Positions 1-64,000 of a stretch of DNA of 64,000 nucleotides are shown here, piece after piece. Below the pieces are notes generated by a model. The model saw only the letters and a program-made list of their open reading frames with translations, made no database searches and was not told where the DNA came from. The position numbers and the translations under genes are program-made. Source of the stretch: Marsupella aquatica. Lineage: Eukaryota > Plantae > Marchantiophyta. Every line of letters starts with the position of its first letter. The stretch's first letter is position 1. The DNA is taken from NCBI GenBank assembly GCA_973895155.1, contig OZ316895.1:24078281-24142280 (forward strand), written 5' to 3'.

Positions 1-1616
1 TTGGGGTTGTGAGAAGAATGCACTTGAATACTAGACGGAGCACTAATGTCAAGTCAAAGGTTAGCAAATAGTTTTGCTAAATGCCTTTCCTATGAAAAAA
101 CAATGTGCTAGAAAAAAAAAAGGAAACCAAAAAAAAACACAGCAGCCCTTCCCTTGGCCCCAGTTGCATGTCTTAATTGTTTTAAATGCAGGGTCCTTTC
201 CCTTTCTGTCTCTGGTGCCTTTCTGGGTACTTTTTGTACTCCATGGTGTGCCTACACTGACAGTACCTTGTGCTTCCGTCACTCCCCAATTTTCCACTCC
301 CTGGATTGCATCACTCCCTGGGACTGCGTCACTCCCCACTTTTCCACTCAGTGGACACCCGTTTCGAGTTTTGATGATCACGAAAAATAACTGGATGACT
401 AATATTCTGCTTTTTGTGTTTTATAAACAGGGAACGCCGGCCTTGGAGACAGATCGCGTGTTATTTTGTTAGATGATCTTATATTTTCGAGTCATCTTTA
501 CTACACTAGTCTGATGAAACTTTATACGTGAGTCTGACTGTATCTCAGCTGAAATAACTGCTGAAATACCTACTTCTCAGTCCAGTAAAATGTTCATCTC
601 CAAAGTCCAAGCCAATGTAAGAATTTCTTTTTTTTGAGGAGACGAAGGATGAAGTCATGCAAGATCAAGCTCAAAGATCTGATTTGCATTCTCTTCGTAT
701 TTGATGTGGGATCCACGACTGTAGCTGGAGAGATGCTTAACGTGAATGTTTGCATGTCCACCAAAACTTCTGTGGTTGCACTCGTAACGTGTCATCCAGA
801 GCTTCAAAAAATCAAGACTCTTTAATGCAGTGCTGGCCCCCAAACTACAGTGTGGGTGTAGAACTGGAGCACTAAAATCAAAGAGAAATCCATGGTGTCC
901 CCATTGTACAAGTACAACTCGTTTTCGAAGGCTCAGATTTGTTGATGTGGATGAAAAAGCCTGTACTGCTCTAAGTTGAAAATCTCTACTCCTTGGACTA
1001 AAGTACGATGAGTTTTATATTATATCCAGTTGAGCTGAGTTAGACATATCGATGCTTGCTGCACCTTTCCTGGACCACCTCACATCTAAATTGGTGCAAG
1101 TAGTAGAATAACCATGTACTGTACTTATTTCGGTTTCTAACGTGACCCACTTTTTACATGCTATGGTCCATGAGTTTCCCCCATGGATGTGTGGTGGGAG
1201 GACGAAGGGATACTTATCCAGAACTACAATTGTACAAAAAATCAATAAACAGAGGAGGGTCCACTACGCTTGAAAATAAATAAAAGACAAAAAAAAATCA
1301 GCAAATTGTGACAGCTAACTAACCTACTCTGCACGGGTAGGTTCAAGCAATCAAGCAGCTTGCAACGCAACATAGTCCTGTCGAAGACTTGTGGTGTAGA
1401 GTACAGCCTCCGCCGACCTTGTCGGCAAACGACGTTGTACGCAGTACGTGCGTCGCGCCGTCTCCTAACCCTCATCTAATAAGATACCGCGGCTGCGTGG
1501 TCCCGGTGCGTGGCCCGGTTCGGCAGTGGTAGTTCCTCGACAGACTCTCCCACTATACGTGGAAGAGTTCTAGCGTTCGAGAGTTCGAGGGCCCTGTCTT
1601 CTATTCTGTCCCTACT

Positions 1617-1820
1617 CCCTACCATACAGTACAGGTAGAGGGCCCAGGCAAAGGCTGTCCCTATTATACAGTACCGGTAGATGGCAAGGTTGTCCCTACT
1701 GTGCAGTAACCGGTAGATGGCAAGGTTGTCCCTACTGCACAGTAACCGGTAGATGGCAAGGTTGTCCCTACTGTACAGTAACCGGTAGATGGAAAGGCTG
1801 TCCCTACTGTACAGTACCGG
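1617..1820. repeat. Tandem array of about 6 copies of a ~36-bp unit (CCCTACTGTACAGTAACCGGTAGATGGCAAGGTTGT), followed by G20 (1841-1860)
   Basis: Units start at 1617, 1659, 1694, 1730, 1766 and 1802. Central copies differ at only a few positions. The consensus contains the palindromes TACTGTACAGTA and ACCGGT. Confidence 0.9.
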
Positions 1821-1972
1821 AAAAGGGCCAGGCAAGGCGCGGGGGGGGGGGGGGGGGGGGCCACGAGGGCAGGGAGGGGTGAGGAGGTGGCGAGCTTTGA
1901 GAGGAGGGGGGGGGAAGGCGGGGGCCGCGGGGCGCGCCTTGGAGGCAGAGAACGATGGGCCGAGCGGCCGGG

Positions 1973-1981
1973 TATTTATAG
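1973..1981 (+). promoter_or_regulatory. Candidate TATA box (TATTTATAG)
   Basis: An isolated AT-rich element in a very GC-rich block. It is followed by ~330 nt without ATG containing CTG/CTA microsatellites typical of 5' UTRs, then a GTGAGT donor-like site at 2382. Confidence 0.35.
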
Positions 1982-3993
1982 AAACGGCGGTCTCCTGCAG
2001 GATATCGACGAAACCCAACGGACGCGTTTATCGACAAGAGCTGCAGCCTGCCTTCCTGTGGTTCGTGATTTGCATTCAATCCCTACTACCCTTCTTACTT
2101 TCGAGAGGACGGACGGGACGGGAAGGGTCGGACAGCTTCTGCTTTGCTGCCATCCACATTGCGCTAGTGTTGTTCCGCGTTGCGTTGAGTTGCGCTGCTG
2201 CTACTGCTGCTACTGCTGCACAACCATTGCTAGGCGTTGCTGCTCTGCTGCCTGCTCGCTAACTCGTGAGCGTGTGCTTGACTTGATTTGATTTGATTCG
2301 ATTTTTTGGGATTTTGATGTTGCCAGGCGTTGCTTTGGCGCAAAGCGCAGACGAAACACATTTGAGAGGGTGATTCGACGGGTGAGTTGGCGGAGTGAGG
2401 TCCGTGACGGAGAGAGGAAGGCGTTGATTATAAATTGTGCGTGGGTAGGAAGGGGAATACGAACAATCTCGGAGAGGGTGACTCGAGGAGGGTGCGGGAG
2501 CGAGTATTTGACTTGTTTTGGAACACGGGACGAAGGAAAGATCTGAGAGCGGGGCGGTTCGAGGAAGTTGGTGGAGTGTGTGACGTGATTGGGAATGCGG
2601 AAGGACCAGCCAGGCGTCGATAGCGACGACGGCGTGACCGTGTGGTAGAAACGTTCGAGGAAACTGGACAATCAGCACTTCGAGGCATAGAAAGCGGCAG
2701 GAACGCAAGCTGTGCAAGGGGGGGTGGGGGGACATTGAGATTTGTGGGCACGAAGGTCAAACTGGCGATGTGTCATTGCGAATCCAGGTCCAAGGGTACG
2801 GAGCAATTTTGAGCAGAAAGAGGAGAGGGAAGGGGACCGATAAAGAGGAGAGGGAGCGACTCGTAGTAAATCAGGATCAGATGGACGGGAGGGAGAGATG
2901 AGTTAGGAGAGAGGGTGGAGAGAGAGAAGGTGAAAAAGGGACAGACGGGCAGGACAAGCTGTGCAGTTCCAGAGGAGGTGGAATAGGGAGAGCCATAGTA
3001 ATTGTATAAGCTTGTTTGTGTCGGCAACACTACTTTGTCGACCGAGTGCGGAAGTCCCATCGAGAATTGGGACCCCATACCCGAGTTCGAATGTGGAGAG
3101 CAAGAAGTGAGCGGTCACACACGTGGAGCTGAGGGGACGCGCTGCCGTGCGGCGTTCACAAATTTTTTCTGTGGAGTTAGGCCTATAGTACTTGAGCGTT
3201 TCCGGGCTGCCTACACAATCATGATCTGACGCCATCCATGCATCCAGCCTGCCTGCGAGAAATTTCTCCCCTGTTATGAGCTTCTCCGCCTTCTAGTATT
3301 TGTGCCCCTCATTCCTCTGTCTTCCTTATCTGCACACAACTCGTTGCCCCTTCATTTCGGTCCGGCTCCCCCAAAGAGCCCTCGCACAATTTTGACTTCA
3401 TTTACTCATCTTCATCATCATTTTCGTTGTAGTCTTGCGGAAGTAATCTTTTCTGGTAGGTCGTTGTACATTCGAGCCTTTGGCGTGGTCCCGTTTCCTC
3501 AGCGGATAGCGGTCTCCATACACATTCTTTCAATTTTTTTCACACCTGAGCCGGCGTCGATTTTGTTCATGTATCAATAGCAAGGTGCGGTGTATTCCCT
3601 CTTGTGCGAGATACAAAACAACCGCTGGCAGCCGGTTCCCGTGTCCCTTCACAGAAGGAGCATTCCTCATTGTCTGGGGTTGCAAGCGGCGTCTGCTTGA
3701 CACGCTTCATCGACTGACATTGAGCACGCGCTTCGACTTTCAAGAGTGATTGCGGCGAAATTTTCCTCCTCCGGGGTAAATTTGTCCGACGTCCCTAAGT
3801 TGCGTCGACGATACTTTTCTGCTATCGACTATCGGGGATTCTGCGTGCATCAGTCCCGCGTTCCCCTTGTACAAGAGTTTTCTCGTTGTTACTTGACTGG
3901 GCTTCCGTTTTGTTGGGGGGAAAGAGAGTCTATCAGTCACCTCGTCCCCCGAGGACCCACTACTTTTTAGAAAATTGATTCATTTCCGCTAAG

Positions 3994-4034
3994 GCCGGGG
4001 CTGCGGCCTCGGCTCCTTGCCAGGAGCCCCCGGC
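3994..4034 (+). promoter_or_regulatory. ADC-box-like GC-rich structured 5' UTR element
   Basis: GCCGGGGCTGCGGCCTCGGC...GCCCCC ends 37 nt before the ADC ATG and resembles the conserved GC-rich motif of land-plant ADC leaders. There is no ATG in 3581-4071. Confidence 0.7.
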
Positions 4035-4071
4035 GAAGAATTTTGTGGTTGGTTGTGCCTAGACGAAAATC

Positions 4072-6153
4072 ATGCCCCCCCTAGCAGTCTGCGATCTTTC
4101 TCAGTCGCTATACGATGACTTTGGCCAAGATTTTTCCTTCAATGGAAGTCAGACGGGTGGAAAACCCTGGACGGTTGGAAACTCTTCTTCACTGTACCGT
4201 GTCCATGGCTGGGGCGCTCCGTACTTCTTCATCAATGAAAAGGGGAATATGGCAGTCCGACCACACGGGGAAGACACCAAGGTGTCCGAAGAGATCGATA
4301 TCATGGATGTCGTGGAACGGGTCGTCAGCCAGGGCATGGCTCCGCCTCTCATTATAAGGTTTCCGACCATCCTGCAGCATAGATTGCGCAGTCTTCACTC
4401 CGCTTTCGAGCGAGCAATCACGCGGCAGGATTACCGGGGACGATTCCAAGGTGTGTATCCTGTGAAGTGCAATCCCGATCGGTATATTGTCGAAGATATC
4501 GTCAAGGCCGGGAAGAACATTGGTTTTGGACTGGAGGCAGGCTCGAAGCCGGAACTCATGATGGCCTTGAGTGTTCTTTGCGGTCACGGAAGTCAGGAGG
4601 CACTTCTCATTTGCAACGGTTACAAGGACGTCGAATATGTGCATATGGCGTTGCTAGCCCGCCAGTTGGGAGTGAAATCCGTAATTGTCTTGGAGCAGGA
4701 GGAAGAGCTTGAAATCGTCATTCAAGTAAGTGGGCGTCTCGGTGTGCACCCTATTATTGGTGTTCGGGCCAAACTGAGCACCAAGCATGATGGCCATTGG
4801 GGCGAGACCTCCGGAGAGAAGGGGAAGTTTGGTCTGACTACGCCGGAAATTGTGGGAGTTGTGTCCAAGCTTAAGAGAGCCGGTATGCTGGATTGCCTTC
4901 AGCTCCTACATTTTCACATTGGCTCTCAAATTCCCTCTCTTGAGCTCGTTGATGAAGGCGTCAGTGAAGCTTCTCACATCTTCTGCGAGCTCTCCCTCAT
5001 GGGAGCCAATATGAAGCACATTGACATCGGTGGCGGTTTGGGTGTGGATTACGATGGGTCAAACTCTTCTACCTCCGAGTCATCCATCGGGTACACTCTG
5101 GATGGGTACGCGGAGCAAGTGGTGAACTCCGTCCAGGTTGCATGTTCTTTGAAGAATGTAGAATGTCCTATCATCACCTGCGAGAGCGGGCGGGGCTTGG
5201 TTTCTCACCAATCGGTCCTCGTCTTCGACGTGCTTTCAGCTGGTGCGAAGCCTAGCAACACCGCCGAAGATATTGGCATTCCTCTTTTGATTGATGGTCT
5301 CCCTTACGAAATGGCTGCCGTGTATGAAGATCTATCTAATTACGTGAAGTCTGGCAAGTACGAAAGTGCGTTCGACTGTGCGAGGAGCCTCAAGACCGAG
5401 GGAGCACGCCTTTTCAAACTGGGTCTTTTCAGCCTGGAACGCAGAGCGATGGTGGATAAGATTTATGGAATGGTTAAGGCTTTTTCTTACGAGAAAGAGC
5501 AATCGCGACGGAAGGATGTTGCAGACGGGAGCGCTACATATCACATTAATCTGTCGATTTTCAAATCGTTGCCAGACAGCTGGGCAATTGGACAGCTGTT
5601 TCCGTTCGCTCCCCTGCACCGTCACGAAGAAGAGCCCTCCGCTCAAGCGATTTTCTCCGACCTGACATGCGATAGCGACGGTAAAATTTCCACCTTCATT
5701 GGTCACGACGACGATATCGAGCCGTCAAATTTCTTGCGGTTGCATCCTCTGGTCCCGAAGAAGCCTTATTACATCGGGATGTTTCTCGCCGGAGCTTATC
5801 AAGAGGTTTTGGGAAGTATGCACAATCTCTTTGGCATGCTGAATGTGGTGCACGTGTCCAGCGGCGCCAGCAGTGGCGGCGAGAGGTTCAAGATCACTCG
5901 GTCATTGCCTGGACAGAACATCAAAGAAGTCCTGCGGGTGATGCAGCATAATCCTGACGAATTGTTCGAGGACTTGAAGGCCCGAGTTCAAGAATCTTTG
6001 ATTGCTGGGCGACTCAAAAGTGAGCAGGAGGTCCTTGGTGTATTACAGAATTTATCGTACAGCTTCAGCAGCTACACTTATCTCTCTAACACGTTTTCCC
6101 GTAGCAAGTCGGAGCGTTATGCCGCTGTTGAAGCTTCTTATTGTTGCACATAA
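4072..6153 (+). CDS. ADC: Arginine decarboxylase (PLP-dependent, fold III), intronless, 693 aa
   Basis: Motifs WGAPYF, YPVKCN (PLP lysine), GLEAGSKPEL, HFHIGSQ, DIGGGLG, CESGR, DLTCDSDG and GAYQE..G..HNLFG. MPPLA start and ...YCCT end resemble plant ADCs. Confidence 0.97.
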   Translation: MPPLAVCDLSQSLYDDFGQDFSFNGSQTGGKPWTVGNSSSLYRVHGWGAPYFFINEKGNMAVRPHGEDTKVSEEIDIMDVVERVVSQGMAPPLIIRFPTILQHRLRSLHSAFERAITRQDYRGRFQGVYPVKCNPDRYIVEDIVKAGKNIGFGLEAGSKPELMMALSVLCGHGSQEALLICNGYKDVEYVHMALLARQLGVKSVIVLEQEEELEIVIQVSGRLGVHPIIGVRAKLSTKHDGHWGETSGEKGKFGLTTPEIVGVVSKLKRAGMLDCLQLLHFHIGSQIPSLELVDEGVSEASHIFCELSLMGANMKHIDIGGGLGVDYDGSNSSTSESSIGYTLDGYAEQVVNSVQVACSLKNVECPIITCESGRGLVSHQSVLVFDVLSAGAKPSNTAEDIGIPLLIDGLPYEMAAVYEDLSNYVKSGKYESAFDCARSLKTEGARLFKLGLFSLERRAMVDKIYGMVKAFSYEKEQSRRKDVADGSATYHINLSIFKSLPDSWAIGQLFPFAPLHRHEEEPSAQAIFSDLTCDSDGKISTFIGHDDDIEPSNFLRLHPLVPKKPYYIGMFLAGAYQEVLGSMHNLFGMLNVVHVSSGASSGGERFKITRSLPGQNIKEVLRVMQHNPDELFEDLKARVQESLIAGRLKSEQEVLGVLQNLSYSFSSYTYLSNTFSRSKSERYAAVEASYCCT

Positions 6154-7278
6154 TTGACTTCCCAAGGCATGGCAAGGTGCGAGTGGGCCACTGGTTAGAT
6201 TACGTCAATCTTGGAACAGGCACCTAAATGTCAAGCATGGCACGACACGATAGAAGTCACGTCTCCCTTCCCGCCACCACCATTGTATTATTCATGACTT
6301 TCACAACTTCTAGACTAGAAATCATATCAACAGATTGTAGACCTAATTCATTTCGGATATAGTTTCATGTTGTTTTCGGCTCGCCTCACTTTCACAAACA
6401 CTCTCCACCTATACTGCCGCATCAGTTTTGGTCCTTTTTTCCCGCAGTTGCATTCTCTGAAACTCAAGCGGATAGTGGATGATGATGTTCTCTGATGGTG
6501 ATCATGCACGTGAGAGCTTTCGTGAAATCGTCGCGACTCTCAAAACGTCGTTGCCGAGTAGGAAAGCAGTAAGCTAGTGAGTGCAAAGTTCTCACTCAAG
6601 TCGGGATGCAATTGCTCCCTATGTACGTTATACTGGTTATGATCAGATCAACTTGGATCAACAACTTGGAGAAGTTTTGCTCTGTTCTTCATACTTTGAC
6701 TTTTTTTTGCGTCGCTTAGGTTTGATTATAAGTTTTTGGGCTTGCAGTCTTTTGCCGTCATGAAACCCCGGGTCAATTGCAGTGTATTCGCCCCGAAGTC
6801 TCGTCGTTGAAAGCATTGCATTGTGATTGTTTACGTGTTGGGTTACAAGCCGGCGGGAGCTGAGTCGCGGGGGTACCTTTTTAGAGCGTAGACCAGGCTG
6901 ACGATTGTGGAGGAAAGTTCTTTGAGACTGGAATCTTAGAACGCGCGAGACTAGCTCGTTGCTGTGAACAAAGACTAGCAAACAATCTTGCGCTTTTTCT
7001 GTGGAATGTATATTAAAAGTATCTCTTGTAGAGTCATCACTCTATCTCCGTGCGCACTGCATGTGGAGTAGGCTTTAGCTGGGTGATGTGGATTCGTCCG
7101 TCACTAGCAGCCATCCATATTGATATTGTTCACGCTACAGTGAATTGGTCCAAATCGCAATTACGCAGCAGAAAATCTACGCTCACAACCACCCATTCGA
7201 GGATGGGGATGCCACTGTCACCGTTGATGCAGATTTAATTCTATTCACGTTTAGACGAAAAATCAAGCTGGATCGTGG

Positions 7279-7431
7279 AGTGTCACCTGTTCCATTTTTG
7301 TTTCTTGCGCTGCACCACGAACGATGGAGAAAAACTTGAAAGTGATGAGACTATAAGTGTCACCTGTTCCATTTTTGTTTCATGCGCTGCACCACGAACG
7401 ATGGAGAGGAACTTGAAAGTGCTGAGACTAT
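7279..7431. repeat. Tandem duplication of a 77-bp unit (2 copies)
   Basis: AGTGTCACCTGTTCCATTTTTGTTTC...GAGACTAT occurs at 7279 and 7356 with few mismatches. Confidence 0.9.
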
Positions 7432-8237
7432 GGGGTCCACTCAGTAACATCTCGATGACCTCACGCCTCCGTCAGTTTTTTCTCGACGTGCGTGAAGAAA
7501 AACCTGCACGGATTTGAATGTGATGATTAGATGATATCTAACGAATTCCAACAATCAATCATAAGCACCGTACCGAGCTGAACAGTGCACTCGCCGAGTG
7601 ACAGTCGAGTCTTCCCGGCCTCGTGTTTCACTGTACATGACGCTTTTCTGGAATTCGCTTCTAACGACCAATGATTTCTTGATCCGATCGCGAAGTGATT
7701 GGGTCAGTTAAGAACAATTAACTTTCGTCGCTATCGTTTTTATTTGCACTCAAGTGGTTGCTTTTATTCAGTAAAGACAGCTTTCGTCCATCACTTTTGG
7801 CATCCATGATTTTATGAGTTATGGACCCCCTTCCGGTTTGGATTTTCCAACAAATGAGGAGTCGGACCCTGACAGCCACCATATGTCACACCTGGTCGTC
7901 CCGGCCCCGCCCCGGCCCCAACCTTGAACCGGAGGGTCCGGCTCGCTAAACCTGGGGAGTCCGGGACTGGGCTGGGAGGGGTCAGGAGAGTTTGGGACCG
8001 GGCCAGGAGGGATTTGGGAAAGTTTGGGACGGGGTCGGGAGGGGTTTGGGAAAGTTTGGGGACCAGCTTGGGAATATAGGTGAATTTGCGACATGTGACC
8101 CCTTTTGGAGCCGCCAAATGACAAGTTGCCGTGTCAGTCAACACAAGAATGTGTCTGTCAGTTCAAACCCAAGACCCCCTGGTATTTCACTTGCATCATC
8201 CATGAATTTGGCCTCACTACAGCCCGTTGGTTCAGGA

Positions 8238-8842
8238 AGCTTGCTCACATAGAAAATGCTAGACATGGGCCCATCTCTCTAGACACTATAGTAAGCAATT
8301 CTATTAGATAAAAACAAGGGAAATGCTCCAGGAGAACCAAAGACCAAAAAATCCAGAGGGTCCCTACTCCCTAGAAGCCTACAATAGGGAGCCATTTTTG
8401 CGCCCATAACTTAACAAAAGTTCAGCCACTTAAAACTTTTGACTCGACTGACGGAATAGTTTTTTCCAGGCATTCTCTTTTATTGTGGGGCCAAGGCTGT
8501 TCGTTGACTGGAGTAAGGAACGAAATAGTTTGCAGGCACGCACTAGTATGGCAGGGCCAAGGTTGTTCGTTGACTGCAGTATTTTTCAGGTCTTCACTAG
8601 AGTGGCACGGCCAAAGTTGTTGGTTTCAATGACTCTCGATAAAGTAGTCTTTAAAAGCTTTTCAATTTGTTGTTCAGTAAGGCTTCCCAATAATCCTTTT
8701 GCCCTTGTGGGCTTCTAGGGATACTCTGACTTTTTGCTCTTTGGTTTTCCTGGAACTTTTCGATTGTTTTATCTAACAGAGTTGCATACTAAAGTGTTTA
8801 GAAAGATGGGCCCATGTCTACAAGTTTCTATGTAAGCAAGCT
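8238..8842. mobile_element. Non-autonomous foldback/MITE element with ~150-bp imperfect terminal inverted repeats
   Basis: 8238-8390 (AGCTTGCTCACATAGAAA..TAGACATGGGCCCATCT..CCCTAGAAGCC) is the degenerate reverse complement of 8700-8842. No clear TSD. Confidence 0.7.
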
Positions 8843-9890
8843 GCCCCCATATTTCTCATATGTATTGTTGGAGGTATAGTATACAAAGTATTGTCAAATC
8901 AATAAGAAATGCATAGTGTTAGGTTTGTTTTTGCCTCCAAAGCCAAAAGCAGACCATATGTGACCTCTCCCCTTCCTGTTATGGGTCTCAACAGGGACCC
9001 ATAACAGGAAGGGTGTCTAGACCCATAACAGGAATTGGACCAGGACCAAAATGACCAGCCAGAGGTCCAGGAGAAAAGAATACTCCCATCACTAAACCCC
9101 ATCCACACAAGCACACACATACCCTCCACCCCCCTTGCATGTGGAGGGGGGATTGAAGTTGGGACCTGCCTGTTCTAGGCTAATATCCTGCCAACTGGGT
9201 CTAAGCCAATTATTTGTGTCAAGCTTGTTTTGACCACAAACCTCTGTGTCCAGGTGATTGCACATCAAAATGTGCCTAGAATAATCACTAATTGTTATTC
9301 TAATTAAATATCTGGCCATCAAAATAAGACTAAACTATCGCTTATTGTTATTCTAATTAAATATCTGGTCGTCTATTTTTTGATGTGAAGTCAAACCTTT
9401 GGTCATATGCCAGCTAATTATTGTCTGTACTGTAATTTAGGTTGCGTGTGTGCACAGCAGGAGCCTCCCTTATTAGGCGTATATTAGTATATATATGGCA
9501 GGGTAAGGTTGTCGGCAGCTGCTCGGCTTCTTGGGGCCACTGGATGGGACGATCCATCCCAATCGAGCCAATCCTATCAGTCCTCGCTCACCTTTTGCAT
9601 CAAAGACCGTGTCCTACTGTCCTGTGTTTGCTGTAGTAGGAAGAGCCAGAAGGGACTGAGACAAGAAGCCTCGATTAAATGATATTATTTGGCTACGGTA
9701 GCGACTCTAGGTTGGTGCTGGCTCTCCTGCGAAGTGCCGTAAACCCCCTTTCTGGTGCGACTTATTAATTATTACTTCCCCGTAGTGGGGGGAGAGAGGT
9801 CGGCGCAAAACGACCCGGTTTCTAAGTTTGGAGGGATGACACAAATTTTTGACACCAAAAGGAGTGAAAGAAAAAATGTAACAAGTAAAG

Positions 9891-10633
9891 TGAGATTACT
9901 TACCTTGCCATGGGTTTTGAGTCAACTACTTACTCTTGTTGGGGATAATCTTTATCCCGAGACACCATGCACATGTGAACATCATACAAAGTAGTCGACA
10001 CAGCGAGTATGTGATTCACCTCATGATTGAGGTTACGTCCACGGGAAAGCAAAAGACCTTTATTTCTATCTTACTCAATTTCAACAATGAATTGAAGATC
10101 CACTAGGGGTTGGTATCAACCCTAGTTATATACAGCACGCATCACTATTAACCTTAGCTAAATTTTAACCTAAGTTAATCTAACTATGATTAGCTCTAGA
10201 GTCACAAGACTAAGAGCAATACTCAACAATTCTGTCACTATTTCTAATTTAATTATCAAAATACCTCAAATGTGCTTCAACAAACGTGGTACTAGATTGC
10301 AGTGTACATGGAAGGTTGAGATTGATCACCCACTCTCACTTGAGATCCCGGACCCCCACCTTCAACCACATCTTCCCAACAGTGGTAGTCGTTGTGGGGG
10401 TCCATAGTTGGGGTTGGTAGGAAGGTTTGCAGTTTCAAGTGAGCGTTGAGGGCAGACAATGGGTGACAACTGTCCCCTGTGGTCGAGAAATCTCAGCCAT
10501 CCATGTACATTTGCATGCAGTAGATGGTTCATTGATTAACCCTAGTTAACTTTGGTCAAAGCCATGGCAGTTTGATAATTAAATTATCAAAATAGTGACA
10601 GAGTAGTAATTTTGCTAAAAGTAACAAATCTCA
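9891..10633. mobile_element. Degenerate foldback element interrupted by a solo LTR
   Basis: Mirror segments about a centre near 10390: GTCACTATTT..AATTTAATTATCAAA vs TTTGATAATTAAATT..AAATAGTGAC; TGTACATGGAAGGTTGAGATT vs AATCTCAGCCATCCATGTACA; CTCACTTGA vs TCAAGTGAG. Confidence 0.55.
9937..10228. mobile_element. Solo LTR (292 bp) related to the Copia LTRs at 38254 and 43518
   Basis: TGTTG...CAACA termini and flanking 5-mers ACTCT/ATTCT (TSD with 1 mismatch). Shares GAGTCACAAGACTAAGAGCAAT exactly, and a looser TTCACCTC...TACGT.CAC motif, with the Copia LTRs. Confidence 0.8.
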
Positions 10634-11769
10634 TTAACAAGTTGTTCAAGTGTGGTTCCTTCAGGTAGTTTGCAATGCTCCCTCAGAATTGTTTGTCCAA
10701 TATAATGGTAATCAGTATTGGCTTCTATAAAAGAAGGGTGTTCAACCTGAAAACAATAAATATTTTTGTGGAAGCACATTCATTTGTGCTTCCATTGATT
10801 GGATAACTTTCACCACATCAACCTCCTATCAAAACCACAAGAAAGCTTCACTGGCCAACTTGATGGCTCTGAGGCCACCAGCAGACATAACCCGTTCTCC
10901 ACTTTAAATTTGTATATGAAAATATTTTTCTTATCAAGGCATAAACCCTTTCTTCCAGTGTGCCCCTACAGTTCTTTTACATATTGTCAATATGTATTTC
11001 TTTCGACAAATGTCAGTAAATTCACTGTGTTGAATTGCAGGCTACTCAGAACATATATAACACTCTGCCAAAGAGCAAAATCTGGAGGCAAGATCCAAAT
11101 AGCAGAATTCATAATTAAGGGTACTAATCACAAGGAACAAATTGGAATATAACCCTGCAAGTGTTCACTGACAAGTTTCCATTTCCGGAGTGAGTTGTGT
11201 GGGACGATAACAAGGGAATCCCAATGGTACACCACTCGATATCTATTCAGTCCTTCACAATTTCTCCTATCCTTCATCTTCAACGACCAGTTTAGCGTGA
11301 CTACTGCACAATCTCACATATCCTGACGTCGTTCCCACACTACTTGAAAACCATCACCTCGATGATGCTCAAATCCAGAGATCTTTCAGTGATGTATCGA
11401 AAAGAATGCTTCCAAATGTGCAGTTGGTTTCAATTTCTATTCTGTCGACCAAACCGTGCAATGCAGGAAAGTGAGAATACAGAAAATGCAGAGTGGTAAA
11501 TGGCTAGTAAGAGTGATTGGGAGACAAACTCTCTTCAATTACGTGTATTAGTGACGGCGTCCATTCTGAATTTGAACAATTGATAATCGTGAAAACATCA
11601 ATTGGAGATTTTTCTGGGTCCTTGTATTTGTGAACACTTCTAAAACTCTTAAAAAAGATTAGCAATATCAGCTAAGGTTGGAGAAAGTCTACTGATTCTT
11701 TGCAGGTTTCTTCGTCAGGAACATTGGGCGTCTGAAAGATCTCTGTTCTCATGTCGATCATGAGAACAA

Positions 11770-11854
11770 TTACAATACGTTCCAAAGCACTGTGGATCCC
11801 ATCTGTGGATCCCATCTGTGGATCCCATCGACAGTGCTTTGGAACGTATTGTAA
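11770..11854. repeat. Perfect 24-bp inverted repeat enclosing 3 x 13-bp tandem repeat
   Basis: TTACAATACGTTCCAAAGCACTGT (11770-11793) pairs with ACAGTGCTTTGGAACGTATTGTAA (11831-11854). CTGTGGATCCCAT occurs at 11790, 11803 and 11816. Confidence 0.95.
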
Positions 11855-14619
11855 CTTGGAAGGCTCATGTTTTCAAACATTTCGCAGTGTCATTATCGAT
11901 TTCAGAGAGCAAAGGCACGAGCTCCGAGGCCTTTTCATACTGAACTAGAGCTTGAGAATTGCCAATGAAGATGCAAACAACCAAAGTAGAAACGAAAATT
12001 GAATACCATAGAAAAAGAAAAACTTGGGAGAATTGATATTAAATAGAAAAAACCTTCAGACAATATACAAGACATGTGTACTCTGGCAGTTTCAACGAAT
12101 ATAATGTCATCTAAACCGAGTGAAATGGAATTCTGCCTCCGTAAATTTGCTCCTCTGCTCCTCTGGGTTCTTGATTTTATTTATCGTTAAGACTTTTCTG
12201 GGCTGGAAGTTGATGGATCCCAACGTTGAGAGAGCATCGATAGCATCATGCCGATGTTGACACAAAGGCCTTGAATCCATTATCGATTTACTCAGAACGA
12301 AAAACTTAAAATTGAACCTAAAAAGTAAATTAGAAAACTGATGAGAGTGCCACCTAAGGAGCATCGGTCTATATCGTTCTCTTTCTTGGTCCAGCCACAT
12401 CGTTTGTTTGGAATGTGTTGTGCCCTGTCCTGAGTATTTTCAGTTGGATTTTCGTCTGTAATCTACCGACCTTTTAAAAAACACTCGCTTTTGGAACAAG
12501 GAATGACCATTGTTCTTGCGTCAATGACAAGGAAGTTTCAATACCGTACCGTGGACGTCATGGCTGGGTGACCTTGATGCACTACCGTGGAAACTCATGA
12601 AGAGACTCCAGCAGTCCATTACCTCCGAGCAGACTTTCGGTTGACTAGATGAACACCTTGTCCACACTTTTGACACCCTCCAAATTGAAATGGCGCTTGA
12701 CTGGCATGCAAGACCAGGAGATTTCCATACCTTGGTCACTATCATCTGTCATTTTTTCTCACTACTGTAGGTGGGCACCTTACACACACATGTTGCTTAG
12801 GTAGACCAGGCCTTCACTGCTCGGCAACGACAGTGGCGTGTCTACCTGGAGACAGCAACTTGTTCTATGGGACTTTCAGTCCTTCATTAATTGGTTGCAA
12901 ATTCCACCTCCGTTCCAATAACTTGCCTGACCATTTTATCTCACAATTGGCAAAGTATGTTGAATTTGGAATTGTGAGGAAGGTTTCGCATATCGATAAG
13001 AAATTTTCTTAACCTCCCAGTGACGTCTTCAATGTCCCGAGAGGTTCATTGAACATCACTGAATGACCTTAGAAACAAAATTACTAGGGCACGATGAAAG
13101 TAACTGACAAGCTAGAAGCGTCATCGTGACTTACAACGTGGGATTTGCAAGTGTGCTGCAGTCGGAGTCAGTACAGGCAGTGATGCAATCTCCAACTGTT
13201 ATACGTCCATGAAAGAATCTATAACTGTGAATTTGTCACACGTGTCCTTGCGACAGTCAACCCGTTGTCAGCGTGTTTAGCAGCCGGATCGAAAGAAGCT
13301 TCAAACGATTTGGTTACGGCTTCGTCACAATAAATGTTTTGATCAATCCAAATAGACACCTATGCGCTGTGCAACGACCAAACGATCACTTATGACATTG
13401 CTGGTTTTGAGCTACCGCCCCTCCTCACAGTGAAAGATCCCTCCATAATTCCGATAAATGTAGTCCAATCAGTGTAGTACGTCGCAATACGTCTGATGAG
13501 AAATGTGCGCTTGAACTGCATGCAAGAAGATGCTTATAGCTCGGTCAGTATCATCTTAGGAAGCCAGACCAATTCTCGGCAGGAGGGCAGACAGCATACT
13601 CAGGATTGACACCTTGAGTACATGGAATAGCACGTCTTCATTACCTGAACAAACCAGTTTTACTGTAAAGTTTTCATGCGATTGCAGAGTTCACCTCCAT
13701 CTCCACGAAGTTTCAGTTGATATTTTATGCAAACAATTGGCAGGTGTCCTAACTTCCATTTCTGAGGACGCTTACAAGGAGTTAACAAGGTATCAAATTG
13801 AGAATCAACTCTTAACTGCTAGTGGCCTCTTCAAACTCGATAGCGATTTAATAGATAAGCGATACGATCTGTTAAAATCCTCGTCACTGTCAATACCCCA
13901 CGACTGGAGCAAAACTTTGAACTGGCACAGGTAAGACGAGATAAGACAACTTTCAGTGAACTGTCAAGAAGACCATCATTTCAGTCGACCAATATCAGTT
14001 TACTGGGCTTCTCAAATAGTTAGTCGGGGAAGTGATGGTCTCTGTCGTGGAAGAGATGATCTCTTCAACCTAAATATGTTATATGTGCAAACCAGGCCAA
14101 AACACAAACTGTCCAGAAGGTGACTGCTCGAGCTATTGCGGAAATGACAGACAGTGTTTCAGCGGGTAATTCAAGCAGACACGGAAATGACAGCGTACTT
14201 CAGCAGACATGTGTACTAGTCAGAATTGAAGGGATACTGCATGACAAAACTATGTCACAAGATATGTCAATCGAAGCAAGGTGGAAAGGAGGTTGGACCA
14301 ATGCTAAACTGGCAGTAGTGGTGGTCAACTAGCAAAAGTTGATCGAACTGACCTTTTGCTCAAATAAAACAAATCTAGAGTAAAGATTGCAACGAAATTA
14401 ACCTCCTCAGCAGTTTGATGGAGAAGCCGATTGAACATCGACGATCTGAGAAGCAAGATTGTCTTTTCGTTTTCTACGGCAAGACAACCAAAGTGACGAA
14501 AAGCAACATGCTTGAAGCGTCGTCGAGACGATCAAAATGCGATTGCAGTAGTGCTGCAGTCGGCATTAGCACCGGTACTGTAGTGATGCACTCGACAAAT
14601 AGTGCACACGTGACCATTC

Positions 14620-15270
14620 TACAGCACTGTGCGAATTGTGAACGAAGCGAAGAGCACTGCTCGATGAAATCCGTAAACTACTCGATGAAATCTCGTGCTC
14701 GGGTGTAGCACAAACGGAAATGCCACTGATTAAACCTCCCTTGAAGACATGGGGTTTTTGCAAAGAATTCTTCAGCGAGCCGATCCGTGTACAGATCATC
14801 GAGTGATGACTACAACACTGATGAGAAGAGCCCAGAAGCCAATCGAGTATTATATGTAAACTGCTCAATTAAATATTGTGCTCGGGTGAATTGGCACGAA
14901 CGGAAATACTGCTCTTTGCAAGAAATTGGGGGTTTTTGCAAAAGATTTCGTCAGCAATGCGATGGATACTATCCGTAAACTGCTCGATGAAATCTCGTGC
15001 TTGGGTGTTAGCACAAACGGAAACTGATTAAATCTCTCTTGAAGACATGGGGGTTTTTGCAAAGAATTCTTCAGCGAGCCGATCCGCGTACAGATCATCG
15101 AGTGATGACTACAACACTGATGAGAAGAGAGAGCCCAGAAGCCAATCCAGTATTATATGTAAACTGCTCAATTAAATCCTGTGCTCGGGTGAATTGGCAC
15201 CACCGCAAACGCGCTGCTCTTTGCAAGAAATTGGGGGTTTTGCAAAGATTTCGTGAGCAATGCGATATGG
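14620..15270 (+). pseudogene. Degenerate zf-MYND-like Cys/His finger, tandemly amplified (302-bp unit x2, each with two related subunits)
   Basis: Units start at 14669 and 14971. Translations HCANCER.., VNCSIKYCARVNWHERKYC and VNCSIKSCARVNWHHRK..LC resemble MYND C-x2-C...YCS-x2-C-x4-W-x2-H-x3-C. Stops and frameshifts are present. Confidence 0.4.
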
Positions 15271-15331
15271 AGATAATCGTTAGAAGCGTTTTCATGTAGA
15301 GATTAACATTTTAGTCAACTACACTAAAAGA

Positions 15332-15404
15332 TTCCGTAACCGGGACTCGAACCCGGGTCGCCTGGGTGAAAGCCAGGTATCCTAACCATCTAGACTATTA
15401 CGGA
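15332..15404 (-). tRNA. trnE-UUC: tRNA-Glu (anticodon TTC), nuclear type
   Basis: The minus strand reads TCCGTAA..TTACGGA+A (acceptor), CCTGG-CTTTCAC-CCAGG (anticodon arm) and GGTTCGAGTCC (B box). TTTT just downstream is a likely Pol III terminator. No encoded CCA. Confidence 0.96.
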
Positions 15405-15933
15405 AGTTATCAGCATTCGAATGCTGAATATATCTAAATAAATGCAAGGTCAGTTAAAAAAAAGAGCTTAGCTGAACCTCATGATAGAATAATTAGAACG
15501 AAGCTAAGCTCGAAATAAAGCAGTTCAAAGCGGGGAGTATTGAACTTGAAGTACATTATAGCCCTCTTCACATTTAGTTGAACTATTTTTATTGTTGAGA
15601 ATAGCTAAATATATTAAATGACTAGCTCAATACCCCTTGGGTTGCCCCCGCCTGCTGTTTGCATCCTTTGAGGAGCCCTTTTTGGTGGAAAAGAAACTAG
15701 CTCAATACCTGTGGGTTATACAGAAGATGTTATTGCACAAGAGATTTTGATGAGCAAAAGAAGTTGTTGCAAAAGTGTATAGGGGTCTTTGCAGAGAAGA
15801 TGTCATTTGTGTAAAAGATGTTTGCAAAGAATATGCCCTTGCGCAAAGATGAAGTTGTGGAAAGACAAGGATGTCACTAGAGACATAATTAGAACTTGAT
15901 TATGTTTTATTAATTTCCGGTGCCTAGTTTACT

Positions 15934-17074
15934 GAGCTTAAAGCCCAGATGGACTGGCAGGTTGTCCATGAAGCCCCATAGATAAATGAAACTTGGATGG
16001 ACTAGGCTAAAACATATAAATATGCATGGATACTAACCTTTACTTTTCTGTCCATACAAAACAGTGTCAATGACCTAAGCATCACTTCTGTCCAAAGAAT
16101 TTCCCTGTCACTTACTGTGTCATCACTCATGTCTTAAAGATATTTTGTCAGAGGCCAGAGGCACTTTAATTGAAGGCTTCGCTCCATTCCCGAATAGAGT
16201 TCAATAAAAATATAAAGTATATTTAGGTCCTTATATAAATACTTGATTTGGCCTCTATGGTTTATGAAACTTTGAGTATGAGTGCTTCACATTTTACTCA
16301 TAGTGCCTCAAGTAATTTTCTCAATGGTAAAATACTTAATTTACTCAAAAATATATTTTAATGTTAATAAGCCCCGTTAAAAGGGAAGCAAGTAACACAG
16401 TGACTCATTAACCAAAGGAACAATTCTCACCAAGCAGGCTATGGGGAAAATCTAATGCCCAGATAACCTCAATTTTTACAATGGATTCATATTTTTCTAC
16501 ACATTTTTTAAAGATTCTAGGGCATTGACACTTTGCGGAATGACTACTACTTTCAGAAATGTTTTTACATAATCTTGTATTTGATATAACATTGCTCTTG
16601 TTACCGGGATTGAAGAAAGTTTTTCATTGTGCAGGCAAAGGAAATTTTAATTTGCATAAGCAGTTGCTGAATACTATTTTTGACATACCATTGTTCTTCT
16701 TGTAAATAATGTTTTGACTAATTTATTGCTATAGTGCTACTTGGGATCTTTTGGGGAGTATTGTTAATGAATCCTATTTTTTAGAGAGCGTTGCTCTCGT
16801 TACAAGGATCTCTTCGAGTACTTTGCCGCGACGGAGATACAGAAGATTTTAAATGTGTGTTTTCATTCCATTTCATTGACATTTTCAAATTGACTTTGAG
16901 GTGAGCACATAATGTTCTTAGAGGAACAGAAATGTAGGTAAACAATTAATGAGAGAGTTTACCATCCATTTATAGTTGGGCTGACTCATAGTTAGGTGTA
17001 AAATGGTCTGTCCTGTGTCACAGTCCATGGGGATAGATGGGGACAATGTATCAGTCCATCCGGGCTTTTGTTTC
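15934..17074. mobile_element. Non-autonomous Mutator-like element (MULE)
   Basis: Perfect 10-bp TSD CTAGTTTACT at 15924-15933 and 17075-17084. G...C termini with imperfect TIR (AAAGCCCAGATGGACTG / CAGTCCATCCGGGCTTT). AT-rich non-coding interior. Confidence 0.8.
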
Positions 17075-17852
17075 CTAGTTTACTATTGGTCACTTAGATT
17101 CTTTTATATTGGCACCCTAAAAAAGTTACCCTTCTCTTTCCCCAAGGTTTAAAAAAGGGCACACCACACACCAACCAGGAAAATAAGAATTTGACCTCCT
17201 CAAAAACTAAATAATAGCAAACCCCCAAGAAACTGCTTCCCCACCTCCTGCAAAAATGGAACGAGTTAAAACCATTCTAAAAATGGGAAATTTTATTCAA
17301 AAATGGGAAAAATACTGCCTTGCTCATCCTTCTTTCTCTCCCCCTAGTTGTTATACCCATATACCCACAAACGATGAGTGTAGGCTGTCAGTGAACATGT
17401 ATACCTTGCACTTTCTTGTCCTACACGTATCCATGTGAATTGTATTCATTGCACTTTGGAAGCATATTATTGTACAGTTGCCTAAGTTTATAGTGTATCA
17501 TATTTTCAAATAATTCCATGGCCCAAGAAACTGAGTGACTAAATACAAAGATTATCATAGATTCCATCCAAAAGTTAGTTTGCAAACTGACGAAGGATCC
17601 TTTTGGCGGAATTTGATATTATAGTGGTTGATGATAGTAGTTACCATTCATGACCTACCCCACATAGTGATACCATGGGGACTAATTTCTCTTGAAACAG
17701 AAAAATATGATGTTTAGACTATGCATGTGAGTGAGGACTAGCAAGGGGAGTCTGGGCTTGGGAAGCAGTTACTCTGAGTACGCATTGGTTTTTGGGCAGT
17801 CTTACTATAAAAACATGAAGAAAAACTCATAAGTGCTATGGTCTAGAGTTAA

Positions 17853-18200
17853 GGGCCGTCTTGCATGTGCACGGTCCCTAAAAACTTGGCTCTTTCATTC
17901 ACTCATGTCACCTTATCATTGAGCCAGTGCTTCATGCCGGACCCATCTCCTGAGGCAGGCCTGACGGCAACATTTGAGGAAATCTAAAGGCAAGGGCCAC
18001 AACTTTTCTAGCACTTCCCTTCAAGACCTTCAAATTTCATAACAAACAAAGTATTTTACTTTATAAGAACAAATCAACACATCATTTACAGAGATTTTGT
18101 GGACAAACAAAATCTACTTTTTCCCTGCATGTTTGGGAATGTGCATGTTCAGGAATGTAGAGGGCTGGAATTTCAAGGACCATCACATGCAAGACAGCCC
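17853..18200. mobile_element. Tourist/PIF-Harbinger-like MITE (copy 1)
   Basis: TIR GGGCCGTCTTGCATGTG / CACATGCAAGACAGCCC. TAA on both sides (17850-17852, 18201-18203). Confidence 0.85.
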
Positions 18201-18210
18201 TAAACTTTTA

Positions 18211-18548
18211 GGGCTGTCTTGCATGTGCAAGAGTCCTGAAAAATGCAACCCTTAGCAGCCCACAGATGTCGGGAAAAAGTGTGGACCCAGGATCTAAACA
18301 CAATCAAGAACACCTTATGTGTGAAGTGCTTATTGAGTCGGGGATCTACTGCTATTTTGTTTTATTCAAAGTTCAAAGTCCTGGACCTCAAGGGCCGGAA
18401 AATTTCCGGCCCTTGCCCTTGCATATCCTCCAAAGACGCCATTAGGACTGCCGGCTTGTCGCTTCCTTTAGAGATGCCACGGGTTTATTTGAGGGCCAAA
18501 TTATTTGAGGGCCAAAAATCAAAGGACCTTGCACATGCAAGATGGCCC
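18211..18548. mobile_element. Tourist/PIF-Harbinger-like MITE (copy 2, inverted relative to copy 1)
   Basis: TIR GGGCTGTCTTGCATGTGCAAG / CTTGCACATGCAAGATGGCCC. TTA on both sides (18208-18210, 18549-18551). Confidence 0.85.
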
Positions 18549-19976
18549 TTAGACTTGAGTCAAGCTAGGCAGGGGCAGAAACCTACTGTCTATATGGTGG
18601 GGTTGGGAATTGAAGCCAATTCGTTTTGTTCTTATCAATTACTGGGCATAGGCTAGTTGGATAAGTCTACAGAGAAATGAAGAGTCATTTTGGAGTTAAC
18701 TTTCTGGGTCCATCATCTTCGATTGCACTTTCATGGCAATTGCAATGCACTATGATTCTTTCAATTTAGGACTATTTTGGTCTTATCGGTCTTGCATGCC
18801 TCGATGCCTCCTCCATCCATGGACTTCATTGCCAAAGACTGGGAGGCTGATTGGCAATTCACATCTGCACTGCAGTTCCCAGCCGCTGAAACGTGAGCTG
18901 ATTTGAGGGTTCTTTCCATCCCATTTCCATTGCCCAGCACCAAAAAGATGACTTGAAGCATGCCCGTAGGCAATTGTGAGGGACGGAAATTTCAAGCCAC
19001 TGATTCTTGTGATAGAATTTCTTGCACCCAAGAATAAATGTTGGGAGTACCTGCCAATTTCATTCCAGCGAGCATCAATTTGTCAAAGATGTATCCATTA
19101 GAGAGACCAGCTGCCAGTCGATTAGAAAAATGTGGTATGGGTTCAGGGATCGAATGTGAGAGCTCAATAATCAACGGGTTGACTCGAGACATCTGTTTCG
19201 ACAAATTAGGGTTCCGTTCAATCCTGTGGTGCGAAACGAAGATCCTCTCTGAGCACCATCCAGAATCTGATATCCACAACCCTCCAGATCGGATTTCGTA
19301 TGTACCTGCGACTTCCATTGTCTTCCATGTTCTGCATCATCTTTATGTAAACAAAAAGAAACGATTTTTATTACTGTGTGGTCCGAATTAAACCGAAAAA
19401 GAGGACTAGTGGCTTCGATGTCACTCTTCGAATCACTATTTCCAAGTGGAGCCTCATTTCCAAGTGGAGCCTCGTTGAATTGGTTGTCACTGCCGCCTTC
19501 GTCTCCACGTGACGTGAAACTTGTAACTCGGGGTGCTGATGCCCGCTCCAGCAAGGTAAGAATTTCCGGTCAAGTGCTTAATACCCCGTATCTGGGACAC
19601 AACTCAACTAGACATACCATGTTTGGCTTGTAGACCCTTTGTCGTGTCGACCCGGCACAAACTTTCGACGAGTGTTTGGCGTAAGCTTCCAGGTTAATAA
19701 TATAGTGATTTCATAAGTACAATGGATCCCACATATTCCATTGCCCTGTTTCTTAGTGCTCTGTTCCAACCAAAACAGAACGCATGGTGAACTAGGGGTT
19801 TAGACGTCTAGGTGGCATGAACCTTCCATCAGCACTGACCGAGAAGCTGTTACGACAGCTGCTTAGACAAGCTGCGATTAAGATATACTTCGTATTCCAT
19901 AGTTGCGTCACGCGCATCAATTATGACAGCACAACGTATCAAGACATGGGCACTCCAGTTGCGAATGGGAGATCTA

Positions 19977-20129
19977 TCTAATATTCCAATGAAAGATTTA
20001 GTAATTTCGGTACTTCTGTTTCAAAAACTGGAACAGTATGACTATCGAGGTGCTGCTATCATTGCAAGTTTTGTTTTAATAATTTCTTTTGGTACACTTT
20101 TTTCAATTAATAAAATTCAATCATGGAAG
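19977..20129 (+). other. cysT: NUPT: fragment of plastid cysT (sulfate ABC transporter permease) 3' region
   Basis: An abruptly AT-rich segment translating SNIPMKDLVISVLLFQKLEQYDYRGAAIIASFVLIISFGTLFSINKIQSWK, recognisable as the C-terminus of liverwort-type plastid CysT. Confidence 0.8.
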
Positions 20130-21429
20130 GAGAACACGGCCGGGAACGAAGCCCTTTCAATGAGTTCACTTAGATTATGGTTCCATATACTGTCTTGCTT
20201 CCCCGTTTCGAGACGGAAAACTGGGGCAATTCAATCACTGATTACAGCATGAAACGAAATTTGACCTATAGTGCTGCAAATCTGGGGACCAGTTGGATCC
20301 AGAAAAATTGCCTCGTACTTTTTTCAGTAGGCATTCAATGTTCCAAAGCAGAGTTCAGAGCGAAAGTACCAGCTCTTCCCCTTAAAAAGCAATCATCACC
20401 CATTGAGATATATACTCTACACTGTGGCAGCATTCAATTTCATGCCACGAGGACGAGATCGCTCTCTCAAAAAAGAAGAAGTACAAAGAATATGAATAAT
20501 TTATAACTGTACATTAATTGTGCAAGATGAATCTGCAAAATTTTGTCACCGCGTCTACTTGATCATAAGACGGATAGCCTAAGTCCCAGTACAAACAAAT
20601 CTTTTAGGGAATTAGTAGATAGCCAGCTTCGTAGATTCTCTGAAAGAAATCCGAAATCTGTCGCTTCGAACAGTTTGCGCCAGATCTGCATAACTAAATT
20701 TCATATCCGAGATGCAGGTTTCCAGTGCCGCCGTGCAGAGGCATCATTCGCAAGGGCTCTAACATCACTCTATTAGCCCAATGAACATTATCGAGTTTTA
20801 ACTGTTTGAAGAGCTGTACAAGTCTACCGCTGTTCACTAATAACCATATAAACCGAATTGGATCAAACGTCTTGCTTCCAGTTGTTTTTCTGCACCGGCA
20901 ACTTGACCGGCTTCCGGTTTCGGTGGTAGGTGTTCCTTCCCCTTAAGATTGCGACCCCACGTAGTGATCCGTGACCAGCCCAACTGGGTAATCTATCTAA
21001 ATCATATATACACCTACTTGGTAATCTATATCTCCCAGCCTGAATCTGATACATGGTATGCACCTATTGCAACAATATCTAGTGAGCAACAGATCGCATG
21101 TTGCGAAACAGTTTGTGTGCCAATATATGACTCCTGCTCCAGATCGAGTATAACCAATTCCTAATGCCAAAATCATGGTCACGGAGTAAGGTGACTTAAA
21201 CAGGGATGGACGACCAAACCCGCTCGTTGTGACTCACTATCTTTGAATTGCGTAATTCTATCCTTAAAAAATTGTCCTCAAAAGACTCAGCTCAGTTTCG
21301 TGGTCGTTTTCCGATCCTAGTTGCCCGCGATCGAGGGAACCGAAGCTTGAACGCTCCCACCCAATGATCATGACGTTCATAAAATAATCGTGCTGTTAGG
21401 TTAAACAGCACAGTCGACCACCGCAGAAT

Positions 21430-23033
21430 CTACCACAAGCGAGACTTCTTGAATGCTGTCTTTGCTTCTCTCAGCACTTCGTCCGTGTCTGCAGTTCCTC
21501 GAACAGTCACACTCTGTTTCTCAAGATCGCATTTCACCGAGATGACCCCTGGGACCTTGAGTAGTCTTTTGACCACCCTCCTTTCGCAGCCTTCACAACA
21601 GATAGGTATCTTCAATAAGAGCGTCTGCAAGACAGTATCGCGAGTTGACGTTAGAGGATGAATCACCGACATGAGACCCGGTAAATTGCAGATTGCACAG
21701 GATTCAATGATCGCAAGCCAACAGGGCCCGTGCATCCCTAACTTATAAAGCACGTAAGTACAAGGCCAGCAACAAGGTCTAATTTCGTGGGTGCCGGAGA
21801 GAAGCAAACGTCGAGGATGCTCACAACAATAATTCGACCAATTTTTCTCATGGAAACTGAATGTCCAAAACTTAAATTGATACTAATGAACAAAACACTA
21901 TGTCCAACAAATTCTCTTCTTTAGCGATTCATTGGATATCACCAAGCATACGACAACCGACATAGACAAGAAAGACACGAGCTACCCCGAGTCTTTCTTA
22001 CTTGTGCACCTCAAAACAGACTCCTTCCTTCCCTGGAATTCCCAAAGACTAAGGAAGTGAAAACGATCGCTCTTCATTTAGAGAATTCTAGGGTGATTCG
22101 GGTCATCGAGCAACTTACGTAAGGAGTGTTAGGAGGAACCGAAGGCCGATCCACGACCGGCACCACAGGAGTGTGGCTGATGGGAGTTTTGCTAGGCACA
22201 GACACTGGAGCAGGTGGATGATTAGCGCTGTGGCTGATGGGAGTTTTGCTAGGCACATCCACTGGAGCGGGTGGGGAATCAGCGCTCCTGTGAGTCTCTG
22301 TTGCGGATGGAGGATTAGCGCTACTTTGAGTCTCTGTTGCCATGGGCGGCGGTGGTGGTGGTGCACTGTGATAGCTCGGCTGCCGCGCTGATCTCGACCG
22401 TGGCTCCACAGGAGCCTGCCTGTCGGGAGTTTCGCTGGGCACAACCTCTGGAGCGGGTGGGGGATTAGCGCTCCTGTGAGTCTCTGTTGCCATGGATGGC
22501 GGTGGTGATGGTGCATTGTAATAGCTCGGCTGCCGCGATGATCTCGACCGTGGCTCCACAGGAGTGTGGCTTATGGGAGTTCCTCTAGGCGGTCCCATTG
22601 GAGCGGGTGGGGGATTACCGCTTCTGTAAGTCTCAGGTGGTGCATTGTAATAGCTCGGCTGCCGCGATGATCTCGACCGGGGCTCCACAGGAGCGTGGCT
22701 GATGGGAGTTTCACCGGGCACAACCTCCGGAGCGGGTGGGGGATTACCGCTTCTGTAAGTCCCTGTTGCCATGGGCGGTGGTGGTGGTGGTGGTGGTGCA
22801 TTGTAATAGCTCGGCTGCCGCACTGATCTCGACCGTGGGGCGCTGTATTCGCCACGAGGAACAGAGCTGTAGTAAGGGTCCACGACGGGAGAATCGTAAT
22901 AGTCATCATGTGGATAGTGAGGATCCCGACTCCTCCTCGGCTCTCTATGCGCCGACCCCTGATAGTGATATTTCACTGGAGAGGGCGACGATCCATCCAA
23001 CAGCCAGACTGGTTGGTCTGTACCGTAGAACAT
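21430..23033 (-). CDS. Heavy-metal-associated plant protein (HPP): Pro-rich repeat N-terminus plus C-terminal HMA domain, ~369 aa; coding exons 23033-22119 and 21624-21430
   Basis: HMA motif LKIPICCEGCERRV..L....GV.SV..D.....VTV.G. A phase-0 intron (GTAAGT...TTGCAG) joins ..TPY to TLLLK... The ATG at 23033 directly follows an acceptor AG, implying a 5' UTR intron (candidate donor ~23612). No CaaX end. Confidence 0.85.
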
Positions 23034-24594
23034 CTGCAATCAGAAGGGAGAAACAAAACCGAATCAATGACATGTAGAAATACCATTCGCTCAGGCGTGA
23101 AGAAGCTAAAGCCCCTCTTGTTGAGAACTCGCATGTTCACCGCTGCTGTCAAACCTGAGGGAGCTATCCACTTCGAACGTCTCACTCCTACAACCCTTAA
23201 GCAGCTATCTAATCCAATTCGAAGGTCTGCTTTCGAAAGTTGTCGAACCTGCATCTAGTTCCAAGATTTGCTTCCCATGATTACTTGTTGTCAAAGCAAG
23301 GCCCTCTAATCTCGTAGTTTACTCTTCATCCCAGGCAACCTCCTGGAGTTGAGGCGGTCTCATTCAATAGTCCTCGTACCGGAGCCACAAAGTCGAGAAC
23401 TCTAAATTCTACTGTAATTGTCATCTGCCGACTATTTACCGTGGCTGAAGCCTCTTGACAGCTACTTAAAACATAACTACTGCTGCGGGCGACAGCATCA
23501 TGAACGAAATCGCGCTCATCACCGAGAAGGTAAAGTACAGAATGGAATAATCAAGCAGACACTGACGCAGCGTGATGATTACGGGAAACACAAGTTTACA
23601 ACAGTCACAGTACCTGATTAACAGACAACATTTTCGCGAGTTGTTTACTGCTCCTCGTGTGCCGAAAGAAAGGCCTGCTGATTGTTTTTACCGACAAGAT
23701 CTCAGAAACAGTTCAACTGCAGATCGAGAACTCGTACAAATGGAAGGCGTCCTCCCTCCCCACAGCGGTTCCTCCGAGACTGGACCACGGCCCAAAACAC
23801 TCGAACGCACGGCACGTTGGATACCGCTTATGATTACACTACTAGTGCACTGTACACTGGCGAACACACAACTCCAACTATAAACGCAACAACGCCAGGG
23901 CCAGAAATCTACAATGATCAGCAAACGGTCTACAGGACAGTACGTCGGAACTAATGTCAGAAGCAAACGATGGCACTCAATGCTTGACGAACATGTCCGT
24001 TGCAGACACAGCTAAATTCTCTCGGGGAACGCAGTGAAAACACCGCTTTACAGACTGATCTCCCAGAGCTTGCCTTTGTTCCAGAGAGGCAGGCGGTGAA
24101 GCACCGCACACTTTAATGTCTCTCGGGAAACGTACTCCACACTTTACAGAGTTACAGACTGTGCCAGGCACCGAATTCTCCTCGAGAAATGTACTGTCAA
24201 TTGAGCTTCCAGATTGCCAGACACCGCCGCATCCCAGACGGATCAAGCCTACGCTACGAGCATGGAATCACCGGATATGGAGCACGAGGAGGCAGAGCAA
24301 ACAGAGGAAAGGACATGGAGGGAGACGATGGAAAGCAGAGGAGGGACAGGGGAGAAACAGAGGAGAGAAACAGAGGAGACAGAATCGTTCGGCTGTAAAC
24401 AACGGTGAAATCATGCACTGAAGCTGAAACGCCGTATTCCGGATCCCGGCCTTATACGACTAAGACGGCGCCGGGAAAGCAGGAGGCAGAGAAAAAGCTG
24501 CCAGCCCGATCAATTACCACTAAAATATATTTAACGGTCGGATCTCTCCGGAGAAACGAGTGCCTCCCACTATCCGTTCGATGGGGCTGGGAAT

Positions 24595-24810
24595 AGTTGA
24601 ATATATAATGCGGTAAAATACTGGCCGTGAGTTTGCGGTCGTCAACCTGACGTCAAGCTCGGTGGGCCTTTCGGCCTTTCCCGGTGATGGTACCGCGTTA
24701 CGTGAGCACGTGTACCAAGGAGATCCATGCCGACTGGCGCAAAGCCATGGATAGATATCCACGTGTAATGTGGAGATAATTACGTTGATATGGACGTCGT
24801 CACGTTCCGA
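24595..24810 (-). promoter_or_regulatory. Likely promoter of the HPP gene: TATA-like element plus ACGT-core cluster
   Basis: TTATATAT on the minus strand at ~24601-24609, upstream of a CT-rich leader. TGACGTCA at ~24648, CACGTG at ~24707 and ~24760, and further ACGT cores to 24807. Confidence 0.45.
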
Positions 24811-27800
24811 TGGAGATTGACGACCAGATTGACGGCTTTGTAGTTAGTGGATAACCGTGGTCGGCTACTGGGGTTCAATTCAGAGTTTGTGGTGGTGGTC
24901 TGGTGGGGTCGGTGGGGTGGAGTGGAGTGCAGGAGTGGAGTAAAGTAGTGGAGAGGTGGTGGTGCCATACTTGCTTATCTTGCTGCTTACGTTGATACTT
25001 GATGTGGAGTCCTCAATTATTTTCATGGGTTTTTTTTCATCCAAAATGATGCTACTAAAGTGGGGACTCTGGAAACCGAAGCATGATAAGATTTGACTGA
25101 TAAGAGTGATGAATCATCTGGAAACATTATAGTATTTGAGTAATTTTAAGCGAAGTGAGGGTTCTAGAAAATAGTGCTGTCTGTCAATCTGTGTGGGAGG
25201 AGAAGCAAAAGATTACAAGGCAAAATTGCTGGGAAGATAGCTGGATGAAGTGAACTGTTCCCTGTGAGAACCTAGGGTGAGCAGGAGAAATGGCCAGGCA
25301 AAGTAAAAAGTCTAAAAAAACAAGGATGTGCATCTTGCACCATAAATAACAAATGATGGCCCACTTTTCACTTGGCTTTCCCCAGACTAACATACCTTTT
25401 TGGGTGTCAAAAAAATTTGATCCAGGCATCAGAGTCTGGATCAGAGTTCTAAGGTCAAAGAGCCTGTGTTCCTCTCAATTCCAATCCGACTAACTGAGGT
25501 CGGACCCCGCCCGCTGCCCAGGCCTTCTTGTTTGGGTTCGGCCTCTTGCCTCAAGACAAAGTGTGTGTGTGCCCAAGGATGAACCTTGTGAAAACTTGAA
25601 AGGGAAGAGTTTCTTGCATGCCCAATGCATCATTTGCATGAATCACTGAAAGGAATGCAAGATTTCAACATTTCATGGAAAAACATGGATTCTTCATGAT
25701 TATGCATTAGTCGTTGAGACAGACATGCCACAGGTAGCAACTCATCTTGTCTATGTAGGTGTTTTCATTGACCAGGGACCACTTTCATCCCACGTGTTTG
25801 TGTTGAATGTCCCATGCACAAGAAAATTGTCCATGCTTATGAGTTAACCTGTCCAAACTAACCCAAGCATGGCCAAGAGGCCTTCCATTGTCAGAGTGAC
25901 TTACTTACATATTTTGTTTGTTTCCAACACAATTTCTTGCATATTGCAACTGAAATAGGGAATTCATGTGAGACCAAAAATGCTTGATTGATTTGCTTAT
26001 GTTGCAAATGTGCCCAGTTCAGTGAGTGTCATGTTGATTGTAACCTAAGGTTATCAACCAGTGGGCGCCTAGTGTCTGCTGTCTAGGGTTGTACTATGGT
26101 TTGTTTCCTCTCCAATTTGTTGCCCTGGATTTCTGACCTTGCAACTTCTTGGCTTATCCTGGGCCCCTCCACCTCCCCTGCCCCACTCCAACACACAACT
26201 CGCATCAAACAAAGTCACAAATCACAATACCAAGTGAACCAAAACTATGGCAACTGTATATTGTGGAGTTTGCCCTTTTGCACCAAGAGGTTCAACCAAA
26301 AGTATTTATTCCTCTGTTCTAAAAGTATTTCTTCCTCTGTTCCATTGTGTTTAAACCACTAGTTCCACACGTAAAGTAGTCCGGGTAATCAGTTATACTC
26401 ATTTCACATAGAAGAAAATCGTGTATATGAAAGAACACATGGTATTTTCTGGATTTTTTTAAGTATCAGTGTAATCTCACTTATACTAATGATGAATAAT
26501 GGTATTTAAATTGCATTTAAATTTTGTTCAGTTTCTTCAGAAATCATCAAAACAAGTTCTCAGGATAGAGGGTGCTATGATGGGAAGTGAGTAGGAGATC
26601 CGGCATGGCAGGCCCCTAGACAATGAACAGTGGCAGGTTAAGGCAGGGCCCCCTTTATAGTGGCAGCTGTGGGTTAAACGAGTGGGATGGAACGCCTACG
26701 GAAGAGTTTAGATGGCACAGCTGACATAGAAGTTAGGAAGGACAAAACCCTCCACTTTTTCTCCATCTTTTCTAACCACGAATGTAGCTGTTCTTGCTTC
26801 ACTCCCAAGAGTACATTTGCTAGGTAATTAGAAAAATAATAACAAAAACGTGAAGTTGCCACCTTTCTGTGGATCGTTACAATCTACGAACCACATGAGC
26901 CACTTAGTGAAGTTCCCAAGATACTGAACATGTCAAGATAGCCACCAGCAAATCTATGGCCAATCGAGTTTGGCAATTGAGCCCACCAGCCCGTACTCCA
27001 AGGTTAATCATTGCCCCACTCTTTACTCCTTTGTGGTCCTCAAAACTGAACTCGGACAAAGAATCAAACTGCTAAAGAGCATGAGCTCATGGGGTTGGCA
27101 CTTTTTGACAAAAATCTTGTACACTATAGTTTGAGGTCGAAGTTTACGAGTCATGACCTACACTTAGAGTGAAGCCATAGGCCATAATTGTTTGTTTTTG
27201 GTAGTAGTCAAATTTGATATGTAGACTGCTTGTTAGTTTGGGATGGACATGGGAGTGTGCATGTGGGGAGCCCTTCCTGTGCATAGTATTCAGGCTAGTC
27301 CTAACAAAAATTATTTCATACCTCTGAAGGACAGCTCGTGTGGGTTATGTTGTAAATTACCTTCCTGGCATTTCTTTCACAAATAAAATAAACTTATGGC
27401 CTTTTTTATCCAAATTCATGAAAGTAGTTTCAAATCAACACTAAATGTTGTTAGTTCAACATGCATGGTCTGTAATTCGATAGAGTTTTGCATTGTACAG
27501 CCACAAAACAGTTTACGATGGCAGTCAAAAGAACAAATCAGAGAACAAATCACAAAACTGGAAGTGAAATCTGGCCCCAAACTAGGCATTCTGATAACTG
27601 CACGTAAAATAGCATCAGCCTAAGATGTACCTGGCTCCATGTAAGAAACCAGACTCAATAATATAAAAGAACAACTTGGTTTATCGTGACATGGAAATTC
27701 CTTCCAATGTGTGGGCCGATGTCATATGGCACGAAACATTGCAGGCTGCAACTATTTGATGTGCAATTACCAAAACACCTAAACTAAGCAACGTCATCCA

Positions 27801-28962
27801 CCTACCATCCAGTTAGTGGGTTAGGTATTCAGGTGTCCCAAATGAAGCATGCCAAGTTGCAAGCACATACCGGACGAAAGAAGAAGGAAAACCAAGCAGA
27901 AAGAACATTGGCGGGACATCCTACAAGACCTCTCTATTCAAGATTCAGCCTCGTTCTAGACTAAGAACAATTGAGTTCCTTATTATTAGTTTCTCACTTG
28001 ACCTGTGCCACGAGTAACCTTGGCATGCTATTGTCAGGGCTATGGTTGCTGCTTTTTGCTTTGATGGGCAAGTGTCCCCGTACCATGGGTTCCAGCAGAT
28101 GGAGTGGCAGTTGGCGACTTCTGCCTGGGGGAGGTACTCTTTCAGGGTTGTTGTGTCTCTACATTTTGTGGTCTATTCTCAGCCTCACGCTGTCCATTTG
28201 GCCTGTTGTGTGTTTGGCTTGGCTTGGCCCCTTTCATTGTTTTGGGCTGGTTGTTTTCTTTTAGCCTTTCTATAAACAACTTTTAAGTACATTGCCACTC
28301 AAGATGTTTAAATTTACAATACTTTTTTTCCTATTTACAAAAATACCACAATTTCCATATATAGTTCCCCTGGTTACCTTGGTAAACTTCTCATCCATAT
28401 ATGAAATCGTGACATTTTTTTAAATACAAAAAAACAGTGACAGTATTATCAATTAGAATGTCTTTAGTGGCAAAGTACTTAATTGCTGTCTCTGTAAATG
28501 TGAAGCCCTCCCCCCCCCCCCCCCCCCACCCATAACCCCCTCTCCAGCCTGGCCAGGGTGTTCCAAGTTTCATAATCCCCAGCAAGCCCTGCCAAGTCTC
28601 AAAAAATTTTAATCTTATGTGAAAAATGGAAGAGTGCAACGGTAACGCTTGCTAACCCATGGCCTGGAGAGGCGTATTGACATGTGAACACCCCCTCACT
28701 CCCTAAAGTCACACTTGTTTCAATGTGGTGCAATGTAAATTGGTGCCAATAATTGGAAAACTTTTTTGTTAAAAGTTGTGTTGCCCTTGGATTCACAAGG
28801 TAGTGAGGGCTCTAGAGGGACAATAGTTTCTTCCTTCTTTCCTTCTGTTCATGCGGCATTTGTCCGGGTTCACAGGGAGAAACAATGGAAAAAGAAACAA
28901 TGGGAAAGAGTTCTCATAGAAGCACTCCGGTCAAACAGGAGCTCCTGGGCACAAGTGCAACC

Positions 28963-29498
28963 TGTCGTGACATATAGTATCGTAGCCATAGTGTATCGAA
29001 AATATACAAGTCACCGGCAAGGCATATGTGCAAGCTGCTAGCAACCAACATGCATAGAAAAAGTCCAATCACATTCACAAGTGCCAAGAAAAATCAAATG
29101 AAGTGGTATGTACGTAGTGGAGGTGTAAATCTCTATATATATAAAAGGGGTGATAGAAACAAGTGTACTGAAATCGAATCGAAAACCGGCGGGATGCCAA
29201 GATCGGTCGGGAGCATCTAACGAATCACTATGTGAATCCCGTGTACGGAACCGACGAGCACTGTCTGAGCTCTGTCGACAGCGATTCAAGAAGAACTGAA
29301 AACCCACAAAGAAAGACATGCCCTAAGTAAACAAAGTCCTGGCATCACACTAACAAGTGCGTTTGCTTCAAGAACGCCTGGCATTTGCTATAAGAACATG
29401 TCGCTAACTCAAGTCGTACACTAGCCCTAACTACATACCTAGCGGGCATGCGAGGGACATGCCGATGTGCATAAGAGGCACTATCCCTCGGCATGACA
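28963..29498 (-). repeat. Complete 536-bp LTR of the Gypsy element (plus partial tandem copy at 29501-29676)
   Basis: Minus-strand termini TGTCATG...CACGACA. 29501-29676 repeats 28963-29138 with ~5 mismatches. A G7 PPT-like run lies on the minus strand at 29677-29683. Confidence 0.8.
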
Positions 29499-32400
29499 GC
29501 TGTCGTGACATATAGTATCGTAGCCATAGTGTATCGAAAACATACAAGTCACCGGCAAGGCATATGTGCAAGCTACTAGCAACCAACATGCATAGAAAAA
29601 GTCCAATCACATTCACAAGTGCCAAGAAAAAGCAAATGAAGTGGTATGTACGTAGTGGAGGTGTAAACCTCTGTATCCCCCCCAAACCACAGCCAAAAGG
29701 AGGGCTGAAGAAAATTCAGGTAGCACGTGGAGCACAGGAAGGGCAAAACCATAACCCTTCTGGCACCTGGGTAAGTTCAAGCCGAAGGCAGAAAAGATGG
29801 TACCCTCCATTGCAATTGTCACACAGCAGCATCTAGTCAGCATCATCAATTCGCAAACACACTTTGCAAGGGTAGTCCACAGGTGGAATCCAGGTAGAAG
29901 TCAGAATGGTGGGATCCAGGTTAGGCAGATGACAAGGGGCGCAATTCTTGGCATTGTCAGCAATTGTGCGCCCATCTGCCCCTTGTAACTCTAGCACTCC
30001 AGACGGTCGAATAGCTTTAACCCTGAGAATAGTACGACTGGTAGAGGTGTCCAGGGTGTTGTTAGCTTGTCGTTGCAAGTACACAAAATCTCCCACATCA
30101 AACTTCCTGACCTTGGACTGAAAAGTGCCCCCTCGTGTGTGTGCATAACGCAGTGTGTCCCTATGCTGTGCAATGGCCAAATTCTCCATGGCCATGGGCA
30201 TAACCCTCCTGAATAGGGCAGCCCTCTTAGAGATCACATCAGACCAAGTCACGCTGAATCCAAGTCCACCACCTGAAGCATGTGAGCAGCAATAGCAGAA
30301 GGTGGAACTGGGTGACGACCAAACAACAAGAAGTAGGGAGAAAAGTTAGATAGTGATGCATGTCTGGACATCCTATACCCCATGGCAATGTAGGGTAAGG
30401 CCAGGTCCCAATTCTCCTTGTTTTTGGTGAGGCAGATCTTTCGGAGACCCTTCTTGCATGTCTGAACCATGCGCTCTGCCAAGCCATCTGCTTGTTGGTG
30501 ATCTCGTGACGTTTGGCGATGATCAATGAGGGCCTGATCAAGCAGCTCCTGGAACTCTCCTCTGAACTCTGATCCCTGGTCGGTGAGACATTCTACACAA
30601 GCTCCAAAGCGACTGAGAACTTGTTGCAAGAATGCCTGGCTGGTGCTACGGGAGGTCTTATCCGGCAATGCCACAAGTTCTATCCACTTGGAGAAATGCT
30701 CTATCATGATCATGATGTAGAGATTACCCCGAGATGTGAGGGGTAATTCTCCAGCCAAATCACATGATCAACGATAAACATGCCCTGAATAGGGAGTGGA
30801 TGAAGTGTGGGTTGCCGAGATGTGAAAGAAGTCCTTACCCTATCACACTACTCACACCGGGCAATAACATCTTGAACCTGGCCATGCATGCCTCTCCAAT
30901 GATAATGGGGGACCAAGAGGCTATAAGTCCTCTTAACACCAAAATGACCAAGCTCAGAATGTACCTTACGGATAAGGCCAACCCTCTCATGAATGGGTGG
31001 AACCACCACTTCCCTGTCTGGCAGGCAGCGCACAAGATGATCTCCCTTCCACAAGTAGCGCTTGGACCTTTGTTGAATTCGGTCTCTCTAGGCAGCAGTA
31101 ACATGGGTGGGGTACTCCCCATGCTGCAGAAATCTCAGAGTGTCGTTGTCCTCCCATATGTCCATCATAGGTTGGTCAACAATGTAGCATGGCAGCAAAG
31201 CAAGATAGGTAGATGCATGAAATGTAGGCAGGATGGAAACCTGGTCAAAATCCTGCCGTGCATCTGAGGAATCATCAGAGGTAATCAAAGGGCTACGGGA
31301 CATAGTGTTAGCATTCTAATGTGTCACACCAGGCCTATGAATTACCTCAAAGGCATACTCCTGGAGTATGAGCGCCCAACGAGCAAGCTTGCCAGTAAGC
31401 TTGTCATTGGTCATCAACCACTTCAAGGGCTGGTGGTCGGTGTAGAGGACAAACCTGGTCCCATAGAGGTAGGGCCTGTAATGTATGACAGCCCACACAA
31501 CACAAGGCATTCACCCTCATACGAAGAATAATGACTCTCTGCCTGATTGTTGCTCCTGGATGCATAGGCAATGACGTACTCTTTACCTTCTTCATCATGC
31601 TGGCCCAGAATGGCACCGATCCCAAGGGCACTCCAATCTGTGTGTAGCACAAAGACCTTGCTGAAATCAGGTCTTCTCAGCACCGGGTATTCTGAGAGCT
31701 TCTCCTTCAAAGTGGCAAATGCTACTCAGCATCTGTACTCCATGTCCAAGTCACATTCTTTTTCAACAAAACATACAATGGGTGTGCAATGGTGCTGAAA
31801 TCTTTGATGTAGATCCGGTAGTAATTGCACAACCCAATAAAACTCCTCAAAGTGTGAACATCGGTAGGAGTGGGCATTTCCAAGATGGATACCACCTTGG
31901 CCTAGTGAGCCATGGTTCCATGCTGTCAAATAGCTCCTCTGGCCGTGGCATGGGGTACTTGTCCTGGGGTGTGGCCAGGTTCAGTGGCCTGTAGTCCCCA
32001 CACATGCACTTCTCTGTCCATAATCCACTGGAATCCTTCTTTGCTGGCATCATTGTAGCTGCTGCAAAATCTGATGTAGATGGCTGAATAAGACCAGCTT
32101 CATAGAGCTCTTGGCACCTCTCATCCACCAGCTGCCACTCATGCTTACTCAAACGGTGCCTCCGCCTGAAGATAGGTGTTTCATCAGCCAACTCAATGGA
32201 GAACTGCATAGTCTTGCACTTACCCAAGTCCTTCATAGAGAAAGCAGACACGTTCTCATGCTTGAGGAGCAAATTCAGCAGCTGGTCCTTCTGTCTTTTA
32301 CTCAGGTGGTTGCCCATGATGAATGTGTAGTTGGCAACACTAGGAATAGGACCTGATGTACTCATGCTTGAAGAGCTAGAAGTGCCAGCCTCTCCACTAT

Positions 32401-33060
32401 CCAAGCTACTAACATGTTGCTGATAAGGTGATGAGGCCGCCTCTCCAAGGCCTGTTGTACCTGCTGATCTGAGTTGGTCCATACCATGAAACTCATAAAT
32501 ACTGTCAGCCACGTTACAAGGGACCTCCTCCCCCCCCCCCCCAACACTTGGACTGAAGCGGTGAGTGTTGAATAGCGGTAAGTGCACCTGGTCCGGATGC
32601 CATGTAGCAGCACCATGGAGTGGGAGAGCTGGAACTCCAGATGCTGGATGAATGTACATCTGAAAAAGGATGCAAGTGACCAGAAGCCAAGTGAGAGCAT
32701 TAAGATCCATTACCCTGCCAAGTAAAGCATTCCTGGCCAGCCTAGTGATCTTGGGGTGACTTGTAGTACCGGATTGGAAGCCCATAGCCCGTTCTCTCTC
32801 CTCAGGACTAGGTTCATCCCATGTACCGGTAGAATGTCGATAAACCAGGCCAGGATCATCACCCTGAAAGGCATGTGCATCTGGAAAGGATACAAATGTA
32901 GGCCAAGCAACACGGGGCTGTCCAATGGTATTGGCTGGATACCAAGGTGTTGACTCTTGCCGTGTAACTGGTTGGCAAGAACTGTCAGGATCCAAAATCT
33001 GGTCCACTATGAGGGTAGTGTCCCTGGATGTGTGGTGAAGAGCTAACTTGAGAAGCGCTT
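28963..33060 (-). mobile_element. 5'-truncated, degenerate Ty3/Gypsy LTR retrotransposon: C5-MTase-like fragment, RT (internally deleted), RNase H, integrase, PHD finger, 3' LTR
   Basis: RT start (CGDYRPLN..TPQDKYPMP), RNase H (LHTDWS..GIGAIL, YTDHQPL) and integrase (H..LGHFG, IEHFSKW, LTDQGSEF, DGLAERM) lie in Gypsy order on the minus strand. Stops and frameshifts are present, the YxDD region is deleted near 31920, and gag/protease/5' LTR are absent. Confidence 0.93.
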
Positions 33061-35305
33061 GATTAATCGAAGAGGCAACAGAAAAGCTTGCTGTAAAGTA
33101 TCAGTCTTAAGGTGGATAACAAGGTTGATGTTGGAGGATGCGAAAGTCGAAAGATCTTGGGGTTCTTGTTTTATGTATATCTCCTGAACTTGCATTGTTG
33201 TTGGAAAGGCAGTAGGTATTCTAACGACGCTGGAAGTGTTTGTTTTTACAGGAGTACGTGTACCACATGCTACTCTTCAGGCTGTTTCCGCTGCTATGTT
33301 GTTTTAAATGTTTGAATCTGTTTCCCATCACAATTTTACTTTACGTGCTGGAAGTGTCTGACGAAATGCTGCTCATGCCCTTAAAAAAACGCCCAATTGC
33401 TCTTTTCTGATGAATTGAGAAGATCGGCTGAGTCATGACGTCTTAAGGTTTCAACAGGCAACTTTGTAGCTCGACAATAGTTCGTGAGTTTGCGTATCAT
33501 CCCTCAAAATCTCTTTTTTAAGGGACAGGAAACTGCTTGAACGGTAGGAATCAATGGTAAATTACTTAGAGAGTGATTTGAATGAATTGAGGGAGATCAC
33601 CTCCCAACTGACCCTGCATTCTGGTTATTAGAATTTACGGCTATGGCTGGTACTTCACACTTTTTCAGAAGTTTCTGTTCTTGGGGTAGATGGCATTATA
33701 TGGCTTCAAACCCACACACGTACTGAATCCTTGGAGGACATACGTGAAGTTGTCTGCTCTTTTGATGGGATCTCAAGGACTGACTAAATGGTCAGTCATG
33801 TGCCTCAACTATCCATCTCAACTCTTGTTCAAATCAACCAAGGTTGCGACTCTCTCTGAAGCATTTTTCTGTTCCAAGGAACTTGCATGCTACGCATTCT
33901 TACCTTGACACGTTTACCATCTTGCACTTTCCCCAAATAGGCATCCGTGGACTTTCAATTCTATGCATTCATTCGTTGCCTCCCTCTCTCTGTCTCTCCC
34001 CCACGAAGAAATCTATTCTACTATGGCCAAGTCGTTGCAACTCTCTTGGAAGAAAGAGAGGACAGGGACTTTTCTCTCAAGCCTAAACCGTGGAACGGAC
34101 AACCAATTCAGCATTTTTCTCTTGTAATTTTTCTTTGCCTGCCTCATTGGTGCTTCTCGGCCTCAGAGATTTGCTAGTGTTCAGAACCGGGACTTGCAGA
34201 ATTTTGTTTTCAATTGTCTGTCGCATGGCCACTTCTGGCTGTACTGATTGAGTTTAGTTTGTGTAAATCAAGCATTTAGGACAAGAATTTGCTTAATTTC
34301 TGAAACCAAGTTATTCTCTTGATTAGGTGCTGTCTGTGATGGTGATTAGCATTCATTCCTGGTCTTTGAAGGAAGTATCCACTCCATGAGTACGTCTTAG
34401 TCATAATGCTGGTCATAGGTCTGGGTGTTTTCACACTCACAGATGCAAATACACCTTCAAACTTCACTCAACGTGGCAGGTGTGGTCAAAATTTGTGAGG
34501 CATTTGTTCTTGACTCGTTTATGGACAATCTTTACCCTGAACCCTGCTACTTCCAGGTTTCTTTCACCCCACGTCCTTGTCATTAGATTCCTGTGCACAT
34601 ATCTTGGCTTTTCCCATTTTCCTGGATTTACCACCTTGTTCATTAATAAACTTTTCCTATCATGTGATCCTATGCCAATGTGGCTGCTTGTGGTAATATC
34701 TTTGGTCTGCCGTGGACTTGCAGACGGAAATGTTGTTTTGCTCCCCTCTGATTGGATTCCCTGTCCTCGTCCCACCAATATCCTCACCGGGGAAGTCTTG
34801 ACGGCGTGGACAGCACATGCAAATGTTTAGGGGCGACATTTAACAGAACCTTTAGTCGAGGTGAAGGCAGGTCATGAAGTGTAGGCTGCCAAGAGGCCGA
34901 AAACTCCACATTCTGTGCAATAGATATGTCTCCATAGCAGGCGGCAAATTATTCTTTCATATGGTTGCGACAATACGCTCCAAAACATTCTGGCTCGTTC
35001 ACAACTGCAACACCTCAGTGAAAGCCAATAAGGTGCTTATTACCAATGCTGCACGTCAAGCAATGGGCAATAAATGTGAAATGGAGTATTTCCTTTGACT
35101 ATAATTTTACATCACCTCGAGAGGTGGGTCCAATTTTTGGCCCTTTCACTCGAGGGATTTGCATTTGTTGGGCTTGATTCTAAATTAGCTCATTCAAAGT
35201 AGTTTTGGTATGGAGTCTATTTTTAGAACGAGAAGTGGCTCTCCGGTGTGCTTCGGTGAAAAAAGCCAGAAGTGCCAAACACCTTTTTTAGTAGGACATC
35301 AAACA

Positions 35306-35670
35306 CACTTGAACCCATGAATCCATAAATGCGCCTGCAGCTCAGTGGTAATGCAATACGATGTACACGGGAGTCCCAAGGTTCATTTCCCAGTACTACG
35401 ATGTACATGGGAGGTCCTAAGGTTCAACTCATAGCCCATCCATGCTGCTAAAAGTTCCAACATGGTATCATAGCCAAAAATGAGTAATCTCTCTGGAAGC
35501 CCGGGTGGCTCAAGGTAGGGTCTTGGAAATGAACCACACTTAAACCCATGAAAGTGCAGGCATAAATGAGCCTGTACCAGTAGTAGAGCACCATCCTGGA
35601 CAAGGGAGGTCTATCCTGGACAAGGGAGGTCCAAGGTTCAGTTCCTAGCCGGTCCATGCTCTTGAAAGTT
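35306..35670 (+). repeat. Two degenerate tRNA-like units (tRNA pseudogenes or SINE heads) with shared 5' flank
   Basis: A-box-like AGCTCAGTGGTA (35339) and CAGTAGTAGAGCA (35578). B-box-like GGTTCAACTC and GGTTCAGTTCC. Both units are preceded by CACTT.AACCCATGAA..CATAAATG and followed by TCCATGCT. Confidence 0.5.
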
Positions 35671-36806
35671 TTCTAAGTGGCAAAATGCATTTACAAAATC
35701 TACAATAGTTTCCTGGATCCATAGTCTCTTCTAACATTCATGCACAACACAATCACCCACTCAAAGGAACCCTACCAGCACACCACATCTATAACACGTA
35801 ATCCTGACCCTAATCTAACATGCACATAGGGGTAGCATCTGACAAGAATCACTCAAGCCAAAAGGCATGAAATCAGCCGCACTGAACCCTCCTTGTCCTC
35901 CACAAGTAAAAGGGTGCCAAAGTTGGAGTAGCTCTTTTGATCCCACGGTTCAAGTTGGATGGAAGGATGAAAGGTAGCCCTCCTCAGGCCCCTCAGATCG
36001 TGATGAAAGCTTGAATCCAAAGGATGAAACAATTCCTGACGGTTGACACTCCATGGTGGGCGAACCAAATTTCGAGCAACCACAAACGTTTCTCATACCT
36101 TTCTTCAGTCTTCAAGAATGACGTATTTCTGATGGGATACAACACTTGCAAAACTGCACTCCACGTCCATCACAACTACATCTCAGAGTTGTGATTTATA
36201 TTTTCACCAGAGGCCTGTTCTGATGTATATTTTCACCTGAGTCACAAATACTGCTCAGAAATCTCTCCTAAGGCAGTGGGCCTGTTGTGAATTCAATCCT
36301 TACAGAATGGGACAAGTGAGATGTCCAACTAGCCAGCGCACAAACAGACTCAAACTTAGAATTCCTTAGCACAAAACGAATTAACAGTTCCAAATGAGCG
36401 AGGTTAATCAATTAAAGCTAAGCTTAATCATGCTAGAACTACCCTTACGAAGATATCCTGGTGCGGGTAAAATGAGTTTTTATAAACAAGTTATAAAGCT
36501 CTCAATCAAAAGAACAGGTGGAACTGTCAAAGATATATCCCAAAGCCTTATTAAACGTTTCGCAATAAAGGCATTCCATCGATCGAGAGACGTCTAGAGC
36601 TCTATCGACTTCTCATTCAAAAAAGGGCTCGTAAGAGAACTCTGAAGAAGACATCCTTTCCTAAATCCTCAACTAATTCTCTTCTCACAGATAAAAGCGG
36701 CAGAACGTTTCCAAACAAATTCACAAACTTTACCGAGTCTAGCTGAAACCTGCGAAAACAGATTACATCCTCGGTCTTTACACAGAATTTCGGTCGGTGA
36801 ATCTAT

Positions 36807-37196
36807 CTACTCAACGGGAGCGCCCCTGAGCTTGGCAGACTGTTGCGTAAGGTGCTCCAGTCGAATTTGCATGCGAGTTACGCGATACAGGAGCCAGTAA
36901 AAGAAGAGCGCACAGAAGACCAAGAGAGAGTTGCGCTGGCTCTTGAAGATCATCTTGCTGTGCCGCTCCAGTTCTCCCGGATGCCCTTGCACAGGCGGCA
37001 TGCTCTGTATCTTCCAGTAAATATCCAGCGCTAGGAAGAGCGCCAGCGGTACGCCGGCCAGCAACGGCTGCAGCATACTCTGCGCCACATGAATCAACCC
37101 CTTCCTCAATCCATGCAAAGCCGGCAGCGTCAGCATCAGCAGCACCGCTGCCTCTATCGCGGCCACCAACCCAATCGCAAGCCACTCCAACGCCAT
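36807..37196 (-). CDS. BAP31/BAP29-like ER membrane protein (short plant type), 129 aa, intronless
   Basis: MALEW..., LLMLTLP, LRKGL, LFL.LDIYWK and KSQRN.LL...ALFFYW.LY match the short plant B-cell-receptor-associated-protein-like family, with three hydrophobic segments. Confidence 0.9.
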   Translation of the reverse strand: MALEWLAIGLVAAIEAAVLLMLTLPALHGLRKGLIHVAQSMLQPLLAGVPLALFLALDIYWKIQSMPPVQGHPGELERHSKMIFKSQRNSLLVFCALFFYWLLYRVTRMQIRLEHLTQQSAKLRGAPVE

Positions 37197-38253
37197 CTCT
37201 CTCCCTTTCTCAAATTCCTCTCAACCCTAATCTCCCCCTTTCAGATCCTTCTCCCTCTCCACTCCCGCGTCGACGATTCGCACAAACACAGAACCCGTTT
37301 AGTCCTGTTCCGAAGTGACAGCTCTCCACCGTTTCTCGTGTAAACCCTTCAATCTCTGCAGCTCCAGATTCTTCGCTCCACAGCTCTCCACTTCCTTCCT
37401 CGAGCGTCACTCTTCCGTTTCTCAATTTTTTCCGCTTCACTGCGAGTATCTCCTTCCGCTCCTCGATCACATCAGTTCCTCGCCCTGTGCAGAAATCATC
37501 GAACTCTATTCGATCTCAGCTCCGCCGCTTCTTCTCCGTCGATCCGTTCCCCAAAAGACCCATGAAAAGTATGAGACGTCCCAAAAAGTAATATTATTAG
37601 AAGTCTAGACTTCTAAACTTCGAATGTGAACGTCAAAATGAAAGTACGGGCATGTTTACGGTGCTAATTAGATAATCAGTGCTAACGGAGTCGTAAATAT
37701 AATGCAATAATGCAACTTCGTACGATGGACACGTGTGACGATCCAGTTGGCTGTGTGCGTGCCACATTGCCATTCGCTGTCCCCGTATAACCGCGGGGGA
37801 CACTTGGTACGCACGTCAGCACCCAGAGACCTTTGTTTGGTCATCATGCAATGTTGTTTATTTGAGTCAATTTTATACAAGGGCCTCTCAAAGGTTCATA
37901 GATGATGGCTTTTGACCATAAAAAAATGTCCATACCTTTTTTGCCGTGTTCTATACATTTTATTTTCACTGTTCATAGTAACTTATGGTCATTTATGCCA
38001 AATGTCTATGACAAACAATTATGGGACATGAATTTGGTAGTTTATTACTATATTCATAACTCTAACTACTAACTTGAGTTTTGTCAAATTAGAGGTTAGA
38101 GAAGCCATATACCTTGTAACGCAGTGACAAAAAACAAAATGAGCCAAACCCAGAAACAAGATCTGGGAGTCTCAAGCCAACTGTTCTGCAGAGGTTTTGG
38201 CTACCGGAACGTTGTGGGCCTGGTTGGGTTGAAATTGTGTGATTTTTTAGAAG

Positions 38254-41200
38254 TGTTGAACTAAGACGTCATTCGCAACGACCATACAACCATGACTCAT
38301 TCCATGCACATGTAGTCGACACAATCTCTACGTGGTTCACCTCTTCTCCAAGGCTACGTCCACACGAACACTCAAGCTTTACTTCAAGAGTAGACGAACA
38401 CACATGCTCTCTCTCTTTCTCCTGTTGCTCTGTTACAATGAGTAAGCACCACACACCAGCGGTTTACACTAGCCTTGGTATATACAAGGTCACACACGAC
38501 TAACCTAACCTCAGCTAAGATCCTAACTGTGGTTAGCCTAAGTGTCGTAACCTATGAGTCACAAGACTAAGAGCAATCATTAACAAACTCCCCCTTGACT
38601 CTAGTCTTGGGGACTGCAATTTCTGCTATCCATATGAGATACTCAGCGGGAAATTCTAGACAATCACCTAAAACCATAGGTGTCCCCCTAAAAACCATTT
38701 AAGGTTAACTAAGGGTTAACTAGAATTAAGCCATAGCCATAACAGGATTGAGTAACCCATATACAGAAATTATATATTGTTAAGTTACTCTACTTGTGCT
38801 GCAAATGCAAAACTTGCAAAGTAGCACGGTGTCTTGAGTAACTCTCCAAAGGAATCACTTTGGTAAAAGCATCAGCCGGGTTGAGCTTTCCATCAATCTT
38901 GACTAGCTCAAACATTTTATCAGACACTGCTTGCCTAATAAAATGATACCTGATGTCAATGTGTTTCACCCTGCTATCCATAACCTGGTTAATAGCTAGG
39001 TGAAGCGCACTTTGGCTGTCACAATGAAGAGTCATTTTTCCATGCTCCAATCCCATCTCAGTGACCAGCTTATCCAACCAAATTGCTTCCTTTGCTGCTT
39101 CTGCTACTGCAACATATTCTGCTTCTGTAGTAGACTGAGATACACACTTCTGCAAGGTAGATCTCCAACTTATGCATCCTCTTCCAAGAGTAAACACATA
39201 CCCAGTCGTTGACCTCCTTGTTTCCAGACAGCCTCCGTAGTCAGAATCTACATAGCCAACCAAAGATTTGGTTTTGTTTGATCTACTATCAAACAACAGA
39301 CCATAGTCTATTGTGCCCTTAAGATACCTGAGAATCCATTTCACAGCCTCCCAATGTACCTTCCCTGGATTTGACATGAATCTACTCACTTTGCCCATTG
39401 CTAGGGCTAGATCAGGCCTGGTACATGTCATCAAATACATTAGACTGCCCACTGCCTTCTCATAAGGAACCTTAGTCATCAAGCCTCTCTCCACTGGATC
39501 CGTGGGGCAGAAAGCCGATGATAACTTGAAATGTGGAGCCAAAGGAATACTTACTGGCTTACAATTTTCCATGTTGAATCTTGCAAGTACCTTTTCAGCA
39601 TACTTGCCTTGATTCAGCCACAATTGTCCAGTTTCAAAGTTCCTCGTAATCTCCATACCTAAGATCCTCTTGGCTTTCCCAAAATCCTTCATTCGGAATT
39701 CAGAATTCAATTTTGCTTTGAGTTTGTCAACCTCAGTTTGATCCTTAGCCGCAATCAACATGTCATCCACATAGAGCACCAGAATGAGCAAACCAAAAAC
39801 ACCATTCTTGACTGATTTCGTATACACACAAGGGTCATACACCATCCTAGTGAATCCTTGTGCAAGCATGAAATCATCAAACCGCTTGTTCCACTGCCGA
39901 GGAGCTTGCTTCCATCCATACAAGGACTTAAGTAACCTGCAAGCTAAACTCTCTTGGCCCTTCTTCACAAAACCCAGTGGTTGCCTCATGAAAATTTGTT
40001 CCTCCAAGATGCCATAGAGAAAAGCAGTAACAACATCCATTTGATCTAACACTAGATCAAAAAATACAACAAGTTGACACAAAATTCGTATCGTGGAATA
40101 CTTGGCAACTGGAGAGAAGACCTCATTGTAATCCACTCCCTTCTCTTGAGTGAATCCCTTGGCAACAAGCCTTGCCTTGTATATCTTGTCTCCTCCATCT
40201 GAAGAGTTGTCCTTCAGCTTGTAAATCTACTTGCTATCCACCACTTGTTGATCACTTGGCAGTTGCACCAGCTCCCATGTTCTATTGTCACTTAAAGATT
40301 GCAACTCCCTCTGCATCGTTGCATTCCATTCATTTTTCTCGTCTGAAATGCACGCCTCATGATAAGAAGAAGGTTCTCCTTCTTCCAAGATCAGTGCTCT
40401 GTCATCATCTTCAGGTGCAATGTCAACATCATCTAACCTTGATGAATCTGTCCATTGTCCATACCTTGTAGGAGCTCGAGTAGTACGTCTTGATTTTCTA
40501 GTTGATGATTCTGGTTGATCTTGTTCTGTTGGTTGAATTTGAGGTATTCCAACAACAACTTGCTCCTTTTGTTCCAATACCGGAACCAGCTCTATTCTCG
40601 GAGCACCTCCTTCATTTATGTCATGAAAACTCTCATGACCAATCTCCCCCACAACATGGTCCAGGATAGGAGATTTACCTTTGTCAGTACGGGAAGCCTG
40701 AGCATTCTCCCCCTCCTTTGATGATTTGGATTCATTAAAGGATACATCTCTACTGACAAGCAATGTACAAGCTTCTGGATCCCATAGCCTGTAACCTTTC
40801 ACACCTGGTTGATAACCAAGAAAAAGACACTTCTTGGAAGTAGAATCTAGTTTAGATCGATTCTGCTTAGGTGTGAGAGCATATGCATCACTTCCAAAGA
40901 CTCTCAAAACCTGATAGTCTGCGTGCCGTCCATACCTTATTTCAAACGGCGTCTTGAAATTGATTGCACTTGAAGGAGAAAGATTTACCAAATAAGCTGC
41001 CGTATTTATAGCTTCAGCCCAAAATTTATGCGGTAAACCTGATTGGCTCAACATACTCCTCGATCGCTCCAATAGTGTTTGGTTTAGCCGCTCACAAACA
41101 CCATTTTGTTGAGGAGTATAAACTGTCGTGAGATGATGAGTAATCCCTTGCTCTGCACAATATAGTTCAAATTCACTTGAACTGTACTCCCCGCCGTTAT

Positions 41201-43849
41201 CTGATCGCAGATATCTCACCTTGGATCCAGTCTGATTCTCAATTTGGGCTTTCCACTTCTTAAAAGTGCCAAAAACTTCAGACTTGGCGTGTAGAAATGT
41301 GATCCACACATATCGTGAGTAATCATCAATGAACGTGACATAGTACAATTTTCCAGAAAGTGAGGGAGTTGGGGCTGGACCCCACACATCACTATGTACA
41401 TACTCAAGTATAGCTTTGGTATTGTGAGTTCTAACACCAAAGGTTCTCCTGTGCTGCTTCCCAAGCACATAGTGTTCACAAAAATCTAGCTTAGTAGATT
41501 CCAAATTAGAAAGAAGTCCTTTCCTACGAAGTACCGCCAAACCCTTTTCACTCATGTGTTTCAATCTGCAGTGCCATAACTGAGTCATCTCGCCTTGAGA
41601 TCTAGTTACATTGGCTTCTTCACAAATCACGTTGCCCTTGCCTCCATTTCCTCAACGGGATCTCCTCCTCACTGCTAGACTCCTCCCGAGTCGATAGCAG
41701 ATGATCTAGGCCCATAGCACAAAGAATTCCCTTAACCTGCTTCTCCCATAGCAAATAATCTGTGCGCCCATCATATTTTTCCACCTCAAACTTGACACCT
41801 CCAAACTTGGATACCATCGTTGTCCTCCCAACGTTCTCCACGTGCTATTGTTGTGCTGCTCCCTATATGCTTTTTCCTTCCTTCCTTCTCGTTGACTCAA
41901 ATCCAAATCACGAAAAAATGTCGTTTTTTGCAACTTTCCAAAAAACTTGAAACTTATCACCGCCACTTAGCCCACCAACCTAGCAAGCCAACGCTGAAAT
42001 CCAAAATTGAAATCGAGTTCCGACGAAAAACTTTTTCACGTTTCGGTCGGGGTGGGTAAAACTCAAAAATTCTTCCCCGTTTTGACCACCTTGGGGAATA
42101 AGAAAAATTCCAAGTACCACCCGTCGTCGGAAATTCAAATCGAGTGGTGCACCGCGTTGCTAGCTTCAGTGGCTACGTTCTCGCCAAAAAATATCCGAAA
42201 AAAGTTACCGTTCGGACCTTGGAATCTTCGACTAAAGGCCAAAAAACAGCTCTCTGTTTTTTCGGAATATTCCTTGGACTATGCAACAGGTCTCACAGGG
42301 GGCCGTTCCCCCTGTCCAAGCGGTTAATTTGGTGGGTCACCGGGCCCGGGATGCCGTTTAACGAATGAGGAGCCTGGAAAGGATTAAAAAACTGGGCCTA
42401 AGGGGGTTTAAGCCCCTTAACACAAAAATATTGTCTTAAAAAAGGCGCATCCGCGTATAGGCGACGCGTGACGGGCCAGGCAGTGCACAGGGGGCCGGGG
42501 AGTAAAAAACCGAGTCAAAATGGGCAGGGATGGAGCTGCGACGGCCGGGACGTCCGCGACGGCCACGACCGTCGGGACGTCTGGGACATCCGTGCCGGCT
42601 GCGACGTCCGCGCTGGCCGTGACGTCTAGGATGGCCGGGACGTCCGGGACGTCCGCGATGGGAGTATTAGCGAGGAGGAGGAGGGGGTCGCCAACGGGGT
42701 ATTGACAGGGGTGCAAGGGTCGGGAGGGTGTGTATACACACCACCAAAAAGGTCTTATTCTAAGGCAAAATGTGCACAAAAAATAAATTTGTTGGGTTAC
42801 TCACACTGCCGTTATCACTTTTCACCAGATAAAGACTAGTTGTCGACGGGAAATGTTACCGAATTGCACCGGCACCGTTTGCAACTCTAGCAAAGTAAAA
42901 AATTCCTGTCATGACTCCTTCACTCCGCATCAAGTGTCAATCTTGGACTCAAAATGACCACTGCACTGCGATCTCTCCGTTGAGCCGTTGCACTTCCCGT
43001 TTCTTCCTTTGAGTCGAACGCAACGACAAGAAACCCCGCTTCAGTCAAAAGAAGACTCCATAGCTAGTCAGAAACTCAGAACGGCTCTTTTGCCTGGTAC
43101 ATCGCACTCACTACACCCTCGATAGCATACCAGCTACCGAAATGATCAGCTTTGCCCGATCTACGATTTGAGCTAAAGGTTGTGACGCCTCGCGCACCAC
43201 AAAGCTCACACCGTCGGGAAAACAATCTCAGTTCTCCCCCAAAAGAACCGTCGAAGAAAACCGTTGAACACGAATCACAAAAAATCCAGAACGACGGAAA
43301 CGTGAATTCCTCTACACCACGAACTCCGTTCAGAGATTTCTTTGCACCGTCGGAAAGCCCTTGCCCCGATCTATCCGTTGAGCCCAACACCTCCAAGTTC
43401 CATGCGATAGATGTTCCTGAAATCCACCAACTCTAACCGCTGGAAAAACCGTCACCAACACATCACGAAAATTTTGATCACCTCAACGTCACCTCCCAGG
43501 CTTGCTCTGATACCAATTGTTGAACTAAGACGTCATTCGCAACGACCATACAACCATGACTCATTCCATGCACACGTAGTCGACACAATCTCTATGTGGT
43601 TCACCTCTTCTCCAAGGCTACGTACACACGAACACTCAAGCTTTACTTCAAGAGTAGACGAACACACATGCTCTCTCTCTTCCTCCTGTTGCTCTGTTAC
43701 AATGAGTAAGCACCACACACCAATGGCTTACACTAGCCCTGGTATATACAAGGTCACACACGACTAACCTAACCTCAGCTAAGATCCTAACTGTGGTTAG
43801 CCTAAGTGCCGTAACCTATGAGTCACAAGACTAAGAGCAATCCTTAACA
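38254..43849 (-). mobile_element. Ty1/Copia LTR retrotransposon (Tnt1/Tork-like), structurally complete ends, internally deleted
   Basis: 332-bp LTRs at 38254-38585 and 43518-43849 (TG..CA, ~10 mismatches by eye). TSD AGAAG. PBS TGGTATCAGAGC (tRNA-iMet, 43504-43515). PPT AAGGGGGAG next to the 3' LTR. Confidence 0.97.
38790..41841 (-). pseudogene. Copia gag-pol remnant: gag N-terminus fused to integrase, then RT-RNase H
   Basis: gag start KFEVEKYDG..YLLW; integrase WHCRL.H, VHSDVWGP, LRSDNGGEY, PQQNG..ER; RT MDVVTAFL, LYVDDML; RNase H STTEAEY, DSQSA, KHIDIRYHFIR. Premature stop at 40227-40229. Most of gag and the protease are missing. Confidence 0.92.
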
Positions 43850-44712
43850 AGAAGTTCTATGGTCGCCTTTAACTCTGGTGGCTAGTGCACTGGCATCCGC
43901 TCTGAAATAGCATAACTCAAGGGTTGTTTCAAGAAGGCCAAAGAGCCAGAAAGCCCAAGAATCCCTTACGACAGCAACAGAACTAAAGCCTTAGTGAGCA
44001 ACAAACTGAAAGGATTAGTAAACCTCTGGAGTGAACAATGAATGTGGGAGGATCACTAAGAGGAAATTGTATGGAGGTCCTCACACCAAGAGCCTTGGCA
44101 CCACAAGAAATAGTGGATGTCTAACTCTCTATAGTAGTATAGACACCCAGGTTTTATCTAAGAATGGTTACAAATTAAGGATATGATAATTTGCAATCAA
44201 AGTCTATTACACATAACTTACTCCCTATGGTAAAGTCATATTTATCCCCAAACCAAAAACTTTAATATATGTAGACTATATTTATGAATAGGGACACGCA
44301 TGGGAGGCTCTTAGGGTTAACTCTTAGGTCTTGGATTAATCCTTCGTCTAATCGGCATTAGGGACTTAATGAGGAATAGATGCAATTAATCTGCCTAGCA
44401 TATCAAGGAGCAAGGAAGTGATCTTCTGTGAGACTCATGCTCATTCTTGAGGGAACAAGGTAGGTAGAGCAAGGCAGCTAGGTTAGCAACCTTTGAGCTT
44501 GTACAAGGAGGCTTGGTGTGGCTATGGTAGCCAGAGCTTAGTAAAACTTGTCTATTCCCATGGAGGTCACCTTGGCCAAGGTGAATCACAGATCTCTCAT
44601 CTCGGTGTGATCTTGCTTGTTGGTTCTTTCATATGTATGTGTCACTGGTTTTTTGAATAGAGTCTGGGCAGAGACAACCTTTCTTGTGCATCTGCATGGG
44701 TATTCCAGCTAA

Positions 44713-47700
44713 GAGCATCCACACCAGTTTGCCGGTTGCGGGCTGGCATTCATTTTTTCCAAGTTGTTATTGAGGCCTCGACCTATGGATCCAGGAATGG
44801 CAAAACGCGTCTTGCACCGGTTGCAACTTTTGGGCCTGAAAAGTTTGAGTTCACCATGGTTTGAAACTGATGCGGGTGCAGTTTGGACCTACGATTCTGT
44901 GAGACTCCATGGGAGTTCAAATCTCAAAATGAAATTGTTGTCAAATTAAACAAGAAGCTCGTTCTGCTGCAAGAGCTTCACAGCCGGGCAGAGAGAGGGA
45001 GTTGGAGAGCAGGATCGAGGTGGAGTGTCGTGAAATTCCCCATGAAGTTTAGGAAGGCATGGATCAATTGGAGACAGTCAAGAAGAATTTGAGGCAGCAG
45101 ATGGAAGTATGGAACACTGAATTGGAATAAGAAGAAAGTTTTTGGCAGGAGGCATTATTTGTAGGACCTACGTCCATACAAAATCTTCAAACATACAAAA
45201 TCTTCAAACTAGGACAATGAAATGGCAACACAGAGGTGGTTCGTTGTCTAGCAAGAGGGGCAATAAAGATCAAAGGAGAGAGCGTGGGCACCAGATGATT
45301 ATGGATGATTACTTTGTAGCAAACTGTACCTACGATGATAGGGATTTTTGAAGAAGGTTCAGGATGACCAGGAGGCTCTTTCGGAAGATTTTGGATGCAA
45401 TCTGTGCCCATGATCAATTTTTTCAGCAGAGACATTATGCTGCAAAGAAAATTGGTGAACAATGACTTATTTAAATGTCTTGGACCGGTCGCCTCTGGTC
45501 AATGATCGATTGCACGACCAGTATGATCAGGTATCCTACATTGTGAATAGTACAAATTACAAAAGAGCATATCTCTTGGTAGATGACATTTATCCAAAGT
45601 GGTCTTGCTTTGCAACAACAATTTGCCAGCCCCAAATTGAGAAGAAGTGTTTTAATGCTAAATGTCAAGAAAGCTGCAGAGAGGATGTTGAAAGAGCATT
45701 TGGAGTGCTACAAGCTAGATGGGGATTGTGAGGCAACCAGCAAGATCATGGCATTTACAAAGAGTTACTAATTGTCACCTGCTTATCAAACGATTTACAC
45801 GACAAATACGTATTTACTCCTACTAAAATCATTTGTTATCGTATGACGGGAACGTGGAGGGACGCTATTAGGATTCTATTGCATGTAGGATGAGTATGTT
45901 TATTACCGCTCCCGGAAATGTAGTTTTTGATCAAGTCTACCGACTAGTCCCGTTGCTTTTGATCAAGTCCCATGGACTACGCCACACACACACTTCTACT
46001 GGTCGTTGGTGGAGTGTTGTCACCACCCCCTACTCACATGGTCGACCAATCCGTGCAAGGATTCCTTAGACGCTTCTTGGGAAAGAACACAATCGTGAGC
46101 CGGAAAAGATAACGCCACACCAAAACTTGAGGAATCAAACCAAATCCATATCTTTTGGCAAAAAGTGGTAACACATTGCAAGGACAACCCGGCCTCCTGC
46201 CGTCTGCCCAACTCCTGCCTCACTGGAGCAAGTGCTACACCTCTACATCACTACTCTGGTTTGAATTCCCCTTCTGGCTATGAGCTTACTTCCCTAGCAC
46301 CAACACTAGACTGAGTTCCCCCCCCCCCTCACTACTACGGGGCTCACCCCCTAAATACTCAAAACAACACACCAAAGCACCCCTCACGGAGTGGCAACAA
46401 CAGCGGCAACCCTAGCGGCACCGCCAAAAATATCTAAGAGATAAACTAACCTAAAGCGTGCGGCACACACACGCTGTGAAAAACCCTAGCCCACTACGGT
46501 ACCAACGATGCCTTCGCCGGTACCAACCGTAATCATCCATAGTCTCGGGGAAGTGAGGGGGCCACTCATGGTCGAAACCTCAAATATGTCCAACTACTCC
46601 CCTGAGGAGAGCCCTGGATAGCTCTGCTCCTCATGATCACGAATCACCAACCCGCTCCCAAAACAGACGTCAAACGACCAAGTTATGGTCGTTTTAGTAT
46701 CACTTACTGACCAACTTCGTCGGGCCCTATCTTCCTCATCCTGGCTCCGTTTGAGGAGCGCCGCCTCTTGTTGGAATCAGCTCCGCGAGCTCTTTTCAAA
46801 AAGCCCATGAGTGCCCACTTCCAAAAACATTTCAAAGTCAAGAGGTCGTACGGCCACCCTAGTCCTTCTCCTCACTCACGGTGCCATGGCTTGAGCCCCG
46901 TGAGTTGGTCTCCTCATCAGTCCTCCTCCTCCTCACTCACGGTGCCCTGACTTGAGCCCCGTGAGTTGGTCTTCTCATCAGTCCTCCTCCTCCTCACTCA
47001 CGGTGCCTTGGCTTGAGCCCCGATCCTCCTGTTCGCCACCACCGGTTCGTTGTAAAAGGAGGGGGCCCCTATAATTGTCGAAACCAAAATTTTCTCAGAA
47101 TTCACTTCTGAAAACATATCTGAGGAGCCCTCCTTTTCCTGATCACGGCTCCATAAACGGTGCACAAAACGGAGGTCAAACGGCCAAGATATGATTGTTT
47201 AAGTTTTTACGGGGTACCGTCTCCCTTCGTTTCGTCCGTACAACATGTTTCCCCCGGCTTTGCAAAACACGGATCACGGTTTCCCCGTATGTGCTACTAC
47301 CTCCTCCTTCCCTTGCAAAGCTAGGACCTCCTTCCGTATGGACGTCTGTACGGCCTCAAAACCATCGTATTTTCAAAAAACGCGATTTGTCGTATCTCCT
47401 CCGTCTTAGCTCCGTTTCGGCCGTGTGACACATCGTTGGATTCAGCTCGGAGAGCTCTTCCCAACAAGCCCATAGACTCCTGATTTTGAGATGGTCAAAA
47501 ATCTAATGTTCGTACAACCAGGGTCCGTACACACGTTGAAAGCAAGCACAAGAGGGAAAGGGTTTAGGGTTTAGGTATGGATGGAAACCCCACAAGTGAG
47601 AATAGAGAAAAAGGGAAAGAAGAAAGTGTGAGGGCCCCTTCTACGGTGGCCCTTCTACGGTGGGGAAGGGAAAGAGAGCAACAAAAAAACATGTGAGGAC

Positions 47701-50443
47701 CACACAAAGGGTGAAGGGGAACACAAGTGTGGGAACCCCTTCCTTCTAAGGGCCCTCCCACCATCACTACTCCAAGATTGTCTAGTTTACCGTTTTACGG
47801 GCGTTGAGGTCCCTCTAGATGTCACTGTTTGACATAGACCTAAAATCAACTAGAGAACCTAAGTTTCGCATGGGGCTCATTGAGGGCTTCAAAATGAATC
47901 CAAACATGACCATGTTTGGAATAGTACTAGCGCAGCAACGTCTGTTTTAAGTTTCAACGTTTTCTATATTTTGATCATTCTTCCCGTTTTGCGCCTTATG
48001 TGGAGCCTCCGACCAGCCCCCACCCCTCCAAGATGCCCACACCTTGGCTCCAAGTCCTTGGGCTGCCTTGTGGCCTCCTTGTACCCCCTCAATGGTTCCC
48101 TTGTCATACATCACCGCCCGACACCCCTCTCAACTCCGACCTCCGGTTGTCGCATCCATTTATTAGAACTAACAAAAATAAAAAATTTGAAAATCCAAGC
48201 ACTTTTACTACACCTACTTGTCTTTCTACTCATATACGCAATTATAAGTCATCACTAAGTTACTACCGGGTTTGGGGCCCTGTCACACTAATATTCTCAT
48301 GACATGCGTCATTCTCCACAACATCATAATTGAAGATGAGAGAGGGGAAGAGCACAAAGATTTTTGGGCAGAGGCTCCTGTTTTGACTTTGTGTAGAGGG
48401 ATGATGCCTTGGAATGACTACCTAGCTACAATTGACAACCTAGCTGCAATTGGTGACTTGGAAAGTCATAGTTGACATTACAGTTTGAGGAATGACCTCA
48501 TTGAACATCTTTGGAAGAGAAAGGGTGAGGTGAGATTGGCAGAATGGGTGAGACAGATGGGCAAGTAAGTTTTAGAATTAGAGAGTGAAACTTTCCACAA
48601 ATTGCAAATATCTACAGTAGGGCTATTTCCTTGGAGTTTGTACTACAAATGTGCTATTTGTAAAATGAATTTGCAATCTTTAATGTACAATACACATGTG
48701 CAATTTGCATGCAAATTTAAGAAATCTGCCGTTGGCATTGTCAAGTCTCAATGTATAGTTGATGCAATTCAAAGCTCATAGTTAATTGTTGGTGCAAATC
48801 AAATTTTGAGCAAGCGCAGGTGTCTGGATGATTTTTGAAGAGTTACCATAGTGGCATGGATAATTATGCAGAAAACCATCAAATTAAGAAACAAGAAGCA
48901 CTTGCAGTGGATTTATCTTGCTCAGTGACACAAAAAGAATTGTCAACATCACCATAGAAGCGATCATACTCTGTTGCCTTTATTGAAGAAAGAAAATGAC
49001 AATTACATTGACCACGAAGGTCCTTTCATTGCAGGCCCATACTGCAATATTAATTACTCAAAAATGTAGACCATTGTCAAACTGTGGAGTTTGCACATAC
49101 TCTGGATCCACATTGTCAAAATCAGGATGCTGCACGTATTTTGGATCCACATCGTCAACTACATTTGGGGTGAAACTTGGTTGTGGAACTGGTAGCAAAG
49201 TTCTGGATGTTGAAGGGGTAGCACGTTGAGCAATATTTTGGCCATCTCATCCTCCATCCACAACGCCATAAAATCCATCTTGGTTGGAGTAAGATAATAT
49301 ATTGGCATAATCAACATGTTCATCAAGGATTGTGTCTCCATAACTCTCAATCGCTCAGGACCAGTCTCTACCATCAATTTTGAGCTTGTGCAAAGATTTG
49401 AGATCATCTTCTTGTGTCGTTGCTTTCTTGGCAGCTTCCTTTCCCATCTTCGTTCCTGGGGGGTCTCTAATTGACATATCCTGTGCAACTGCCATCATCC
49501 CATTGCTCTCTCTGTCTCCCGTCAGATTCAATAGCACCATCTGGTGAGGGAGTATCATTCTCCTTGTCCCCTTGGTCAGCAACAATATCCCTCTACTTTC
49601 GCTTTGGTGGCTGCTTCCCGTTCTTCGTTCCTGGTGTCATCACATCTTGAGGCATTGCCCACCGTGGGCAATCTTTCACAATGTGGTAGCAGACAGTAAA
49701 AGCAAACTCCTTGCCCTTGGGATGGTGCTACTTGTACAGCTCCTTTGCCTTCTCCAATGTGTCTTCAGAGTTGGTTCTAGAGATGTCGAGATCTTCTACA
49801 ACTTGAAAACATCCAATAAATCTAGAAACATCCTTTCAAACTTCACCCCACTTTGATTCAAGGGACTTCGCAGTTCTCATCTTGGTGCCTCCCGGTTTGT
49901 TTTTGTCGTACTAGTGTTCCCCAATCCTCTCCCAAACCAACGCAGGGATCTTGAGATATTGTCAAGACAGTAGCTATAGCACAGTTGCTTCAATTTGGGG
50001 TCACTAAATTTTTTTCCTCGTGCTTCCATGTGTAGAAAGCCTTGTTGAGTGCAAAGCATTGTTATTGCACGTACAAGCTTTGCACGGTGAAATTGGGACC
50101 ACGAGCTTTGTTACAGTACTGCAGACCGTGAATAGTATGACTCGAAGCTTCATTCCAATCCTTGAAGCTTGTCTCAATCTCCCACGCATTGTTGGCAGAG
50201 GTGCGGGAGGGAAATTTCAAGTTGTGCCAGATGCAAACATGTGGCAGGCTGCAGGACGTTGATCATATTTGCCAAGGCTCGGGCTGGAAGTTTCCCGCTC
50301 AGGCATGGAAAAGTATTTTTGCCTGGGCCTGGATGTGGTTTACAGATGCCGACCTCTGATGCATGCAACGTTTTTGTCACCTGGCCTAGAAAGGGTAATT
50401 ATACAGGTTCCGTACTAGTTACAAGGCACCGGTGCAGATACTC
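44713..50443. mobile_element. Degenerate PIF/Harbinger DNA transposon with convergent transposase (+) and Myb/SANT-like (-) remnants
   Basis: TIR GAGCATCCACACCAGT / ACCGGTGCAGATACTC with TAA on both sides. Transposase motifs RFRM.R.LF, NVLDRSP, YLLVD.IYPKW, REDVERAFGVLQARW and CVILHN.IIEDE. The minus strand reads ..LRSLESKW..VSRFIGC..EKAKELY..F.F..C...VKDCPRW. Confidence 0.9.
45773..48287. mobile_element. Large (2515 bp) solo LTR inserted in the Harbinger transposase
   Basis: TGTCAC...TCACA termini and perfect TSD CTAAT (45768-45772, 48288-48292). Removing it restores the transposase frame ..RVTN-ILMTCVILHN. Non-coding, with ~61-bp tandem repeats at ~46870-47020. Confidence 0.88.
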
Positions 50444-51899
50444 TAATAGCAATAACTCCCTACATATCTTAGCACACTAAACACCCCTATAAACACCTCA
50501 AAATATGCCTTAGAGATAGCAGGTAGAAAAGAAGTTGAAGCTTGAATGGACCTTGCCTATTTTACAGTCACCACATAAAGAAAAGGTGTCAAAGTTGTTG
50601 CTTAATTGAGCCAAGGAAGTCTTGAAAGCAGTCTTGCATTTGACACTCATAACATTTTCAAATGTAATTGGAATCAAGCAAAATTTGATTTGTTGGGAAG
50701 CTCATTTGAAGCCCTTTATAATGAGTTAAGGTGGATGTTGAGACTTGGTGGTGTGGATATATCTAGCCTGAATTAAGATGATCATCCACAGTCACCAGTT
50801 AGGTTTGATTTAGACTCTATATTTTAATCTCTACTGTAGAACATGTTGCTCAAGCAAACATCAAAGTTCAGATGCAGTCCATTAATCTGGTGGGTACAAA
50901 AGTCTATCGAAGCATATCAACAAACCATGAGCTCCATTTGACCATCATTTCCAAAACAATGAGCAAACATACATGGGGAAAAATTACTCAATCGCTCTTA
51001 GGAGTTATCAGAATTACCAACTAGATTCTAAATTTTTGGCTGCTGCACAGACAGGCATCAAAGGGTGTGCCACTGTTTAGCCGCTCCATGAAAACATAGT
51101 TGAAAGGAAAAACATGATAGTTGCAATGAAACATATGGATCCATATGAAAATTTCAGTTAATGTACGTTCAGATTCGGGACTAAAGGGACTCATTGAATC
51201 TGTCCTCAAAGGCATATTTCCATGACTTTGATAACTTGCAACTTGGTAATCTCCCCGAGTAAAAAAGTGACGAGACTGGGACTGAAGAAGCAAACAAAGA
51301 AGTGAGGGAGATGAGACCCAAGGAAAAGGGACAGGAAGCTAGAAATAGAAGAGGCGTAACCCAAGACTAGGAATGTGCCACCCCTGGAGCAGCCTTGGTC
51401 ACTTACCTTTGGCCCTTAAACCCAAGGCCGTGCGTTAAACACAGGAGGAGCCTGACTAAGTGCATTTGCCAATTGGGGGTCTAATTCAAAAGCTACACTC
51501 CCTTTAACATTCTGGTCCAAGCATGGTGGACTCGGCAACTGACTGTAGTTGGGGTCATAACTCGCAACTCTTGACTCGATTCGCCTTTACTTATAGCACC
51601 TTGACTTCTAGCACCTTGGTCTAGCTTAGGCTGACATAGAGCTCATGGTGTTGCTACTAGATTCAGGCTGACTAATCCCTGGAAAGCCATTAATGGCTTC
51701 CTACATCTGCTCGCCCACCCTACTTCAGCTGCCCAGTTTTTTTTATAAATGGACATTTTTTCAAAGTGTCACACTAATTTATGTTGAACCCCACTTCTGG
51801 GTTGTGTGAAAAGCCCTGAATGCTACTAGCACCCACGTGTGACCACCTTCATTTAAGTTTTTTCCAGGACCGAGGGAGGAGTATCTCAAGACATCTCTG

Positions 51900-53520
51900 A
51901 CATGGCATCTTCGCGTCAGCATCTGGGTTTATTGGCAGTGTTGTATACTATAGACAAAGAGCTTTAGGGGATCCTATTCTAGTTCATGACTCCATTGTTC
52001 CTAGTTGTGTGTATGGCCCATGTTGTAACAAAGTGGTCATGTTTGGTGTTTTTTTAGTGGGAAAAATCTGCAAGATTCCTACTTGATGAAAAATTTTGCT
52101 GTTATTTCGAGTTAACTATGCTTCCAAACCCTTCCTATCTTCTAAAGTGAGTTGTCTCACAAGTTTGGGACTGATTTAAGGGGTTCAATGGAATCTATGA
52201 TTGGTATGTCTGATAGATTTCGGTGGAAGGACAGGAATGGTTTCTTTCATGCCTCCACTAGCAGTATACTTACTCTTACAAAATAAAGATTTTGTGCCAA
52301 TTTTGGGGTCTGCAGAAATGGCTTATGGAGATCCAATATGTTTCTGAGCAAGGAATATTTGGGAAAGTATTTGGAAGAAGTTCAGAGAGGAGAAAATCAC
52401 CTTCTTTTTGTGGCAGGTGGCTCGTCGAATCATCACTACTAATCAATTTATTGTAACACGTTCTAAGCGCAGAACTGAGTTAGGGATAATTATTATGTTC
52501 TCCAGATTGGATGAGGAGTGGTGGTGTACTAGATGCGAGGGGGAAATTCATGAAGATATACTGCATTGTCTTTGGAAATGTCCTTAATTGGTGAAGGTTT
52601 GGTCTTGGATTAAACCACAACTTCTCCTATATAAGGGGAAGTGTCCAAGACCTCCTCATTTTTTCCATATTTCAATCACTGTTCTCCTCTAGCATGCCCG
52701 TTTGCTCCACAATTTCAGGAAAAATCTCCTTTTAATGGTAACTACGGGTAACCCGTAGCTTTTGAAGGGCAGTTGAAGATGATGCTGCATGCGGTTGAGT
52801 CAGATGACCCTTCTTTTGGTTTTGATGCAGCGCAAGTGCTGGGTGCGCAGTGTGTTCTGCAAAGATGGAATTTTCCACTTTTTCTCTGGCATTTGGTTCA
52901 TGGTGTTACTTGTTTACAACTTTGGAAAGCTCGGTCTAGAGTGAAGAAGAAGGTGCGAATTTCTGTTTGTGGGATTTAGTGCAAGATCTGGCATGAGATT
53001 CGTCTTAATATGAAGATTGCTTGGACAAGGGATTGATTCAGGTTATCAAGAATGTCCGCTGCAGATGGGAGCTTATTGGGCGAATGCAGAGAGACTTTGG
53101 TTGTGAGGGTGGCCTGTAATGTTTGCATGAAGATATGTTTGTGGTGGATTTGCCTTCTTTCTGTTGCCTGGCACCACGCATTAGTGGTTGTTCCAGGGTT
53201 AGTTGTAGATGTTATTCACAGTTGGATTTCTCCATATTCTGGATTTTCATCTGGGTTCAGTGTTTCAGATCTGGTTCATTGTTGGGTCTTTCCCTAGACT
53301 TCAGGTTGAGTTGGCCGTCACTTCTGCGGTGTTTTGTAGTTTTCTTATGGAGGGTGACGTTATGTTTCCTTTTCACTTTCCCCTTTTGCCTTATCCCTCA
53401 TTTCTGGATGCATCTGGTTCTTGAGTGGTTGTTGACTTTCGCTCCATTGTACTCCCTGTTTTATTGGGATTTATTTTTCACATGAGTAAAATGCTCCTTT
53501 CAAGAAAAGGAAAAAAAGTC
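51900..53520 (+). mobile_element. Highly degenerate LINE-like 3' fragment
   Basis: Trp-rich broken frames (..FLWHL....C..LWKAR..; KIWHEIR) resemble the post-RT region of plant L1 LINEs. T-rich tail ending in an A-rich run at ~53502-53517. Boundaries are approximate. Confidence 0.35.
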
Positions 53521-55882
53521 TTGCTGTTTTAGACAAAAAAAATTTGCTAGGTTTCTGGTCTTCCATTAGCCAATTTCTCACCTAGGCACAGAACCCACTA
53601 GCCAAACTCTGATGGTTGTGCTTAGATCAAGGCAGACCTGATGGGCAAAATTTAATCTAGGAAAATTAGAGAAGTATTATTCCTAGCATCTTCTCCTTTG
53701 CACAAGGTGAGGTTTGTCACCTGACCCGGACAAAAAAGAACAAGAAAAACCTTATGAAAGCTCCATATTAAAGTTCTTCTGTGACAAAATTGTCCGCTTG
53801 GCCGAATGTGCTTGGTCTGTGCCTGCTTGGCCAAATGTGTTTGGTCTGTGCGTGACTTTTGGCTTGTTGACCTTTCTCGGTCTGGCCAGGTTTACTCCAG
53901 TTTTATTGGGATTTACTATTCATATAGTAAAGGATTCCTTTCAAGAAAAAAAGAAGAGAATTTCCTGACCAAAATGAACCAAAAAAACCTTATAAAAGCT
54001 CCATATGAAAGTTCTTACTCTGCCCGGATGCCACAGCGGGGCAGGTAGCAGTGTTGTCCGAGATCTGAACGCTTTCCCTTGCCCGGATTGTGAAAGCTCC
54101 ACTGCCCGAAGCGAGAAAACGCCTCCTGCACGGACCGAAGACAACGTGGGGCACCACCTGTCACACTGCCCTTTTCGCAAAAAGGTCGTGCGTTTCCTTT
54201 TTTGTTAGCCCTCGGACACAGAGGTGGATGCCCGACGGGCAGGGACCAGCGGAAAAAAACAACCTGGTGCTGCCCGACCGCGAAAACAACGACAGCAACC
54301 CCCGGGCAGTAAACATCTCGCCCTGCCCAAAACATTGCCGGGCAGGAAAATACACAAGGAACAGAAGTACAGTAATAAACGTATCACATACAAACTACAA
54401 ACGTCCAAACGTTACACCGCGGGCAGCAGGTAAACAAGGAGCAGAATCTGCGAATACGCTACCCGGATGTGGAAGTTTTTCTCTGCCCGAGGCAAGAGCA
54501 CCGCGGGCAGCCGTGCAGGCAGGAATGATAAAAAGTTGAGGCCACTCTCCCCTCTGCCTTTTCTCCCGTTGGGTCAACAACACAATGAAGTAATGAACCC
54601 ACAATAGGCAGTGCAGGCCCAGGAGATCGCACAGCGGCGTTGATTCCTCCGCACAAGTGACATTCATTGATGCACGATCAGAAAGACGAATCAATTTGTC
54701 TCGAATCTGGGGCATTGGTTGATTTTTCGAGGCTACTCACGCAGGAAGAAGGTGAAGGACCGCAGTGGAAGTCACCCAAAGCGTTTTGATACAGCGATTG
54801 GTTGTTTGATGGATTGATCGGAGGTACTACCCCTGATGACGAGTGATTGTAGAATAAATCGCACATGGCACTAGTTGCTGTAGTAGCTTGAGATTCATTC
54901 GACATGTTGGTTGATGATTTTATTTTCGTTTTGAAGCTTCGGAATGCTGTAGTTTCGTGATTTGGTCGTTCTCCTATGTTGCTGAGGTTTAGGGTTGCGG
55001 TATGGATTTCTTAATCGTTCCCCTTGGAGCGTGTGATCCTGAGCCCAAGTCCTTCCCAATTTCCAGCTCTGACACCGCATGCGAAAGCCCTCAGGCGCTA
55101 AGCTTAACTATTCCCTTCTTACCGTGCCTCCCTTGAGAATCCATTTTTTACTTCCCCTGCTGTGTGTAGTGATTCCTCCGGCTCAGTCGCTCCGAAGGTC
55201 AGTCGTAAACCTCGGACTGTTGCTTAGGTCACCCATGTGCTTTCTGAGGTGCTGAGGGTTTGAGAGCGAAGGTAAAGCGATTAAGACTCTGCATTTCTCT
55301 CTCTAGACTACTGGTAATTGAATTGTTGTTGCCGAGGAGTGCAGCAGCACGACAGAGGCTCTTATTGCAGAGCGGTGGCCAGTCAATCCTCTCTGGGCGA
55401 ATGGAAGCAGAAGCATGAAAACACAATTCACGTTCATAAGCCCTCAGAGGTGGATCACCCGTCGGTGTCAACGAAATTGGTTGGCAGGACAGTAGAGCAG
55501 GAGGAAAAAATCCCCAAACGGAGACACCAATGGTTTTCGAGAGATGAAGTTCAGGGATCAAAACGGGAGTCTACTCAGAGGGAGCCGTGCTTATGATGAA
55601 CGTTGAGGCTGGCATTCTCTGTGAAGGAAGCTTTGAGTACATTGACGAGATTGGTGGCATCAGCAGTCGTCATCACCGAGATGCGGCTGGCAGTCTCAAG
55701 CAGATCATGGCTGTGTTTCAATTAGGAGAAGAACTTACATCCAGATTAGGTGCAAATGGAGACAGCTGGATGAGGCCCACGAGATTCGTGGGCAATGTTC
55801 ATGATCTCAGAGCAGTTAGGACGACCGGCAAGGGGGGCAGTAGTGGGTCCTATAGTGGAAGGAGTATTGGAGTGGAGTAAGA

Positions 55883-58800
55883 ATGATTTCTCCACCGAGG
55901 GCTCACTGCCATGACTCGTTGAAGCCCGTACCTTTCGTGATTGCTGGATCTGCTTACGCAGCAACATGTGCTGTGGAGGCCAATTCCGGGAATGCAGTGA
56001 TTCAGGAACGATTTGCCACTGGGCTTGGTCTTGATACTCAAAATATAGAAATCATTAGAGATGAAAGCAGTCTGACGGATAGGAAAGGGTTTCGAATGGA
56101 AGCAGAGAATGTGGATTCAATGTGTCCACCCGGGGAAAGAGAACGGGGGACCGATAGCACCATGATACCTGGAATTACTGCGCATACTCCTCTGCAGAGG
56201 GAGGCAACTGCTGGGACGAATGACATAACAAGAAATGCAGAATCAAGAACCGTGCAGAGAGGTGAATTGTCAACCTCAAAAGCTTCAACGGATTGGATGT
56301 ATCAAAATGAAAGAGGGGCTTTGAGTGGGCCTTACACCCTGCAACAGCTATCAGAGGGCATGTCCAGTGGCTTCTTGCCAGATGATCTACTAATCCATCA
56401 TGTGGATGGCCAGAGTGCACCCATATTGCTGAGAGATCTTGTGGGGGCCGAGGCGTTGGATGTTTCCGTCAATGGTGAGAGTATTTCCAATTGTATTCTC
56501 CAGTCCAGGCTCCACGGTGGGGCACAAGTACCTGAATCAGAGCCACCAGGTGTTAGGGTCAATGGCGAGCACATGTACCCTGAGAACGGCGTATCTCAAT
56601 ATCCTTTCAGAGGTTTTCCGAATATCATCAATTCTTCAATATGTCCCAGTGTTCCATCAGCAGGTTTTGAGTCAAGGAATGCATCTCGGCCACCAGCTAC
56701 TGGAGGTGGACCCCATCCATTTGGCTTCTCTAATCCACAAACTCCCAACATTCATTCGCAAGCTTATCATCCGGGACCACGACCAGGTTACAATGCACAA
56801 ACTCCTAACAATCAGCCGCAACCTTATCATTCAGGACCCCCACCAGGTTACAATGCACAAACGCCCAACATGCAGTCCCAACCTTATCATCCAGGACCAC
56901 CACCAGGTTACAATGCACAAACTCCCAACACTCAGACGCAACCTTATCATCCAGGACCACCACCAGGCTACAATGCACAAACTTTCAACACTCAGACGCA
57001 ACCTTATCATCCAGGACCACCACCAGGTTACAATCCACAAACTCCCAACATTCAGTCGCAACCTTATCATCAAGGACCACCACCAGGTTACAATGCACAA
57101 ACTCCCAACATTCAGTCACAACCTTATCATCCAGGACCACCACCAGGTAGCAGCGTTTTGGAACATAACCGAATGTGGACGGATCGGCGTTGGAAGTATC
57201 AGGGATTAAATGGCCGAATGGAAGGCCCATTTGGCTTGTCGGAATTGACTCACTGGTTCCATTCAAATCTTCTCTATGGGTCCTTGCAGGTCTATGATAT
57301 TCATGAATGTCAAGGGCCAACATCTCTGGAGAATATTCTGTCCAATGGACGAAATGGAACACTAGCCGGATTGTACAATAGGCCAGCTGCAACCGCTCAC
57401 AGCATGTGCCAAACCGACGACCAAGCTGGTATCAACCCATTTGTGGGGAATTCGCATAGGAATCCCGATGAGGATTTGAACCCTTCGTGTCCGGTCGAGA
57501 TAACGAGAGTTGATGTGGGAGCTGATTTTCCACAGAATCCTCCTAGTCAGACTGCCAGTGAGTGTCAAGATGGAAAAGTGGACACCTGTATGCATTCTTC
57601 CAAGGAGACTTCGTCACAAGTTGATATCAGTATGGAGCAGTTGTCCTACACTCAGCAGTCAAGTGAACCTGAGGAGTCTGAGTTGATCCCACCAGGTTTT
57701 CAGTCTGCAAGAAATCCAAGTTCGCTTCCTTCAAAAGCCGAGAACCGCAGTGGCCCTCATGTTAGTCCTTTCTGGCAGTCGAAAGCTATCGGAGGCTTGG
57801 GAGTAAAGTCCACTTCAGCAGCAGCAAATCCTCAATCAACGAATCTGCAAGGAGGAAAGGTTGTGTCACCCCGTCCAGCGGATGAAATTGTAGAAGCGTC
57901 TTTCTCATCTAGTTCCGCACCGAGTTCCGGTGTGGAGAAATTGAAGTCATATTCTGATCACAGTAAGGATGAGGCTTCATCAAGGGGCTCCGCAGTTTTG
58001 CGAGATGGGCATTTAAAGGTTCCTATCCCTTCTCCAAGTTTGAAACCTGATGAGTTGCTTGACATCAGGGCATTGACGGGCTCGGAAGTCACCCTGAAGG
58101 ATATATCAGTGGGCACATTGGTGTCTTCCGGATTGAAAAATGAAGATTTGTTGAGCCCCAGGTCTAGGAGTGTTCCTCAGTCTCCTTTGAGTAGACTTCA
58201 AGGGGGTGGAAGTGAGCCTCAGAGTGGGAAACGGAATTTCAAGAGATTAACTAAGTCGAAAACTGAGAGGGATGAAGTTGTTCCACATGAAGCGGAGATT
58301 TATGATCTCAAGATCGACTCCACTCTTTCACTTTGTGACGACTTGCCTGGGTCTCCAGTTTCTCCACCAAGCCCATTCCTGCAAGAGTCAGTTCTACCAG
58401 GAAAGGCCAGACCAAAGAAGAGAAACCTTATGAAGGTTGGATCGAAACAGGAACGTCATCCAGATACTTGTAAACGAGTTTGTTCCAGTTCAACCCCAGA
58501 AGGAGGTCCCAAGAAACTTGATCGTGAGTTGAAGGTTGCCAACCATGGAAGGTCGTCGGATTGCAATGGCGTGACAGAAATGCTTAGCGAGAAAGGATAC
58601 ACAAAGACCAAGAAAAGTGTGATCCAAAAGCACTCTGTAACTCCGAGGGCACGTTTAGATTCAAGTAAATCAGCAGGTGAATCTGCATTTGAGAGGAAGC
58701 ATTGTAGCGAGAAAATACATACTAAAGCCAAGAAAAGTGTGACCCAGAAGCAATCTGTAAGTCCTGAGGTACTTCCAGATTCAGGTGAAGTAGCTAAAAC

Positions 58801-61630
58801 CAAGAAAAGCGTGACCCAGCAACAGTTTCTGAGTCAGGAGGTACTTCCAGATACAAGTCAAGCAGCGGGTAGCTCTCCAGTTGAGATGAAACAGAGCAAC
58901 AGGAAAGTTTACACAAAAACCAAGAAAATGATAGCCCAGAAGAATGCTGTAAGTAAGGAGGTACATCAAGATTCTATTGCAGAAGCAGGTGGCTCTCTCA
59001 CTGAGTGGAAAGCGTACCAAAAAAACAAGAGGCGTTTGACCTTGAAGCAGTCTGGAAGTCCTGAGTTGCTCCCAGATCTAGGCAGAGCAGCAGATTGCTA
59101 TCCAACTGAGAGGAAAATGTACAAAAAATTCAAGAAAAGTGTGACCCAGAAAAAGGCTGTAAGGTACGATGTACTTCCAGATTCAGGCACAGAAGCAGAT
59201 GGCTCTCCAACTGAGGGGAAAGTGTACAAACAAATCAAGAAATGTGTGATCCCGAAGCAGTCTGGAGGGCAGGAGGGACTTCTAGATTCTGGTGATGTAG
59301 CGGGTGGCTCTACAGCTGACATGAAGCAGAGTAGTGCGAAAATGTGCAAAAACATCAAGAAAATTGCTACCCAGAAGCAGTCCTTAACGCAGGAGGTACG
59401 TCCAGGTTCAGGTTCAGGTGAAGCAGCTGGTGGCTCCGGAAATGAGATGAAACAGAGAATCAAGGCAGAGAAACATGTGAGCCAGAAAGATTCAGTTACC
59501 AAAAAAAGACCCAGACCTGACAACGATCTGCTTCATTGTCCCTCGGAACGGCAGAACAAGGTTGAGCTGTCTCCTCTGAAGAGCCTGCGAGCACATACCC
59601 CCGGAGAAAGTGTTGAGCCGATGGAACAAAAGTTGGCCGCGAGGGATTGTACTGCTGTAGAAAGACCTTCAGGGATTAAGCCATCTCCTCTGAAGAGACT
59701 GGTTGAACAAAGCCCGGGGGCAAGTGTTGAGCCAATGGAGCAGAAAGGAAAATTGACTGCGAGGGAAAAGTCAGGTGGTATAGAAAGATCTCAGTGTGTG
59801 GATAATTCAACCGAGGACGACCCCGACCAAGGTCAAGTAACCTTCCGAAAGTGCAAGAAATCCAAGGTCACTGAATCTAAGCATCGGAGAGATCCTCCCT
59901 GCAATACTATTCCAGGAGAGGACGGTACGGTTTCAAACCGGGAAAAATCCAGCCAACTGAAGCACATCACAGGTACCAAGAACTTTGAGCACAGTACCGT
60001 TGCTCAATATTTTAATCGTCTTGCCAGGGAGAGTTCTGGTCATAGTGACATTGTCAAGTGTGAAAGGTCCAAAAAGCTGAAGACAGGGAAAAAGGCCAAG
60101 GCCAGTGACAGGAAGCATAGTAAGGATATCGTATCTCTAGCTAACCCAAATGAGATTGCGTATGAGGTTGGCTATGTACAAAGTCAAATTTTGAAGGTAA
60201 TGTCCACCAAGGATTGTGCTGTTCTGGATTCAAGCGCGGTAGGAAAGGATCTTATTAGTAATGTCAAGCCTTGGCCAACCAGTCCAAGTTCTGATTCGAC
60301 GGAATCAGATGATGGTGAGAGATATCGACTAGTCCCTTGTAAGAAAAATATTGATAGTCAGCGTTCTAAGAGTGCCACTTCAAACGACCCTTCAACATCA
60401 TTAGCAATAGTAACAGTATGCCCAGAGCAAGAATGGTCAGAAATATGTTCACAGGTCGGGGATCCTAACCACCCCCATATGCAACCAGTATCCGTTGAGG
60501 CGAAATCAGCGAAATCTGTCCCGAAGAATTTGAAAATTAATCCTATCTTGGTTGATCCTAAGGCAAAGGACCTCTCTCATATGCAATTGGTACCTTTTGA
60601 TTTAAAGCAAGGGAAAGCTGCCTCGAAAAGTGTTAAAAGGGACCAGAGTTTGGTCGATCCCAAGGCAAAGGACCTGTCCAATATGCAACTGGTACTTGTT
60701 GATTCCAAGGCAGGGAAATCTGTCTCCAAAACTTCGAAAAATCATCTGAGGTTGGTTCGTCAGGAGGCAAAGGACGTCCCCCAGATGCATCTCGTACCTT
60801 GTGATGCAAAGTGGGGGAAGTTTTCCTCGAAAATTATGGAAAACCTTCCGAGGTCGGTTGAATCAGAGGCGAAAGGAAATAACAGTACAGTATTATATAC
60901 TGGATCTGAGCAAGCTTCTATCTGCCCTGAGTCAAAGGGATGTGCGCGGGTTTCTGTTGAAGGGTGGGCCTGGAGAGAGTGGGCACGAAAGATGAAGTTG
61001 GTGGGGAGAAAGCGTGGGGCTCTTTCTGCCCCTGGATCCAATAAACAGCCCATACACTCATTGTCTGGTGTAGATGGGCGTCTGTTGGCCAAAAGCCCTG
61101 CCCGAAGCCTTCATTCTGCACGAAAAAATCGGGCAGCTCTACGCAAACTTGCTGTTGCTGTTGAGGGTAGTGACGTGCTGAAACTTAGCCAACTGAAGGC
61201 AAGGAAAAAACGATTGAAATTTCAGCGTAGCAATATTCACGAATGGGGTCTCATTGCTTTGGATCAAATTGAGGCTGACGACTTCATTATAGAGTATGTT
61301 GGGGAACTCATTCGTACAAAGATTTCAGATCTCCGTGAGCAACGGTACGAGTCAATGGGCATAGGAAGCAGCTACCTTTTCCGTATCGATGATGAGTTTG
61401 TGGTGGATGCTACCAGGCGTGGGGGACTGGCTAGGTTTATCAATCATTCTTGTGATCCCAATTGCTACACCAAAATCATAACAATTGAGGGGCAGAAGAA
61501 GGTGGTGATATACTCAAAACGACTCATTAAGGCTGGAGAAGAGCTTACTTATGATTATAAGTTTCCTCTTGAAGAGAAGAAAATTACTTGCTGCTGTGGA
61601 TCTGCAAGATGCAGAGGCTTCATGAACTAA
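55883..61630 (+). CDS. ATXR7: ATXR7/SDG25 (Set1-class) histone H3K4 methyltransferase-like, intronless, 1915 aa; two GYF domains, repeat-rich linker, SET and post-SET
   Basis: GYF-like WMY.N..G...GPY...QL (~56294) and WKY....G..EGPF.L.EL (~57191). [67 protein letters not shown] and CCCGS..CRGFMN. The exact start codon is uncertain. Confidence 0.93.
56731..57150 (+). repeat. Coding minisatellite: 7 x 60 bp ([20 protein letters not shown])
   Basis: The 60-bp period is directly visible in DNA and protein between the two GYF domains. Confidence 0.95.
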
Positions 61631-62304
61631 ATATCTTTGTCATGCTGGATCTTCATTGAATGACAAGGTTCTCCGACACACTACACTGAACCCTTTGTGT
61701 GAAGTCCGTAAGACACCTAAAATACTTGGTCGGGCTGCTCTGATCCCAGGGTTAAAAAGTTTTGCTTGTGCTCTCAGGTCGTGCTCCTTTCCACTTGAAA
61801 TTGGTGTTTCTTCATTCTTAAGTGGTCTAGAGGTCCATCCGGCCAAGCTAAGAGTTCCAAGTTTATTTGGAAACGGGTTTTTTCCACTAGTTTCCTGGAA
61901 GTCGTGAGCTGAGGAATCCGGATTCTCTTGAACAAAGAGGGATCGCCATAGGTTTATACTGGTAATAGTTGGCTCCACCACGAAAAGATTATGCTGGGAC
62001 CTGCTGGCTGTACATCAATCAGGACTGGTAAATAGTAGCCGTCTTTGTCAGATGGGGTGATGAGGTCGGAGAATCAAGGAGCACACATTGTTCAACCAAG
62101 TTACGATTTTTCTGTTAGGCAAATACTACTTGGAGCAAAGTTGAGGACAAAAACCATACACTCCCTAGTAAGTGGGAACAGATTTGTCGTTCTACTTAAC
62201 AGTCTGCTTTCGTCATTGTAGGTAAAAAACTCGTATTCATTAGAAATAAAACCACTTCGTTTCTGAATTTTTCAATGCATTGTTTTGCAGGGAGGAGCTC
62301 GCGA

Positions 62305-64000
62305 ATGATGTACTGCTCGAAAATAGTTTTGATCTTGAGAGCGAGGAAAAATGATCCTTACGCGTTGCGTTCCTCGGCCCTTAAAGCTCAATCTTCTATT
62401 TTGACGAAGTTGTGCGCCCCTCAGTTGGTGGAGGCCTCCGCAGCAGGTATGTGTACGTGTTGAGTAGCCTAGAAAAGAACTTTAGGGCAGAGGTTTGTGA
62501 TGTCTTTGCCCTCAGCAAGGGTTTAGGGTTTGTCGCTTGCGCTTCAGTTTGTTTATTTTGAAGAGAGAACAGCAGCAGGTGCTAGTTAAGTTAAGTTGTT
62601 GATTACTTTTATGTTGTGTGTATATGCAATGTAGGAAGCTCATCCTGTAATCTTCGGTTTACGTCAACCCAAGTCTTGACGGATGAGGATAGCAAAGGCA
62701 TATCATCATCAAGGTGCGATAAACCCTGAATAGGATCCAGTGAGGCCACTTTTTTAATCCTTCATCAGTTTAGTGTGCTTTATTAATGAAGTCTTGGGAT
62801 CCTAACGTCATTCTCTGGATCCTGTTCAGAGGTTATGTTTCTACTGTCTTTGGGGCGACGGGTTTTCTCGGGCGCTATGTCGTCCAAAATCTTGGTAAAT
62901 TACTACTCATGTGGGGTCTCTTCTTGGACTCGTATGATTATGATTCATGTCTTTATTCTGAACTGGCTCCCGAAGCTCATAAGTTTCTTTATGGCAAAAT
63001 TTGGGGCATTTGTTGCTCCACTTGCCCAGTTTGTTCGGCTATGCAATTCATCATCATACTTGTCGTTGTGTCTTACATCGCGAAAACTTGTGGTACAATT
63101 TGTAGTGAAAATTGGTTCTCGGGTTATTGTACCCTATAGAGGGTCAGAGGATGATTGCAAGCACCTCAAAGACATGGGGAACTCGGGACAGGTAGTTAGT
63201 CACCATGAGTCCCTATCTCTTTTTCACTCTGATTCTCTGGTGCTGTGTTTCTGACTTTGAAGTAGCAGCGGATTGACGGGAAGAAGCAGTAGACGTTCCC
63301 TTGATTTCTCTCTAGGCAATCCTATGTTTCACTCCATAGTTTAAGGATGATGTCATATAATCTTTGCTCACTGTTTATGGTGATTTTGTTGGGGAATTAG
63401 GTCGTGCCCTTGAGATATGACATACGCGATGAAGAATCAATTCGGGCAGCAATGACTGCGTCTAATGTTGTGGTCAATCTCATTGGTAGGTTCTACGTTG
63501 TTTTATTCATTTGTTTTTATGATTGCCCTTAGTGTTCACTGGGCGCAAAGCCGTAACGGTTTTTTGTTGATTTTGTTGATCGTAGGCAGGGAATACGAAA
63601 GCCACAGGTTCGGCTTTGAAGAGCTCAATGTTTGGGTTCCAGAGCGTATTTCACGGGTATGTGCTATGAAATTCGTCAGCCAGCCATCAGCTTCATATAT
63701 CATACAGCTAGTTTCCCTTTTGACTTGGTTATAGCAATACAACCAGCAACTACAGTACTTGGAAATTTATTAACTAGTGTTCGAATCCTGCTCTCTCTCT
63801 CTCGCTCTCTAATATATATGCTTACTTGTACTGAGGATTGGCATTTCTTCGACTCTTAAATATTGGAACCATAAATGTTAACAATTTTGCAGTTAGTCGC
63901 TGAACATGGGAGCATTGACCGCTATATTCACGTTTCAGCTCTGGGTGCTGATTCCGATCATCCAGCTCTACAATACAGGACTAAGGCTAAAGGAGAGGAG
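62305..64000 (+). CDS. NDUFA9: NDUFA9-like (complex I 39-kDa subunit, SDR fold), partial; exons 62305-62446, 62635-62713, 62830-62894, 63106-63191, 63401-63485, 63586-63656, 63893-64000+
   Basis: GT-AG introns with consistent phases give ..[56 protein letters not shown]......SNVVVNLIGREYE...F.FEE.N...AEHG.I.RYIHVSALGA. The gene runs past the window end. Confidence 0.9.

Follow-up and report, generated by a model that had tools for sequence, protein, structure and literature searches.

Why a transposon should retain an enzyme that silences transposons has been a puzzle since 2018, and the locus described here raises the question for a land plant. In the window, by which we mean the whole 64,000-nt stretch of Marsupella aquatica DNA that was analysed, a first-pass annotation had pointed to a minus-strand open frame containing what looked like motifs IX-X of a C5 cytosine methyltransferase (DNMT), in frame ahead of the reverse transcriptase (RT) of a Gypsy element that also carried a PHD reader. 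Does this family of elements encode a methyltransferase of its own, of which kind is it, and what could it be used for?

The frame is open from stop to stop over positions 33100-31847 on the minus strand (417 aa), and the peptide that had been quoted from it is present. It lies in a 5'-truncated, decayed Ty3/Gypsy element that occupies 28963-33058 on the minus strand and has the following features, given from the truncated side to the right end:

32645..33058, minus strand: C-terminal fragment of a DNMT3-like C5 methyltransferase, supported by relatives, hhalign and dN/dS; it begins after motif VIII and comprises the target-recognition region and motifs IX and X, motifs I-VIII having been lost by the 5' truncation
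about 32803-32777, minus strand: motif IX
about 32743-32705, minus strand: motif X
32324..32644, minus strand: Ser/Gly-rich linker, open in frame and under weak constraint (amino acid identity 0.44, dN/dS 0.45)
31922..32323, minus strand: N-terminal part of RT, up to CGDYR..PQDKYPMP, where the deletion ends it
31420..31921, minus strand: C-terminus of RT and RNase H (RT_RNaseH_2, E 5e-23), with frameshifts and stops
29870..31100, minus strand: broken DDE integrase in which the zinc-binding part, the core, and the C-terminal part are recognizable (rve, E 1e-11 on 30252-30767; relatives colinear at 70-76% DNA identity)
29716..29868, minus strand: PHD finger at the end of pol, Cys4-His-Cys3, with one internal stop (PF00628 in the relative L002)
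29676..29683, minus strand: polypurine tract, recognized from the sequence and kept in 4/4 aligned copies
29500..29676, minus strand: terminal repeat B, first copy, 177 nt (the B copies are 97% identical)
29495..29504, no strand: B/A junction CA-NN-TG within a 10-bp palindrome, where the sequence of the element's right end meets that of its left end
29139..29498, minus strand: terminal repeat A, whose 5' partner is lost here and present in whole relatives
28963..29138, minus strand: terminal repeat B, second copy, ending in ...ACGACA, the right end of the element, outside which the sequencing depth falls

The methyltransferase fragment corresponds to the C-terminal 40% of the domain and is in frame with the start of RT, with no stop codon between the two in the window. 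The annotated continuation of the frame into RT is correct for the N-terminal part of RT and wrong for its core, as a deletion of about 370-400 bp at 31947-31921 has taken this out, including the YxDD motif. Likewise, the PHD reader exists as a finger at the end of pol, but the window copy of it is interrupted by a stop. Sequence 5' of about 33058 is missing from this copy, and homology to other copies ends at about 33054, in agreement with the truncation that had been placed near 33060. Because of the 5' loss, the RT deletion, and the stops and frameshifts downstream, the window copy is regarded as dead. In sequencing runs X1-X3, the summed contig depth over 28961-33074 is approximately 100- to 1000-fold higher than in the flanks and is back at flank level beyond 33074, and in run X5 the same rise is seen over most of the coding part; run depth is not a copy number, and these four runs may include the source sample, so that we read it only as 'many copies'. 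Among the runs listed for the element, from which rows with a small share were left aside, there was no RNA run, a result that carries no information on expression.

Eighty related loci were compared with the window. They are colinear with it from about 33054 to 29786 with approximately 66-78% of the DNA identical and with methyltransferase, RT, RNase H (RH), integrase (INT), and PHD following one another, and the methyltransferase part aligns in 79 of the 80 loci fetched, most of those long enough continuing into RT-RH-INT-PHD, which speaks against a neighbouring insertion. The window fragment alone gave no Pfam match at E<=1, so the profile search that had been proposed for the residues of this copy came out negative, and no meaningful PDB sequence match; in full copies the methyltransferase profile PF00145 does match. 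When longer proteins were searched with the first 146 residues of the frame, 28 relatives with 61-78% identity were found; 11 of them have a precomputed PF00145 match, and the names of two assign them to chromosomes of Sphagnum magellanicum. Among 1.84 billion representatives, 571 matched at E<=0.001, 150 of them listed. Residues 2-138 of the fragment aligned by hhalign with a 27-sequence DNMT alignment at a probability of 100 and E 3e-42, an alignment that came from a search with the same fragment and is therefore not independent. In a phmmer comparison, the IX-X stretch of the relative P0187 aligned with IX-X of DNMT3A, in a segment that is not significant alone. The 28 relatives and the 571 database matches indicate that the methyltransferase resemblance of the fragment is not due to chance, and with them the placement of motifs IX-X in frame ahead of RT is upheld. 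In the ESM Atlas, PF00145 clusters only were obtained, the best of them eukaryotic and mostly from Streptophyta.

Relatives up to 77-78% identical, some of them in S. magellanicum chromosomes, have motifs I-X in place between protease and RT, and whole relatives present Gag, protease, DNA_methylase and RT in this order. Protease is followed by DNA_methylase in P0029 and P0196, in both of which Gag is in frame with the protease-onward frame, and DNA_methylase is followed by RT/RH in P0002 and P0182. The S. magellanicum proteins P0022 and P0023 match locus L002 at 69-94% by segment, and we therefore term these loci Sphagnum-like. One majority-open frame runs from protease to PHD over L002 8018-14177, with no stop shared among the Sphagnum-like loci. 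A programmed gag-pol frameshift at L002 8030 was considered and rejected, since 43 of 50 other loci differ there, which marks it as a lesion of the L002 copy. The linker is open in P0002, P0182, and P0196, and its commonest stop (27/76 loci) is not commoner in the 80 loci than stops at CAG/TGG codons inside the DNMT (28/78, 27/80, and 28/80), so that a conserved leaky stop after the DNMT is rejected for this subfamily. Stops in the 80 loci concentrate at CAG, CAA, and TGG codons; this pattern is the signature expected of host CHG/CHH methylation and suggests that the copies get silenced.

Contigs from the sequencing runs bear on what the window copy has lost. One X3 contig departs from the window at 33048 with 243 differing letters, the visible part of which reads TNLAP (by eye), as does the sequence after motif VIII in relatives. 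At motifs II and VI, L002 is matched by contigs of high depth from X1 and X3, none of whose listed changes falls on the first base of the Glu codon, and run X5 covers all 29 bins of motifs I-VIII of L002. In X1-X3, which contain the window's own subfamily, 7/29 bins each were covered against L002 at a threshold of 80% and motif IV was not among them, gaps that prove nothing. The host's own family is thus likely, as far as these contigs can be aligned, to have the methyltransferase part upstream of the truncation.

The count of conserved residues covers 107 near-complete domains, among them redundant members of clusters. The motif I glycine is present in 87/87 covered domains, the catalytic cysteine of motif IV in 107/107, the motif VI glutamate in 105/107, the motif VIII arginine in 104/107, and the motif X glycine in 96/101; motifs I, IV, VI, and VIII, for which the first-pass annotation had looked to full copies, are therefore carried by them. 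This count is fairer than the 80/80 cysteines in the loci, which are biased because the motif was among the search patterns. The residue preceding the catalytic cysteine is glutamate in 71 of the 107 domains and the canonical proline in 28, and the two versions, Pro-Cys and Glu-Cys, occur intermingled in groups of close relatives.

The best sequence match of P0187 is DNMT3A (E 3e-8), followed by DRM (5e-3) and HhaI (1e-2). An AF2 model of its domain (pLDDT 93, pTM 0.92) is closest to DNMT3B/3A (Foldseek E 2e-17, Z 28.8, rmsd 2.6 over 271 residues), with bacterial enzymes at Z <= 25.6. The motif order in full relatives is I-X, unpermuted. A plant DRM was rejected because the permuted order (VI-X before I-V) is absent and the DRM structure 4onj scores far below DNMT3A, so that the earlier 'DNMT3/DRM-like' keeps its first half and loses its second. 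As judged from alignments and the modelled fold, the domain is an unpermuted DNMT3-like C5 methyltransferase, the DNMT3 label denoting sequence and fold similarity, not a position in a tree with host DNMT families. It is predicted to be a SAM-dependent C5 cytosine methyltransferase acting de novo.

The methyltransferase is under purifying selection. Between the window and 20 of the 80 related loci, the fragment has a dN/dS of 0.08 at a dS of about 2.0, RNase H and integrase have 0.07 each, and the linker has 0.45; with dS near saturation these ratios are rough, and the contrast with the linker is clear. Among the loci themselves, which are mostly decayed, the DNMT has values of 0.37-0.56 versus 0.37-0.44 for RT, RH, and INT. 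Rows left out were DNMT motifs I-VIII (the window is without them and the alignment was forced), RT (deletion), and the INT C-terminus with PHD (dS saturated). RNase H and integrase (window 29716-31921 versus L001-L080) have 78-80% protein identity at a dS of about 1.7-2.2, and this identity to Sphagnum-like copies exceeds that of the neighbouring host gene to Riccia (66%); the cause could be strong constraint or else an old horizontal transfer from one bog bryophyte to another.

Whole relatives are 9.0-10.3 kb long with the layout A-internal-B-A-B, and they start with TGTCAT and end with ACA or ATA, giving TG...CA ends. The right end in the window shows the corresponding polypurine tract, B, A, B, and a terminal CA at 28963. 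Both A-A and B-B repeats were found in 8 of 22 long loci, the rest being partial or cut. Target duplications were assessed in nine loci: a perfect 4-bp duplication was found in four (one by eye), 3/4 bases agreed in another four, two of which are the same insertion, and none was found in the ninth. The inner B/A joint reads CA-NN-TG and in the window forms part of the 10-bp palindrome. After the 5' A repeat, seven loci inspected by eye (L002:5849, L012:5488, and L017:5086 among them) had no obvious tRNA primer site and started with a similar A-rich stretch. Two known kinds of element were rejected at this point: a canonical Ty3/Gypsy element with two complete identical LTRs, because the 5' end has A only and the 3' end B-A-B, and a DIRS/Ngaro element, because there are an rve integrase and 4-bp duplications and no tyrosine recombinase. 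We infer that the integrase may cut circular or tandem B-A-B-A cDNA at one CA-NN-TG joint. That split ends go together here with a DDE integrase implies that the element replicates by an unusual route.

The PHD finger of L002 matches PF00628 at E 3e-10, and its nearest structures are the fingers of WSTF, KMT2D, KDM5, ATXR5, and BAZ2B; a 38-aa half PHD gave no Pfam match. At the aromatic-cage position, 38 of 42 family fingers have glycine and none has tryptophan; the finger thus lacks the cage tryptophan of H3K4me3 readers. Fingers of this PHD class bind H3 tails unmethylated at K4, like the ADD domain of DNMT3, and by this analogy the family finger is predicted to read H3 tails unmethylated at K4.

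Of 254 proteins collected for the wider family, 241 match a DNMT profile that was built from the family's own matches. The DNMT precedes RT in 27 proteins, follows RNase H in 47, and in 23 it stands before an integrase match without RT being seen. The second architecture, RT-RH-DNMT-INT-PHD, is represented by P0119, P0246, P0064, and about 45 other proteins, including some from chlorophytes; its named members are from Scenedesmus sp. and Chlamydomonas eustigma, and a DNMT-integrase protein is named from Cymbomonas. A PHD finger occurs in 30/38 long proteins with the DNMT after RNase H and in 2/7 with the DNMT before RT. For 39 of the 74 proteins with both domains (35 short or near-duplicate ones were left out), unrooted RT and DNMT trees without outgroup were compared, as had been suggested at the outset. 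They are congruent, with a Mantel rho of 0.76 (0/2000 permutations as high), 14/36 shared splits, and a separation of the two architectures in both trees (100/99 and 97/92), which indicates that the methyltransferase has long been in the company of the RT; P0253 and P0254 are long branches, and neither architecture is shown to be ancestral. Six distant proteins (P0075, P0077, P0093, P0112, P0243, and P0245) lack an RT, terminating 62-168 residues beyond the DNMT, and may mark subfamilies with a stop or frameshift at that point. For another distant protein, P0244, a PHD and a chromodomain are listed besides the DNMT.

The neighbourhood of the element contains a Bap31-family gene at 36807-37220 (minus strand, single frame), whose best named matches, among seven named, are from Calypogeia fissa (81%) and Riccia sorocarpa (66%). 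The former, together with the S. magellanicum chromosome proteins, bears out the land-plant host, for which this single gene suggests a leafy liverwort. A Copia element at 38251-43814 looks young, with 300-nt repeats that are 97% identical and INT and RT-RH frames of 474 and 478 aa with one stop between them. The window further contains an uninterrupted arginine decarboxylase frame of 696 aa at 4063-6150 (plus strand), an open frame of 1924 aa at 55856-61627 (plus strand) with 60-nt and 105-nt tandem repeats, a Pro/Ser-rich, repetitive frame of 321 aa at 22074-23039 (minus strand) with repeat units of 129-186 nt, and inverted-repeat pairs of MITE-like size at 8235-8845 and 17850-18551, with arms of 79 and 44 nt.

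As to the use of the enzyme, we give about even chances to the proposal that it methylates the element's own new double-stranded cDNA in the particle before integration. One frame from protease to PHD would cause the enzyme, RT, and integrase to be packaged together, and given such co-packaging the simplest use of a de novo enzyme is on the new cDNA. As known from Ty3/Gypsy biology, the polyprotein would be packaged and cut by its own protease, so that the enzyme would be next to the cDNA during its synthesis by RT. The predicted domain would then methylate de novo, probably at CG by analogy with SymbioDIRS-Dnmt3, the DDE integrase would cut circular or tandem-repeat cDNA at one CA-NN-TG junction, and the integrase-linked PHD, by reading H3 unmethylated at K4, would steer insertion away from active promoters. 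A new copy would arrive already marked, host maintenance methylation would keep the mark, and the marked copy might do less harm to the host or be hidden from surveillance of unmethylated DNA.

An enzymatic role is favoured by the de novo methylation of CG that SymbioDIRS-Dnmt3 domains perform in yeast, according to the passages cited from PMC5890265. Several observations stand against self-methylation. CpG is 0.28 in the element's coding part versus 0.35 in the ORFs of the Copia element nearby, and in six Sphagnum-like elements depletion is weaker (0.45-0.55) than in the flanks (0.15-0.27); CpG and CHG depletion, taken as an indicator of self-methylation, is not discriminating in the window element or in these six. 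Motif IV is Glu-Cys in 71/107 domains and Pro-Cys in only 28/107. In addition, the KnitGypsy-Dnmt3 domain gave no methylation in yeast, a result that its authors call inconclusive in the same passages, as DNMT3B failed there too (PMC5890265).

It is also conceivable, though unlikely in our estimate, that the enzyme acts at or after integration with the integrase-PHD complex, methylating the target site and its flanks, or older copies in trans, and so building a silent niche. Writer and reader share a polyprotein, the DNMT lies between RNase H and integrase, near the targeting module, in 47/74 proteins with RT and DNMT, and the PHD frequency of that architecture (30/38) fits such a role. In the window's subfamily, however, the DNMT is upstream of RT and parted from the integrase by RT-RH, and the 2/7 of the DNMT-before-RT architecture suggest that writer and reader are not obligately linked. 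We consider it distinctly unlikely that the domain is kept for binding or for an RNA role, that is, to grip or protect cDNA, RNA, or an RNA-DNA hybrid, to help at the B/A junction, or to methylate RNA. The prevalence of Glu-Cys over Pro-Cys, the negative yeast result reported for the Klebsormidium domain in part of PMC5890265, and the absence of extra CpG depletion would agree with it, but even very distant members retain the SAM-binding residues and the full catalytic set, the interleaving of the two motif IV versions suggests that they are interchangeable, and the modelled fold matches DNA-bound DNMT3.

Quite improbable is a use of the enzyme as a tool against silencing or competitors, in which a gene-body-like CG context would mimic host genes or rival elements would be silenced. 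In K. nitens, CG methylation marks active gene bodies and CHG/CHH methylation marks silent elements, as stated in the cited part of PMC5890265, and the family is abundant in several runs; on the other side, stops pile up at CAG, CAA, and TGG, as would be expected of host CHG/CHH methylation, and KnitGypsy copies carry CHG and CHH methylation according to the same part of PMC5890265. That the motifs are a chance match or an unrelated neighbouring insertion, as the lack of Pfam and PDB matches for the fragment alone might suggest, has next to no probability, being already refuted by colinear whole elements with motifs I-X in place.

Of these readings, methylation of new cDNA before integration is given the best chance. 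The puzzle of the silencing enzyme persists in part because Symbiodinium and Klebsormidium, the known hosts, are difficult to handle experimentally and because no signal came from the Gypsy-type domain in yeast. An abundant family with natural intact domains takes the question to bryophytes, for which methylomes and host methyltransferase mutants exist. The published range widens from one alga to chlorophytes and land plants, suggesting an old origin, and transposon copies may be among the DNMTs counted in annotated bryophyte and green-algal genomes. More broadly, and tentatively, with the balance somewhat against the proposal as a whole, DNMT3-Gypsy elements may form a single old clade that spans the green lineage from chlorophytes and streptophyte algae to liverworts and peat mosses, rather than going back to a single capture in Klebsormidium; the clade would have retained a de novo methyltransferase in active form, along with a PHD of the H3K4me0 type, since before land plants, moved the enzyme between two positions in pol, used a DDE integrase that cuts an internal palindromic junction, and become abundant enough in some bryophytes to serve as a second source of de novo methylation. 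If this is true, the elements may supply the sole DNMT3-type enzyme in chlorophytes, in which host DNMT3/DRM is reported absent in a review passage.

The closest known system is KnitGypsy-Dnmt3 of Klebsormidium nitens, described in the cited passages of PMC5890265 as a Gypsy element with Dnmt3 in the pol frame, DIRS-like repeats, and Ka/Ks below 0.2. Its likeness to the present family comprises an unpermuted DNMT3-like domain, intronless and in the Gypsy pol frame (whole in relatives, a fragment in the window), the PR..RT-RH-INT domain set and order with a DDE integrase, DIRS-like A-coding-B-A-B repeats (the window retains B-A-B), and purifying selection on the DNMT. It is a likeness by description, as no match is named as Klebsormidium among the listed matches, most of which are without a name. 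In contrast to the algal element, the hosts here are land plants, a liverwort and Sphagnum, and the family looks far more abundant. The passages on KnitGypsy-Dnmt3 make no mention of a PHD, the position of the DNMT in pol, target duplications, or a junction palindrome. In the part cited, De Mendoza et al. (2018; PMC5890265) confine the capture to the K. nitens lineage, whereas the relatives found here reach chlorophytes; 'streptophytes' is used for Gypsy-DNMT3 with reference to that work in passages of PMC12344493 and bioRxiv 10.64898/2026.05.21.726589.

SymbioDIRS-Dnmt3 of Symbiodinium, as far as the same passages of PMC5890265 describe it, likewise has a DNMT3-type domain as part of its RT polyprotein and repeats in the layout A-coding-B-A-B, and it occurs in two domain orders, with RT and DNMT trees that agree; it encodes a tyrosine recombinase, unlike the liverwort family with its DDE integrase, TG...CA ends, and 4-bp duplications. 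The EpiLTRs of Cymbomonas and Euglena are also LTR elements that pair a methyltransferase with a chromatin reader, in their case an adenine methyltransferase, a DNMT that is sister to DNMT4, and a chromodomain, and the available text of the preprint calls them distinct from streptophyte Gypsy-DNMT3 (bioRxiv 10.64898/2026.05.21.726589). An EpiLTR was rejected for the window element, as Pfam scans gave no adenine methyltransferase, the DNMT is closest to DNMT3, and a chromodomain occurs only in the distant P0244. Gypsy-7a_cRei of Chlamydomonas reinhardtii is a further green-lineage Gypsy element with a PHD finger; unlike the window family, it has near-ordinary paired LTRs, and its legend lists no methyltransferase (PMC9940879, part of the text).

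With the catalytic domain of mammalian DNMT3A/3B (PDB 6kda, 6brr, 5yx2), the retrotransposon domain shares the fold, the motif order I-X, and similar wording of IX-X, and differs in its 24-27% identity, its longer target-recognition region, its Glu-Cys motif IV, and its encoding by a retrotransposon without PWWP or ADD domain.

The first-pass annotation knew of no land-plant description. The parts consulted of PMC10952607, PMC11982613, PMC9940879, PMC9861306, and bioRxiv 10.1101/2021.11.30.470311 hold no land-plant case, and the literature yielded no account of a land-plant host, a chlorophyte DNMT-after-RNase H architecture, or congruent trees, which supplements or subscription papers could hold; elements of this kind, their terminal repeat layout included, are, however, already known from Klebsormidium (PMC5890265, in part). 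By its sequence, the window element appears to be a new land-plant member of the KnitGypsy-Dnmt3-type elements; its methyltransferase domain is well supported, its ends have an unusual structure, and it notably widens the known range of these elements.
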